Below are positions 1-54,141 of a DNA stretch of 54,141 bases, one piece after another (position 1 is the stretch's first letter; each line of letters begins with the position of its first letter). A model generated the notes under the pieces. The model was not told the DNA's origin. It did no database searches and saw nothing but the letters and a program-made list of their open reading frames with translations. Origin of the DNA: a virus (lineage: Duplodnaviria > Caudoviricetes); IMG/VR virus record IMGVR_UViG_3300027833_000066, positions 1-54,141 of that record; one strand, 5' to 3'. Both the position numbers and the translations under genes were made by a program.

Positions 1-666
1 GATACCGCTGATACTATCAATAATAATGTTGTGATAACTCAAAGAGGTTCATTTAACACAGGCACCTCTGGCCAGAATAACGCTGGAATGGGAGGTAGTT
101 ACAATTATGGATATCAATATGCAGGAGCGTGGTCACACCCATATCCAGACCTAGTATTAGGTTATCATACCGGTATGAGAATAGGCGGTTACACAGGTTA
201 TGGAGGCACAAGATTTTATTCCGACCACCCGCATAGAACAACGTCAATACTTTTTAGTGTAGGTAATGGTGATAGTCATGTAAGAGCTACAAATAACATA
301 TATGCTTATACTTCTGACAAACGATTAAAAGAAAACTTTAGACCTATTGAAAATGCAGTTGATAAAGTAAAAGCAATAGGTGGGTTTATATTTGACTGGC
401 GTAAAGATATGATGGAGAAACATGGTTTTATTCCTGACCAACAACAAGATGATGCAGGGTTAATTGCTCAAGAAGTCCAAAAAGTAATGCCTGCCGCAAT
501 CAAACGAGCGCCATTCGATCATGACTTAACAAAACCAAATCAAAGTAAATCTGGAGAAGAGTTCCTAACAGTGCAGTATGAAAAAATGGTACCCTTATTA
601 GTAGAAGCAATAAAAGAACAGCAAAAACAAATTGATGAATTGAAAAAATTATTGGAGAATAAATAA
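1..666 (+). CDS. Tail fibre protein, C-terminal part with intramolecular chaperone (peptidase S74-like) domain; 5'-truncated by the window
   Basis: Frame is open from base 1. It contains the TSDKRLKEN autocleavage motif, GLIAQEVQKVMP, LTVQYEKMVPLLVEAIKEQQ and a terminal coiled coil. Confidence 0.85.
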   Translation, partial: DTADTINNNVVITQRGSFNTGTSGQNNAGMGGSYNYGYQYAGAWSHPYPDLVLGYHTGMRIGGYTGYGGTRFYSDHPHRTTSILFSVGNGDSHVRATNNIYAYTSDKRLKENFRPIENAVDKVKAIGGFIFDWRKDMMEKHGFIPDQQQDDAGLIAQEVQKVMPAAIKRAPFDHDLTKPNQSKSGEEFLTVQYEKMVPLLVEAIKEQQKQIDELKKLLENK

Positions 667-848
667 TGAAATATTGGAAAGTGACAATATATAATCCCGG
701 CCCTCCTGTAGACTTAGACGACACTAATATTGTATATTCAGCTGCTGAAGATGCAGGAGAGCTTTTGACTATAGTATTAGACCAACACTCCAGGCCTGTA
801 AAAGAGTCTGAAGAAGTTACAAAAGCAGTGTACGACGCAAATATATAA
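666..848 (+). CDS. Hypothetical protein
   Basis: 60 aa ORF coupled to the upstream stop (TAATG) with a GGAG RBS. Confidence 0.6.
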   Translation: MKYWKVTIYNPGPPVDLDDTNIVYSAAEDAGELLTIVLDQHSRPVKESEEVTKAVYDANI

Positions 849-851
849 ATA
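844..851 (+). promoter_or_regulatory. T4-type late promoter TATAAATA
   Basis: Exact gp55-dependent consensus upstream of the ORF at 881. Confidence 0.75.
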
Positions 852-880
852 GTACTATAAATTAACTAAAGGAAATAACA

Positions 881-1171
881 ATGGCAATAACATATACAAA
901 AAATGAAACTTTCAATGGAACTCGAGTGCAGACAATGCCCGATCCAGATAATGAAGGTGAAACTATTAGTGAAACTGTAACAGGCATCAGAGATATTGAA
1001 GTCACATTCACAGAAGACGCTACTACTCCAAACACAGTTCACACTCGTATGGTAAACGTTTGCTTTGCGGCAGATGGTACTTATGACGATGCTGCAACTG
1101 ATGCTCGTATTGCAGAAGTTGGCGCAGGAGTAGCACATAAAGTCTCTGTTGGCGTAGTGTCTAACGCGTAA
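881..1171 (+). CDS. Hypothetical tail-fibre-module protein
   Basis: AAGGA RBS, late promoter upstream, tail module context. Confidence 0.65.
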   Translation: MAITYTKNETFNGTRVQTMPDPDNEGETISETVTGIRDIEVTFTEDATTPNTVHTRMVNVCFAADGTYDDAATDARIAEVGAGVAHKVSVGVVSNA

Positions 1172-1788
1172 TGGCTGGTGCATTTAGTAATAGTGGCGTA
1201 GTAGACTTTAATAATATTCAATCAGTCTTCGGCGGTTCAAACCCTGTAGGTATTAATGAATACTATAGTGCTGACCCATATAAACCTATGCCAACGTCTG
1301 GTACAATATCAGCTAATGATTTTTATACCACGAGTTCAAAAACTGCTAAAATAACTCGTGGGTATAGTAGCGATAGTGCACATAGATTTGGATATAGCGC
1401 TAATGCTGGAAGTTCATATTACTCTGCAGAAAGTGGAGAGTCTACTGCAGCTTTTGGTTCAATAACTAAAGCCTCTGGATTGATTGCTGGTGATTTGTCA
1501 TGTTTCACAGTTGAAGATAATTATCCGCATGGCCAAGTATTAACTATTGGCAGACGAGGCAGTGGTGATAGTGGATGGACTACATGCTATGTTAAGTGTA
1601 TTGGCGGTTGGTTAAATGGAACTGTATACACTTTTACTCGTACTGGGAGGTGGGTTTATGCTGGAATCAGAAATTCAAGCCCTCAATCTTATGGATGGAG
1701 ATATAGAAGTCAGTATAGTGGAGTGTCAGTTAGTAACTTATATTGGTTTATGATGAGAGGATATACAGTTGCACTTAAGTTTCAATAA
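1171..1788 (+). CDS. Putative tail fibre tip / adhesin-like virion protein
   Basis: Gly/Ser/Tyr-rich. N-terminal FGGSNPVGINEYY..SGTIS..DFY segment typical of fibre-associated proteins; lies beside a fibre chaperone. Confidence 0.55.
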   Translation: MAGAFSNSGVVDFNNIQSVFGGSNPVGINEYYSADPYKPMPTSGTISANDFYTTSSKTAKITRGYSSDSAHRFGYSANAGSSYYSAESGESTAAFGSITKASGLIAGDLSCFTVEDNYPHGQVLTIGRRGSGDSGWTTCYVKCIGGWLNGTVYTFTRTGRWVYAGIRNSSPQSYGWRYRSQYSGVSVSNLYWFMMRGYTVALKFQ

Positions 1789-1800
1789 TAGGAAAAATAA

Positions 1801-2331
1801 ATGATTAATTATAATATTATAAAAGTCGATTCAGTACTCAATTTGATTCAGATTCAATATACAAGATCTGGATACGAGCATTATTATGTGCAGCAGCAAT
1901 TGCCAGATAGTTACGATGATGCATATTTACATAGTATCGCTTCAGCTCAAGTAGAAGAAGCTCAGGAATATTGGGATTTAGTAGATGCATCATCTACGTA
2001 TACACCTAGTACTACAACTGGAGAATTAAAAGAATTGGTATTATCTCCTATACCGGAATATGATGTTCTTTATCAAAGTGTATCATTATCTTGGACTGAA
2101 ACTGCTACGACAAAAACTAAAGTATGGACTATCAATAATCTTAGTGACGCCGATAAAGCCTTGAATATAAGAATTAAAAGAAATGCATTATTAGAAGAAA
2201 CAGATACAGAAGCTTTATCAGATCGAACTCTATCAAGCGAATTGACAGCATATAGGGAATCTCTAAGGGGTATTACAGACCAAGAGACATTCCCAACTAG
2301 TGTGATCTGGCCTACGAAACCATTAGGATAA
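1801..2331 (+). CDS. Tail fibre assembly chaperone
   Basis: C-terminal RIKRNALLEETD...YRESLRGITDQETFPTSVIWPTKP signature of tail assembly chaperones. Confidence 0.8.
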   Translation: MINYNIIKVDSVLNLIQIQYTRSGYEHYYVQQQLPDSYDDAYLHSIASAQVEEAQEYWDLVDASSTYTPSTTTGELKELVLSPIPEYDVLYQSVSLSWTETATTKTKVWTINNLSDADKALNIRIKRNALLEETDTEALSDRTLSSELTAYRESLRGITDQETFPTSVIWPTKPLG

Positions 2332-2335
2332 TAAC

Positions 2336-3349
2336 ATGGCTAAGTTAAAATACTATGCGTTATGCTGTAGAGGAATGCCAGCGACTAAGCGTCATTTGAC
2401 TCGTATTCCAAAAGCCGATTTAGTAATTGTTATTAACAGTCAAAACTCAGATTATGTAACAGAAGCTACTAATTGGTGCGTAAGCGAAAGCATAGAGCAC
2501 TACGTTACTGCAAGCGATGGAACTCCATCAACAGGCAAAAATTCAGTATTCGATTTATTCATAGCATCAAACAATGATTATATGGTATTAGTCGATGGAG
2601 ATGATTTTATTACTCCACATGGCTTATATATTTATGATACGATTGCGCAGTCAGCTTCACCTCCAGACGCCGTTGCTTTAGAATTTCAGTTTGGTTTAGT
2701 GCCAAATAATAACTATAATACCCATTTGCTGCATGTTGATGAAAGTTCTAATGCTAGCGTTAGAGATGCTAGAGACAAGCTCAACCAAGATCACATTCAT
2801 GGTTGGGGTTTAAGAATATTTCAAAAGCCTTATGAGTGGTGGGCTGCAGCTTTAGATGGAACTTCAGTTCCACATCATGATGAGTTTACTGAACAATGTT
2901 CTAATATGCATAGAAGACTTATGACCCATGAGCACGAGTATATTAATGGGTGGGAAAGCCATTTAAGAATAGTATTTTATTCTAAAGCTGGTGCTGCTTT
3001 TAGGTTTGATCCTGAGTTGCTTGTAGGTGAAGATACTATGCAATACTTTAGATTAAAGAACGCAATGGTCGATGGTGATATAGACCTAAGGCATTTAAAC
3101 GAAATATATCCAACATATGTGTATGACCAAAGAATCGAAGGTATTGTTGGTTGGGCTAACGAAAGAGACTCTGGTCGAGGTTGGTTAGCCTGGATGACAG
3201 CTTTAGTTAGTGAGTTTGATAGATATTTGGCTGAGGGAAAAATGCATACTACAATTCCTCCAGCAGTAGTTTTGCCAGAGCCCGCAGATGATTACAGACC
3301 TGACACTTTAGGCCTTGTAAATTATCCCCATAGATTACCAAAATATTAA
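2336..3349 (+). CDS. Putative GT-A fold glycosyltransferase-like protein
   Basis: GTPSTGKNSV..DYMVLVDGDDF (DxD-like) and a later GED motif. Confidence 0.55.
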   Translation: MAKLKYYALCCRGMPATKRHLTRIPKADLVIVINSQNSDYVTEATNWCVSESIEHYVTASDGTPSTGKNSVFDLFIASNNDYMVLVDGDDFITPHGLYIYDTIAQSASPPDAVALEFQFGLVPNNNYNTHLLHVDESSNASVRDARDKLNQDHIHGWGLRIFQKPYEWWAAALDGTSVPHHDEFTEQCSNMHRRLMTHEHEYINGWESHLRIVFYSKAGAAFRFDPELLVGEDTMQYFRLKNAMVDGDIDLRHLNEIYPTYVYDQRIEGIVGWANERDSGRGWLAWMTALVSEFDRYLAEGKMHTTIPPAVVLPEPADDYRPDTLGLVNYPHRLPKY

Positions 3350-3366
3350 ATTAGAGATCTTAACCT

Positions 3367-3374
3367 TATAAATA
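3367..3374 (+). promoter_or_regulatory. T4-type late promoter TATAAATA
   Basis: Exact consensus in the gap before gp13. Confidence 0.85.
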
Positions 3375-3404
3375 CATATAGGTTACTCACATAGGAATAC
3401 AAAA

Positions 3405-4154
3405 ATGGCAGCTCCAAATTCAAGAAGTACATTAATCGATTATTGTTTAAGGTCGTTGGGCGCGCCAGTAGTTGAAATTAATGTTGACGAAGATCAAGTA
3501 GAAGATAGAATAGATGAAGCTTTACAATTATATCAGCATTATCATGCCGATGCTATCGAAAAGGTATTTTTAAAGCATCCTGTTACAGCCGATGACATAA
3601 CTAATGGGTATATAACTATACCTGAATTAGTGACTGATGTTGTTAGATTGTTTCCAATTAGGGATACTATTGCTGCTAATAATATGTTTGATATTAAGTA
3701 TCAAATGCATTTGAATGATTTATATTCATTAGGATATATGGGTTCTCTTGTTGAGTATGAAATGGCTCAACAATGGTTATCTTTAGTGGATATTTTAACA
3801 GACCCAGATGGAAAACATATAAGTTTTGATCGCCATAAAAATCAATTAAGAGTTGATATGGACTGGTCAAAGGAAGTAGTTGTTGGATCATTTATTATTG
3901 TAGAATGCTATAGAATATTAGATCCTGATACTTTTACAGATGTATATAATGATTACTTTCTTAAAAGATACGCAACCGCTTTAATTAAACATCAATGGGG
4001 AACTAACCTATCTAAATTTGAAGGAATGGTAATGCCGGGTGGTGTAACATTCAACGGTAGACAAATCTTAGAAGATGCTAAAGAAGAGCTTAAAGAATTA
4101 AACGAAGAAATTAGATTGAACTGGGAACAGCCAGTCGATTTCTATACGGGGTAA
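3405..4154 (+). CDS. gp13: Neck protein gp13
   Basis: LRSLGAPVVEINV, QWGTNLSKFEG..MPGGVTFNG; T4 synteny. Confidence 0.93.
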   Translation: MAAPNSRSTLIDYCLRSLGAPVVEINVDEDQVEDRIDEALQLYQHYHADAIEKVFLKHPVTADDITNGYITIPELVTDVVRLFPIRDTIAANNMFDIKYQMHLNDLYSLGYMGSLVEYEMAQQWLSLVDILTDPDGKHISFDRHKNQLRVDMDWSKEVVVGSFIIVECYRILDPDTFTDVYNDYFLKRYATALIKHQWGTNLSKFEGMVMPGGVTFNGRQILEDAKEELKELNEEIRLNWEQPVDFYTG

Positions 4155-4157
4155 AGA

Positions 4158-5090
4158 ATGCCTAGAAGTGTATATTTCTCACAGGCCGTAAAATCTGAGC
4201 AATCAGTTTACGAAGATCTGGTTATAGAATCCTTAAAGATATATGGACAAGATGTCTATTATATTCCAAGGACTTTAGTTGGCCGAGATAATATGTTTGG
4301 AGAAGACTTAGCATCTAAGTTTGATGATGCATATATGATTGAAGCATACGTTGAAAATCCGGAAGGATTCGACGGGGCTGGTGATCTATACCAAAAGTTT
4401 GGTTTAGAGATTAGAGATGAAGTTACTTTCATTATATCACGTAGGCAATGGTCTACATTAATTGGTACTTGGAATAACTCTTTACAAAACGATAGGCCAT
4501 CAGAAGGAGATTTAATATTCCTTCCAATGAGTAATAAGTTTTTTGAGATATCTATGGTTGAACATGAACAGCCGTTCTATCAATTATCTAATCTTCCGGT
4601 ATTTAAAATTCAGTGTAGCTTGTTCGAATACAATGAGGAAGACTTTGAAACTGGTGTTGATGCTATTGATATTACCCAAGTTAAAAATTCTTATCAAGTG
4701 GCAGTAGATCTTACAGTTGTTGGAGGTAACCACTTTGTACAAGGAGAGATTGTTACTCAGGTTATTACAGCAGATCCTGCAGTAAGTGTATATGGTGAAA
4801 TACAAACTGTAACTAAAACTTCAGATGACGCAGCAATTGTAACGATATCCAACATTGGAGTCACTGGTTCTACTGAGGCTAAAGACTTCTTAGTATCTCC
4901 AACGGTTGGATTAACTGGAAGTTTGTCAGCTAGCACTTGCCATATCAATAAGATATACGGTGTTGCAGATGCTACTAATTATGATCTTGCTGATGGTGGA
5001 GCTAATAATAATAACTTCGAAATAGAAGGAGACGGTTTCTTAGACTTTACTGAATCCAATCCATTCGGCGATCCATCGGAGACTTACTAA
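4158..5090 (+). CDS. gp14: Neck protein gp14
   Basis: ESLKIYGQDVYYIPR, KFGLEIRDE, RPSEGDLI, FTESNPFG. Confidence 0.93.
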   Translation: MPRSVYFSQAVKSEQSVYEDLVIESLKIYGQDVYYIPRTLVGRDNMFGEDLASKFDDAYMIEAYVENPEGFDGAGDLYQKFGLEIRDEVTFIISRRQWSTLIGTWNNSLQNDRPSEGDLIFLPMSNKFFEISMVEHEQPFYQLSNLPVFKIQCSLFEYNEEDFETGVDAIDITQVKNSYQVAVDLTVVGGNHFVQGEIVTQVITADPAVSVYGEIQTVTKTSDDAAIVTISNIGVTGSTEAKDFLVSPTVGLTGSLSASTCHINKIYGVADATNYDLADGGANNNNFEIEGDGFLDFTESNPFGDPSETY

Positions 5091-5836
5091 TGTTTGGTAA
5101 TCATTTCTATCATTCTACAATGAGAAAAGCAGTTGCTGTTTTTGGAACTTTGTTTAATGATATTGCAGTAATTCGTCAAGACGGAGCTGGAAACGTATTA
5201 AATCAAGTTAAAGTTCCATTGTCGTATGGCCCTAAGCAAAAGTTCTTAGCTAGGTTAGATCAAAATACTAATAGTGATGCATCCATGGCTATTAAGTTAC
5301 CTAGGATGGCTTTTGAAATTACAAGTTTAGAATTAGATTCTACACAAAAGCTAGCTAAAAGAAATGTTATATCGGAAAATCATGCAACTGATTCTACTAA
5401 AAAGAAGACGTTAAAGCAACAAGTTGCATATAATATTAATATGACATTGCACATTCTAGCTAAGAATCAAGATGATGGTCTACAAATCGTAGAACAAATA
5501 TTACCATACTTTCAGCCAGAATACACAATTACAATTACGCCAGTTACAGGATTTGAATATAAACAAGACGTTCCTATCATATTAACTGGTGTTACTATAA
5601 GCGACGATTACGAAGGTGATTTTCAAACACGTAGAGTATTAGCATATCAACTAGACTTTACTATGAAAATGAAATTCTTTGGTCCTACTAGTAATACATC
5701 AGTTATTAAAGAAATCAATATTGATTTTAACGCTGATACTGGTGGTGCAAATGTATTAGAAAATATGGATTTCACAATCACTCCAGCGGCAGCTGATGAG
5801 GATGATGACTATACGGTCAACGTAAGCATTACATAA
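5090..5836 (+). CDS. gp15: Tail sheath stabiliser / terminator gp15
   Basis: FGTLFNDI, VPLSYGPKQKF, LPRMAFE, QIVEQILPYFQP. Confidence 0.93.
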   Translation: MFGNHFYHSTMRKAVAVFGTLFNDIAVIRQDGAGNVLNQVKVPLSYGPKQKFLARLDQNTNSDASMAIKLPRMAFEITSLELDSTQKLAKRNVISENHATDSTKKKTLKQQVAYNINMTLHILAKNQDDGLQIVEQILPYFQPEYTITITPVTGFEYKQDVPIILTGVTISDDYEGDFQTRRVLAYQLDFTMKMKFFGPTSNTSVIKEINIDFNADTGGANVLENMDFTITPAAADEDDDYTVNVSIT

Positions 5837-5846
5837 TAGGTATATC

Positions 5847-6284
5847 ATGGACAAATTAGATAAAATGAGTGCAAGCTTAGCGAAGAACTTGCCAGTAGAG
5901 GCTAAGGAAAAAACATTAAAAAATTCTTTAAGCACAGAAGAAATTGAAATTAAAGACGATTACGAGTTTTCCCGAAAGACATACAAAGAATTAATTACAA
6001 CTGGAACTAAGTCATTAGATACATTGGCTGAACTAGCCCGTGAATCTGAGCATCCTAGAGCCTTTGAGGTATTATCTAAAGCCATAAAAGATATTGGCGA
6101 TGTTACTGATAAGCTTATGGCATTACAAAAAAATAAGAAAGATTTAGAGCCAGAAGAACGGAAAAGACATGGTGATAGAACTGTTAATAATAATCTCTTT
6201 GTTGGTAGTACTACAGAATTACAAAGGTTACTAGCTCGTTCAGCCCCAGAGAAAAAAGTAATAGATGTCGACATTAAAGAATAA
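5847..6284 (+). CDS. gp16: Terminase small subunit gp16
   Basis: DDYEFSR, SEHPRAFEV, NNNLFVGSTTELQ. Confidence 0.93.
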   Translation: MDKLDKMSASLAKNLPVEAKEKTLKNSLSTEEIEIKDDYEFSRKTYKELITTGTKSLDTLAELARESEHPRAFEVLSKAIKDIGDVTDKLMALQKNKKDLEPEERKRHGDRTVNNNLFVGSTTELQRLLARSAPEKKVIDVDIKE

Positions 6285-7884
6285 TCAACTTGGCTACATG
6301 GGCAATCCCAATGTTAAACGGGATGGCGTTGAAAGCGAGTTCACAGAAGAAGAGATACTTGAATATTCCAAGTGTATGCAAGACCCTGCGTATTTCGCAA
6401 AAACATATCTAAAAGTTATATCCCTAGATGATGGTTTAGTTCCTTTTGACCTATATCCATACCAAGAAAAGATGTTTAACCACTTTAATGATAATAGATT
6501 CTCTATTGTTTTAGCATGTAGACAGTCAGGTAAATCTATTGGTGCGGTTGGGTTTCTCCTTCATTACGCGTGTTTCCATCCTGAAAAGACTATTGCGATA
6601 TTGGCAAACAAAGGTGCAACTGCACGAGAAATGCTAGCACGTATTACTCTTATGTTAGAGAATCTACCATTCTTTTTACAGCCTGGGTGTAAAGCATTAA
6701 ACAAAAGTTCAATTGAATTTTCAAACAACTCAAAGATTATTGCATCTGCAACTTCAGGTAGTTCTATCCGTGGTTTATCTATTAACCTATTGTTCTTAGA
6801 TGAGTTTGCTTTTGTTGAAAACGATGCACAATTCTATACTTCTACATATCCGGTAGTATCTTCTGGTAATGATACTAAGGTTATTATTACTTCAACTGCT
6901 AATGGTATCGGTAATGTATATCATAAGATATGGGAAGGAGCTTCTACAAACACTAACGAATATAAGCCGTTTAGAGTTGATTGGTGGGATGTTCCTGGAA
7001 GAGATGAAGCTTGGAAATTAAGCACAATAGCAAATACGTCTGAGCTTCAGTTTGATCAGGAATTTGGTAATAACTTCCATGGAAGAGGTAATACCTTATT
7101 AGATGCTAATGATTTGCTAACATTAAAGGCCGTAGAGCCGATTAAATGGTCTGAGAATATTCTAATTTACGAGTATGCTAAACCAGAACATAACTATATA
7201 ATGACTGTAGATGTTGCGAAAGGTAGAGGTCAAGACTATAGCACCTTTAATATTATTGATACTTCAGTCCAACCGTTTAAACAAGTTTGTGTATTTAGAG
7301 ATAATAATATATCTCCAATGTTATTACCTGACATTGTTTATAAATATGCTAACGTATATAACAAAGCTTACGTCATAGTAGAATCTAATGATCAAGGCGC
7401 AGTGGTATGTAATGGTTTATACTATGATTTAGAATACGAAAATATGTTTGTAGAATCACAAGTAAAAGCTAACTCTATTGGCGCAACTATGACACGTAGA
7501 GTTAAAAGAATTGGCTGTTCATCATTAAAAGACTTAGTTAGTCAAAAGAAATTAAACGTTTTAGATGGGGAAACTATATCTGAAATGTGTACATTCGTGT
7601 CAAAGGGATCTTCTTACGAAGCATCTGGCAATAACCATGATGACTTGGTTATGAACTTAGTACTATTTGCATGGTTTACTAGTACTGATATATTCCAAGG
7701 TATTACTGATATTGATATGAAGAATTTATTATATAGAGAGCAGTTATTAGCAATACAAGAGGATATGTTACCATTTGGCATTATTGATGATGGTAATTAC
7801 GATATAGAAAAGGGTGTTGGAGATGGAGAAGGAAATGTTTGGTATGAACAACCGGCAGATCCATTTGATCGATATTTACAATAA
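6265..7884 (+). CDS. gp17: Terminase large subunit gp17
   Basis: RQSGKS Walker A, LLFLDEFAF Walker B, TSTANG, nuclease motifs VDVAKGRGQDYS and HDDLVM. Confidence 0.97.
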   Translation: MSTLKNNQLGYMGNPNVKRDGVESEFTEEEILEYSKCMQDPAYFAKTYLKVISLDDGLVPFDLYPYQEKMFNHFNDNRFSIVLACRQSGKSIGAVGFLLHYACFHPEKTIAILANKGATAREMLARITLMLENLPFFLQPGCKALNKSSIEFSNNSKIIASATSGSSIRGLSINLLFLDEFAFVENDAQFYTSTYPVVSSGNDTKVIITSTANGIGNVYHKIWEGASTNTNEYKPFRVDWWDVPGRDEAWKLSTIANTSELQFDQEFGNNFHGRGNTLLDANDLLTLKAVEPIKWSENILIYEYAKPEHNYIMTVDVAKGRGQDYSTFNIIDTSVQPFKQVCVFRDNNISPMLLPDIVYKYANVYNKAYVIVESNDQGAVVCNGLYYDLEYENMFVESQVKANSIGATMTRRVKRIGCSSLKDLVSQKKLNVLDGETISEMCTFVSKGSSYEASGNNHDDLVMNLVLFAWFTSTDIFQGITDIDMKNLLYREQLLAIQEDMLPFGIIDDGNYDIEKGVGDGEGNVWYEQPADPFDRYLQ

Positions 7885-7903
7885 ACCTTTAAATCTTTAT
7901 TTA

Positions 7904-7952
7904 TATAAATAACTATGATTGAACATAACCGTATTATGAAAACTTATAAATA
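7904..7952 (+). promoter_or_regulatory. Tandem late promoters TATAAATA (7904-7911, 7945-7952)
   Basis: Two exact consensus copies before gp18. Confidence 0.8.
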
Positions 7953-7976
7953 AACTCAATTTGAGAGGACACACAC

Positions 7977-9680
7977 ATGGCATTTCAAGTATCACCAGGC
8001 GTCCAAGTCAAAGAAATTGATGCAACAGGGGTAGTACCCGCAGTATCAACATCTATTGGTGGATTCGCTGGATCATTTAATTGGGGTCCCGTAGAAGAAG
8101 TTACATTGGTTAGTTCAGAAACTGAATTAGCTAGTATCTTTGGATCATCGGATTCTAGTACATACAAATACTTTCTAACTGCAGCATCATTCCTAAAGTA
8201 TGGTAACGCATTGAAAGTAGTAAGAGCAACATCCACTTTGGCCGATAACGCCACATCAGATGGCTCAGGTCTATTAGTAAAAAATAGAGAACATTACCTA
8301 AACAGCTACGACAATGGAGCAACTGGCAAAGGAAGCTGGGTTGCAAAATATGCTGGAGCTTATGGTAGTAGTCTAAAAGTTGAAACTGTAACTGGCGGAA
8401 TCGCTCAAAGCGCATTCGATAGCTGGACATATTCAGGCAACTTTGATAGCAAGCCTTCAACCTCAGACCAAGCTGTAGCTCTTGGCCACGGATCAGCAAA
8501 TGACGAAGTTCATATTGTAGTTATTGACGAAGATGGTCAATTTACTGGAACCGCTGGAACTGTTTTGGAAGCTTTTGCATTCGCTTCACAAGCGGTAGAT
8601 GCTAAGAAAGCTGATGGAACTAGTGCTTACTATAGAGACGTAATCAACACACAATCTAGATACATTTGGGCTGGTGATGCACCAACTACTTGGACTCAAA
8701 GCGGAAATACTTTGGCTGTTCAAGGTGCAAGTGGTTATGCTGGAGATGCTGCTCCAGGAACAAGTTCACTATCTGGTGGAACTGATTCTAGTGCTGATGT
8801 TACTTCTGGTAATATTATTGCGGCCTATGATCTATTAGCTGACGAAGAAACAGTTGATGTTAACTTACTATTTGCATATCCTGACGCTAATGGCGCTAAG
8901 GTAATTGCTGATAAGTTAATCGCGATTTGTAATGCTAGAAAAGATTGTATGGCATTTGTATCACCACCTATTGATGATAGTGTTGGAACTGCAACACCTG
9001 CTGCTGATGTTAAAGTATGGGCTGATAGTCTTACTTCAACTTCATATGCATCATGTGATTCAGGCGCGGTATACGTATACGATAAGTATAACGATCAATA
9101 TCGTTGGCTTGGAGCTGGCGGGCTTTGTGCTGGTCTTTGTGCTAATACCGATGATGTTGCCGATGCATGGTTCTCACCAGCTGGTGTAAATCGTGGCCAA
9201 CTATTGGGTGTAGTCAAATTGGCTTATAACCCTAAGAAAGCTGATAGAGATGCTCTTTATAAAGCAAGAGTTAATCCTTTAGTTTCTTTCCCAGGTCAAG
9301 GTACAATGTTATTCGGTGATAAGACTCTATTGTCTAAGCCCGGTGCATTTGATCGAATTAACGTGAGACGTTTGTTCATCGTATTGGAAAAAGCAATTAG
9401 TACAGCCGCTAAAGGTCAACTATTTGAATTCAACGATGAGTTTACTAGAGCTCAATTTAGAAACTTACTTGAGCCATTCTTACGGGATGTTAAAGGTAGA
9501 CGTGGAGTAACAGACTTTAAAGTAGTTTGTGATACTACAAACAACACGGGACAAGTTATTGATGCTAACAGATTCGTTGCAGATATTTATATCAAGCCAG
9601 CCAGATCTATTAACTTCATCAACTTGAACTTTATTGCAACCAGAACCGGAGTCGATTTTTCTGAAATCGCCGGGCTATAA
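7977..9680 (+). CDS. gp18: Tail sheath protein gp18
   Basis: SPGVQVKEID, WFSPAGVNRG, FDRINVRRLF, IKPARSINFINLNF. Confidence 0.97.
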   Translation: MAFQVSPGVQVKEIDATGVVPAVSTSIGGFAGSFNWGPVEEVTLVSSETELASIFGSSDSSTYKYFLTAASFLKYGNALKVVRATSTLADNATSDGSGLLVKNREHYLNSYDNGATGKGSWVAKYAGAYGSSLKVETVTGGIAQSAFDSWTYSGNFDSKPSTSDQAVALGHGSANDEVHIVVIDEDGQFTGTAGTVLEAFAFASQAVDAKKADGTSAYYRDVINTQSRYIWAGDAPTTWTQSGNTLAVQGASGYAGDAAPGTSSLSGGTDSSADVTSGNIIAAYDLLADEETVDVNLLFAYPDANGAKVIADKLIAICNARKDCMAFVSPPIDDSVGTATPAADVKVWADSLTSTSYASCDSGAVYVYDKYNDQYRWLGAGGLCAGLCANTDDVADAWFSPAGVNRGQLLGVVKLAYNPKKADRDALYKARVNPLVSFPGQGTMLFGDKTLLSKPGAFDRINVRRLFIVLEKAISTAAKGQLFEFNDEFTRAQFRNLLEPFLRDVKGRRGVTDFKVVCDTTNNTGQVIDANRFVADIYIKPARSINFINLNFIATRTGVDFSEIAGL

Positions 9681-9693
9681 TTAGGAGATTACA

Positions 9694-10221
9694 ATGGCTA
9701 TTTTAGGCGTAGATGATTTTAAATCCAAGCTAGTTGGAGGTGGTGCACGTGCTAATATGTTCAAGGTTACTTGTAACTTTCCTTCATATGCTCAGGGTGA
9801 CGTTGAACTATCTTCCTTCTTAATTAAAGGCGCTCAAATGCCTTCATCAGTGGTAGCACCTGTTCCTGTATTATTCAGGGGTAGACAACTACAATTAGCT
9901 GGTGATAGAACGTTTGAACCATGGACTATTACCATTATCAATGATACTGGCTTCGAAATCCGTAATGCTTTTGAAAGATGGATGAATGGTATTAGCGAGC
10001 ACAATAACAATACTGGTTTGAGTAATCCTACCGATTACCAATCTGATATGATTATTGAGCAGTTGAACAAGCAAGGCGTTTCAACTAAGCAATACGATTT
10101 AAGAGGGTGTTTCCCTACAAACATTAGTGCAATTGATGTAAACTATGATTCTGAGAATACTATTCAGGAATTTACAGTTGAACTTCAAGTGCAGTATTGG
10201 GAGTCTGGAACTACTTCTTAG
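9694..10221 (+). CDS. gp19: Tail tube protein gp19
   Basis: GGARANMF, AGDRTFEPWTITIIND, FPTNIS. Confidence 0.96.
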   Translation: MAILGVDDFKSKLVGGGARANMFKVTCNFPSYAQGDVELSSFLIKGAQMPSSVVAPVPVLFRGRQLQLAGDRTFEPWTITIINDTGFEIRNAFERWMNGISEHNNNTGLSNPTDYQSDMIIEQLNKQGVSTKQYDLRGCFPTNISAIDVNYDSENTIQEFTVELQVQYWESGTTS

Positions 10222-10227
10222 AAGAGG

Positions 10228-10265
10228 TATAAATAATATTAGAAGAGGGGGGACAGTCCCCCCTC
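10228..10265 (+). promoter_or_regulatory. Late promoter (10228-10235) followed by a perfect GC-rich inverted repeat (10245-10265)
   Basis: TATAAATA, then GAGGGGGGAC-A-GTCCCCCCTC; no U tract follows. Confidence 0.7.
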
Positions 10266-10291
10266 CGATAATATGATGAGGAATATTCAAA

Positions 10292-11788
10292 ATGGCAGAA
10301 TTTTTTGGCTTTGAGATAAACAGAAAGAAAGGTGGCGCTCCCATAGAGCTTCCTTCGTTTGTCCCTGATACCGATCAAGACGGCGTTGGTGTAATTACTA
10401 GCGGTGGCGGTTACACTGGGCAGTACGTTGATATTGATGGTGATAAAGCCAAGAATGAGATAGAGCTTATTTACAAGTATCGTGATATTGCGGCACATCC
10501 AGAATGCGATGCAGCCATTGAAGATATTGTCAATGAAGGAATCATTGGTAGTAACTCTTCAGCTCCAGTAGAAGTAGTCCTAGATGAAATGGATGCTTCT
10601 GATAAAATTAAAAGTGCTATCAAAGAAGAATTTGATACCGTTGTTAGTCTATTAGGCTTCAATAGTTACGGGCATGATATATTTAGAAAATGGTATGTTG
10701 ATGGTAGATTGCCATATCACATAATCGTAGATCCAAAGAACCCTAAAGCGGGTATACAAGAATTAAGATATATTGATCCAACTAAACTTCGTAAGATTAG
10801 AGAAGTTACTGAAGATAAAGATCCACTAACTGGAGCCAATATAATTACTGGTCAAAAAGAATACTTTTTGTTCCAAGATGGTAAAATGCTTGACGCAAGT
10901 CAAGGCCTTAAGATCCACCCTGACTCCATAGCTTATGCTACATCAGGTATGTTGGATGCTAATAGAAAACGAATTTTATCGTATCTACATAAGGCAATTA
11001 AACCTACAAATCAATTAAGAATGATGGAAGACTCATTGGTAATCTATAGGATATCAAGAGCTCCTGAAAGACGTATCTTTTATATAGACGTTGGTAATTT
11101 ACCTAAGGGTAAAGCTGAAGAGTATTTGAAAAACATTATGGGTCAGTATAGAAATAAACTGGTCTACGATGCTCAAACCGGAGATATTAAAGATGACCGT
11201 AAACATATGTCGATGCTTGAAGACTTCTTCTTACCGCGTAGAGAAGGTGGCAGGGGCACAGAAATTTCGACCCTCCCAGGAGGAGAAAATCTTGGGCAAA
11301 TCGATGATATCATCTACTTCCAAAAGAAACTTTACAGATCGCTCAACGTTCCAGTTAACCGTTTAGAGCAAGAATCAACGTTTACTTTAGGTAGATCTAC
11401 AGAGATTACAAGAGACGAAGTTAAGTTTAAGAAGTTTATTGATAGATTAAGAAACAGATTTTCTGATCTGTTTATACAATTGCTAAAAACTCAGTTATTA
11501 CTTAAAGGTATTATAACTGATTCAGATTGGCATAAAATGAAAGAAGACATTACCTTTGATTTTATTGAAGACAACCACTTTGCTGAGCTGAAAGAAACTG
11601 AAATGACTCAGCAACGGTTTGAAATGCTTAGTCAAATGGATGAATATGTTGGTAAATACGTTTCCCATCAATGGATTCGTACAAACATTTTGAAGCAATC
11701 TGAAGATGAGCAAAAAGAGATCCAAAAACAAATTGAAGCAGAGAAAAAATCTGGTGAAATTGAAGATGATGGCGATCTTGACATCTAA
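10292..11788 (+). CDS. gp20: Portal protein gp20
   Basis: YRISRAPERRIFYIDVGNLPK, EDFFLPRREGGRGTEISTLPGG. Confidence 0.97.
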   Translation: MAEFFGFEINRKKGGAPIELPSFVPDTDQDGVGVITSGGGYTGQYVDIDGDKAKNEIELIYKYRDIAAHPECDAAIEDIVNEGIIGSNSSAPVEVVLDEMDASDKIKSAIKEEFDTVVSLLGFNSYGHDIFRKWYVDGRLPYHIIVDPKNPKAGIQELRYIDPTKLRKIREVTEDKDPLTGANIITGQKEYFLFQDGKMLDASQGLKIHPDSIAYATSGMLDANRKRILSYLHKAIKPTNQLRMMEDSLVIYRISRAPERRIFYIDVGNLPKGKAEEYLKNIMGQYRNKLVYDAQTGDIKDDRKHMSMLEDFFLPRREGGRGTEISTLPGGENLGQIDDIIYFQKKLYRSLNVPVNRLEQESTFTLGRSTEITRDEVKFKKFIDRLRNRFSDLFIQLLKTQLLLKGIITDSDWHKMKEDITFDFIEDNHFAELKETEMTQQRFEMLSQMDEYVGKYVSHQWIRTNILKQSEDEQKEIQKQIEAEKKSGEIEDDGDLDI

Positions 11789-11793
11789 ATTAT

Positions 11794-11801
11794 TATAAAT
11801 A
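11794..11801 (+). promoter_or_regulatory. T4-type late promoter TATAAATA
   Basis: Exact consensus after gp20. Confidence 0.8.
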
Positions 11802-11822
11802 ATATACAAGGGAACAAATAAA

Positions 11823-11990
11823 ATGAGCATTGAAAGTTTAATTGATAACGTTAAAGACGGCAACAACGTAGAAGCTGGTAAGGTATTTAATAGCCTTATG
11901 GCTGATAAGTTGTCGGCAGCTTTAGAAGCTGAAAAAATTAATGTAGCCTCTAGTTTAATTACTAGAAAATCTTCTCAAGAAGAAGAGTAA
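11823..11990 (+). CDS. Small prohead core protein (gp67-like); not in the ORF track
   Basis: 55 aa, MSIESLIDNVKDGNNVEAGKVFNSLMADKLSAALEAEKINVASSL..., between gp20 and gp21. Confidence 0.75.
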   Translation: MSIESLIDNVKDGNNVEAGKVFNSLMADKLSAALEAEKINVASSLITRKSSQEEE

Positions 11991-12003
11991 TAGGAGAAGC
12001 GAT

Positions 12004-12657
12004 ATGAAGATGATCGCAGAATACCATGACAGCGATCTTACCATCATAACCGAAAAGGTTGGTGGAAAGAAGAGCATGGTTATCGAAGGCGTGTTTATGC
12101 AAGCCGACGCAAAAAACAGAAATGGTAGAATATATGAGAAAAGTATATTAGAAGCTGCCGTTAATAAATATGTAACAGAACAAGTAAGTACTGGTCGAGC
12201 TGTTGGGGAACTAAACCACCCTGAAGGTCCGACCATTAACTTAGATAAAGTTTCACATAAGATTACTGAACTTCGTTTTGAAGGAAGTAATGTTATAGGA
12301 AAAGCATCAATCCTTAACACCCCAATGGGCAATATCGTAACCGGTTTGTTAGAAGGTGGAGTTAAACTTGGTGTATCAAGTCGTGGTATGGGTAGTCTTG
12401 TGCAAAAGAATGGTACTATGTATGTGAAGGATGACTTTATGTTATCCACTATCGATATAGTCCAAGACCCTTCCGCTCCAGAGGCTTTTGTCAATGGGGT
12501 TATGGAAGGCGTAGATTGGGTATGGAATAATGGTATCCTATGCGCACAAGAAATTGAGAAAATTGAGACTGAAATAAAGGAAGCTCGAGGTATGCGCTCT
12601 GCGGATATTGAGATTAAAGCTTTTAAGAATTTCCTCTCGAAACTTGTAAATTCTTAA
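12004..12657 (+). CDS. gp21: Prohead protease gp21
   Basis: KNRNGRIY, GELNHP, LGVSSRGMGSL, DIVQDPSAPEAFV. Confidence 0.96.
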   Translation: MKMIAEYHDSDLTIITEKVGGKKSMVIEGVFMQADAKNRNGRIYEKSILEAAVNKYVTEQVSTGRAVGELNHPEGPTINLDKVSHKITELRFEGSNVIGKASILNTPMGNIVTGLLEGGVKLGVSSRGMGSLVQKNGTMYVKDDFMLSTIDIVQDPSAPEAFVNGVMEGVDWVWNNGILCAQEIEKIETEIKEARGMRSADIEIKAFKNFLSKLVNS

Positions 12658-12672
12658 TAGGAGAATAAAATT

Positions 12673-13755
12673 ATGTCAGAGACATTAGAAAACGAAATAG
12701 TCGAAGACGTATCAGAAACTGAAGAGCTTGAAACTGAGCTCGTTGAAGACCAACAAGTTGAAAGCGAGGAAGATCTCGAAGAAGCTAAGGTTGCTAAAGA
12801 AGATGGTGATGAAGACGATGAAGACGAGTCCGATGATGAAGAGGACGAAGATGAAGTCGTAGAAATGCCAAAAACTAAAGCTGCCATTATGGCATCAGTA
12901 AACGATATGTTGAAAGGCGCAAAAAAGGACAGTGCACAGAAGATCTATGCAGCAGTATACAAAACTATCACAGCTCCAGATGTTGAAGCTCCAAAAGTTT
13001 ATAAGGAAGACGCCGAAGTTGACGTTAGCCATATTGACTATAAGGAAGACTTAGACGGATTGGTTGCTGAAGAAGCTACTTTATCAGATGGTTTCCAAGC
13101 GAAAGCCGGAATCATTTTTGAAGCTGCTTTGAAGTCGAAAGTTAGTGTTGAAATTGCTAGATTGGAATCAGAGTACGTTCAAAACCTCGAAGAAGAAGTT
13201 ACTGAAATCAAGTCAGAGCTAGTAGAGAAGGTAGATTCTTACCTTAACTATGTAGTTTCTAACTGGATGGAAGAGAATGAAGTAACTGTAACCGAAGGTC
13301 TTAGGACTGAGATTGCAGAAGACTTTATGGTTTCTTTACAATCAGTGTTTAAAGAGCACTATATTGAAGTTCCTGAAGGTAAAGTTGACTTGGTAGACGA
13401 ATTGTCTACATCAGTTGCTGAGCTAGAAGAAGCTTTGAACAAATCAACCGAAGATAATATTCAAATGACCGAAGCTGTGCAGAAATTGCAAAGAACTGAG
13501 ATTGTTAGAGAAGCATCTTCTGGGTTGGCATTGACTGAAGCTGAAAAGCTAAGTTCTTTAGTTGAAGATATTGATTTTGATACTGCCGAAACTTTCGAAA
13601 TGAAAGTTAAAGTTGTTAAAGAGTCATACTTCAAAGGTGAAGTTACTGAATCAGTGGATGACGCTCAAATGTTAGTTGGTACCGACGAAGCACCTGCCGA
13701 AATTGGCGATGTTATGGCTAGATATACTCAAGCTATCTCAAAATTTAATCAATAG
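12673..13755 (+). CDS. gp22: Prohead core scaffold gp22
   Basis: Acidic coiled coil, IFEAAL, VDSYLNYVVSNWMEEN, FKEHYIEVPE. Confidence 0.93.
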   Translation: MSETLENEIVEDVSETEELETELVEDQQVESEEDLEEAKVAKEDGDEDDEDESDDEEDEDEVVEMPKTKAAIMASVNDMLKGAKKDSAQKIYAAVYKTITAPDVEAPKVYKEDAEVDVSHIDYKEDLDGLVAEEATLSDGFQAKAGIIFEAALKSKVSVEIARLESEYVQNLEEEVTEIKSELVEKVDSYLNYVVSNWMEENEVTVTEGLRTEIAEDFMVSLQSVFKEHYIEVPEGKVDLVDELSTSVAELEEALNKSTEDNIQMTEAVQKLQRTEIVREASSGLALTEAEKLSSLVEDIDFDTAETFEMKVKVVKESYFKGEVTESVDDAQMLVGTDEAPAEIGDVMARYTQAISKFNQ

Positions 13756-13774
13756 TCTATAGGGGAAATAAAAA

Positions 13775-15133
13775 ATGTTTAACGCAGACTCAAACTTAAT
13801 GGAAAAATGGTCACCGGTTCTAGGCCATACAGATCTTCCAAAAATTAATGACCAACATAAAGCAGCTGTTACAGCTCGTTTGTTGGAGAACCAAGAAATG
13901 GCAGCTCGTGAAGATGCAGTTTCAGTTGAGGGAAATTTCCTTGGCGAAGCAGCAGCTAACGTAGTTGGTGCTGGTATGGGCGCTACTGCTGGTGCGGTCA
14001 AGGGATTCGATCCCGTATTGATCTCTCTAGTAAGACGTGCAATGCCTAACCTCATCGCTTATGATATCGCTGGCGTTCAGCCAATGACTGGACCTACTGG
14101 TCTTATCTTTGCAATGAAGTCTAAGTATACTCAACAATCTGGCGATGAAGCTCTTCACAACGAAGCTGTTACTGGCTTTTCTGGTACTGGTGCTCAAGAA
14201 GTTGGACCTTCTGGTCTAGAAGCTTCTACTGATGCTGATTCCGATGGCTCTATCCTTGATACTGCTGTTGCAGATATCACTTCAACTTACGGTACTGGTC
14301 TTTCAACTGCAGCTGCTGAAGCACTTGGCGACGGTGGTGGTACTAACTTCGGTGAAATGGCATTCACAATTGACAAAGCTACTGTTACTGCTAAGTCAAG
14401 AGCCCTTAAAGCTGAATACACTATGGAACTTGCTCAAGATCTTAAAGCAGTCCACGGTCTAGATGCTGAAGCTGAACTTGCTAACATTCTTTCTTCTGAA
14501 ATCCTCGCGGAAATCAACAGAGAGATCGTTCGTACTGTAAACTCTTCTGCTATTCTAGGTGCTAGACAAGCTAACGTAGCCGTCAAAGGTATCTTCAATG
14601 TAGATTCCGATTCAGATGGTCGTTGGTTGGCAGAGAAGGCTAAAGGTCTTATCATGCAAATCGAAAGAGAAGCTAACCAAATTGCTAAAGAAACTAGACG
14701 TGGTAAAGGTAACTATGTTATCTGTTCTTCAGACGTTGCTTCAGTACTTGCTGCTTCTGGCATGTTGGATTATAGTCCTGCGCTTTCAACTTCTTTGAAT
14801 GTTGATGATACTGGTAATACTTTTGCTGGTGTTCTTAACGGTAAGTTCAAGGTATATGTTGATCCATACGCCGCTGGTACTAATGCTGACTATGTAACTG
14901 TTGGTTATAAGGGTACTAACCCATATGACGCTGGTGTATTCTATTGCCCATATGTTCCTTTAACTATGGTTAAAGCAATTGGTGAGCAAGACTTCCAGCC
15001 TAAGATTGGTTTCAAGACTCGTTACGGTATGGTTGCAAATCCATTCGTAGCTACTGACGGAACTGTTGGTACAGCTAGAACTAACCCATACTTTAGAATC
15101 TTTAGAGTTGACGGTATCATGGTCTCAGCTTAA
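13775..15133 (+). CDS. gp23: Major capsid protein gp23
   Basis: LVRRAMPNLIAYDIAGVQPMTGPTGLIFAM, KSRALKAEYTMELAQDLKAVHGLDAE, GFKTRYG. Confidence 0.98.
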   Translation: MFNADSNLMEKWSPVLGHTDLPKINDQHKAAVTARLLENQEMAAREDAVSVEGNFLGEAAANVVGAGMGATAGAVKGFDPVLISLVRRAMPNLIAYDIAGVQPMTGPTGLIFAMKSKYTQQSGDEALHNEAVTGFSGTGAQEVGPSGLEASTDADSDGSILDTAVADITSTYGTGLSTAAAEALGDGGGTNFGEMAFTIDKATVTAKSRALKAEYTMELAQDLKAVHGLDAEAELANILSSEILAEINREIVRTVNSSAILGARQANVAVKGIFNVDSDSDGRWLAEKAKGLIMQIEREANQIAKETRRGKGNYVICSSDVASVLAASGMLDYSPALSTSLNVDDTGNTFAGVLNGKFKVYVDPYAAGTNADYVTVGYKGTNPYDAGVFYCPYVPLTMVKAIGEQDFQPKIGFKTRYGMVANPFVATDGTVGTARTNPYFRIFRVDGIMVSA

Positions 15134-15155
15134 TCTTAAGCTAAGCAACATGTTT

Positions 15156-15182
15156 AAAAGGGTCCTTCGGGGCCCTTTTTTT
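15156..15182 (+). terminator. Rho-independent terminator after gp23
   Basis: AAAAGGGTCC-TTCG-GGGCCCTTTTTTT: UUCG tetraloop hairpin with a U tract. Confidence 0.9.
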
Positions 15183-15187
15183 ATGCC

Positions 15188-15195
15188 TATAAATA
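15188..15195 (+). promoter_or_regulatory. T4-type late promoter TATAAATA
   Basis: Exact consensus directly after the gp23 terminator. Confidence 0.8.
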
Positions 15196-15288
15196 AGTAC
15201 AAGGAAGATGTTCTGTGTATTAAGTTGTACACACCGCAGTAGTGGGAAGGATACCTCAATCGGAAATACTGAAAATGAGGGAGTTACT

Positions 15289-15489
15289 ATGCACAAGTTA
15301 TTTGCATTAATGACCGTCGTTTTATTGGCTGGTTGTAATACTGTAGATTCTGTTATTGATGGAACTAAAAGTATTGTCGGAGGAGTTGCTTCAGATGTTG
15401 TTGGAGTTACTGCAGGTACTTTGGATGTTGTATCTGGTACTATCAAAGGTGTTGCTGATAAGACTGGTGTTGAAACCGAAAAAGAATAG
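15289..15489 (+). CDS. Small lipoprotein (66 aa; start revised from 15208)
   Basis: MHKLFALMTVVLLAGC signal peptide with an LAGC lipobox; GAGGGAG RBS before ATG 15289. Confidence 0.8.
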   Translation: MHKLFALMTVVLLAGCNTVDSVIDGTKSIVGGVASDVVGVTAGTLDVVSGTIKGVADKTGVETEKE

Positions 15490-15546
15490 ATTTAAAGGAG
15501 TTAGCCGGCCATGGATGGCATTTTTATAATTCATACATTTAAGGCG

Positions 15547-15554
15547 TATAAATA
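15547..15554 (+). promoter_or_regulatory. T4-type late promoter TATAAATA
   Basis: Exact consensus 5 nt before the gp3 ATG, implying a nearly leaderless mRNA. Confidence 0.7.
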
Positions 15555-15559
15555 GATAT

Positions 15560-16018
15560 ATGACTACTTCAAATAAAAACTTTTTAAGCCCTACCGGGTT
15601 TCAATTCAAAATTGATTCAACGCAATATGCTAATGTTGAATACTTTTGTACCTCAGCCACTCTACCAGATTTAACTCTATCTGAAGCTGCCGTTCCATAT
15701 AAAGGTTCTAACCTTGCTATGACCGGTGACAGAATTGCGTTTGGGGATTTAGCTATTAGATTTAACATTACAGAAGATATGGAAAACTATATTGAAATGT
15801 TTAATTGGATGCATAATATAATCAATAAGGGCGAAAAGTTTAAATCAGACGCTACTTTAGCAATATTGAGTAGCCATAATAATGTTACAAAAGAGATTAC
15901 ATTTAAGGATTGCTTTCCAACTACTTTATCTGCCGTTGAATTTTCAACTCAACAAACTGATATTGAGTACTTACAAGCTGATGTAACTTTACACTATTCT
16001 TATTATGAAATAAAGTAG
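15560..16018 (+). CDS. gp3: Tail completion / tube terminator gp3
   Basis: NFLSPTGFQF, EDMENYIEMFNWM, FKDCFPTTLS; sits between gp23 and uvsY. Confidence 0.85.
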   Translation: MTTSNKNFLSPTGFQFKIDSTQYANVEYFCTSATLPDLTLSEAAVPYKGSNLAMTGDRIAFGDLAIRFNITEDMENYIEMFNWMHNIINKGEKFKSDATLAILSSHNNVTKEITFKDCFPTTLSAVEFSTQQTDIEYLQADVTLHYSYYEIK

Positions 16019-16032
16019 GTATTTTTATACCT

Positions 16033-16040
16033 TATAAATA
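16033..16040 (+). promoter_or_regulatory. T4-type late promoter TATAAATA
   Basis: Exact consensus before uvsY. Confidence 0.75.
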
Positions 16041-16061
16041 ATTCTATACTATGGAGATATA

Positions 16062-16508
16062 ATGAATAACCTTGAAACGATACTTGAAATGTGGAAGAAA
16101 GATTCCATAATTGATGAATTACAATTAGACCAATCTGCTAGAGATTCTGCTAAACTTCATTCAAAATACCTAGAACTATATTCTATTAATAGACTAAGAT
16201 TTAAGAAATTAGATCTTGAGTTTAAGGTATTGCTACGTGATAAATTTATGCACTACAATGGTAAATTAAGTAAAGTAGAAATTGATGCTAAAGGATGGGA
16301 ATACGATCCTTTGAATGGTTTAACAGTACTTAAAGGAGATATGGATAAGTGGTATGATGCAGATCCATTAATCCAAGAACATCAAGCCAAAATGCATTAC
16401 ACACAAGAGCTCGTCGATACGTTAAAAGAAATACTTGAAAACGTAAAGTGGAGACATCAAAATATTAAAAATATTATTGAGTGGAATAAATTCACTAGCG
16501 GGATGTAA
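16062..16508 (+). CDS. uvsY: Recombination mediator UvsY
   Basis: WKKDSIID, LHSKYL, IKNIIEWNKFTSG. Confidence 0.92.
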   Translation: MNNLETILEMWKKDSIIDELQLDQSARDSAKLHSKYLELYSINRLRFKKLDLEFKVLLRDKFMHYNGKLSKVEIDAKGWEYDPLNGLTVLKGDMDKWYDADPLIQEHQAKMHYTQELVDTLKEILENVKWRHQNIKNIIEWNKFTSGM

Positions 16509-16511
16509 TCA

Positions 16512-16886
16512 ATGATTAGCTATAACACAAATTGGATGGGACCAATATCTACTAAGTGGTACGAGGATCGAGATATTCCATTTGTTACTATGAAAAAGAC
16601 TTCAAAAACTCTAGGTCGCGAGTACGAGTATAAAGAATATCTAGAGAAATATTCGTGTGGCCGTATTGACATATATGGATTAGACGAACAAGAATACTGG
16701 TGTGGTAAATCTGAGTACAGCGTTGCGCCAATGAGAGCTGAAGATTGGAATAAACTTCAAGATTGGCTAGATGAATTGCAAACAGAAACACTGCTTACAT
16801 ACAAAGAACTGATACGCCAATTTGAAGAACACTACGGCCAACCAATAAGGTGGTCAACTGGATTACTGAAAGGAAGAGACGAATGA
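16512..16886 (+). CDS. Hypothetical protein
   Basis: 124 aa ORF in the operon. Confidence 0.7.
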   Translation: MISYNTNWMGPISTKWYEDRDIPFVTMKKTSKTLGREYEYKEYLEKYSCGRIDIYGLDEQEYWCGKSEYSVAPMRAEDWNKLQDWLDELQTETLLTYKELIRQFEEHYGQPIRWSTGLLKGRDE

Positions 16887-17224
16887 GTGAATATACGCCA
16901 GACAACTGGGTAGTACTAAAGATCAAAGAAGGCAAAGGCACATTCCCTTTCTACAAAGTTCTCGCAGGATGGAGCGGTGGTTATCTACATGGTGATGCTT
17001 GGCGAATGAACAGTGGTATTACTCTTACGTTTGATCACGAGGATGAAGTTCATTTCTATGGTGAAAGTGGGTCAGTCTACAGATGTCCTAAAGGAGCTTA
17101 CGGACTTAGAATGAGTACTGCTGGTATCTATAATCAGTTGATAGAAAAGCAGGAGTTTGGAGGTCAAATTCAAATGATGCCCGAAGATACAGATTGGAGT
17201 AAATTAGTTAATGCCGACATATAA
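16883..17224 (+). CDS. Conserved phage hypothetical protein (start revised from 16850)
   Basis: MSEYTPDNWVVLKI..YKVLAGWSGGYL..WRMNSGI; ATGA overlap with the previous stop. Confidence 0.75.
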   Translation: MSEYTPDNWVVLKIKEGKGTFPFYKVLAGWSGGYLHGDAWRMNSGITLTFDHEDEVHFYGESGSVYRCPKGAYGLRMSTAGIYNQLIEKQEFGGQIQMMPEDTDWSKLVNADI

Positions 17225-17393
17225 CTACGTATGCAAGAAATGCGATCACGCATTCGAGAAAATGCAAAGAATTGTAGATGATCCATTATCAATTTGCCCT
17301 GAATGTAAAGAAGAAGAGTTAAAAAAAGTTATAGTTGCTAGTGGCGGTTTTCAATTAAAAGGTAAAGGCTGGTTTAAGAGTGGTGGATACTAA
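17211..17393 (+). CDS. FmdB-family zinc ribbon protein
   Basis: MPTYNYVCKKC...CPEC...FQLKGKGWF. Confidence 0.88.
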   Translation: MPTYNYVCKKCDHAFEKMQRIVDDPLSICPECKEEELKKVIVASGGFQLKGKGWFKSGGY

Positions 17394-17570
17394 ATGACCC
17401 TTATAGATAAAATAGAAAAGAAGAATGGTAAGTGGCATTCTTTGTCTCAGCTGAGAGATTTTATCTCAGAAAACTCTAAAGAAAAAATTGTAGACTTTAC
17501 AGGTTATGAATTAAAGACCAATAAGTTTACATATGCATTATACGACGGAATTGTGACTTGGAAAAAATAA
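17394..17570 (+). CDS. Hypothetical protein (58 aa; not in the ORF track)
   Basis: MTLIDKIEKKNGKWHSL...IVTWKK fills the gap between FmdB and uvsW. Confidence 0.6.
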   Translation: MTLIDKIEKKNGKWHSLSQLRDFISENSKEKIVDFTGYELKTNKFTYALYDGIVTWKK

Positions 17571-19066
17571 TAGTTAAAAAGAAGAATGAAGTCTTTCTCC
17601 AGTTAGTGACTGAACCGGGGATAGAGATGGAAATCTCAGAGCACTTTTGCTTCTTTGTTGAAGGGTATAAATTCATGCCAGCATACAAAAATCGTATGTG
17701 GGACGGCAAAATACGCCTATATGATGTACGAAAAAAGGTAATATACGGCGGTTTACTTAAGTATTTAAAGGAATTTGCTGATGTTAGGGACTATGAACTC
17801 GTTATAGAGGACAATTCGGTGTATGGTAGGCCTAATGCAACCGAACTACCCGACATAGATACCTTCCTTAAGGGTCTGTCACTCTCTGCTAACGGAGAAA
17901 GGATAACACCAAGGGACTACCAACTTGATGCACTCTCGTGCACCTTATCAGATAGAAAGGCATTACTATTAAGCCCGACAGCCTCTGGAAAGAGTTTAAT
18001 CATATATCTAGCAATTCGGTACTTTTTAGAATACCATGATCAAAGCATATTATTGATTGTACCTACAACATCTTTGGTTGAGCAAATGTATTCGGATTTT
18101 GCAGATTATAGTACTACTGATGATTGGTCTGTAGAAGAAAACTGCCATAAGATCTATGGCGGCAAAGAAAAGTACAACATTAAACAAAGAGTTATTATTA
18201 GTACTTGGCAATCGATATATAAGATGCAGTCACCATGGTTCCGAGATTTCGGTATGGTTATTGGCGATGAGGCTCATAACTTTAAAGCTAAATCATTGAC
18301 GTCTATATTGGAAAAATGTGTAGAGGCTGGTTATAGAGTTGGTACTACAGGAACTTTAGATGGATCGCAAACTCATCAATTAGTTTTAGAAGGTTTGTTT
18401 GGTCCAGTGTTTAAGGTTACCACAACTGCTAAATTGATTGAACAAAAATCATTGGCTAGTTTAGATATCTTTGTATTACTATTAAAGTACAGCGATGAGT
18501 ATTGTAAGTTAGTCTCTAAAATGAAATACCAAGATGAGATTGATTTTATCGTAAAGTACGAACCAAGAAATAACTTCATAGCTAATTTGGCTATGGATCT
18601 AGAAGGTAATACATTAATACTGTTTCAATTTGTAGAAAAACATGGTAAGCCATTACACACAATGCTTCAGGAAAAGTTTGATGAATTGCCAAGAAATAAT
18701 AGGAGGTTGTTCTATGTCTCAGGTGAAACCGATGTGGATACGAGAGAACAAATCAGGGAGCTTACTGAGAAACAAGATGACGCAATTATTGTTGCTTCCA
18801 TGGGTACTTTTAGTACTGGTATTAATATTAAGCGTCTACATAACATCATCTTTGCTTCTCCGTCTAAGTCACAGATTCGGGTTTTGCAATCGATAGGTCG
18901 TGGATTACGTAAGTCTGCAGACGGTATAGATACTAAGGTATACGATATTGCGGATGATCTACATTGGAAATCTAAAAAGAATTATACACTTGAACACGCT
19001 GCTGAAAGAATTCGAATTTACAGTCGTGAAAAATTTGATTATAAACTACACAATATCGAGATATAA
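17558..19066 (+). CDS. uvsW: SF2 DNA helicase UvsW
   Basis: PRDYQ, SPTASGKS, GDEAH, TTGT, QSIGRGLR; TTG start. Confidence 0.96.
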   Translation: MEKIIVKKKNEVFLQLVTEPGIEMEISEHFCFFVEGYKFMPAYKNRMWDGKIRLYDVRKKVIYGGLLKYLKEFADVRDYELVIEDNSVYGRPNATELPDIDTFLKGLSLSANGERITPRDYQLDALSCTLSDRKALLLSPTASGKSLIIYLAIRYFLEYHDQSILLIVPTTSLVEQMYSDFADYSTTDDWSVEENCHKIYGGKEKYNIKQRVIISTWQSIYKMQSPWFRDFGMVIGDEAHNFKAKSLTSILEKCVEAGYRVGTTGTLDGSQTHQLVLEGLFGPVFKVTTTAKLIEQKSLASLDIFVLLLKYSDEYCKLVSKMKYQDEIDFIVKYEPRNNFIANLAMDLEGNTLILFQFVEKHGKPLHTMLQEKFDELPRNNRRLFYVSGETDVDTREQIRELTEKQDDAIIVASMGTFSTGINIKRLHNIIFASPSKSQIRVLQSIGRGLRKSADGIDTKVYDIADDLHWKSKKNYTLEHAAERIRIYSREKFDYKLHNIEI

Positions 19067-19440
19067 TGACTATAGAAAAATTAGACATCAGACATTTTAA
19101 ACTAACTAATGGTGAAGAAATCATCGGTTTGGTTAACAATGCTACCGAGAATGCGTACATCATTGAACGACCTGCGGTCGTGCATATATCCAATCTAGGG
19201 GTATATATGTTTTCATCTTGGTTCCCATTCTCTGAACAGAATCTATTTAAAATACTTAAGAGTTCTATCGTTATGCAAAGCGGTATCATTGAGGAGTCGA
19301 AACATTCGTACATTCGATTCTGTACTAGAGAAGATGAAGCTGGTCTTGATAACATTGAAGATGATTATCTTGATGATACCGATGAAGAAGAATGGTATGC
19401 ATCCGGTACGGATCATGTAGGTAAAGAAACGGTTCATTAA
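19066..19440 (+). CDS. Hypothetical protein, Sm/SH3-like fold with acidic tail
   Basis: FKLTNGEEIIG; usual position between uvsW and gp55. Confidence 0.7.
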   Translation: MTIEKLDIRHFKLTNGEEIIGLVNNATENAYIIERPAVVHISNLGVYMFSSWFPFSEQNLFKILKSSIVMQSGIIEESKHSYIRFCTREDEAGLDNIEDDYLDDTDEEEWYASGTDHVGKETVH

Positions 19441-19476
19441 TTATAGTATACCCCTAACCTCCCCGGTAACATCTAT

Positions 19477-19505
19477 ATTATATCACACTTTTAAGCATTT
19501 GTACA
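19477..19505 (-). promoter_or_regulatory. Minus-strand sigma70-type promoter, antisense to the uvsW operon
   Basis: Reverse complement reads TGTACA-17 nt-TATAAT with extended TG (TGATATAAT), the same form as the plus-strand early promoters. Confidence 0.75.
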
Positions 19506-19550
19506 TCCTTTTATTCAAAATAAGTAAAATAAATTAAATTAAAATAATGA

Positions 19551-19579
19551 TGTACATTGACCTTATTTTGTGTTATAAT
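19551..19579 (+). promoter_or_regulatory. Early/middle sigma70-type promoter for gp55
   Basis: TGTACA-17 nt-TATAAT with TG extension and an A-rich UP element. Confidence 0.85.
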
Positions 19580-19602
19580 AGACTATATTAAAGGAGATAC
19601 AA

Positions 19603-20178
19603 ATGACTACTAAAGCAAAAGCTAAAGCTAAACCACACTACGTTAACAACAAAGAGTTTTCTTTGGCTGTTGTCGAATATGTTAGATCTGCAAATGAAGC
19701 AAAGGAAAAAGATCTTGAAGTTCCTAAGGTAACTAATTATGTAGCAACATGCTTCATGAAAATATCTGAAGGACTATCACATAGACCAAACTTTGTTCGA
19801 TATACCTATCGTGAAGAAATGGTAATGGATGGTGTTGAAAACTGTTTAAGAGCAATCAATAATTACAGAATTGAAACTGCTACTAGAACAGGTAACCCTA
19901 ATGCGTTTTCTTATTTTACTCAAATTTGTTACTTTGCGTTTATTAGACGTATCACTAAAGAAAAGAAGCAGCAAGACATTAAGTTTAGATTCATAGAAAG
20001 AATGGGTATTGAAGATTTTGCAGCTATGGGTATGGACTCTAACGGAGCTCAGCAAACTATGGAGTATGTGGATCAGTTGAGACAAAGGATTGATCAGGTT
20101 AGAACCAAGGATGATAAGATCAAAGAGTTTGCTAAGATCGAAAAAGAGAAAGACAAACTAGAATTATTTATGGTATAA
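19603..20178 (+). CDS. gp55: Late transcription sigma factor gp55
   Basis: HYVNNKEF, PNFVRYTYREEMVMDGVENC, NAFSYFTQICYFAFIRRITKEKKQ. Confidence 0.96.
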   Translation: MTTKAKAKAKPHYVNNKEFSLAVVEYVRSANEAKEKDLEVPKVTNYVATCFMKISEGLSHRPNFVRYTYREEMVMDGVENCLRAINNYRIETATRTGNPNAFSYFTQICYFAFIRRITKEKKQQDIKFRFIERMGIEDFAAMGMDSNGAQQTMEYVDQLRQRIDQVRTKDDKIKEFAKIEKEKDKLELFMV

Positions 20179-20184
20179 CCTCCT

Positions 20185-21246
20185 ATGAAAATAGCTATTC
20201 TAAATGACACACATTGCGGTGTCAGAAATTCCTCTGATATATTTTTGAACTATCAAGAAAGATTCTATAGTGAAATCTTTTTTCCATATCTTAAAGAGCA
20301 TGGTATCACTAATATATTACATCTTGGAGATTACTATGAGCACAGAAAGTTTGTCAACTTTAAAGCTCTCCACGCCAATCGTAAGCATTTTCTTGAGCCT
20401 ATGCGTGATATGGGTATCACTATGGATATCATTCCTGGTAACCATGATGTGTATTTTAAGAACACCAATGAACTATGTTCCCTTAAAGAACTTCTTGGAT
20501 ACTTTACTAGCAATGTAAATATCATAATGAAGCCGACGGTTTTAGATTATGATGGCTGTAAAGTTGGGGTATTACCTTGGATTAATAGTGCTAACTATGA
20601 AGAATACACTAAATGGGCTATGTCATGCAAAGCTTCTATCCTTGGTGCTCACCTTGAGCTAAAGGGTTTTGAACTCATGGCTGGTATAACTAATCCACAT
20701 GGAATGAATGCTGATATATTCTCTAGATTTGAAACTGTTTTAACTGGCCATTTTCATACTAAATCGAGTCAAGGCAATGTTCATTACCTTGGAGGTCAAA
20801 TGGAATTCACTTGGTCAGATTGTGATGATCCAAAATACTTTCATGTATTAGATACTGCTGATAGATCAGTTACTCCAGTTCGTAATCCAATCACTATGTT
20901 CAAAAAAATAGTATACGATGATACTAATACTGATTATAGTAATGTCGATGTTAAGCAATATGAAAACATGTTTATTAAGCTAATCGTTGCGGCTAAAAAC
21001 GATTTGTATATGTTTGATAAGTTTGTTGATAAACTTCAAAGTATCGAAACACATGAGTTGAAAATTGCTGAAAGCTTTGAAGAATACCAAGGTGAAAGTG
21101 TTGAAGATAGTAAAGTATCTCTTGAGGATACAACTGAGCTATTAGATTCATATGTCGAAGCTGTAGAGACTGACCTTGATAAAGAGCACATTAAAGTCGA
21201 ATTGAGAAAACTATATACTGAAGCACAAAACTTGGAGGTGGTGTAA
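20185..21246 (+). CDS. gp47: Recombination nuclease gp47 (Mre11/SbcD-like)
   Basis: DTHCG, HLGDY, PGNHD, GHFH metallophosphoesterase motifs. Confidence 0.95.
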   Translation: MKIAILNDTHCGVRNSSDIFLNYQERFYSEIFFPYLKEHGITNILHLGDYYEHRKFVNFKALHANRKHFLEPMRDMGITMDIIPGNHDVYFKNTNELCSLKELLGYFTSNVNIIMKPTVLDYDGCKVGVLPWINSANYEEYTKWAMSCKASILGAHLELKGFELMAGITNPHGMNADIFSRFETVLTGHFHTKSSQGNVHYLGGQMEFTWSDCDDPKYFHVLDTADRSVTPVRNPITMFKKIVYDDTNTDYSNVDVKQYENMFIKLIVAAKNDLYMFDKFVDKLQSIETHELKIAESFEEYQGESVEDSKVSLEDTTELLDSYVEAVETDLDKEHIKVELRKLYTEAQNLEVV

Positions 21247-21533
21247 TGTATCAACAACAACTTGATTTACAATTCCCGCTTACACAACAACTAGGTCTTG
21301 ACTTAGATGTTCCTGTAGATCAGCGACTAAAATTTTACGTTAACGATGATCTGATCACAACAATTGATGGTACCTTTAATAGTGTTGGAACTATGAGTTC
21401 GTATCTTACCGTGAATAATTCAGACGGTGATGAGGCAGCAAGGATAGACGATACAGGCATCAGTCTTAGAATGGAAAACAAATCTTGGCTAAAAACTAAG
21501 GTTGCTAATTGGTTAGGAGTTAAGTACCTATGA
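21246..21533 (+). CDS. Hypothetical protein
   Basis: 95 aa ORF translationally coupled between gp47 and gp46. Confidence 0.7.
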   Translation: MYQQQLDLQFPLTQQLGLDLDVPVDQRLKFYVNDDLITTIDGTFNSVGTMSSYLTVNNSDGDEAARIDDTGISLRMENKSWLKTKVANWLGVKYL

Positions 21534-23245
21534 TACACTTTAAGAGTGTAAGCTGGAAGAATTTTCTTTCTACTGGCTCAGATACAATTAAGATACAACT
21601 TGATAGAACCCCATCAACTCTTATAGTAGGCTCAAATGGAGCTGGCAAATCTACTATGCTAGACGCTCTTTCATATGGATTGTTTGGTAAACCACATCGT
21701 GATATTAAGAAAGATCAATTGATTAATAGTATCAATAAGAAAGGCACTGTGGTTGAAGTTGAGTTTGATGTAGGTAATTCTGAGTTTAAGATCATTCGGG
21801 CTATTCGTCCAGGTAAGTTTGAAATCTGGCAAAACGGCAATCAAATAAATCAAGCTTCTAACGCCCGTGATTTCCAAAAGTACTTAGAGCAAAACATCCT
21901 TAAGTTAAATCATAAATCATTCCATCAGGTTGTAGTTCTAGGAAGTAGTTCTTTTATTCCCTTTATGCAATTACCTACATGGCAGCGTAGAGCAGTTATT
22001 GAAGACTTATTAGATATCAATATATTCTCTAAAATGAATATGCTTCTCAAAGAACGTAATTCTAAAATTAAAGAAGAACTTTCCGAGATCAACCATTCAT
22101 TAGATTTATTTAAAACTAAAATTGAGTCACAGACTAAATACATTAGAAATCTACAAGCTGTTACTAAAGATATGGTTGATAGCAAAGAAGAATCCATAGT
22201 AGACTATAAGGTAGAAATTGAAGGTTTGTTTAAGCAATCTCAGGATCTTGGTCTTAATTTGTCTACATATCTTCAGCATGAAACTGCTAAAAATGCAGAG
22301 TTAAAGAATAGAGAATCTCGTCTAAAATCGTACGACATAAATTTCAAATCAAAAATTAAAGATCTAGTTGAACAATCTAAGTTCTTTGATAATAATGAAC
22401 ATTGTCCTACATGCGACCAAGATATAGATGAAGATATTCGTAATGAAAAGATTAAAGGAATAAAAGCTTCTGCTGCTGAAATACAAAAAGGTATGGCAGA
22501 TCTAAAAATAGAAATGGATCAAAACGATCAGGATTATGCTGATGGTTCTACTAGTATGAATTTTCTATTAGACAAGCAACGTACAATCAATTCTAACAAC
22601 GATAAAATCGGGATTATTCAAAAAGAAATAGATAAGATTCAAAAGGAGATTAAATCTCTAGGAGATTCAGGCGGAGATATTAAAACCGCTAAAACTGAAT
22701 TAGAAGACATGCGTGGGTCAAAGGATTCTATTACTGAAAAGAAACTAGAGTATGTAGAAGAAAGAACTTATAATGAAGTCATTGGAGAAATGTTAAAAGA
22801 CACTGGAATTAAAACTAAAGTCATTAAGCAATATTTGCCAGTGATGAATAAACTTATTAATAGTTATCTTCAAACATTAGATTTTTTTGTAGCATTTCAT
22901 TTAGACGAAGCATTTAATGAAACCATTAGATCAAGACATCGAGATGCATTTAACTACGCATCTTTCTCTGAAGGAGAAAAGCAAAGAATTGATTTATCTT
23001 TGTTGTTTACTTGGCGTCAAATTGCTAAGATGAAAAACTCAGCAGCAACTAATCTTTTGGTTTTAGATGAGACTTTTGATTCTAGCCTTGACGTAGACGG
23101 TGTTGAAAATCTAACCAAGATTTTAAGCACTTTGGAAGAAGGAACAAACGTCTTTATTATATCTCATAAAGGTGATATATTAGAGAACAAATTTAGATCT
23201 AAAATTGAATTCATTAAAGATAGAAACTTTAGCAAAATAAAATAG
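21530..23245 (+). CDS. gp46: Recombination ATPase gp46 (Rad50/SbcC-like)
   Basis: GSNGAGKST, CPTC zinc hook, FSEGEK, LVLDETFD, IISH. Confidence 0.96.
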   Translation: MIHFKSVSWKNFLSTGSDTIKIQLDRTPSTLIVGSNGAGKSTMLDALSYGLFGKPHRDIKKDQLINSINKKGTVVEVEFDVGNSEFKIIRAIRPGKFEIWQNGNQINQASNARDFQKYLEQNILKLNHKSFHQVVVLGSSSFIPFMQLPTWQRRAVIEDLLDINIFSKMNMLLKERNSKIKEELSEINHSLDLFKTKIESQTKYIRNLQAVTKDMVDSKEESIVDYKVEIEGLFKQSQDLGLNLSTYLQHETAKNAELKNRESRLKSYDINFKSKIKDLVEQSKFFDNNEHCPTCDQDIDEDIRNEKIKGIKASAAEIQKGMADLKIEMDQNDQDYADGSTSMNFLLDKQRTINSNNDKIGIIQKEIDKIQKEIKSLGDSGGDIKTAKTELEDMRGSKDSITEKKLEYVEERTYNEVIGEMLKDTGIKTKVIKQYLPVMNKLINSYLQTLDFFVAFHLDEAFNETIRSRHRDAFNYASFSEGEKQRIDLSLLFTWRQIAKMKNSAATNLLVLDETFDSSLDVDGVENLTKILSTLEEGTNVFIISHKGDILENKFRSKIEFIKDRNFSKIK

Positions 23246-23254
23246 GAAGAGATT

Positions 23255-23506
23255 ATGAAAATGATTGGTCGTAACGTTTTAGTTACAGAAGTACAAAAAG
23301 AAGAAACAACACTTGGTGGTATTATATTAACCACAGACATTTCTAGAGCATCTAAACCCGCTTTAGTTTTAGAAGTAGGTCCTGAGGCTACTCACCTGAA
23401 TAAAGGAGAAAGAGTATTCCTTGATTGGACTAAAGCTATGGCAATTGATGTAGATGGCAATAGTGGAGCCATTATTGATATGGAACACATCAAAGCAGTC
23501 TTATAG
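23255..23506 (+). CDS. groES: GroES-like co-chaperonin
   Basis: GRNVLV..EETTLGGIIL..VLEVGP..GERV pattern, 83 aa. Confidence 0.85.
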   Translation: MKMIGRNVLVTEVQKEETTLGGIILTTDISRASKPALVLEVGPEATHLNKGERVFLDWTKAMAIDVDGNSGAIIDMEHIKAVL

Positions 23507-23577
23507 CCCTTATTCTTTTTTGATCTAAGGTTATAACAAAACGGTCTAAATAAAGTGCACTTATTTTCATAAATAGG

Positions 23578-23606
23578 TGTACTTTCGCGTGTAACTATGG
23601 TATAAT
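23578..23606 (+). promoter_or_regulatory. Early sigma70-type promoter
   Basis: TGTACT-17 nt-TATAAT, within ACTATGGTATAAT. Confidence 0.75.
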
Positions 23607-23634
23607 ATACATATATTGAAAGGAAGGATATATT

Positions 23635-25740
23635 ATGTACGCAAACTCAAGTTTACCAAAATTACTCGCTAAAGAGAATATTGACATCCGTCATGGCAAT
23701 TATAAGACTCCATGGTTTGATATCAAGAATCGTGTCCTAGGTTTACCTATGTGGAAAGATATGGGTAAAGACGTATACGATCTATTTGTTGGTCATGAAG
23801 TTGGTCATGCATTGGAGACTCCATTCGAGGGTTGGCATGATAGCCCAGAGAAACTAAAGGGTTGTCCTAGGTCTTATATCAATGTTATTGAAGATGCTAG
23901 GATCGAAAGAAAAATTCAAAGTAGATACCCAGGACTTGTTGGTCCATTCAGTAGAGGCTACAACACATTATTTAACGAAGGATTCTTTGGTGAAATTACA
24001 TCAACGGATTTGGATACACTAATGCTTATCGATAAAATCAATCTACATGCTAAAGTAGGATCTCATATAGATGTCCCATTTAGTGATGAAGAATATGTCT
24101 TTATGGATAGAGCTAATAAGACACAAACCTTTCAAGAAGTTTTAGACTTAGTACGAGATGTTTTAGCTTTTACCGAAGCTCAAATGCCAGAAGAGGAAGA
24201 TGAAGATTCTTCTGACGAGCAAGACCAAGATGATCAGGATACTGAGTCAGATACTCCTCAATACGAAGAAGATGAAAACGGTGATATCCAAATGGATCTT
24301 CCTTCTGGATCAGAGGAAGGCGATACTGAAGAAGATGAAGAGGAAACCCAAGAAGAAGGTGGTGGAGTCTTATCAGAAAATCCTATTCATGAATCAATAA
24401 CTGACACAAACTTTAGAGATGCTGAAAAAGAATTCCTAGAGGGTGAAGAAGGCGATTACGGTATTCAGCAAACATTAGTTTGTGAAGACATAAGCAAATC
24501 AATGTTTGATAAAATCATAATTCCATATGCCACTCTTGCTCTTGATAGAAAAAATAGAATGGCTGAAGGCGGAATGGAAGATACGTATCAACGAATCATA
24601 GAAGGTTATAACTCTTACGTTAAGACTACAAAGCGAAGTGTTGCTATTGCTATCAAAGAGTTTGAAATGAGAAAAGCGGCAACACAATGGGCTAAAGCTA
24701 CTACAGCCAAAACTGGTGTCATTGATGTTAATAAGCTCTTTTCATACAAAACCAATGAAGATATCTTTAAACAAACAACTAGATTGCACGATGGTAAGAA
24801 CCATGGTATGATTATGTTGATTGACTATTCTGGTTCAATGTATGATTCTCTACCTCACGTCATTGATCAGCTTATTCACTTAGTGCTATTTTGCAAAGGT
24901 GTTAACATACCGTTTGATGTTTATGGATTTACTACAACAAACTCAAATGTTCGATGGGAAGATATGATGGATGGTGATATGGATTTAGATAATCTGTCAA
25001 TGCCACTATTAACTTCATCATCATTAAAGAAAGCTGATTTTGAAGATTCTCTTAAGCACTTATACATGAGAACCAAATCTAATAGATACGAGCAAACTTA
25101 CATGATCTCCCAGGCTGAAGACTTTGGTTCTACTCCATTGAATCAAGCTTTGGTCGCAAGTCATCGTTTAATTAGAGAATTCAAAATTAAGAAGCAAATT
25201 GAAAAAATGAATTTAGTAGTTTTCAGTGATGGCGATGCTAATCAAGTTCAAATATATCAGGATAGTGCTCTAAGCGATAAAAAATTATTTACAGCTCCAA
25301 AGTACAAAGGTATCACCTTTGTGATTGATAAGAGAAAAGTACAGGTCGATAGGATGAGTGATACTACAGCACGTTTGCTTGAAAACATCTCTAAGCGATA
25401 TGATACAAATACCATTGGTTTCTTTATGGCTGATGAGAATAGAGATTGGAATCATAAGATTAGCAGCATATCTTATAAGACTAATCAATCTTGGGATGAG
25501 CTAAAAAGAACTGTTAGAAAAGAGTATAACAAAAACAAATGTGTCATAATGAAAAATACTCTTGGTTACAATTCATTCTACTTGATCAAAGGTGGTAATG
25601 CATTAAAGACTGAGGATGATGAGTTCAATGTAACTTCAGATCAAACCAAAAACCAAATGGCTACTGCTTTTAAGAAATTCTCTAAGAGTAAGAAGCAAAA
25701 CAAGGTACTAATGACTTCCTTTGGTAGGGAAGTCGCTTAG
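23635..25740 (+). CDS. Metallopeptidase-like plus vWA domain protein (CobT-like partner of the AAA ATPase)
   Basis: HEVGH and NVIEDARIE at the N-terminus, an acidic linker, and MIDAS elements IDYSGSM, STPL and FSDG. Confidence 0.85.
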   Translation: MYANSSLPKLLAKENIDIRHGNYKTPWFDIKNRVLGLPMWKDMGKDVYDLFVGHEVGHALETPFEGWHDSPEKLKGCPRSYINVIEDARIERKIQSRYPGLVGPFSRGYNTLFNEGFFGEITSTDLDTLMLIDKINLHAKVGSHIDVPFSDEEYVFMDRANKTQTFQEVLDLVRDVLAFTEAQMPEEEDEDSSDEQDQDDQDTESDTPQYEEDENGDIQMDLPSGSEEGDTEEDEEETQEEGGGVLSENPIHESITDTNFRDAEKEFLEGEEGDYGIQQTLVCEDISKSMFDKIIIPYATLALDRKNRMAEGGMEDTYQRIIEGYNSYVKTTKRSVAIAIKEFEMRKAATQWAKATTAKTGVIDVNKLFSYKTNEDIFKQTTRLHDGKNHGMIMLIDYSGSMYDSLPHVIDQLIHLVLFCKGVNIPFDVYGFTTTNSNVRWEDMMDGDMDLDNLSMPLLTSSSLKKADFEDSLKHLYMRTKSNRYEQTYMISQAEDFGSTPLNQALVASHRLIREFKIKKQIEKMNLVVFSDGDANQVQIYQDSALSDKKLFTAPKYKGITFVIDKRKVQVDRMSDTTARLLENISKRYDTNTIGFFMADENRDWNHKISSISYKTNQSWDELKRTVRKEYNKNKCVIMKNTLGYNSFYLIKGGNALKTEDDEFNVTSDQTKNQMATAFKKFSKSKKQNKVLMTSFGREVA

Positions 25741-25810
25741 TGACTAGTTATGAGAAACGGGTCACACTTTAGTGAAAATAAATGAAAATAATGATGTACA
25801 AACCTATGAT

Positions 25811-25858
25811 ACTATGGTATAATAGTCTTATAAACTGATAAGGAACTATATTATGAAA
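25811..25858 (+). repeat. 48-bp early promoter-RBS-ATG cassette, copy 1 (-35 TGTACA at 25795-25800)
   Basis: ACTATGGTATAATAGTCTTATAAACTGATAAGGAACTATATTATGAAA; one mismatch to copies 2 and 3. Confidence 0.9.
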
Positions 25859-26983
25859 ATCTCAACTCAAAACATTCTTACTGAACTGGCTACTAAATAT
25901 CCAGATCAAATCCATTTTCGAAAGAATATAATCGAAAGTACAGCCAAAAGCATGGGTTATACTGGCAAAGACTTTGTACCGTTGTTAGATACTAGAGTTA
26001 AAATTGGTACATACAGCTTAGAAGCTCAACTTAAATCAATTTCACAAAGGGTTATTCCTACTATCGCTAAGCCTGAAAACATTGCTAAAATGCAATCAAT
26101 TGTTAACGAAGAAAAAACCTTTGCTAAACTAGATCCAACGTTTGTACCTTGGGGTGCTTACTCGGATATCGTTAAAATGGTTAAGTCTGAAATGTTCTTT
26201 CCCATTTACATTAGTGGTCTATCAGGTAATGGTAAAACATTCATGGTAGAGCAAGCTTGTTCAAAACTAAATAGGGAGTTCATTCGTGTTCAAATCAATC
26301 CAGAAACAGATGAAGACGATCTCATCGGAGGCTTTAGACTTATTAATGGAGAAACAGTATTCTCTAAGGGACCAGTTCTCAAGGCAATGGAAAACGGCGC
26401 AATCTTATTGCTCGACGAAATTGATCGTGCTACAAATAAGATTATGTGTCTACAAGGTATACTTGAAGGTAAGCCTGTTCTCGTTAAGAAAACGGGTGAA
26501 ACAATTTCTCCTAAAGCTGGCTTCAATGTTATAGCCACGGCTAATACAAAAGGCAAAGGCTCTGAGGATGGAAGGTTTACTGCTGCTTCGATTATTGATG
26601 AAGCTTTCTTAGAAAGATTTACCGTTGCTATTGATCAACAGTTCCCTTCTCCGTCAATCGAAACAAAGATCCTTAATAACCATATGACTAAATTTGGTGT
26701 AGAGGATACAGACTTCGTAGAGAAACTTATTACATGGGCTGACATTATTCGTAAGACGTTTTACGACGAAGGTGTTGATGAAGTTATTTCAACTCGTAGG
26801 TTATGTCACATTGCTCAAACCTTCTCAATTTTCAATAATAGAACGAAAGCAATAGATCTATGTATCGCAAGGTTTGATGAAGATACTAAATCTGCTTTCT
26901 TAGATCTATACAGCAAAGTTGATGATGGGGTAGTAACTATAGATGGTACAAATGAAACAACACAGGAAGCTTCATATGAGTAA
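25853..26983 (+). CDS. MoxR/CobS-like AAA+ ATPase
   Basis: GLSGNGKT, LLLDEID, ATANTKG, AFLERF, ISTRRL. Confidence 0.92.
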   Translation: MKISTQNILTELATKYPDQIHFRKNIIESTAKSMGYTGKDFVPLLDTRVKIGTYSLEAQLKSISQRVIPTIAKPENIAKMQSIVNEEKTFAKLDPTFVPWGAYSDIVKMVKSEMFFPIYISGLSGNGKTFMVEQACSKLNREFIRVQINPETDEDDLIGGFRLINGETVFSKGPVLKAMENGAILLLDEIDRATNKIMCLQGILEGKPVLVKKTGETISPKAGFNVIATANTKGKGSEDGRFTAASIIDEAFLERFTVAIDQQFPSPSIETKILNNHMTKFGVEDTDFVEKLITWADIIRKTFYDEGVDEVISTRRLCHIAQTFSIFNNRTKAIDLCIARFDEDTKSAFLDLYSKVDDGVVTIDGTNETTQEASYE

Positions 26984-27260
26984 AATTGAATACAAGTTTA
27001 GAGAAGATGAATTGATTGCTGAGTTTAGCGATTATATTAATCAAACTTATGGAGGTCACTATGGACAAGGTGGCCTTCAATCATCTGAAGTAATCATTGA
27101 CCGTGGTCATGGCATTGGTTTCTTCTTAGGAAACGTAGACAAATACAATGGTCGCTATGGAAAGAAAGGTGAAACACCTGACGACTATCGTAAAGATTTG
27201 ATGAAAATCATTCACTACGGTTTCTTAGCATTGTTTGAACATGACCGCAAAAATAAATGA
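26976..27260 (+). CDS. Conserved phage protein (DUF3310-like); start revised from 26943
   Basis: TYGGHY..FFLGNVDKYNGRYGKKG..DLMKIIHY. Confidence 0.7.
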   Translation: MSKIEYKFREDELIAEFSDYINQTYGGHYGQGGLQSSEVIIDRGHGIGFFLGNVDKYNGRYGKKGETPDDYRKDLMKIIHYGFLALFEHDRKNK

Positions 27261-27269
27261 AAATAACAG

Positions 27270-27298
27270 TGTACACAGCTCAAAAAGTGTGTTATAAT
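27270..27298 (+). promoter_or_regulatory. Early/middle promoter for gp45
   Basis: TGTACA-17 nt-TATAAT, preceded by AAATAAATGAAAATAA. Confidence 0.85.
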
Positions 27299-27327
27299 AT
27301 ATCTTATTATACAGGAACAGGAACTTT

Positions 27328-27993
27328 ATGAAAATCTCAAATGCAACAATTAACATCTTAAAAAACTATGCAGGAATAAACTCGAATTTAGTGTTTAAAC
27401 CTGGGAAGTCTTTGAAGACAATCGCCGAAGCAAAAACAATTATGGCTTCCGCTTCGATTATCGAAGACTTCCCAGTCGAATTCGGGGTCTATGATCTCAA
27501 TGAATTCTTATCTTTATTTAGTCTTATGGATGAACCATCATTGGAGTTCAGTGAAAAGTATTTAACTATGACTGATGGCTCTCAAAAGATCAAGTACTTC
27601 TATTCGGAAATTGATATTCTTACTCAACCAACTAAAGATATCAACATGCCTGAATGTGAAGTTGTATTGGATATCTCAGCTGAAAATATGGATAAGATCC
27701 GAAAAGCAGCTGCAGTTCTTGGTCATTCTGAACTAGCGTTTACTTGTACAGGCGAGGACGTTACAGCTTCAGTCTTTAACGAGAAAGATGCTACTGCGAA
27801 TACCTTTGATATCAACTTAGGTATCGCAAATGATAACACGTTTAACTACGTCTTTAGTATCTCTAATTTGAGAATGCTACAAGGCAACTATACAGTTTCG
27901 ATCTCCTCTAAGCTTATATCTAACTGGCGTCATGCTGATGATCCATTAGATTATTTTATTGCTTTAGAGAAATCGTCAAAGTTTGGTGTATAA
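27328..27993 (+). CDS. gp45: Sliding clamp gp45
   Basis: ILKNYAGINSNL, FGVYDLNEFL, YFIALE. Confidence 0.95.
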   Translation: MKISNATINILKNYAGINSNLVFKPGKSLKTIAEAKTIMASASIIEDFPVEFGVYDLNEFLSLFSLMDEPSLEFSEKYLTMTDGSQKIKYFYSEIDILTQPTKDINMPECEVVLDISAENMDKIRKAAAVLGHSELAFTCTGEDVTASVFNEKDATANTFDINLGIANDNTFNYVFSISNLRMLQGNYTVSISSKLISNWRHADDPLDYFIALEKSSKFGV

Positions 27994-28105
27994 ATAATTA
28001 TGCACAAAGAGAATTATACCTTGTTATGTTTATATAATAGGGATAATATGGAGATTGCCGAATTGTCGGGATCTCTTAAATTAGTCTAAAACCCGGAGAA
28101 ATATT
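27989..28105 (+). promoter_or_regulatory. Late promoter (27989-27996) and structured 5' leader
   Basis: TATAAATA followed by hairpins at 28013-28047 and 28051-28075. Confidence 0.6.
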
Positions 28106-28354
28106 ATGACTGAAGAAGTAACTCAAGCTCAAGAAGAGCAAGTACAATTGTCCCTACAGGACATCGCAACATGTGTACAGGTAATCGATATCTGTTCAAA
28201 GCGCGGTGGATTTGAAGGCCAAGAAATGGAAGCCGTTGGCGGTCTTCGTAATCGGATCGTTAAGTTCCTTGAAGCAAACAAGCCAGCAGAAGGTGAAGCA
28301 CCTGTAACAGGTTCTGTTCCAGAAGTAGAAGCTGAAGTAGAAGCTGAAGCTTAA
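28106..28354 (+). CDS. Hypothetical protein
   Basis: GGAG RBS; IDICSKRGGF..EMEAVG; acidic tail. Confidence 0.75.
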   Translation: MTEEVTQAQEEQVQLSLQDIATCVQVIDICSKRGGFEGQEMEAVGGLRNRIVKFLEANKPAEGEAPVTGSVPEVEAEVEAEA

Positions 28355-28370
28355 ATTGTATTAGCTTAAC

Positions 28371-28400
28371 GCGAGGGTAGCTCCCTCGTATTCTTATTAT
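28371..28400 (+). terminator. Probable intrinsic terminator
   Basis: GCGAGGG-TAGCT-CCCTCGT followed by a T-rich run. Confidence 0.65.
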
Positions 28401-28425
28401 TTAATTTTATTATGAAGGATTTATT

Positions 28426-28683
28426 ATGGATCGTAACGAATGTTCACGTCTGATTGAAGCATTACTAAAAGGTACAGTTACTGTAACCTTTCAAAAAATT
28501 GACTCTGATGAAGTAAGAGTCATGCCTTGTACCCTCAACCCTACTGTTTTAGAAGCCAATAATCAAGCTATTGTAGTTGATAAAATTGACGCTGAATCTC
28601 ATCACTTGGCTGTATGGTCTCTTGATAAAGATGCATGGAGATCATTCCGTGTTAATACTGTTCTTGGTTGGGAGGTACTTTAA
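28426..28683 (+). CDS. WYL/SH3-like small protein
   Basis: VTFQKIDSDEVRVMPCTL...DKDAWRSFR. Confidence 0.75.
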   Translation: MDRNECSRLIEALLKGTVTVTFQKIDSDEVRVMPCTLNPTVLEANNQAIVVDKIDAESHHLAVWSLDKDAWRSFRVNTVLGWEVL

Positions 28684-29618
28684 TGTCTGAGTTTCTTTGG
28701 GTTGAAAAATATCGTCCACAGACAATTCAAGACTGTGTTTTACCAATTTCAATTAAGAAAACTTTTGAAGATATTGTTAAAGGAGGTGACCTACACAATA
28801 TGCTTCTTGCCGGCACGGCCGGTCTTGGTAAAACTACAGTTGCGAAAGCACTGTGTAACGAACTTGATCTAGATTATTTACTAATCAATGGATCCGAAGA
28901 GTCTGGGATTGACACGTTACGTACTAAGATAAAGCAATTCGCAAGTTCTGTTTCTCTTCAAGGTGGCTACAAAGTAGTCATCTTGGATGAGGCAGATTAT
29001 CTTAATGCGCAATCTACTCAACCAGCATTACGTGGGTTTATCGAAGAATTCTCTGGCAATTGCCGGTTTATTATGACATGCAACTTTAAGAATCGTATTA
29101 TAGAACCATTACATTCTCGTTGCACTACTATCGATTTTAATGTTTCAAAGAAAGACAGTGTTAAGCTATGTGGTCAATTTTTACAGCGTTGTACACATAT
29201 CCTTGATACCGAAGGTGTTACATATGATGAACGCGTAGTTGCTGAAGTCATTATGAAACACATGCCAGATTGGCGTAAAGTTCTAAATGAATTGCAGCGT
29301 TATGGCTCAAGTGGTACTATTGATACTGGTATTCTAGTGTCTTTATCTGAAGTTTCTTTGAATGATCTTATGATCTTCTTAAAAGAAAAGAACTTCAAAT
29401 CTATGCGACAGTGGGTTTCAAATAATATTGATTCTGAACCTGCCGCAATATATCGAAAAATCTATGACAATATGACTTCCTATGTTGAACCATCAAGTTT
29501 ACCACAACTCGTGCTTATTCTTGCTGATTATCAATATAAGAATTCTTTTGTTGCAGATCATGAGTTAAATACTGTAGCGTGTTTAACTGAAATCATGGCC
29601 GGGGTTTCATTCAAATGA
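28683..29618 (+). CDS. gp44: Clamp loader large subunit gp44
   Basis: LWVEKYRP, GTAGLGKTT, ILDEAD, HSRC; start taken at MSEFLW. Confidence 0.96.
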   Translation: MSEFLWVEKYRPQTIQDCVLPISIKKTFEDIVKGGDLHNMLLAGTAGLGKTTVAKALCNELDLDYLLINGSEESGIDTLRTKIKQFASSVSLQGGYKVVILDEADYLNAQSTQPALRGFIEEFSGNCRFIMTCNFKNRIIEPLHSRCTTIDFNVSKKDSVKLCGQFLQRCTHILDTEGVTYDERVVAEVIMKHMPDWRKVLNELQRYGSSGTIDTGILVSLSEVSLNDLMIFLKEKNFKSMRQWVSNNIDSEPAAIYRKIYDNMTSYVEPSSLPQLVLILADYQYKNSFVADHELNTVACLTEIMAGVSFK

Positions 29619-29995
29619 ACCCTTTTGATTACTTAAATGCAATTAACACAACCAAGAAAGATATTATGGTTGATGAACTTGCTGAAAAAAGCTACTCGCC
29701 ATATATGGTAAACCGTGGGTTATCGTATTTCCCTGATACTATTTTATACGCTAACGAAATGAACAAAAACCATCACATTGATCATCGTCTTCAATTCGAT
29801 TTTTTTATAAATATAATAAGGAAAAAGAAAAGATTCTCTAAATGGGCTAAGCCCGCTGAAATAGAAAATCTAGATGTCATCAAAGAATATTATGGTTATA
29901 GTAATGAAAAAGCTAAATCTGTATTATCGCTATTTTCTGATGGTCAAATTGAAACGTTAAAATTGAGGATGTATAAAGGTGGAAAACGAAAATAA
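29615..29995 (+). CDS. gp62: Clamp loader small subunit gp62
   Basis: PYMVNRGLS, ANEMN, KEYYGYSNEKA. Confidence 0.94.
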   Translation: MNPFDYLNAINTTKKDIMVDELAEKSYSPYMVNRGLSYFPDTILYANEMNKNHHIDHRLQFDFFINIIRKKKRFSKWAKPAEIENLDVIKEYYGYSNEKAKSVLSLFSDGQIETLKLRMYKGGKRK

Positions 29996-30425
29996 CAATA
30001 TAATAGTGTCATGGACGCCAGCTTCAATGTTGGAAATAACACTAAATGAACCTGATGATTTTCTGAAGATTAGAGAAACATTAACGCGCATTGGCGTAGC
30101 ATCTAGGAAAGATTCTAAGCTATATCAATCGTGTCATATTCTGCATAAACAAGGTCGATATTTTATAGTTCACTTTAAAGAACTATTCTTATTGGATGGA
30201 AAACCATCTAATTTGCTATTGAATGACGTTCAGCGCAGAAATACAATCGCTACTTTACTTTCTGATTGGGGTCTCATTACGTTTGTTACCGCATCCCAAG
30301 CTGAAGATATTGCACCATTGCGACAAATTAAAGTCATTCCATATAAAGAAAAATCGGAATGGCAGTTGTGCCCTAAGTACAATATAGGTAACAGCAACAA
30401 AGATTATGATAAGAAAGCTATATAA
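29979..30425 (+). CDS. regA: Translational repressor RegA
   Basis: PDDFLKIRETLTRIGVAS, LYQSCHILHKQGRYFIVHFKELF. Confidence 0.97.
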   Translation: MENENNNIIVSWTPASMLEITLNEPDDFLKIRETLTRIGVASRKDSKLYQSCHILHKQGRYFIVHFKELFLLDGKPSNLLLNDVQRRNTIATLLSDWGLITFVTASQAEDIAPLRQIKVIPYKEKSEWQLCPKYNIGNSNKDYDKKAI

Positions 30426-30510
30426 GAAATTTAACAAATTAATGAAGTGTGGTCGAATTCACAGAATTTTGAATAAGATCACATAATTAATAAAACAGGA
30501 AAAAAACCTG

Positions 30511-30583
30511 TATAAATAATAATGGATTGCCCATTAGGGGATCTGAATATTAACCTTGCTAATATCCTTAGGAGGAATTAAAA
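30511..30583 (+). promoter_or_regulatory. Late promoter (30511-30518) and ROSE-like RNA thermometer leader of hsp20
   Basis: CCTTGCT (30554-30560) can pair with the SD AGGAGG (30570-30575) leaving a bulged G; upstream hairpin at 30524-30544. Confidence 0.7.
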
Positions 30584-31036
30584 ATGGTAAGAAATACTAT
30601 GAACGTGCCTCGTTCTTTATTCATCGGGTTTGAACCCATACTAAACGAACTTGAAAGAATCCACTCAGCTGGAAGATCCCAAGATAACTATCCACCCCAC
30701 AATGTTGTAAAAATCGATGATGAAAACTTCATTATTGAACTTGCTGTGGCTGGTTTTGGCGAAGAAGATATCTTCATTGAAGTCAAGGATGGAATTCTTT
30801 TAGTTAAAGGTGATAGCGCTAATGATGAAAGAGAGTATGCATATAAAGGTATATCGTCCCGCAAATTTGAGAAGAGCTTCCGACTCTCAGAATTTGTCGT
30901 AATTGACGGGGCCTCAATGGTGAACGGAATACTTGTGGTGAATGCCAGGGTTGAAGTTCCAGAAGAGAGGAGACCTAGGAAGATCGAAATCGGATCTACT
31001 GGGACATCAAAGAAGAAGTCATTCATTCAAGATTGA
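30584..31036 (+). CDS. hsp20: Small heat shock protein (Hsp20/IbpA-like)
   Basis: NYPPHNV, IELAVAGF, KGISSRKF, NGIL, PEERRPRKI. Confidence 0.95.
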   Translation: MVRNTMNVPRSLFIGFEPILNELERIHSAGRSQDNYPPHNVVKIDDENFIIELAVAGFGEEDIFIEVKDGILLVKGDSANDEREYAYKGISSRKFEKSFRLSEFVVIDGASMVNGILVVNARVEVPEERRPRKIEIGSTGTSKKKSFIQD

Positions 31037-31095
31037 ATGGCGGTGAGCAGCGAAAACTCAGTGGATTGTAATAAACCATCTACTGGAGTTAAATA

Positions 31096-31215
31096 ATGGG
31101 CTATATAAGAAAGCACAAAGCCGAACTCAGATCTGGCTTCGAAGCAATTATGATGATTGGAGTGTCAATGTTGATTGCTCCAACTATGATAATTCTTCAG
31201 GCCGCAAGTCTGTAG
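31096..31215 (+). CDS. Small membrane peptide (39 aa; not in the ORF track)
   Basis: GGAG RBS; MGYIRKHKAELRSGFEAIMMIGVSMLIAPTMIILQAASL. Confidence 0.55.
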   Translation: MGYIRKHKAELRSGFEAIMMIGVSMLIAPTMIILQAASL

Positions 31216-31229
31216 CGCAAAAACCTGAA

Positions 31230-31260
31230 TGGGAGGCGTCACAACCTCCCTATTCTTTTA
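31230..31260 (+). terminator. Intrinsic terminator before the gp43 promoter
   Basis: GGGAGG-CGTCACAA-CCTCCC followed by TATTCTTTT. Confidence 0.75.
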
Positions 31261-31270
31261 AAAATAAGCC

Positions 31271-31299
31271 TGTACAATACCTTGAAAGTGTGATATAAT
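31271..31299 (+). promoter_or_regulatory. Early/middle promoter for gp43
   Basis: TGTACA-17 nt-TATAAT with TG extension. Confidence 0.85.
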
Positions 31300-31325
31300 A
31301 TACTATTATTCAGCATGGATACATT

Positions 31326-33836
31326 ATGAAATTCTATACATCTATATCTCGTTACGGTAATCAGCTTCTATTTCGTGGTTATGACAACGGCAAAAAAATA
31401 CAACAAAAAATTAAATATGAACCTACCTTCTTTGTTAATACAACAAAGCCTTCTGGTTGGTCAGCACTCGATGGGACAAAGGTTGCTCCCGTAAAATTCG
31501 AATCAATGCGCGATGCTAAAGAATGGTTACAAGTTAATCAGCAAACAGCAGGTCGGCATATCTATGGTAACAATAAGCATATTCCAGCTTACATCAACGA
31601 AGCATTCCCTGGTGATATCAAATTTGATCGTAACTTAATCAATGTAACTTCAATTGATATTGAGGTTCAATCTGATTCTGGATTCCCTGAGCCTGAAGAA
31701 GCTGCTCACGAAATCACAGCAATCGGTATGAAAAATAACATTGATAACACATATTACGTGTGGGGTTTAAAACCTTACGATGTAGAAAAAACATACATGA
31801 AAGATTGTCGTGTAGTCTATAAGGAATGCGCTACTGAATCTCAATTGTTACTCGAGTATATTGCTCATTGGTCTAGTCCATCGCAATGTCCTGATGTAAT
31901 CACAGGGTGGAATTCAAGGTTCTTTGATATACCATATATCGTCAATCGCATCCTAAGAATCCATGGCGAAGAATTCGCTAAACGATTATCACCTTGGGGA
32001 TTAGTTGATCGTAGAGATATCACAACTATGCAGCGTAAACAATGCGCATATGAAATCCAAGGTATTGCTCAAATGGATTACCTTGAACTATTCAAAAAGT
32101 TTGGTTACTCTTACGGCCCTCAAGAAACATATAAACTTGATCATATTGCTCACGTAGTTCTTGGTGAAAACAAGCTTTCATACGAAGAGCATGGTAACCT
32201 ACACACTCTTTACAAATACGATCACCAAAAGTTTATTGACTACAACATTAAAGATGTTGAATTGGTAGATCGCTTGGAAGATAAGATGGGTCTCATTACA
32301 CTAGCTCTCACCATGGCATATCGCGGTGGTGTTAACTATGGTGACGTAATGGGTACTACAGCAATCTGGGATGCTATCATCTTTAGAAATCTGTATGCTA
32401 ATAATGTGATTGTACCCTTTGCTGAGGAAAAGTTTAAGTCTCCATATCCTGGCGGTTACGTCAAAGATCCTAAAACTGGAATGCACGAATGGGTAGTTTC
32501 TTTTGACTTAAACTCACTATATCCTTCAATCATTATGCAGTATAACATGTCTCCTGAAACTATTATCAGTGGAAAGGTTGGCAATGTTACTGTAGATAAA
32601 CTTTCTGAATCTCCAGTAACTCCACCTAGAACTAGCAATGAATGTATGGCAGCGTCTGGTCAGTATTTTACTACTGATAAGCAGGGGATACTACCTAAGA
32701 TTATTGATCAAATGTACAGCGAACGTGTTGTCATTAAACGTCAAATGATTGCAGCTCAGAAGGAACTAGAAAAAGTAGACAAAACTAATAAGACCGAATT
32801 GTATAAAATCCAACGTGATATTAGTATTGCTGAAAATCAACAAATGTCTATTAAGATTCTTCTTAACAGTTTATATGGTGCGTTAGGTAATAAGTACTTT
32901 AGATTCTTTGATCAACGTATCGCTGAAGGTATTACCTTAACCGGCCAGCTTACTATTCGCTGGGCTGAAACTGCCATCAATGATTATCTTAGAAAAATAC
33001 TTAAAACCAAAAAGGATTACGTTGTTGCTATTGATACTGATTCTGTTTACGTAGTGCTAGATGATCTAGTTAAAGCAGTCAGTCCGGTTAACCCATTGGA
33101 ATTTGTTGATACAGTTTGCAAGGAAAAGCTTGAAACTGTCTTGGAAGATTCTTATACTAAACTATTTGAAATGCTTGGTGGCATTGAAAATCGAATGGTT
33201 ATGAAACGTGAAGCTATCGCCGATCGTGGCATCTGGACAGCAAAGAAAAGGTATATCCTTAATGTACTAGACAACGAAGGTGTTCGCTACGCTGAGCCAA
33301 AGCTTAAGATCATGGGCATTGAAGCTATTAAATCTTCAACACCAGCTCCATGTCGAGCGGCACTTAAGCAAATGTTTAAAACCATTATTGCTGGCGATGA
33401 AGTTCTAGTTCAACAGGAAATTGAAACATTCCGCAATCACTTCAAATCATTACCGCCTCATGAAATTGCTTTCCCTCGTGGAGTAACTAACCTTACGCAA
33501 TACATGGATAACCTTAAGATATACAAGAAAGGTACTCCAATTCATTGTAGAGGCAGTATCTTACACAACAAACTGATTGGAGATTTATCTCTAAAGAATC
33601 AGTATAACAAAATCCAAAATGGTGAAAAGATCAAATTCGTCTATCTTCGTACTCCAAACAAAATCAAGGAAAACGTTATCGCCTTTGGTGATTACCTTCC
33701 AGAGGAGTTTGGATTACATCGGTTTATTGATTATGATACTCAATTCAACAAAACGTTCTTGGATGCTATTGAACCTATTCTATCTGCCATAGGATGGACA
33801 TCTGCTGAGGTAGCAACATTGGATGAATTCTTTTAA
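31326..33836 (+). CDS. gp43: Family B DNA polymerase gp43
   Basis: DIEV exonuclease motif, SFDLNSLYPSII, KILLNSLYGALG, IDTDS, KKRY. Confidence 0.98.
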   Translation: MKFYTSISRYGNQLLFRGYDNGKKIQQKIKYEPTFFVNTTKPSGWSALDGTKVAPVKFESMRDAKEWLQVNQQTAGRHIYGNNKHIPAYINEAFPGDIKFDRNLINVTSIDIEVQSDSGFPEPEEAAHEITAIGMKNNIDNTYYVWGLKPYDVEKTYMKDCRVVYKECATESQLLLEYIAHWSSPSQCPDVITGWNSRFFDIPYIVNRILRIHGEEFAKRLSPWGLVDRRDITTMQRKQCAYEIQGIAQMDYLELFKKFGYSYGPQETYKLDHIAHVVLGENKLSYEEHGNLHTLYKYDHQKFIDYNIKDVELVDRLEDKMGLITLALTMAYRGGVNYGDVMGTTAIWDAIIFRNLYANNVIVPFAEEKFKSPYPGGYVKDPKTGMHEWVVSFDLNSLYPSIIMQYNMSPETIISGKVGNVTVDKLSESPVTPPRTSNECMAASGQYFTTDKQGILPKIIDQMYSERVVIKRQMIAAQKELEKVDKTNKTELYKIQRDISIAENQQMSIKILLNSLYGALGNKYFRFFDQRIAEGITLTGQLTIRWAETAINDYLRKILKTKKDYVVAIDTDSVYVVLDDLVKAVSPVNPLEFVDTVCKEKLETVLEDSYTKLFEMLGGIENRMVMKREAIADRGIWTAKKRYILNVLDNEGVRYAEPKLKIMGIEAIKSSTPAPCRAALKQMFKTIIAGDEVLVQQEIETFRNHFKSLPPHEIAFPRGVTNLTQYMDNLKIYKKGTPIHCRGSILHNKLIGDLSLKNQYNKIQNGEKIKFVYLRTPNKIKENVIAFGDYLPEEFGLHRFIDYDTQFNKTFLDAIEPILSAIGWTSAEVATLDEFF

Positions 33837-33844
33837 AAAAACAG

Positions 33845-33873
33845 TGTACAAACAACTAAAACTATGTTATAAT
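33845..33873 (+). promoter_or_regulatory. Early/middle promoter
   Basis: TGTACA-17 nt-TATAAT. Confidence 0.85.
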
Positions 33874-33897
33874 AGATCTATTACTAAGGAGAAAAAC

Positions 33898-34188
33898 ATG
33901 TCAGACATTAAATTATACAGGTTAACTACAGGCGAAGAAATTGTAGCACAGTACGTAGGTGATTACCCTGATGGACATTATGTTCAAAACCCGATCGCAA
34001 TGTATGCGGCCGAAGAAGGCAAAATTGGCTTCATGCCATTCATGCCATATACTGATGCTGCAGATGGATTAGAAATTAAAGATACAAATATTGTGTTTAT
34101 TCTTAATCCCATCCCCGAAATCATTGCTCAGTACGAGCAAGCAACTAGTACCATTATGGTACCACCAAAGCAAGGAATTATTGTATGA
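33898..34188 (+). CDS. Hypothetical Sm-like protein (start revised from 33823)
   Basis: AAGGAG RBS; LYRLTTGEEIVA..GFMPFMPY. Confidence 0.75.
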   Translation: MSDIKLYRLTTGEEIVAQYVGDYPDGHYVQNPIAMYAAEEGKIGFMPFMPYTDAADGLEIKDTNIVFILNPIPEIIAQYEQATSTIMVPPKQGIIV

Positions 34189-34586
34189 GTGTAGATTGGG
34201 TAAGAGATATTGCAGAAATGCACCAAAAGTATGGTGTACACGAATGGATTAAAAATAATCCTGAAAAGCTTGAGCAATTGTTACATTTTCGTGTAGCATT
34301 TCTTAAGGAAGAGTTTGATGAAACGTTTAAAGCTACAGGCGAAAAGGATGCTGAAGAAATCGTTGATGGTCTTATTGATCTATGTGTAGTGGCAATTGGA
34401 ACACTAGATCTATTTGGTATTGACGCTCACAAAGCATGGCAAGAAGTCCATAGCGCAAACATGTCAAAGGAAGTAGGTGTCAAGGAATCTAGACCAAATC
34501 CATTAGGACTACCAGATCTCATTAAACCTGAAGGCTGGACAGCTCCATCACATGAGTATAATCATGGTCGCCTTAACAATATTTGA
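34185..34586 (+). CDS. MazG/PRA-PH-like all-alpha NTP pyrophosphohydrolase
   Basis: FLKEEFDE..EEIVDGLIDL..EVHSANMSK..KPEGW. Confidence 0.88.
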   Translation: MSVDWVRDIAEMHQKYGVHEWIKNNPEKLEQLLHFRVAFLKEEFDETFKATGEKDAEEIVDGLIDLCVVAIGTLDLFGIDAHKAWQEVHSANMSKEVGVKESRPNPLGLPDLIKPEGWTAPSHEYNHGRLNNI

Positions 34587-35481
34587 TAACATATACGACA
34601 ACAAAACCAACAAACGTATGGATTATAACACGTTTGATGAATTTGAAAGCGTATTATACAAATTGGCTAATGGTGATAAGTATCAAAAGAAAACTGATGC
34701 ACCTTTAATATCACCAGCCACATATAAGACCGGAACCACCCGAGCTAATAGTAATGTTACTGCTTGGGGTGGTTTCGGCATTGTCGATGTTGATGACTAC
34801 GAAGGCGATATTGCTGATATTGAAAAGAAGTATTCGCAATATCGCTACGTATGTTACTCTACCGCAAGTTCTACTAAAGAACGTTTAAAATTTAGATTAG
34901 TATTCCCTTTAACAGCAGAAGTACCAGCAGATAAAATCAAACATTTCTGGTACGCGCTTAACAAAGAAATCGGAGATATTGCAGATGCACAAACTAAAGA
35001 CCTCAGCCGAATGTATTACGTACCAAGTCAATACAAAGGGGCTTACAATTTCATCTTCTCACATTCTGGATCTACAATGGATCCCACCGCTCTCATGGAA
35101 TCTCACAGATACGTCGTACAGTCTGAATCATTTTTCGATAAGCTTCCAGAGTCAATTCGAAACGGACTTATTGAGCATAGAAAATCCCAGCTAAAAAATA
35201 CAAGTTTTACATGGACTGGGTATAAAGATTGTCCATTTGTAAATAAAAAGCAAGTTGAAGAATATAAAGTTATTAATGGCGGTGGATGGTATCTACAAAT
35301 GTACAAGATTATGGTATCCACAGCAGGCAATGCTTTACAACGAGGTTATCCAATTACTTCCAAAGAAATTGAATGGATTTGTAGAGATCTGGATAACGAA
35401 ACTGGTGGTTGGTATGGAAAACGTGACATAGCTAAGGAAGCTGATAGAGCTATAGAATTCGTATTTAAAAACAATATATAG
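34552..35481 (+). CDS. AEP-superfamily primase-like protein (alternative start 34564)
   Basis: IVDVDD catalytic-like motif, YSTASS...KFRLVFPL, DLSRMYY, and a helical C-terminal domain. Confidence 0.65.
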   Translation: MSIIMVALTIFDNIYDNKTNKRMDYNTFDEFESVLYKLANGDKYQKKTDAPLISPATYKTGTTRANSNVTAWGGFGIVDVDDYEGDIADIEKKYSQYRYVCYSTASSTKERLKFRLVFPLTAEVPADKIKHFWYALNKEIGDIADAQTKDLSRMYYVPSQYKGAYNFIFSHSGSTMDPTALMESHRYVVQSESFFDKLPESIRNGLIEHRKSQLKNTSFTWTGYKDCPFVNKKQVEEYKVINGGGWYLQMYKIMVSTAGNALQRGYPITSKEIEWICRDLDNETGGWYGKRDIAKEADRAIEFVFKNNI

Positions 35482-35490
35482 GATTATATT

Positions 35491-36021
35491 ATGTTAGAGA
35501 AATTTGAAGAAATAACTATGAAAATTTTAATTTGGGTTTGTGTCTTAGCGTGGCCAGTATTAATATTGGTCTTAATTCTAGCTCCAATGGCTCAAGCTTC
35601 CGATGAAAATGGTGATGTGTTTTGCATGGCTAAGAACATCTATTTTGAAGCTGGCAATCAACCACTTGCTGGTAAACTTGCAGTATCTCATGTAGTTTTA
35701 AACAGAGTTATGAGTGATGAATATCCAAATAATGTTTGTGATGTAGTCTATCAAGCGCAATGGTTTGAAAATTGGAAAGGCACAACTATTCCAGTAAGAC
35801 ATATGTGTCAATTCAGCTGGTTTTGCGATGGCAAGTCTGACGTACCTGAAGACAGTGCTACATGGAATTCATCTTTAAAGATTGCGGCTAATTTAATGTA
35901 TTATAGAAATCAAGATATTACTGAAGGCGCAACGCATTATCACGCAGATAATGTTCACCCATATTGGGCAGACAGTTTGAATAGAACAGTCACAATTGAC
36001 CAACATATTTTTTACAAATAG
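35491..36021 (+). CDS. SleB-like cell wall hydrolase (Hydrolase_2) with N-terminal membrane segment
   Basis: NIYFEA, VVLNRV, CQFSWFCDG, GATHYHA, HIFYK. Confidence 0.92.
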   Translation: MLEKFEEITMKILIWVCVLAWPVLILVLILAPMAQASDENGDVFCMAKNIYFEAGNQPLAGKLAVSHVVLNRVMSDEYPNNVCDVVYQAQWFENWKGTTIPVRHMCQFSWFCDGKSDVPEDSATWNSSLKIAANLMYYRNQDITEGATHYHADNVHPYWADSLNRTVTIDQHIFYK

Positions 36022-36072
36022 TTATATCCATATAACAAAATGATCTAAAAAAACAGTGTACAAACTGCTTCT

Positions 36073-36120
36073 ACTATGGTATAATAGTCTTATAAACTGA
36101 TAAGGAACTACATTATGAAA
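36073..36120 (+). repeat. 48-bp early promoter-RBS-ATG cassette, copy 2 (-35 TGTACA at 36057-36062)
   Basis: Identical to copy 3 at 47650-47697. Confidence 0.9.
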
Positions 36121-36603
36121 TTTAAACTTGACGACCTAAACATCGATACTAATGAATTTAGACAACGCGCTTTAGAAGAAGCCATTCTGATTAAGTCTAA
36201 TAAGAAAGACTCTCATAGAGATCTTGAGGGTAATATATTACCTATGGTTATGAAAGGGCATTATGCTGAATGGATTGGCATGACTGAACTAAATCATACC
36301 GATAACCCAGAACCATATCATGACACGTTTGATCATGAAGGCGTTGACTCAGATCATAAAGTTAGCTATAGTAAAATCCAGTTAAATAAAAATATAAGTG
36401 AGTATTCTTGGAGAGTTCAATCTCAAGAACGAACTGGCTGGCCTAAGTCTCAACTAGCTCATAGAGTATACGGTTGGGTTGGTGATGCTATCAGCGGTGA
36501 CTACGAATTAGTGGGCATATATAACTATGATAAAGAAACTAAAAAAATGGTGTACACAGCCCCTGAAACATGTTATAATAGATCTTTAAGTTTTGAGGTA
36601 TAA
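36115..36603 (+). CDS. Hypothetical early protein, possible PD-(D/E)xK nuclease
   Basis: GHYAE...PYHD...DSDHK spacing resembles E..D..(D/E)xK. Confidence 0.55.
   Translation: MKFKLDDLNIDTNEFRQRALEEAILIKSNKKDSHRDLEGNILPMVMKGHYAEWIGMTELNHTDNPEPYHDTFDHEGVDSDHKVSYSKIQLNKNISEYSWRVQSQERTGWPKSQLAHRVYGWVGDAISGDYELVGIYNYDKETKKMVYTAPETCYNRSLSFEV
36551..36579 (+). promoter_or_regulatory. Early/middle promoter for the nucleotide modification genes, embedded in the upstream CDS
   Basis: TGTACA-17 nt-TATAAT. Confidence 0.8.
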
Positions 36604-36609
36604 TAAGTA

Positions 36610-36924
36610 ATGGCAAAGTACGATGATCAAAAACCACCATTAGGCTTGATTCCACCAGAATGTCTTGAAGACATTGCTGTCGTATTTGGCTTTGGCGCTG
36701 AAAAGTATGGTGTAAACAATTGGCGTGATGACCAACATGAAACTAGCTGGATACGTACGTATTCTTCTATTCAACGTCATCTAAACAAATGGCACAGTGG
36801 CGAAGATATAGATCCAGAATCTGGTATGTCTCACTTAGCTCACGCAACAACTCAGTTAATGATTTTAATGACAGCTCAATCCGAGCATCCCGAAGTTGAC
36901 GATAGGTATCGAAAAAATGCATAA
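36610..36924 (+). CDS. dATP/dGTP diphosphohydrolase-like protein (DUF5664-like)
   Basis: KYDDQK..LIPP..FGAEKYGVNNW..RHL..GEDIDPESGMSHLAHA. Confidence 0.85.
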   Translation: MAKYDDQKPPLGLIPPECLEDIAVVFGFGAEKYGVNNWRDDQHETSWIRTYSSIQRHLNKWHSGEDIDPESGMSHLAHATTQLMILMTAQSEHPEVDDRYRKNA

Positions 36925-37585
36925 CACAATTGATGATGTACGTTCATATTTTATAAATGAATTGTTCTGTAGAAACTTTACAGAAGATCGCACCGGCGGT
37001 AAAACTATTGAATTGCTAGGTGCTTCATTCTTAGCATCAGAAAATGCTATCTTTGGTAAACCTAACCAAGATTACATTGATGCTGAAATTGATTGGTATA
37101 ATTCACAATCAACTAATATCAATGATATCTATGGAACTGGCTTTGATGATAAAAAGCCACCGCAAGCATGGCGAATGACTGCAAATCAACATGGTGAAAT
37201 CAATTCAAACTATGGTCATTTGATTGAAGCTGATAAATACTTTAATCAATGGGATCGTGCTTTAACTGAATTGTTGACTAATCCAGATTCTCGTAGAGCT
37301 TCAATGATCTATACACGTCCATCAATATGGAATGAGTATAATGAAAATGGTAAGAATGATTTCATTTGCACTAACTCAGTCACATATTATATCCGTGATG
37401 ACAAAGTCCATTGTGTAGTTCAAATGCGTTCTAACGATGTTATATTCGGTTACCGTAATGATTACGCATGGCAGCTTCATGTCTTACAACACATGGCTGA
37501 AGATCTTGGTCATGAAGTAGGTGATATCCATTGGCAAGTTCAAAACCTTCATGTGTACGAACGCCATTTTGACTTGGTACTATAA
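36917..37585 (+). CDS. gp42: dCMP hydroxymethylase (T4 gp42-like, thymidylate synthase fold)
   Basis: NSNYG, DFICTN, QMRSNDVIFGYRNDYAWQ and LHVYERHF closely match T4 gp42, including the dCMP-specifying Asp. Confidence 0.88.
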   Translation: MHNTIDDVRSYFINELFCRNFTEDRTGGKTIELLGASFLASENAIFGKPNQDYIDAEIDWYNSQSTNINDIYGTGFDDKKPPQAWRMTANQHGEINSNYGHLIEADKYFNQWDRALTELLTNPDSRRASMIYTRPSIWNEYNENGKNDFICTNSVTYYIRDDKVHCVVQMRSNDVIFGYRNDYAWQLHVLQHMAEDLGHEVGDIHWQVQNLHVYERHFDLVL

Positions 37586-38034
37586 TGAATAAATATAAGT
37601 GGGATAAGCGATTTTTAAACTTAGCAGGACAAATTGCTACGTGGTCTAAGGATCCATCAACTAAGGTTGGAGCTGTGGCTGTTGGTTCCAAAGGACAAAT
37701 TCTAGCGCAAGGTTATAATGGTTTCCCTAGAGGTATTAATGATTCTGCTGATAGATTAAAACACAGGCAAGCTAAGTATCAATTCGTAGTACATGCAGAA
37801 ATGAACTGTATATATAATGCTACATATAATGGCGTTTCATTAGATGGCGCTACGTTATATATTCAAGGATTGCCATGTTGCGCAGAATGTGCTAAGGGTA
37901 TTATTCAAGTTGGAGTAGCAAGAGTAGTAACAAAGGGTTTAGATGATTCAACACCAGATCGTTGGTTAGAGTCAAATAAAATAACAGAAGAATTATTTGC
38001 GGAAGCAGGAGTTGTATACGATTACGTCGTATAA
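37585..38034 (+). CDS. cd: dCMP deaminase
   Basis: SKDPSTKVGA, GYNG, HAEMN, PCCAEC. Confidence 0.93.
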   Translation: MNKYKWDKRFLNLAGQIATWSKDPSTKVGAVAVGSKGQILAQGYNGFPRGINDSADRLKHRQAKYQFVVHAEMNCIYNATYNGVSLDGATLYIQGLPCCAECAKGIIQVGVARVVTKGLDDSTPDRWLESNKITEELFAEAGVVYDYVV

Positions 38035-38042
38035 GTATAATT

Positions 38043-38363
38043 ATGACAAAAGATAGATTTGATTTAGAACAAGCCATCATGGTTGCATGGAGTACATGCG
38101 AAGATATCGATTTAATTTATCACAATACTGATAACTTAAGTTTAAATGCTAAAGACGCTGATATTCTACAAAACCAATTATTAGGTTTAAGGTATATCAC
38201 TGAACTGCGCTTTGAAAAGATGTGGAGTGTATTTGAAGAGTTAATTGCTTTGCAAGCGCTTGAAGTGCCAGATACCGAAGACGTGTATAATAATGAAATG
38301 GAAGAATATTTAGCAATGAAGGATGGAATTGAGTCTGATAGTATTTGGAACTCAACGGAATAG
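38043..38363 (+). CDS. Hypothetical protein
   Basis: DRFDLEQAIM..LLGL..LRFEKMW; 106 aa. Confidence 0.75.
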   Translation: MTKDRFDLEQAIMVAWSTCEDIDLIYHNTDNLSLNAKDADILQNQLLGLRYITELRFEKMWSVFEELIALQALEVPDTEDVYNNEMEEYLAMKDGIESDSIWNSTE

Positions 38364-38369
38364 AATATT

Positions 38370-38446
38370 GCGCCTTTAGCTCAGCTGGATAGAGCAACGG
38401 CCTTCTAAGCCGTAGGTCAGTGGTTCGAATCCACTAAGGCGTACCA
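38370..38446 (+). tRNA. tRNA-Arg (anticodon TCT)
   Basis: Cloverleaf with GCGCCTT/AAGGCGT acceptor stem, TAGCTCAGCTGGATAGAGC D arm, ACGGC-CTTCTAA-GCCGT anticodon arm, GGTTCGAATCC T arm and encoded CCA. Confidence 0.97.
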
Positions 38447-38464
38447 AATTTTAATAAAGAGGAA

Positions 38465-38704
38465 ATGATAATGCAGTTATTACGAGATGAAAATAATCGA
38501 CCGTTTGTAAAGATGGATTTATATTCAGATCTTGTTGATGAGTTGTTTGTAGTTAAAACACGTTCGGTCATCAAAGATCTTGAAGAATATCTAGATGAAC
38601 CTTTGTCAGCGCATCCGGAAGATCTTAAAGTTTATACTGAGCAAATTGCAGCTCATCGTAAAATTTTAGAATGGCATACGCCGAATGACGAGTGGGAGAG
38701 CTAG
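38465..38704 (+). CDS. Hypothetical protein
   Basis: GAGGA RBS; 79 aa. Confidence 0.7.
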   Translation: MIMQLLRDENNRPFVKMDLYSDLVDELFVVKTRSVIKDLEEYLDEPLSAHPEDLKVYTEQIAAHRKILEWHTPNDEWES

Positions 38705-38707
38705 AAA

Positions 38708-38938
38708 GTGTTATATGTAGATTACAAGTTCGAGATAACTAGACAAGGGATATGTTTTGTGGATTCTAACTCTGAATTAGAACCCCACAACATGATGAAA
38801 ATGCCTGAAGGTTATCATATAGGTGATACTTTTGTGTTATGCCAAACAGCAAATGGAAATGTATTCCTAAGAAGAACTGATCATCACGTCTTATTTAATG
38901 AAGAGTTTGAATCAGAGTATTATTCCTCATCTGAATAA
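38708..38938 (+). CDS. Hypothetical protein
   Basis: GTG start, GGGAG RBS; 76 aa. Confidence 0.65.
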   Translation: MLYVDYKFEITRQGICFVDSNSELEPHNMMKMPEGYHIGDTFVLCQTANGNVFLRRTDHHVLFNEEFESEYYSSSE

Positions 38939-39007
38939 TTGGTGCACTCGGCATTGGGTTTCATTCCTCAATTAAAATAAACGAATGGATGGTGCCCAGG
39001 AGATAAT

Positions 39008-39148
39008 GTGAATAGAACAAACGGAGTATGGTTACTCCGAGTATTACTGATGATATGGTTATCGTTTTCTGTAAAGAATACAGATGATCTATATGGCGTA
39101 AGATATAGTATGAGAAGTTTTGAAGAATGTAAAAAGGTGCAAAAATGA
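39008..39148 (+). CDS. Small hypothetical membrane peptide (46 aa; not in the ORF track)
   Basis: AGGAG RBS, GTG start, hydrophobic stretch VWLLRVLLMIWLSF. Confidence 0.5.
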   Translation: MNRTNGVWLLRVLLMIWLSFSVKNTDDLYGVRYSMRSFEECKKVQK

Positions 39149-39306
39149 TTATTAAAGATAAACCGCGCGCAAAACCAAATCCGGTTAAAAAGAACATGGA
39201 TAAGTTTCATAAGCCTGCAACGCATAAAGACGAAAGTAAATACGATCGTAAAGACTTTAAGCAAAAGCAACGTAAATTGACTGATCTAAATTGGGATGGC
39301 GAATAA
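39145..39306 (+). CDS. Small basic protein (53 aa; not in the ORF track)
   Basis: MIIKDKPRAKPNPVKKNMDKFHKPATHKDESKYDRK...; coupled at both ends (ATGA, TAATG). Confidence 0.65.
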   Translation: MIIKDKPRAKPNPVKKNMDKFHKPATHKDESKYDRKDFKQKQRKLTDLNWDGE

Positions 39307-39614
39307 TGAGTCCTAAAGATATAAAAACAATTGCTCCTGAAGAACTACAAAATTCAAAGAGAATTTATAAGAGTGCTACACCAAAGCAGACTCTTGATTG
39401 GTATGTCAAATGGGTAGCTTCTGTATTTGTATTAGCCGCAATGTCGATAAGAGGTATTGATGGTTTACAAATGTATGATTTAGCTTTATCTGCATGCGGT
39501 ATTATGTTATGGTTGTGGGTATCTATTCTGTGGAAAGATCGAGCGTTGATTCTACTCAACGGAGTTGGTCTAATGTTTTTATTGAAAAATTTAGCACAAA
39601 GCCTTTACATTTGA
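39306..39614 (+). CDS. Small three-TM membrane protein
   Basis: DWYVKWVAS..WLWVSILWKDRALILLN. Confidence 0.75.
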   Translation: MSPKDIKTIAPEELQNSKRIYKSATPKQTLDWYVKWVASVFVLAAMSIRGIDGLQMYDLALSACGIMLWLWVSILWKDRALILLNGVGLMFLLKNLAQSLYI

Positions 39615-39632
39615 AGCAAACTGTGTTATAAT
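39604..39632 (+). promoter_or_regulatory. Early/middle promoter of the glycosyltransferase operon
   Basis: TTTACA-17 nt-TATAAT with TG extension. Confidence 0.85.
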
Positions 39633-39663
39633 AGATCTATTATTAAAAAGGTGAATTTACATT

Positions 39664-41055
39664 ATGAAAATAGCGTTTATATTCGGTAAAGGTATCGATG
39701 GATGTGGAGTTACAAGAGGCGCTCTCATATTCGAAAAGTATCTAGCTGATGCTGGCCATGAATCAATTATATTAGATTTTGATAATGGTCAAAGTTTTGG
39801 TAGAGCAAAACATGCTCAATGGCTAGGACAAGTATACAAAATTGCTAAAAATGATACTGATGTTAGTAATGAAATTATCAATGCTGTAAACAGTTGTGAC
39901 ATGTCAGTATTTCATTCTCATCCAACTCGTAAGCAAGCTCCATACGTAGATCGATATAGAAGATTCTTAGAAAAAGTCGATACGTTAAAAATTATGCATG
40001 ATCATTCGATCGCAAAAACAAACATTAATGCTATACCACAAGCCTGTGAAATCTTTTCTCATGCTGATACTGCGGTGATTCAGTCACTCGATGGTTTTAG
40101 TAAAGAAGCTTATACCAACTTTGATCCAGGGTTATCTAATAGATTAATAGAAAACCCAATATGGATTGTTCCAGAATCTATGGATAAGTTTCGCAAATCA
40201 TATTCTGAAAGGGAAAACCACTTGTTGTATCTTGGGAGAATGTCTCCTTTAAAAGATCCAGCAATGATTTGCCGTATTCAACCTCATATGAAAGATTGGA
40301 AGTTATCCATCATAGGCTGCGAAAACTCTATCTCTTCAGTGAGCATGTATTCTGAAGATTTAACGATCAATCCATCTCCATATGTTCCAGCGTTTCGTCC
40401 TATGATATACCAACATTCTTTAAATAAAGATGGCGGTTATAACTTGAATGAAAAAGAACAAGCTAAAGATGGTAAAATTAATTCTTATGATAGTTACCTT
40501 TATGATTGGGGTATGGAACAGCTTGGCTCTTGCAAGGCCTCATGGTGTGGCTACAAGCTTTCGAACGCTGATGAGTATGGTACACGCATGGAATATACCA
40601 TGATTGAATCATTCCTATTAACTCTACCTATTATGAATCGACACTTTGCAGATAATGCTTATGCGCCAGATGGTAGAAAGTGGGGTGCTATTGAGGGACC
40701 TTTAATATCACAAGCTAGAGAAGAAGAAGAGCTAGCTGATATCCTATTGTCTATGAGTGAAAATGAATGGAACGAAAGAACTGAAGCATGTAGAAAACTT
40801 ATATTTGATTTTAACAATATTGAAACTCTAGGAGCTAAGTTCTTATCGCAAGTACAAGCTATGGGATCTAGATCTAAAATAAGTGCCATAGATAGAATTA
40901 GTGAATATTTTCCAGATGCTCCACAATTAAGAAAAGAAGGTGAAATTATTATGTCTTCTGCTGTAGGAACACTAAAGAAAAAACAGCATATAATGATAGA
41001 TGGAAAGCAAGCTGAATATAAAGCTCCGGTTAATTCCTTAGAGGCATTTTTTTAA
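39664..41055 (+). CDS. DNA glycosyltransferase, T4 alpha-glucosyltransferase-like (GT-B)
   Basis: GKGIDGCGVTR (T4 a-gt RGLEGCGVTK), MHDHS (QHDHS), YLGR...K, MEYTMIE (LEYTHLE). Confidence 0.85.
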   Translation: MKIAFIFGKGIDGCGVTRGALIFEKYLADAGHESIILDFDNGQSFGRAKHAQWLGQVYKIAKNDTDVSNEIINAVNSCDMSVFHSHPTRKQAPYVDRYRRFLEKVDTLKIMHDHSIAKTNINAIPQACEIFSHADTAVIQSLDGFSKEAYTNFDPGLSNRLIENPIWIVPESMDKFRKSYSERENHLLYLGRMSPLKDPAMICRIQPHMKDWKLSIIGCENSISSVSMYSEDLTINPSPYVPAFRPMIYQHSLNKDGGYNLNEKEQAKDGKINSYDSYLYDWGMEQLGSCKASWCGYKLSNADEYGTRMEYTMIESFLLTLPIMNRHFADNAYAPDGRKWGAIEGPLISQAREEEELADILLSMSENEWNERTEACRKLIFDFNNIETLGAKFLSQVQAMGSRSKISAIDRISEYFPDAPQLRKEGEIIMSSAVGTLKKKQHIMIDGKQAEYKAPVNSLEAFF

Positions 41056-42089
41056 TGGAACATAATAAAAGATTGATAGTAGATTTTGATGATACTTTAG
41101 CGCATACCAAGAATAGAGATTGGGAAAACGCTGAACCTAACTGGCCATTGATCAATAAGTTAAATGATCTATCTAATTCAGGTTGGACAGTTGATATCTT
41201 TACAGCACGTGGTTCTATATCATGCTCTTCAAGAGAAGAAGCTGCAGAAAAGTATAGCTTACAGATTCGTGATTGGTTATCAAATAACAATGTGAAGTAT
41301 AATACGCTAAGCTTTAATAAACCATTAGGCGCTTACTATATTGACGACAAAGGTATATCCCCAGAAGATTTTATCACCACTGATATAAGACAACTCGAAG
41401 GTGGATTGTCTGGTTCAGATATTTACACCGATGGAAAGTTAGTACATAAAACTGATACTAATGCATTAGCAGTTCAGCAATGGTTTTCTGATGTTGACTC
41501 TTGGCTTCTTACGCCAAAGATTGAACGTGTAGTTGGTGATACTATTACTATGGAATATATTGATCATGATGAAGATTTTTTTATTAATAATTTTTATGTT
41601 TCTCTTGCGTTAATTCAAGAATCATTAGATTCAATGAAAAGAATCCCCAGCTCCAGCCCTTTTAGTTTTAGCAGTTACTGTGATCGGATTGAAGACCATG
41701 CTCATCTAGCACAGGTTCATTTATATGTCGAAGTGGTAGAATTACTAAGAACTATATGGAATTTAAATTCCTCGTTCTCTCATGGAGACTTTGGAATAAA
41801 GAACATGCTTTTTACTGAAGAGCATAATGAATTAGTTCTTATTGATCCTATTCCTAATATGTTTGGTTGTACTGAATTAGATGTAGCTAAATTTTTAGCA
41901 TCGCTACGAGTCAACTATCCAAGAATGGATCGTTGGGATATGGCATTTAAAACTTTAGCAACATATAACAACATTGAATTGGATTTGTTAAGCGTGTTGA
42001 CAGCGGCTGAACTTATAAGAATTCATAAGTATCACCCAGAAAAACAATTTATTATGGAGCAAGTTAAGTATGTTTTTGAACAAAAATGA
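41055..42089 (+). CDS. HAD phosphatase fused to an APH/choline-kinase-like kinase
   Basis: HAD motifs VDFDDTL, FTARG and KP..YIDDK; kinase motifs GGLSG, HGDFGIKN and LIDP. Confidence 0.85.
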   Translation: MEHNKRLIVDFDDTLAHTKNRDWENAEPNWPLINKLNDLSNSGWTVDIFTARGSISCSSREEAAEKYSLQIRDWLSNNNVKYNTLSFNKPLGAYYIDDKGISPEDFITTDIRQLEGGLSGSDIYTDGKLVHKTDTNALAVQQWFSDVDSWLLTPKIERVVGDTITMEYIDHDEDFFINNFYVSLALIQESLDSMKRIPSSSPFSFSSYCDRIEDHAHLAQVHLYVEVVELLRTIWNLNSSFSHGDFGIKNMLFTEEHNELVLIDPIPNMFGCTELDVAKFLASLRVNYPRMDRWDMAFKTLATYNNIELDLLSVLTAAELIRIHKYHPEKQFIMEQVKYVFEQK

Positions 42090-42498
42090 TTTACCGATTG
42101 GTGGCAAAGTTGGATTCACGTGTTCAACGTTTGATCTATTTCATGCTGGTCATATCGTAATGCTACAAGAAGCTAGATCACTATGCGATTATTTAGTAGT
42201 AGGTTTATTAATTGATCCAACAGTTGATAGACCTGATTCTAAGAACAAACCAATTCAAACAGCATTTGAACGTTATGTTCAATTATCAGCATGTCGCTAT
42301 GTAGATGAGGTTATACCTTTCTCAACTGAACAAGAACTTGTAGATATGATTCTAACAATCAATCCTGATATAAGAATCGTTGGAGAAGAATACAAGGATA
42401 AAGAACATACAGGAAAAGGATTAACTCCTGTCCATTATAACAAAAGAAGGCATTCGTTTTCTTCAACAGACCTTAGAGAGCGAGTAAAGAAATCATGA
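42070..42498 (+). CDS. TagD/RfaE-like nucleotidyltransferase
   Basis: TFDLFHAGH (HxGH), LVVGL, RYVDEV, SSTDLRERV. Confidence 0.9.
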   Translation: MFLNKNDLPIGGKVGFTCSTFDLFHAGHIVMLQEARSLCDYLVVGLLIDPTVDRPDSKNKPIQTAFERYVQLSACRYVDEVIPFSTEQELVDMILTINPDIRIVGEEYKDKEHTGKGLTPVHYNKRRHSFSSTDLRERVKKS

Positions 42499-43691
42499 AT
42501 TATGCATCTATAGTACCACTCATTGGTGGTGAAACAATTGCAATGGAACAAGTTTTTGGGAAAAGGCCAGAATATATCATGTCTTATGATGGGTTTTTTA
42601 ATAATGATCAGCACATTTTAGAGCATTATAATAATGAAGTACCATATTATAATTTGTCTCAGGTGACTGAGAAGATGAAACAAGTAGACGTAGTAAATGC
42701 GGTATGTCCTTGTGCTGGCCTTTCATCCCTTTCTCCTGCAGCTGCTTCGGATAATTCAGCAAATGATTGGATGGTTGAAAGCGCTAAGTATGTTTTAGGA
42801 ACAGTTAAGCCTAAAGTATTCTGGGGAGAGAATGCTCCAAGATTAGCAAGTAAGATGGGTGAACCTATTGTAGAAAGACTACGTAGAATTGGTTCTCAAC
42901 ATGGTTATACCTTCTCTTTATTTAAAACTAAGTCTAAGCTTCATGGTTTAAGTCAGGTTAGAGATCGATCTTTTTACTTCTTTTGGAAGAGTGAAACAAC
43001 GCCGCTTATTCGATATACTTGGAGACCTCATCAACGCATTGAAGATTTGATTATGTCAGTAGAGCGTAGAGAAGATGATCCAATGAACATCTTGACTAAT
43101 CAAAAGAAGCCAACCGATAATCCATATTACAAATATATTTTAGAAGTTATTCATCCAGGAATGACTCATCCAGAATTTGCGGCTCAGTTAGAGAGATCAG
43201 AAAACGTGTTAAGTTATATCGAAGAAAAGCTAGGTAGAACTACTTGCTATAACATCGTTGGTGATTGGATGACTGAGCATGGATACGAACGTGAAGCTAT
43301 TAAATGTAAACGCATGTACGCTAAGCTAAAAGCTGGTGGTAACATTATGCGTAAGACTACTGAAATTCCTAGTAGTTACATTGGAGCTTTCGTTGGCCAC
43401 ATGCCAACAATGTTAACGCATCCTGTAGAAGATCGGTATCTTACGATTCGTGAATGTTTGACCATTATGAAACTACCTGATGATTTTATATTACAAGGTG
43501 GACTACGCAATCTAAATCATATATGTCAAAATGTCCCAGTTACAACAGCTGCTGATATGGCTCAATCTATTAAGCTATTCTTAGAAGGTAGATTAGAGAG
43601 TGTTGATTCAAGCTTCGTTGTTCAAGACAATAAAAATAAAATTGAAAAATATGAAAAAAACAGTTTACAATTAACTGAATTTATGTTATAA
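42495..43691 (+). CDS. C5-cytosine methyltransferase-fold protein with atypical motif I
   Basis: CPCAGLS (IV), ENAP (VI), QVRDRSF (VIII), RYLTIREC..LPDDF (IX), QNVP (X); motif I reads VPLIGG. Confidence 0.8.
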   Translation: MNYASIVPLIGGETIAMEQVFGKRPEYIMSYDGFFNNDQHILEHYNNEVPYYNLSQVTEKMKQVDVVNAVCPCAGLSSLSPAAASDNSANDWMVESAKYVLGTVKPKVFWGENAPRLASKMGEPIVERLRRIGSQHGYTFSLFKTKSKLHGLSQVRDRSFYFFWKSETTPLIRYTWRPHQRIEDLIMSVERREDDPMNILTNQKKPTDNPYYKYILEVIHPGMTHPEFAAQLERSENVLSYIEEKLGRTTCYNIVGDWMTEHGYEREAIKCKRMYAKLKAGGNIMRKTTEIPSSYIGAFVGHMPTMLTHPVEDRYLTIRECLTIMKLPDDFILQGGLRNLNHICQNVPVTTAADMAQSIKLFLEGRLESVDSSFVVQDNKNKIEKYEKNSLQLTEFML

Positions 43692-43692
43692 T
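43664..43692 (+). promoter_or_regulatory. Early/middle promoter for bS21-uvsX
   Basis: TTTACA-17 nt-TATAAT, overlapping the end of the MTase-like gene. Confidence 0.8.
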
Positions 43693-43723
43693 ATACCTTA
43701 TAAACTAATAAAACGAGAAAACT

Positions 43724-43993
43724 ATGCCAAGTGTAAAATTAACAGCAGAACCCCAAAAATATCGGAAAGGTCAGAAATCGCGACCACCTCAAGATATGCC
43801 ATTCGATGTCGCGATGAGAAAGTTTAAGAAAGCCGTAGAAGCTGCTGGTGTTCTTCAAGACGTTAAGCGTAAAGAATACTATGAAAAGCCGACATGGAAG
43901 CGTAAGCGTAAGAAAGCAGAAGCTCTGGCCAGAACAAAACGTCAGCAGCAAGCTAATGATATGGGACCTAATGGTCGTAGGAGAATGTACTAA
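43724..43993 (+). CDS. rpsU: Phage-encoded 30S ribosomal protein bS21
   Basis: [41 protein letters not shown]. Confidence 0.9.
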
Positions 43994-45060
43994 TGTCAGT
44001 AATGGATAAATTGAAAAAGAATTCAAAGATTAAAACTACAGCCGTTCTAGCTGATAGCATCTTCTTTGGCGAAAAGACTATGACCAAAACAGAAGTGCCA
44101 ATGATTAACGTTGCGCTTTCAGGAGATCCAGATGGTGGACTTACTTCAGGACTTACAGTTCTTGCCGGCCCATCAAAACACTTTAAGACTTCATTTGCCT
44201 TATTGATGGCTGGTGCATATCTTAAAGAGCATCAAGACGCAGTGTTGTTATTCTATGATTCTGAGTTTGGTTCTCCACAATCGTATTTTGAAGCATTCGG
44301 TATTGATACTAATCGTGTACTGCATACTCCAATTACAGATGTGGAACAACTTAAGTTTGATCTAGTTGGTCAGTTAGATGCTATTGAACGTAAAGATAAA
44401 GTCGTTATCATTATTGATTCTATTGGTAACCTTGCTTCTAAGAAGGAACTAGAAGATGCTTTGAATGAGAAATCAGTTGCTGATATGTCTCGTGCTAAAG
44501 CTATTAAAGGTCTATTCCGTATGGTAACACCTTACTTGACTATGAAAGATGTGCCTCTATTAGCAGTCAATCATACATATCAAGAAATGGGTCTATTCCC
44601 TAAAGCAGTTGTTTCAGGTGGAACAGGCATTTACTACTCAGCTGATAATATCTGGATTCTAGGTCGTAGACAAAATAAGACCGGAATGGAAGTTACAGGT
44701 TATGATTTTATTATCAATGTTGAAAAGTCACGAATGGTTAAAGAAAAATCTAAGATTCCCGTATCGGTTTCTTGGGATGGTGGTGTTGAACGAAACAGCG
44801 GTCTACTTGATATTGCTCAAGCTGGTGGCTTTGTAGTCAAACCTAACAATGGTTGGTATTGTCGTGTAGATCAAGATACTGGTGAAATGATTGAACCAAA
44901 GGTGCGAGAAAAAGCTACTAGAGAAGATGAATTCTGGGAACCTATTCTTAAGACTCAAAAGTTCAAAGACTTTTTAATTAAGCAGTACCAGATTGGCCAT
45001 AAATCTTTAATTGATTTTGACCCAGAAAGTCCTGTACAAACAACTCAAAATGGTGTATAA
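43993..45060 (+). CDS. uvsX: RecA-like recombinase UvsX
   Basis: AGPSKHFKT, YDSEFG, IDSIGNLASKKE, VSGGTG. Confidence 0.96.
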   Translation: MSVMDKLKKNSKIKTTAVLADSIFFGEKTMTKTEVPMINVALSGDPDGGLTSGLTVLAGPSKHFKTSFALLMAGAYLKEHQDAVLLFYDSEFGSPQSYFEAFGIDTNRVLHTPITDVEQLKFDLVGQLDAIERKDKVVIIIDSIGNLASKKELEDALNEKSVADMSRAKAIKGLFRMVTPYLTMKDVPLLAVNHTYQEMGLFPKAVVSGGTGIYYSADNIWILGRRQNKTGMEVTGYDFIINVEKSRMVKEKSKIPVSVSWDGGVERNSGLLDIAQAGGFVVKPNNGWYCRVDQDTGEMIEPKVREKATREDEFWEPILKTQKFKDFLIKQYQIGHKSLIDFDPESPVQTTQNGV

Positions 45061-45061
45061 T
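45033..45061 (+). promoter_or_regulatory. Promoter embedded in the uvsX 3' end
   Basis: TGTACA-17 nt-TATAAT. Confidence 0.65.
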
Positions 45062-45063
45062 AG

Positions 45064-45378
45064 ATGGATAATCAATATAAGCTAGTTGAACATCCTGGAT
45101 CTGATTTCTATGCAATTCATTTAACAGATGAATCCCCTTACAAGGACGTAAGGGTTATCTATGGAACAGTTAAAGTTTTAGAGTCTGTTGAAATAGATTC
45201 TGCCACTTTATCGTTTACATATAATATCAATGACCCAGGGGAATTTGATGATAGCAAGCTAACTAAAGATCCAGACTTTAATAATTATCTTGGCGATCTA
45301 TTAACACATATTATAAGTGAGGGAACAATTGGAAATATCAAGTCAACTACCAACGCACATACTGAATCATCTTCTTAA
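45064..45378 (+). CDS. Hypothetical protein between uvsX and gp41 (gp40-like position)
   Basis: 104 aa ORF; YGTVKV..LSFTY..FNNYLGDLL. Confidence 0.65.
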   Translation: MDNQYKLVEHPGSDFYAIHLTDESPYKDVRVIYGTVKVLESVEIDSATLSFTYNINDPGEFDDSKLTKDPDFNNYLGDLLTHIISEGTIGNIKSTTNAHTESSS

Positions 45379-46729
45379 TAATGATGATTATTGTCGTAGA
45401 GTAATACCGTACATTCAAAAGGAATACTTTGAGGGTACGCACAAATTAGTATTTGATCTTATTGTGAGTTTCGTTGGAGCTCACAATAAGCTTCCTACAA
45501 GCAGAGTATTAGATCTAGAATTAACTAAAGTTTCTGCTCCTGAAGATGTGTTAAACCAAGCATCACGTTTGATCAATGAAATCGCAATTAAGTCTGATGT
45601 TGATACTGAATATCTTATTAATGAATCTGAAAAGTGGTGTAAAGATCGTGCAGTATATCTTGCGATTATGGATTCCATTCAAATCATTGATGGTAAAGAT
45701 GAAGAACGTAGCGATGGTGCTATCCCTGAAATACTCTCAAATGCATTAGGAGTTTCGTTTGATCAAGCCATCGGCCATGATTACATCGATGATTCTGATG
45801 CTCGTTTTGAGTTCTATAATAATGTTGAAGAAAAGATTGAGTTTGACCTAGATTACTTTAATAAGATTACAAAGGGTGGATTACCTAACAAAACATTAAA
45901 TGTCTGCTTAGCAGGTACTGGTGTAGGTAAATCTCTATTCATGTGTCATGGCGCAGCTGGTGTTTTACAGCAAGGTAAGAACGTACTGTACATTACAATG
46001 GAAATGGCTGAAGAAAGAATCGCTGAACGTATTGATGCTAATCTAATGGATCTACCAATCCAACAATTAGAAACTTTACCTAAGAACGTATTCAGTGAAA
46101 AGATCGCTAAGATCGCACAAGCTAACCTAGGTAAACTAATTATCAAACAGTATCCTACCGGTAGCGCACACTCTGGTCACTTCAGAGCTCTATTAAATGA
46201 GTTGAAGCTTAAGAAGAAGTTTGTACCATCTATGATCTATATTGATTATCTCAATATTTGTTCATCTTCTCGTATGAAAGCAATGGGTGGGAGCATCAAT
46301 AGTTATACATATATCAAAGCTATTGCTGAAGAGTTAAGAGGATTGGCCATTGAGTTTAATGTTCCAATCATGACAGCAACTCAAACCACACGATCAGGCT
46401 TTGGTAATACTGATGTTGGATTGGAAGATACTTCTGAATCCTTTGGTTTACCAGCAACTGCTGATTTAATGTTTGCTCTAATTGCTACTGAAGAATTAGA
46501 TGAATTGAATCAAGTTATGGTTAAGCAGTTGAAGAATCGTTATAACGATGTAAGTAAATACAAAAGGTTCGTAATCGGTATTGATCGAGCACGCATGAAG
46601 TTATATGATGTAGAGGAATCGGCTCAATCTGATATCATGTCAGATATGGCTATTCCAGATGTTCCCATAGCAACATGGGGCGATAGAGAAAAGAAAGATA
46701 AGTCATTTGATTTTAATTTTGAAGGTTAA
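45317..46729 (+). CDS. gp41: Replicative helicase gp41 (alternative TTG start 45329)
   Basis: AGTGVGKS, ITMEMAEE, IDYLNI, ATQTTR, SESFGLPATAD, KQLKNRY. Confidence 0.97.
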   Translation: MREQLEISSQLPTHILNHLLNNDDYCRRVIPYIQKEYFEGTHKLVFDLIVSFVGAHNKLPTSRVLDLELTKVSAPEDVLNQASRLINEIAIKSDVDTEYLINESEKWCKDRAVYLAIMDSIQIIDGKDEERSDGAIPEILSNALGVSFDQAIGHDYIDDSDARFEFYNNVEEKIEFDLDYFNKITKGGLPNKTLNVCLAGTGVGKSLFMCHGAAGVLQQGKNVLYITMEMAEERIAERIDANLMDLPIQQLETLPKNVFSEKIAKIAQANLGKLIIKQYPTGSAHSGHFRALLNELKLKKKFVPSMIYIDYLNICSSSRMKAMGGSINSYTYIKAIAEELRGLAIEFNVPIMTATQTTRSGFGNTDVGLEDTSESFGLPATADLMFALIATEELDELNQVMVKQLKNRYNDVSKYKRFVIGIDRARMKLYDVEESAQSDIMSDMAIPDVPIATWGDREKKDKSFDFNFEG

Positions 46730-46744
46730 TAAAAGGAGAAATAT

Positions 46745-46909
46745 ATGGATTGGTTAAAGAAAAGAGCGCTGGAAAGAACAAGTATTGATGGTATTACTAT
46801 CATTGCTATTTGTGGTTCTATTATTTTGTTTGGCGGTATTGCTAAAGTACTAGCTTACTTAGGATTACTTTATGGCATCGCTGCTATTACTATTAAAGAA
46901 AAGGATTAG
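46745..46909 (+). CDS. Small two-TM membrane protein (54 aa; not in the ORF track)
   Basis: AAGGAG RBS; MDWLKKRALERTSIDG followed by hydrophobic helices. Confidence 0.7.
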   Translation: MDWLKKRALERTSIDGITIIAICGSIILFGGIAKVLAYLGLLYGIAAITIKEKD

Positions 46910-46914
46910 TATTA

Positions 46915-47571
46915 ATGAAAGTAAAGCTTATATCATATAGTCAACCACCTGCAGAAAGTGAACTCAATGATGATCTTCTGCAGATGGTTGCATATTGCGC
47001 ACGTGTTTCAAACCCTAACAATCAAAATAGTGAAGGGACTTCTGAAAAACTAGTAAAGTATCTAATGAAGCATCAACATTGGTCTCCATTAGAAATGGTA
47101 TCGGTTTGTATGGAAATTGAAACAACTCGAGATATTGCACGCCAGGTCTTAAGGCATCGATCTTTTTCATTCCAAGAGTTTAGTCAGCGCTACGCTAAGC
47201 CGGAAGAGATGGGTGAAGGTTGGCCATTTATTGTAAGGGAAGCTCGTCTACAAGATACAAAGAATAGACAAAATTCTATTGCGACTGATGATGAACTACT
47301 ACAACAACATTGGATCCAGCAACAAAAGAAAGTTATTGCTACTGCTCAAGGCGCATACAACTGGGCTATTGATAACGGTATTGCTAAGGAGCAAGCTCGT
47401 TGTGTATTGCCGGAGGGTAATACCATTAGCCGTATGTATATGAACGGTACTTTGAGAAGCTGGTTACATTATATAGATCTAAGACGATCTAATGGGACTC
47501 AACAGGAACACGCTGATATCGCTCTAGTTTGCGCTGACGTGATTTCTAAGATCTTTCCTATAGAGTTATAG
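46915..47571 (+). CDS. thyX: Flavin-dependent thymidylate synthase ThyX
   Basis: HWSPLE, RQVLRHRSFSFQEFSQRY, EQAR, GTLRSWLHYIDLR. Confidence 0.96.
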   Translation: MKVKLISYSQPPAESELNDDLLQMVAYCARVSNPNNQNSEGTSEKLVKYLMKHQHWSPLEMVSVCMEIETTRDIARQVLRHRSFSFQEFSQRYAKPEEMGEGWPFIVREARLQDTKNRQNSIATDDELLQQHWIQQQKKVIATAQGAYNWAIDNGIAKEQARCVLPEGNTISRMYMNGTLRSWLHYIDLRRSNGTQQEHADIALVCADVISKIFPIEL

Positions 47572-47578
47572 GCATAGC

Positions 47579-47604
47579 GTGACCAGATTGTGAGATCTGG
47601 TCAC
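47579..47604. repeat. Perfect 10-bp inverted repeat upstream of an early promoter
   Basis: GTGACCAGAT-TGTGAG-ATCTGGTCAC. Confidence 0.8.
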
Positions 47605-47649
47605 CTTTATGTGAAAATAAATGAAAATAATCCTTTACAAAGGTCATAA

Positions 47650-47697
47650 ACTATGGTATAATAGTCTTATAAACTGATAAGGAACTACATTATGAAA
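47650..47697 (+). repeat. 48-bp early promoter-RBS-ATG cassette, copy 3 (-35 TTTACA at 47634-47639)
   Basis: ACTATGGTATAATAGTCTTATAAACTGATAAGGAACTACATTATGAAA. Confidence 0.9.
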
Positions 47698-48072
47698 GAT
47701 TTAATTACTGCAACTAACAACCTCCTAGCAGCTATGGAAGCTGATCTTAAGCACTTTTACAGCCGCAGCGAGTATTCATACGGTGAAGGTTATGCTGAAG
47801 AGAGAATGGAAGATATGGTCTTTCACTATGAAGAAGGTCGTAACTACATCAAATTAATCAAAACTGAAGAGTCCGAAAGAGGACATCGTTCAAACGTTCT
47901 TGGCTTCATTGTTAAGAAATCCCCTAAAGCAACCGATAATAAAACTAAACAACCATTTAACGTAGGTGATATGTTAATGGCTGCTGGTTATAATGCTCCT
48001 GCGACAAACTTCGCAAGAGGTAATGTGTTCGAAGAACTTAACCCCGCAAACGTCAGATGGACAGGAATTTAA
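47692..48072 (+). CDS. Conserved early hypothetical protein
   Basis: GRNYIKLI..GFIVKK..GDMLMAAGYNAPATNFARGNV. Confidence 0.8.
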   Translation: MKDLITATNNLLAAMEADLKHFYSRSEYSYGEGYAEERMEDMVFHYEEGRNYIKLIKTEESERGHRSNVLGFIVKKSPKATDNKTKQPFNVGDMLMAAGYNAPATNFARGNVFEELNPANVRWTGI

Positions 48073-48073
48073 T

Positions 48074-48253
48074 ATGAAATCATTTGAAGAAATAGCAATG
48101 GCTATAGCAAACAAAACAGTTGGTGAACTGACCGAAGCTCAAGTAAGAGATTTGGTTGGAGCGCCAAGTTATGAAGAATCTTTAATATGTGACTGTGGGG
48201 AACCACTCACGGAATGTAAAGATTCTTATGTCCATATGACATCTGGTTATTAA
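48074..48253 (+). CDS. Hypothetical protein, possible Zn-binding (start revised from 47993)
   Basis: AGGA RBS; CDCG..C..H motif. Confidence 0.65.
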   Translation: MKSFEEIAMAIANKTVGELTEAQVRDLVGAPSYEESLICDCGEPLTECKDSYVHMTSGY

Positions 48254-48307
48254 GGCGTGACCCATTAGATCAAATTGGTCTAATAAAAGCCTTTACAAAA
48301 CGGTATT

Positions 48308-48355
48308 ACTATGGTATAATACCTATATAAACTGATAAGGAACTACATTATGAAA
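48308..48355 (+). repeat. 48-bp early promoter-RBS-ATG cassette, copy 4 (-35 TTTACA at 48292-48297)
   Basis: Four clustered mismatches to copy 3 (CCTA in place of GTCT). Confidence 0.88.
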
Positions 48356-48691
48356 GACTCAAACCGAACAAATTCTTACGTTACTACAGCACATACCGCA
48401 TCAGCCGGTGACATGCTTGAATTACAAACGATTAGAAATACTATTAAAGCTATTAATAAGATGGCTAAAGAAACTGATCGTATGTCAAATTATCGTTATG
48501 TTAATGGTTGGTCTAATGTTAAGCCTAGTCCATCTCCAAGGTATCGTGTAAGTGTAATGCCTCGTGGACCTAGGGCTATTCATGCAGTGGCTGATGGAAA
48601 ACATCCCCGAGCTTATGATCAAAGTCTTCCAATGCGTCATGCTGAAAGAGTTGATGTATATATTCATACACGTTCAGTCGAGTGGTGCTAA
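48350..48691 (+). CDS. Early hypothetical protein
   Basis: 113 aa, driven by the cassette; YRVSVMPRGPR..AERVDVYI. Confidence 0.8.
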   Translation: MKDSNRTNSYVTTAHTASAGDMLELQTIRNTIKAINKMAKETDRMSNYRYVNGWSNVKPSPSPRYRVSVMPRGPRAIHAVADGKHPRAYDQSLPMRHAERVDVYIHTRSVEWC

Positions 48692-48692
48692 T

Positions 48693-48920
48693 ATGTCAGA
48701 TTTAAGAGCATTCAAAGAAATTACTCAGTGGGACGACTTAGGTTATGAAGTCCCTAACCATATTTACATCCTTAACGCACAAGGCCAGTTGGTTGGAATG
48801 CGTTCAACAACAACGAAAGTCTATAAAGAGTTTAGCAAACCTATGAAGTCTTTCTCTAAATCACGTCGAAAATTTATTGAACTTAAACCCGCAGCAAAAT
48901 ATATGGAGCAACAAGTATGA
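48693..48920 (+). CDS. Hypothetical protein (start revised from 48564)
   Basis: MSDLRAFKEITQW..PNHIYIL..FSKSRRKF. Confidence 0.7.
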   Translation: MSDLRAFKEITQWDDLGYEVPNHIYILNAQGQLVGMRSTTTKVYKEFSKPMKSFSKSRRKFIELKPAAKYMEQQV

Positions 48921-49171
48921 GCAATATTATTATCCCAAGTAGCCCGAACGATCTAGCACGAATCAAAGGCGCAATGCAAGAAGTAAGCAATTCGTTTACT
49001 CGCATGGAAGCCGAACGTTCGTTTATTAGAGAAGCTATTAATGAGTTATCTGATGAAGTAGATATCCCTAAGAAGATTCTCAATAAGATGTCTCGTGTAT
49101 TTCATAAGCAAAACATGGCTGAAGTATTAGGTGAAATTGAAGATGTTGAAGCTTTGTTGGAATCCATCTAA
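48917..49171 (+). CDS. T4 DsbA-like dsDNA-binding protein
   Basis: MQEVSNSFTRMEAERSFI..DIPKKILNKMSRVFHKQN pattern. Confidence 0.7.
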   Translation: MSNIIIPSSPNDLARIKGAMQEVSNSFTRMEAERSFIREAINELSDEVDIPKKILNKMSRVFHKQNMAEVLGEIEDVEALLESI

Positions 49172-49344
49172 TGGGTCGGATGGCTCATAAGGTAGTGGCT
49201 AAGGACTCAGCTGAGAATGTTCTCGCTGAGTACCTTTTTGCTACAGGCGCAGAGGCTGATCTATTTGCTGAAGGATGCAAAGAGAAAGGCCTTAAAGTTA
49301 CTCAAGATACTATGAACATAGACCTAGAGCCGGAGACAGCATGA
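49171..49344 (+). CDS. Hypothetical protein (57 aa; not in the ORF track)
   Basis: MGRMAHKVVAKDS...LEPETA; overlaps both neighbours (TAATG, ATGA). Confidence 0.6.
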   Translation: MGRMAHKVVAKDSAENVLAEYLFATGAEADLFAEGCKEKGLKVTQDTMNIDLEPETA

Positions 49345-49643
49345 AGAAAAGATTCGATAAAGAACCACTTATTAGAGATTATAGAACTGAAGCTAGAAAT
49401 CTAATAAAGCCGTTATCAATGGATAACCTATATAATCTATATGATATCGTTAACAACAAACTAAAACAAACAGTTTCTGAAGATAGATTTGCAGAATTAA
49501 CTGCTGTTAAAAAAGCTATTCAAATGGTACCTCATATTGATCAGCACAAATTAAAGTTTATCATTAGTGGATATAAATCTGAAATGGCTAAACACGCAAG
49601 ACCCAAGGATGGTTACACTAAACCAAACCGGAAAAAAGTATAA
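49341..49643 (+). CDS. Hypothetical basic protein
   Basis: GGAG RBS; 100 aa. Confidence 0.7.
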   Translation: MKKRFDKEPLIRDYRTEARNLIKPLSMDNLYNLYDIVNNKLKQTVSEDRFAELTAVKKAIQMVPHIDQHKLKFIISGYKSEMAKHARPKDGYTKPNRKKV

Positions 49644-50002
49644 TGAACTTAATAGTTAATGCACTACAAACTCCCGATGGCACAATCCTTGAATCTAAGC
49701 ACAGGCATGACTACAAAACTTATACTGATGCCAATGGTAAACAATACATGGTTGACGGTGGTTTAGAGTATGTAAGACGGTCTGTTCATTCAGATCAAAT
49801 TGATATGTGCATGTATGATGATGAACCTCACGAAATTCAAGCTAAAATTTTAACTTGGGGTTCTTATGGTATCAATGGTGACCAACCAATTCGTTGGATA
49901 CCTATTGCTGAAATGGACACTGCTCATATTGAAGCAGTACTAAAACTTAATGTAAACCCTACGCATAAAGCATGCATGATTGAGGAGTTAGTACGAAGAT
50001 GA
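49643..50002 (+). CDS. Conserved phage hypothetical protein
   Basis: TPDGTILESKHRHDY..MVDGGLEY..WGSYGING..HIEAVL. Confidence 0.8.
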   Translation: MNLIVNALQTPDGTILESKHRHDYKTYTDANGKQYMVDGGLEYVRRSVHSDQIDMCMYDDEPHEIQAKILTWGSYGINGDQPIRWIPIAEMDTAHIEAVLKLNVNPTHKACMIEELVRR

Positions 50003-50202
50003 CAATGCCGAATGAAAGATTCTATGCTATTAGAAATACTCGAGAGTTTCTAGTAGAATTAATGGACCCTAAGAAAACCCCTAGGGTTCCTAAAGAGATT
50101 CGACTTAAAGCGTATTACGCAATTAAACATTTCCCAGGAGAGTACCACATGGAAGAAGCACGAAAACTCGCGCCATCAGTATTTGGAGAATGGAATGATT
50201 GA
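49999..50202 (+). CDS. Conserved hypothetical protein
   Basis: MTMPNER..TREFL..PRVPKEIR..KHFP. Confidence 0.75.
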   Translation: MTMPNERFYAIRNTREFLVELMDPKKTPRVPKEIRLKAYYAIKHFPGEYHMEEARKLAPSVFGEWND

Positions 50203-50386
50203 ATTGTGGATGTGGATTAGTGTAATTGCTTGTGTGACAGGTTGTGGTTGGACATCGTATAGAACTGGAGTAAGACATGGTGGAGCAATGATGATTGATA
50301 TGTTAGAAGCTATCGGAGTTGTTACTGTAGATGATGAAGATAATGTTCATCCTAACCGAGATTATAGGCCACCGCTCGAAAAGTAA
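50195..50386 (+). CDS. Small membrane-anchored hypothetical protein
   Basis: GGAG RBS; N-terminal hydrophobic helix. Confidence 0.65.
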   Translation: MIELWMWISVIACVTGCGWTSYRTGVRHGGAMMIDMLEAIGVVTVDDEDNVHPNRDYRPPLEK

Positions 50387-50398
50387 AAGTAAAACTAG

Positions 50399-50406
50399 TA
50401 TAAATA
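50399..50406 (+). promoter_or_regulatory. T4-type late promoter TATAAATA
   Basis: Exact consensus heading the final operon. Confidence 0.85.
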
Positions 50407-50438
50407 GTACTGTAGATTTTATTTTAAGAGGAATATAC

Positions 50439-51440
50439 ATGCTATCGTTCAAACGCTATTTACGAGAAGGAACCAGACCATTTAATCCATTATCGATTGG
50501 TGATCTTCGTAAAGACGAAAACAGACCTGCTGCCTTTGTCAAAAAGGTGGCTGATGGTCTACCCTTTCAAACAACTGAATTCACTAATGTTATAGTGGAT
50601 TTATCCGAGTTAGATAAAGTTAAAGAATTCATGACTGCTGATGATGGAAAGTTTCCTCTTAACCGCACCGCAATGACTGTAAAAACCAGCGAGGGTGAAT
50701 TATCAATCCCTAAGTCTTTCCTTAAGACTCCATCGTTTGGTGGTAAAGGTCAAGGATCTGGTACTAGCAAAGAAGATGCTGCAATGAAAGACTTTAACGA
50801 AAAGCTTAATGCTATATTAGTTAAGGAAAAACTAGGTCAAATATCTTTAAGTATTAATGGTAGAAAAGTAGATGTTTCATTGATGGTAAAAACTGAAGGC
50901 AAATATCAAGGTAAAGAACCTAAGTCTGATATGACTTTAGTTGATGCTCAAGGAGATCCACAAGCATATATTTCTCACAAGGCAGGAAGAACTGCTAAAG
51001 ATTATCAACAGTATGGTGGTCTATCATATAAGCAATACGCGGCAAATAAAGACGTTCAAAAGTTTATGAAAGCTGTATTGGCTGAAGAGCCAAAGGGTTT
51101 ATCATCAGGCCAGTCATTCTTTAGAAAAATCAAAGATAAGCAATTAGTTAAAGAAGCAGTATTCGGTCCAGAATACGGTGGAAAGCCGAGTATATCTAAT
51201 GTAGATGAATTCCATCTTGGCAACATGTCTCTTGTAGGTTCTGGAGATGGTCCATACAAAATTACTTCAACTCATAAAGGTAACAATGGTGATATGCCAA
51301 AGGGAGAATTTGAAGCTTATTACATGATAAGATACCAAGCTAGAAGAGGTGCAGCACGAGCAGGTGGAGTCACAGTACCAAACGCAAGGGTAGGAATCTT
51401 CCCTAAAGCTAAAATTGTTGGAACGAGTAAGGAAATATAA
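50439..51440 (+). CDS. Putative restriction-endonuclease-fold protein with a capsid-targeting-like N-terminus (start revised from 50331)
   Basis: GAGGA RBS; MLSFKRYLRE; PKSD...YISHK...YQQYGG. Confidence 0.6.
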   Translation: MLSFKRYLREGTRPFNPLSIGDLRKDENRPAAFVKKVADGLPFQTTEFTNVIVDLSELDKVKEFMTADDGKFPLNRTAMTVKTSEGELSIPKSFLKTPSFGGKGQGSGTSKEDAAMKDFNEKLNAILVKEKLGQISLSINGRKVDVSLMVKTEGKYQGKEPKSDMTLVDAQGDPQAYISHKAGRTAKDYQQYGGLSYKQYAANKDVQKFMKAVLAEEPKGLSSGQSFFRKIKDKQLVKEAVFGPEYGGKPSISNVDEFHLGNMSLVGSGDGPYKITSTHKGNNGDMPKGEFEAYYMIRYQARRGAARAGGVTVPNARVGIFPKAKIVGTSKEI

Positions 51441-52682
51441 ATGAAATCATTTAAGTCACAATTATCTGAAGCAGCTGGTAAGAATACTCATATGATCCAT
51501 ATTGAAGATTTAATTCTTGATGGTGGAGTTAAAGGGGCACGCCAAGCTATTCTCGCGCTAAGGTCGCTAAGAGATATGCTATCCGGTAACGCAAAATCTG
51601 CAGTTGACGTTACTGTAAAATGGGACGGTGCCCCTGCCGTGTTTGCTGGTCAAGATCCATCTGACGGTGAATTCTTTATTGCTAAGAAAGGTGTATTCAA
51701 TAAGAACCCCAAGGTTTATAAGTCTCATGAAGATATTGATGCCGATACTTCCGGTGATCTAGCTAAGAAGCTAAAAATGGCGTATACATATCTTAAGCCA
51801 TTAGGTATAACAGGAGTTATACAAGGTGATTTTATGTTTGATCAGTCAGATCTTAAGACTGAGAATATTGGTGGAGTAAAGCATATTGTATTCCATCCTA
51901 ATACTATTGCTTACGCTGTACCGACAGGAAGTGATCTAGCCAAGGTAATATCAAGGGCTAAAATAGGTATTGTATGGCATACTGTTTATAATGGATCTAG
52001 CTTTGAATCAATGTCAGCATCATTTGGACAAGTAATAGCTACAAAGTTAAAGCCTTCAAAAGATGTATGGATGCAAGATGCAACGTTGGACGATTTATCT
52101 GGCACCGCAACTTTAACTAAAGCAGATACAGAGTTACTAAACAAAAAGCTTTCAGATGCTGGTAAGTTGTTTAGAAAGATATCAGGTTCAACTTTAAAAG
52201 AATTAGAATCAAATAAAGAGTTAAACTTAGTGATTAATGTATATAATAACACTAAGGTTAGAGATGGTCAAAGGATAACAAACACTAAACAGCATGCTCA
52301 GGGATTAGTTAAGTTTGTATCGGATAGATACCAAAAGGAAATAGATAAACGTTCTTCTCAAAAGGGCAAGGACACACAAGTTGCAAAAAGGGATGCTTTG
52401 TTAACCTTCTTCTCTACATCAAATATAACAAACTTGCAAAATGTATTTGATTTGCAAAATTATGTTGTAGACAGCAAATTAATTATTATAAATAAACTAA
52501 ATGGACTAAGTAAGATTAGTACATTTGTTAAGACAAAGTCCGGATTTAAAGTAACCAACCCTGAGGGTTTTGTTGCTATAGATCGTATGGAAGGTGGAGC
52601 AGTTAAACTTGTTGATAGATTAGAATTTTCTACTAATAACTTCAGCAAAGATATTATAAAAGGTTGGGACAACCCCAACTGA
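51441..52682 (+). CDS. Ligase-fold nucleotidyltransferase (RNA-ligase-like, DUF6267-like)
   Basis: TVKWDG (motif I), IQGDF (III), EGFV (IV), VKLVDR (V). Confidence 0.7.
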   Translation: MKSFKSQLSEAAGKNTHMIHIEDLILDGGVKGARQAILALRSLRDMLSGNAKSAVDVTVKWDGAPAVFAGQDPSDGEFFIAKKGVFNKNPKVYKSHEDIDADTSGDLAKKLKMAYTYLKPLGITGVIQGDFMFDQSDLKTENIGGVKHIVFHPNTIAYAVPTGSDLAKVISRAKIGIVWHTVYNGSSFESMSASFGQVIATKLKPSKDVWMQDATLDDLSGTATLTKADTELLNKKLSDAGKLFRKISGSTLKELESNKELNLVINVYNNTKVRDGQRITNTKQHAQGLVKFVSDRYQKEIDKRSSQKGKDTQVAKRDALLTFFSTSNITNLQNVFDLQNYVVDSKLIIINKLNGLSKISTFVKTKSGFKVTNPEGFVAIDRMEGGAVKLVDRLEFSTNNFSKDIIKGWDNPN

Positions 52683-52704
52683 TAATGGGATACCGAGGAT
52701 AAGT

Positions 52705-53085
52705 ATGAAATCGTTCAAAGAACATGAAGCAGAAGTCAATGAATCTGAAGAAACTACAGAAGCAATGACAATGCAACAAAGAATGAAAGCTAAGGCTACA
52801 TTCAGAAAGAACAAATCAAAGATCGCTATGGGCAGAAAGAAAGCCGCAAGAAAATTAGCGAGTCCTGAGAAACTAAAGGGTAAGGCTAATAAAGCCGCTC
52901 GTAATCTCATTATCAAAAGACTACTTAAGGATAAAGACAAAGCTGATCTTTCCTTCTCTGGCCGTCAAGGTTTAGAAAAGAAAGTCGATAAGAGAAAAGT
53001 AGCTATTGCCAGAATTGCTAAAAAATTATTACCTGCTATTAAGAAAGCTGATAGGGCTAAGTTGAAAAAAGGTCCTAAAAAGTGA
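52705..53085 (+). CDS. Highly basic hypothetical protein, probable internal head protein
   Basis: Acidic N-terminal leader MKSFKEHEAEVNE followed by a Lys/Arg-rich body. Confidence 0.7.
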   Translation: MKSFKEHEAEVNESEETTEAMTMQQRMKAKATFRKNKSKIAMGRKKAARKLASPEKLKGKANKAARNLIIKRLLKDKDKADLSFSGRQGLEKKVDKRKVAIARIAKKLLPAIKKADRAKLKKGPKK

Positions 53086-54131
53086 TTAAAGGTTTTAATG
53101 AGTATATAACTGAAGCAAAAACAGAAGCTTTCTTCGTATTTGGTCGATTCAATCCACCAACTAATGGCCATGAAAAATTATTTGATAAGCTAAAGTCAGC
53201 AGCTGGAAGTAATACATATCGAGTGTATGCTTCAAAATCAAATGACCCTAAGAAAAATCCTCTCCAATTCAAAGATAAAATCAAATTCCTTCGTAAGATG
53301 TTTCCTAAGCATGCTCGCAATATTATGGCAGATGCTGATGTCAGAACTGCACTTGATATTGTAGTTAAGTTATATGATCAAGGGTTTACATCTGTTACTA
53401 TGATTGCTGGTTCTGATAGAGTTACAGAATTTGAAACACTACTTAATAAGTATAATGGCGAAAAGAATCGTCATGGCTTTTATCAATTCGAAAATGGTAT
53501 CAAAGTTGTATCAGCTGGTGAAAGAGATGCTGATGCAGATGATGTATCAGGTATGTCTGCTTCGAAGATGAGAGCAGCAGCATCAGATAACGATCTAGAT
53601 ACGTTTTCAAAAGGTATGCCAAAGGGTTATAAGGGTGCTAAAGATCTATTCAATGCTATTCGTAAAGGTATGGGTTTAAAAGAAGCTCATATACATAGAA
53701 AACATGTTGAATTAGAAACTGTATCTGAAGATAGAGAAAAGTTTGTTGAAGGTAACCTATTTAAAGCTGGCGATGAAGTAGTTCTTAAAGAATCGGGTCA
53801 AGTTGGTATTATCCAACGATGCGGTACTAATTTCTTAGTTGTTGAATTTGGCAATTGGAAGAAAAGAGTATGGTTAGATCAGGTAGAATTACTAGAAAAC
53901 TGTGGTGGAGTTGGTGAACCTAAAGTAACAAAGAAATATGCTGATGCAACACCTGGGCAAAAAGTGCCAGAGTTTAAATCATTCAAGGATATGGAAGAGG
54001 GTGGCTTATGGACTAACATCCATAAGAAACGAAAAAGAATCAAAAATGGATCTGGAGAAAAAATGCGTAAAAAAGGCTCGAAAGGCGCTCCAACAGATCA
54101 AGACTTTAAAGACGCATCGGGAGATGAATAA
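53082..54131 (+). CDS. Cytidyltransferase-like (HIGH-family) nucleotidyltransferase with C-terminal extensions
   Basis: FGRFNPPTNGH, KKNPL, AGSDR, SAGERD, GMSASKMR. Confidence 0.85.
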   Translation: MIKGFNEYITEAKTEAFFVFGRFNPPTNGHEKLFDKLKSAAGSNTYRVYASKSNDPKKNPLQFKDKIKFLRKMFPKHARNIMADADVRTALDIVVKLYDQGFTSVTMIAGSDRVTEFETLLNKYNGEKNRHGFYQFENGIKVVSAGERDADADDVSGMSASKMRAAASDNDLDTFSKGMPKGYKGAKDLFNAIRKGMGLKEAHIHRKHVELETVSEDREKFVEGNLFKAGDEVVLKESGQVGIIQRCGTNFLVVEFGNWKKRVWLDQVELLENCGGVGEPKVTKKYADATPGQKVPEFKSFKDMEEGGLWTNIHKKRKRIKNGSGEKMRKKGSKGAPTDQDFKDASGDE

Positions 54132-54141
54132 AAATGAAAAC

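Follow-up and report, generated by a model that had tools for sequence, protein, structure and literature searches.

Hydroxymethylcytosine (hmC) in the DNA of phage T4 is glucosylated with host UDP-glucose, and T4 carries neither donor-synthesis genes nor a C5-methylase. A system that includes donor synthesis has been described for the subclass III cluster of contig 53, which is reported to make heptosyl- and di-heptosyl-5hmC in E. coli and to require all three of its enzymes for this (Pyle, Lund, O'Toole, Saleh, bioRxiv 2023, 10.1101/2023.12.21.572611). The metagenome survey of that study describes GT-B contigs on which thymidylate synthase (TS) homologues, APH phosphotransferases, methyltransferases and dCMP deaminase adjoin the transferase gene (10.1101/2023.12.21.572611). 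The report of the Afh pathway, which leads to arabinosyl-5-hydroxycytosine, gives in addition a 'D169N' rule, by which Asp or Asn at one position of the TS homologue separates hmC synthases from 5-hydroxy-dCMP synthases (PMC13326640).

We describe here a locus in an uncultured marine T4-like myovirus, the source of the window (the entire 54,141 nucleotides of IMG/VR record IMGVR_UViG_3300027833_000066), for which CheckV gives a completeness of 30%, so that roughly 70% of the genome lies outside it. The initial annotation proposed a new hypermodification pathway at this locus, an interpretation that the present analysis supports in part. We consider it likely that hmC replaces cytosine in this phage and that a phage-made NDP-sugar, probably a heptose, is transferred to newly copied DNA; each element of this scheme, from the base to the sugar and its nucleotide carrier, is inferred. 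The idea of a dedicated donor synthesis is well supported but not new, and the pathway is a variant of a known one, since the same three-part kit, when reconstituted, is reported to have given heptosyl-5hmC (10.1101/2023.12.21.572611) and the same logic has been published for arabinosyl-5-hydroxycytosine (PMC13326640).

The seven open reading frames on which the proposal was built are all present on the + strand where they had been placed, and their family assignments hold (Table 1). The genes are tightly packed, with overlaps of 29 bases between the diphosphohydrolase and gp42-type genes, 1 between the gp42-type and deaminase genes, 1 between the glycosyltransferase (GT) and fusion genes, 20 between the fusion and nucleotidyltransferase genes and 4 between the nucleotidyltransferase and methylase genes. 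The first three had been placed under one promoter and the other four in a separate operon. The best sigma-70-like sites with an extended -10, at 36551-36579, 39604-39632 and 43664-43692, each sit just 5' of a block, which is consistent with such an arrangement, although the total of 36 promoter-like sites in the region is no higher than in shuffled sequence (34.4 +/- 4.9).

Table 1. Features of the window discussed in the text
Feature	Position	Strand	Evidence
gp45 sliding clamp, proposed docking site of GT and methylase tails	27328..27993	+	phrog_223 E 2.2e-68; PF09116
MazG/PRA-PH-type nucleotide pyrophosphohydrolase	34185..34586	+	PF01503 E 6.2e-12; phrog_671 E 8.3e-27
Promoter-like site preceding the nucleotide block	36551..36579	+	extended -10; 10/12 hexamer matches with TG
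All-alpha dATP/dGTP (NTP) diphosphohydrolase, N-terminal domain	36610..36924	+	PF18909 E 7.9e-31; phrog_801 E 6.4e-37
gp42-type dCMP hydroxymethylase (5-hydroxymethyl-dCMP synthase)	36896..37585	+	PDB 1b49 E 1.6e-63
dCMP deaminase, start overlapping gp42 stop	37585..38034	+	PF00383 E 1.3e-20; phrog_174 E 6e-46
tRNA-Arg (anticodon TCT), between the two gene blocks	38370..38446	+	ARAGORN
Promoter-like site preceding the glycosylation operon	39604..39632	+	extended -10; 11/12
DNA glycosyltransferase, T4 alpha-GT family, polymerase-like C-terminal tail	39664..41055	+	phrog_2888 E 2.2e-30; 1xv5 E 4.7e-8
Bifunctional HAD phosphatase (~1-110) and APH/choline-kinase-fold sugar kinase (~120-344)	41055..42089	+	PDB matches, AF2 model, Foldseek
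HxGH cytidylyltransferase-like sugar-phosphate nucleotidyltransferase	42070..42498	+	PF01467 E 2e-17; phrog_7878 E 1.6e-33
C5-cytosine DNA methyltransferase, divergent phage clade, polymerase-like C-terminal tail	42495..43691	+	PF00145 E 4.7e-15
ThyX flavin-dependent thymidylate synthase, dTMP supply	46915..47571	+	PF02511 E 4.2e-42

The assignment of the TS-fold gene to a gp42-type enzyme and the presence of ThyX are both borne out. The best PDB match of the gp42-type protein is T4 deoxycytidylate hydroxymethylase (1b49), a thymidylate-synthase fold aligned over residues 11-228; the protein contains the string RSND...GYRNDYAWQ, and its catalytic Cys and specificity Asp align to the T4 residues mutated in entries 6a9a and 6l18. 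This Asp is retained, whereas PDB chain 9iqu has Asn at the equivalent place. The ORF finder starts the gene at a TTG, but because the T4 alignment begins only at residue 11, an ATG seven codons downstream is an equally possible start. The PF18909 gene, which probably supplies dCMP, is the immediate 5' neighbour of gp42 in 18 of the 23 GT-related loci, and the MazG/PRA-PH-type gene, a candidate dCTPase, is kept upstream of the locus across clade relatives; on contigs with modified cytosine, PRA-PH is found together with dCMP-specific TS and deaminase (10.1101/2024.12.05.627091). From family membership, we would expect an NTP pyrophosphohydrolase of the phage to yield dCMP and the gp42-type enzyme to convert this into 5-hydroxymethyl-dCMP, which after phosphorylation would enter the DNA instead of dCMP, with the dCMP deaminase and ThyX maintaining the supply of dTMP.

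Assignment of the transferase to the alpha-GT family also stands: the phrog_2888 alpha-glucosyltransferase match covers residues 1-340, that to T4 alpha-GT (1xv5) is restricted to the N-terminal 138 residues, and among isolates the closest homologues belong to Bacillus phage G (gp313) and cyanophage S-TIM5. The two genes that follow seem devoted to making an activated donor other than glucose, a claim of the initial annotation that we find well supported. In the fusion protein, of which full-length relatives form 283 clusters, residues 5-110 match the HAD structures 9iqw (E 1.8e-10) and 1xpj (E 6.3e-10), the latter also reported as the top structural match of the RB69 and DLP3 phosphatases (PMC13326640 Table 1), and the capsule biosynthesis phosphatase model TIGR01689 is hit below its cut-off (E 5.8e-14, 52 bits against 162). 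The C-terminal domain adopts an aminoglycoside/choline-kinase fold (AF2 pLDDT 90; Foldseek APH(3') E 6e-8). The nucleotidyltransferase, which is 51% identical to the partner gene of Agathobaculum phage AB434P2, scores best among NCBIfam models with rfaE domain II, heptose 1-phosphate adenylyltransferase (E 1.3e-22; 80 bits against a cut-off of 181.5). Among solved structures its closest relatives by sequence are 3elb, an ethanolamine-phosphate cytidylyltransferase (E 3.8e-24), and 1coz, a glycerol-3-phosphate cytidylyltransferase (E 1.7e-14).

If the fusion works as the enzymes of the two published pathways do, its kinase half would phosphorylate a host sugar phosphate at C1, its HAD half would then take off the distal phosphate, and the HxGH enzyme would convert the resulting sugar-1-phosphate into an NDP-sugar. 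The same analogy makes D-glycero-D-manno-heptose 7-phosphate the most likely starting sugar, with a pentose 5-phosphate as the main alternative. A search of the window for a sugar isomerase (SIS) gene found none, so the host would supply the heptose or pentose phosphate, unless the gene sits in the remainder of the genome. The alpha-GT-family enzyme would finally move the sugar onto the hydroxymethyl group of hmC in DNA.

Where this transfer takes place is suggested by the end of the protein. An L..F motif followed by 0-2 residues at the C-terminus occurs in only 4 of the 77 + strand ORFs of at least 70 amino acids, namely gp55, gp43 (the DNA polymerase), the GT and the methylase. T4 gp43, gp55 and gp33 are reported to bind gp45 through such tails (PMC2988020). 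Of the related proteins, 96 of 102 methylases, 30 of 46 alpha-GT-like proteins and 17 of 19 TAGTs retain the tail, which is seen at none of the 276 C-termini of fusion, nucleotidyltransferase, gp42, deaminase, UvsX and epimerase proteins. The tails of the GT and the methylase thus predict docking on the sliding clamp and, given the likeness to the phage's own polymerase and gp55, the GT probably rides gp45 and acts on newly copied DNA.

In related genomes the three glycosylation genes travel together: of the contigs long enough to show it, all 18 have the fusion downstream of the GT and all 17 the nucleotidyltransferase. Agathobaculum phage AB434P2 and a faecal scaffold carry the fusion and nucleotidyltransferase pair as well, there beside GTs of other types and a TS homologue. 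GT, fusion and nucleotidyltransferase are one allele of a swappable glycosylation cassette, which in a large marine T4-like clade sits between gp42-deaminase and methylase-uvsX. By gene content, the 59 bracketed loci sort into 9 classes, including TAGT only (n=15), a distant alpha-GT with an epimerase (n=14) and the kit of the window (n=12); these counts are not frequencies, as GT and methylase sequences served as the queries that gathered the loci, with near-duplicates retained. The TAGT ORFs match PF20691 and phrog_842 (T-even beta-glucosyl-HMC-alpha-glucosyltransferase family), which further suggests hmC as the acceptor in the clade.

The methylase is not part of this cassette but a conserved backbone gene of the clade. 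It stays in place while at least six other gene sets replace the cassette upstream of it, and one relative (L012) has the three-gene cassette and lacks the methylase, so that the 'four-gene' functional unit originally envisaged does not hold. Nor does the further modification step ascribed to the MTase-fold enzyme find direct support: its AF2 model (pLDDT 90.3) has the full M.HhaI fold (1fjx; Z 25.7, rmsd 3.2, 294 residues aligned), with the catalytic motifs PC, ENA, RxR and QNVP invariant. Neither the window nor one complete relative yielded a TET gene when searched. On the most conservative reading, the enzyme would methylate those cytosines of nascent phage DNA that escape replacement. With cytosine fully replaced, however, there is little reason for a clamp-tethered C5-methylase, and this counts against the replacement of cytosine by hmC that we favour.

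That difficulty would be eased if the modified base were 5-hydroxymethyluracil. In such a scheme the translationally coupled deaminase would turn the hm-dCMP made by gp42 into hm-dUMP, hmU would partly replace T and be glycosylated, and cytosine would be left as an obvious substrate for the methylase. The single-base overlap of gp42 and deaminase, neighbours in most relatives (gp42 lies upstream of the methylase in 37 of the 39 loci having 7 kb of upstream sequence), fits this, as do the 7 of 90 TS-linked phage deaminases that made 5hmdU from 5hm-dC nucleotides in vivo (10.1101/2024.12.05.627091) and a 5-hmdU-DNA-kinase-like gene (PF18723, E 5.5e-12) in the cassettes of some relatives. We nonetheless judge it improbable. 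T4 too encodes a dCMP deaminase, the presence of ThyX shows that synthesis of dTMP continues, the characterised alpha-GT, phrog_842 and contig 53 enzymes act on hmC, and the TS(Asp)-deaminase-PRA-PH neighbourhood marks contigs that experiment showed to be enriched for modified cytosine (104/149 modified against 17/277 unmodified; 10.1101/2024.12.05.627091).

With hmC as acceptor, the nature of the donor has still to be weighed. A pentofuranose (arabinose, ribose or xylose), derived from a host pentose 5-phosphate via the 1,5-bisphosphate, as HY126, RB69 and DLP3 do by the Afh pathway, but placed on hmC rather than on 5-hydroxycytosine, is a real if unlikely candidate. The HAD domain falls in the 1xpj-like group that is the source of the arabinose-1,5-bisphosphate phosphatase of those phages, the kinase shares the fold of the AfhE C-terminal domain (3ham-like matches), a stand-alone HAD and an AfhE-like nucleotidyltransferase-kinase fusion stand beside an hmC-type TS homologue in a clade relative (L074), an unrelated contig (L046) and Pseudoalteromonas phage XG4, and a cytosine-borne pentose is reported in Shewanella phage Thanatos (PMC12838424). 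Against a pentose, the nucleotidyltransferase is of the HxGH and not the MurU-like class of AfhE, no arabinose-5-phosphate isomerase was found in the window, and the sole reconstituted kit of exactly this architecture is reported to have yielded heptose (10.1101/2023.12.21.572611). The same published kit speaks against an activated polyol or alcohol phosphate (of CDP-glycerol, CDP-ribitol or CDP-ethanolamine type) from which the GT-B enzyme would transfer a phospho-alcohol, as does the homology of the GT to a hexosyl transferase; a kinase-phosphatase fusion, moreover, suits a route from sugar bisphosphate to 1-phosphate and not alcohol phosphates. The polyol suggested by the initial annotation is therefore the less likely class of donor and, despite the 3elb and 1coz matches and a kinase fold that also takes in choline and ethanolamine kinases, we give it very little weight.

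The locus can be compared with five described systems. With T4 hmC glucosylation (gp56, gp42, gp1, alpha-GT, beta-GT) the window shares an orthologous gp42-type enzyme, an alpha-GT-family transferase and a T4-like replisome context. The ADP-heptose pathway of Gram-negative bacteria (HldE kinase, GmhB phosphatase, HldE adenylyltransferase) has the same chemical logic, and the HldE/RfaE adenylyltransferase domain is the best curated model for the nucleotidyltransferase, at scores below family cut-offs, but the HldE kinase has a ribokinase-like fold where that of the window has the APH fold. CmoX, the C5-carboxymethyltransferase of Synechococcus phage S-B43, is likewise a C5-methylase fold acting on DNA cytosine, and its structure (8yf3) aligns to the window methylase model with Z 23.4; as described, the residue of CmoX that corresponds to M.HhaI Asn304 is Arg, and an SPPC motif is present (PMC12783734), whereas the window family keeps Asn (QNVP) and lacks SPPC. 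The Afh pathway, as reported, also forms its NDP-sugar by kinase, then HAD phosphatase, then nucleotidyltransferase, with a 1xpj-type HAD, an APH-fold kinase and a TS homologue that makes the acceptor base before replication; there, however, it is a MurU-like nucleotidyltransferase that is fused to the kinase, with the HAD as a protein of its own, in place of a HAD-kinase fusion and a separate HxGH enzyme, and the TS homologue, with Asp changed to Asn, produces 5-hydroxy-dCMP (PMC13326640), whereas the window enzyme keeps Asp as in T4. Contig 53, according to its description, differs in making 5hmC after replication with a C5-methylase and a TET-like dioxygenase, where the window would do so before replication with a gp42-type enzyme, and in a transferase, GT53, described as T4 beta-GT-like by structure, where that of the window is of the alpha-GT family by sequence; the two have in common, matched by architecture alone, the HAD-like/APH-like bifunctional enzyme, the cytidylyltransferase and the GT-B DNA glycosyltransferase (10.1101/2023.12.21.572611).

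Every gene that the initial annotation had placed in the locus was recovered at its position, and the family given to each was upheld by domain and PHROG searches (see the table). The window is a complete IMG/VR virus record of 54,141 bases, with a completeness of ~30% (CheckV), and Pfam searches identify in it the structural set of a T4-like myovirus (neck, gp15, terminase, sheath, tube, portal, prohead protease, scaffold and gp23) together with UvsY, UvsW, gp46/47-like proteins, the gp45 clamp, the clamp loader, RegA, the gp43 polymerase and ThyX; UvsX- and DnaB-like genes lie downstream of 36610-43691. Judged by the major capsid protein, Methylophilales phage Melnitz and Pelagibacter phage HTVC008M are the closest isolates, at ~60% identity. 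No isolate phage DNA near-identical to 36610-43691 was found by megablast, the sole match being a tRNA-Arg gene (TCT) located between the nucleotide block and the glycosylation operon. Matches to isolate DNA in this region are limited to that gene (80-91% identity among the matches listed), and its counterparts are tRNA-Arg genes of Klebsiella and other phages.

Features of the window and of related IMG/VR contigs discussed in the text
Feature	Sequence	Position	Strand	Remark
gp55 late sigma factor	window	19603-20178	+	phrog_234 E 1.2e-50; tailed
CbbQ/CobS-like AAA ATPase	window	25853-26983
Hsp20 small heat-shock protein	window	30584-31036
DNA polymerase	window	31326-33836	+	tailed
Cell-wall hydrolase	window	35491-36021		PF07486
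Small ORFs of 162, 106, 79, 76 and 107 residues	window	36115-36603 and 38043-39614
Diphosphohydrolase	window	36610-36924		PF18909
gp42-type gene	window	36896-37585
dCMP deaminase	window	37585-38034
Cassette slot	window	38035-42494
tRNA-Arg (TCT)	window	38370-38446
107-residue ORF	window	39291-39614
Promoter-like site, 11-of-12	window	39604-39632
Glycosyltransferase (GT)	window	39664-41055
HAD/APH fusion	window	41055-42089
HxGH nucleotidyltransferase	window	42070-42498
C5-methylase	window	42495-43691		tailed, as is the GT
Promoter-like site, 11-of-12	window	43664-43692		strong
89-residue ORF	window	43724-43993		phage ribosomal protein S21 family, phrog_21469 E 1.6e-18
Methylase-like paralogues, two in tandem	L046	8781-11197
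Slot equivalent	L111	6188-10004
Slot equivalent	L091	5150-10004
Region where the methylase is lacking	L012	4007-5789
Extra TAGT-family GT	L019	7049-7894

The two blocks are flanked by several small conserved ORFs, none of which gave a Pfam or PHROG match; the 162-residue ORF recurs among relatives at 25-34% identity and the 107-residue ORF appears, by eye, to be membrane protein-like. Promoter-like sites of the 11-of-12 class number only two, and the second lies directly upstream of the S21-like ORF that separates the methylase from uvsX. The CbbQ/CobS-like ATPase, Hsp20 and cell-wall hydrolase genes elsewhere in the window are what we take to be typical passenger genes of marine T4-like phages.

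Two surveys of IMG/VR were used to establish which genes of the locus belong together. Among 23 loci encoding relatives of the GT (50-100% identity), the fusion follows the GT in 18, the remaining 5 contigs stopping inside or just past the GT itself; the nucleotidyltransferase comes next in all 17 loci that extend to it and the methylase in 15 of the 16 that extend further, contig L012 being the exception. A gp42 gene lies upstream of the GT in 18 of the 23 and, of the five loci without one, four have at most 1.2 kb of upstream sequence and the fifth, L008, has 4.2 kb with no match. L012 carries a cassette of the window type in which a short UDP-glucose-dehydrogenase-like gene and an NAD epimerase/dehydratase take the place of the methylase, an arrangement that hints at additional tailoring of the sugar nucleotide, and contig L019 has an additional GT of the TAGT family between fusion and nucleotidyltransferase, which would permit a second sugar.

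The second survey, made with the methylase, altered this view; relatives are encoded by at least 584 viral contigs. We examined 105 loci in which it retains at least 45% identity: gp42 lies upstream of it in 37 of the 39 whose upstream sequence reaches 7 kb or more, and uvsX lies downstream in 64 of the 68 that extend 2.6 kb or more on that side. Between these fixed flanks the content varies among the 59 bracketed loci, which comprise a TAGT-type GT only (PF20691, phrog_842; 15 loci), a distant alpha-GT-like GT with an epimerase (14), the window-type kit (11) or that kit with a TAGT (1), the distant GT alone (5), with UDP-glucose dehydrogenase and epimerase (1) or with a HAD and an AfhE-like fusion (1), an epimerase only (1) and, in 10 loci, a slot in which none of the queries matched and no glycosyltransferase was recognised by them; since the loci were collected through GT and methylase queries without removal of near-duplicates, these counts describe kinds of cassette and not frequencies. 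The 'four-gene operon' originally proposed therefore resolves into an exchangeable cassette of three genes beside a resident methylase, the two being probably co-transcribed. The slot represents a hot spot for the exchange of whole sugar-modification cassettes, the pattern to be expected of an arms race with modification-dependent nucleases of the host.

Of the ten slots that escaped the queries, the two that were scanned, on contigs L111 and L091, share an inositol-1-phosphate-synthase-like gene, a 5-hmdU-DNA-kinase-like gene (PF18723) and a pair of unknown proteins (each of ~345 amino acids), and L091 has an FkbM methyltransferase in addition. These could direct a non-sugar hypermodification of hmC or hmU.

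The base that receives the sugar is predicted from the thymidylate synthase (TS)-fold protein, which by sequence is the orthologue of T4 gp42: residues 11-228 align to residues 7-225 of the T4 chain (1b49, E 1.6e-63), and the catalytic Cys and the Asp that specifies dCMP over dUMP are aligned and the same as in T4, where the matching residues are those altered in the mutant entries 6a9a and 6l18. An acidic residue three places before the catalytic Cys, the L143D/E rule in the E. coli numbering of the paper that describes it, selects the hydroxymethyl over the methyl product (PMC13326640), and the window protein has an Asp there, as in T4. The same 2026 paper describes RB69-type 'gp42' proteins that make 5-hydroxy-dCMP and are marked by an Asp-to-Asn change, D169N (PMC13326640), and so we inspected this column, which holds Asp in the window protein and in T4 and Asn in PDB chain 9iqu. 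Retention of the Asp takes a 5-hydroxy-dCMP synthase of the RB69 gp48/DLP3 gp80 type out of consideration, and the acceptor is therefore predicted to be hmC rather than 5-hydroxycytosine.

The GT itself is, on sequence grounds, assigned to the T4 alpha-GT family; it matches phrog_2888 over residues 1-340 (E 2.2e-30) and T4 alpha-GT (1xv5) over residues 1-138 only (E 4.7e-8). Homologues were matched in 186 phage records, every one below 60% identity, and the best come from cyanophage S-TIM5 and Bacillus phage G. The 344-residue HAD/APH fusion has a confident fold prediction (pLDDT 90) and full-length relatives in 283 protein clusters; its C-terminal domain resembles aminoglycoside, methylthioribose, malto- and choline/ethanolamine kinases, and the N-terminal HAD domain has 9iqw and 1xpj among its relatives, the latter being the top structural match given for the RB69 and DLP3 sugar-bisphosphate phosphatases (PMC13326640). 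The nucleotidyltransferase gene (PF01467, E 2e-17) overlaps the fusion by 20 bases, and its best curated models, all below their cut-offs, are the HldE heptose-1-phosphate adenylyltransferase domain followed by glycerol-3-phosphate cytidylyltransferase. The fusion/nucleotidyltransferase pair is itself mobile, since the pair (30% and 51% identity) recurs both in Agathobaculum phage AB434P2 and in a faecal phage scaffold, accompanied there by a different GT and a TS homologue.

A further feature links the GT and the methylase to the replication machinery. We screened the 77 plus-strand ORFs of at least 70 residues for the polymerase-like C-terminal tail, L..F (Leu-x-x-Phe) followed by 0-2 residues, and found it in just four: DNA polymerase, gp55, the GT and the methylase. 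Among relatives it persists in the methylase (96 of 102 C-termini), the alpha-GT-like enzymes (30 of 46, or 39 of 46 if Ile is allowed for Leu) and the TAGTs (17 of 19). The small-molecule enzymes are without it, as counts of zero for the fusion (0/20), nucleotidyltransferase (0/26), gp42 (0/61), deaminase (0/53) and epimerase (0/32) attest, and UvsX also lacks it (0/84). We infer from this distribution that the DNA-acting enzymes of the locus may dock on the sliding clamp; a predicted complex of gp45 with methylase residues 336-398, modelled without controls, had scores of 0.19 and 0.17 where the mark is 0.32, and weighs neither for nor against such docking. The tails common to GTs and methylase provide a testable mechanism, in which enzymes that mask the DNA may ride the clamp and modify DNA during its synthesis, much as DNMT1 uses PCNA.

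The methylase is highly divergent in sequence (PF00145, E 4.7e-15; PDB matches near 1e-4), with full-length relatives in 2,461 protein clusters. Its AF2 model (pLDDT 90.3) superposes residues 1-366 on residues 12-325 of M.HhaI with Z 25.7 and rmsd 3.2 over 294 aligned residues, and on HaeIII with Z 25.6, which amounts to a complete C5-methyltransferase fold, cofactor-binding Rossmann half included. Motifs IV (Pro-Cys), VI (Glu-Asn-Val type), VIII (Arg-x-Arg) and X (Asn) are represented by the catalytic C73, E112-N113, R156/R158 and Q345-N346-V347-P348, which are invariant or nearly so in sets of 15 and 22 sequences, and the family profile aligns with HaeIII from motif IV onward only. In canonical C5-methylases motif I reads F-x-G-x-G, and an acidic residue that follows strand 2 serves AdoMet binding; in this family motif I is P-L-I-G-G and the residue after strand 2 is variable (D, E, S, R, P or T).

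A clamp-tethered C5-methylase, if the tail is read in this way, is puzzling in a phage genome that is expected to be without cytosine. A carboxymethyltransferase of the CmoX type is recognised by an Arg at the position of M.HhaI Asn304 and by an SPPC motif, in the description of PMC12783734; here that position is Asn and C-P-C stands in place of SPPC, and the enzyme is not of this type because the diagnostic Arg is missing. Nor does it clearly open a methylase-TET route, as no TET/JBP match (PF12851) was found in the window; the same search was empty in the records of 5 relatives, one of them a complete 146.6-kb genome, but it matched nothing in the control genomes either, which leaves its sensitivity unproven. 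That a divergent enzyme of this fold is a true but so far undescribed partner in hmC pathways that act before replication is, in our judgement, an unlikely reading. It is argued for by the position of the methylase beside gp42-type genes and DNA GTs in several apparently unrelated lineages (the marine clade, XG4, L046, Bacillus phage G and the S-TIM5 cyanophages), by the lack of a detected TET, by the putative clamp-docking tail that resembles those of the GTs and by the altered cofactor motifs. Such a partner might take hmC itself as its substrate at the fork, where it could, for instance, activate the hydroxymethyl group or exchange it; a second possibility is that the methylase creates a deliberately mixed 5mC/glycosyl-hmC genome.

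Of the features described, only the repeated company that the methylase keeps with these genes is left without an explanation in any current model. Homologues in isolate phages are confined to 8 records, from S-TIM5 cyanophages, Bacillus phage G and Pseudoalteromonas phage XG4. The XG4 gene ends a cluster of hmC-type TS, HAD, AfhE-like fusion and two GT-like genes, and that of phage G lies 3-15 kb from two alpha-GTs, an NTP-transferase, a HAD, a dCMP deaminase and a TS homologue. On L046, a 143-kb viral contig, two tandem paralogues are surrounded by a HAD, an AfhE-like nucleotidyltransferase-kinase fusion, an alpha-GT-like GT, further GT-like genes, a nucleotide-kinase-like gene and an hmC-type TS homologue. 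Literature searches found no paper that addresses the pairing of gp42 with a C5-methylase: the main text of the MetaGPA paper (PMC8670742) does not contain the word 'methyltransferase', a jumbo-phage review (PMC7824862) merely lists DCMs and describes the hmC of these phages as made as the free nucleotide, and the mention of S-TIM5 in a preprint on 5mC deaminases concerns its deaminase only.

The proposal that this phage makes its own sugar donor is well supported as regards a non-glucose donor, but the pathway is not new; it is a variant of published ones, because two described systems follow the same logic. In the arabinosyl-5-hydroxycytosine (Afh) pathway, as outlined in PMC13326640, arabinose 1,5-bisphosphate is formed by a kinase, loses its 5-phosphate to a HAD phosphatase and is then converted to UDP-arabinose by a nucleotidyltransferase. 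The window shares with it the kinase/phosphatase/nucleotidyltransferase scheme of a phage-made donor and differs in that the MurU-like nucleotidyltransferase of Afh is fused to the kinase, whereas here a separate PF01467 gene is found; SIS isomerase domains (PF13580, PF01380), as in arabinose-5-phosphate isomerase, gave no match in the window, which is ~30% of the genome. Closer in architecture is contig 53, described as encoding a bifunctional HAD-like/APH-like enzyme, a cytidylyltransferase and a GT-B DNA glycosyltransferase, all three of which are needed for mono- and di-heptosyl-5hmC in E. coli (10.1101/2023.12.21.572611). The three genes of the window, compared with it through the published description, have the same architecture, and a kit alike in architecture to one bench-proven for DNA heptosylation is now placed in an abundant group of ocean T4-like phages. 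As for the glycosyltransferases, GT53 is likened to T4 beta-GT and has folds in common with beta-GT, BshA and MshA by its published description (10.1101/2023.12.21.572611), whereas the window GT is alpha-GT-like by sequence. The predicted route to the acceptor is different, the window kit being apparently joined to a T4-style supply of hmC and not to TET.
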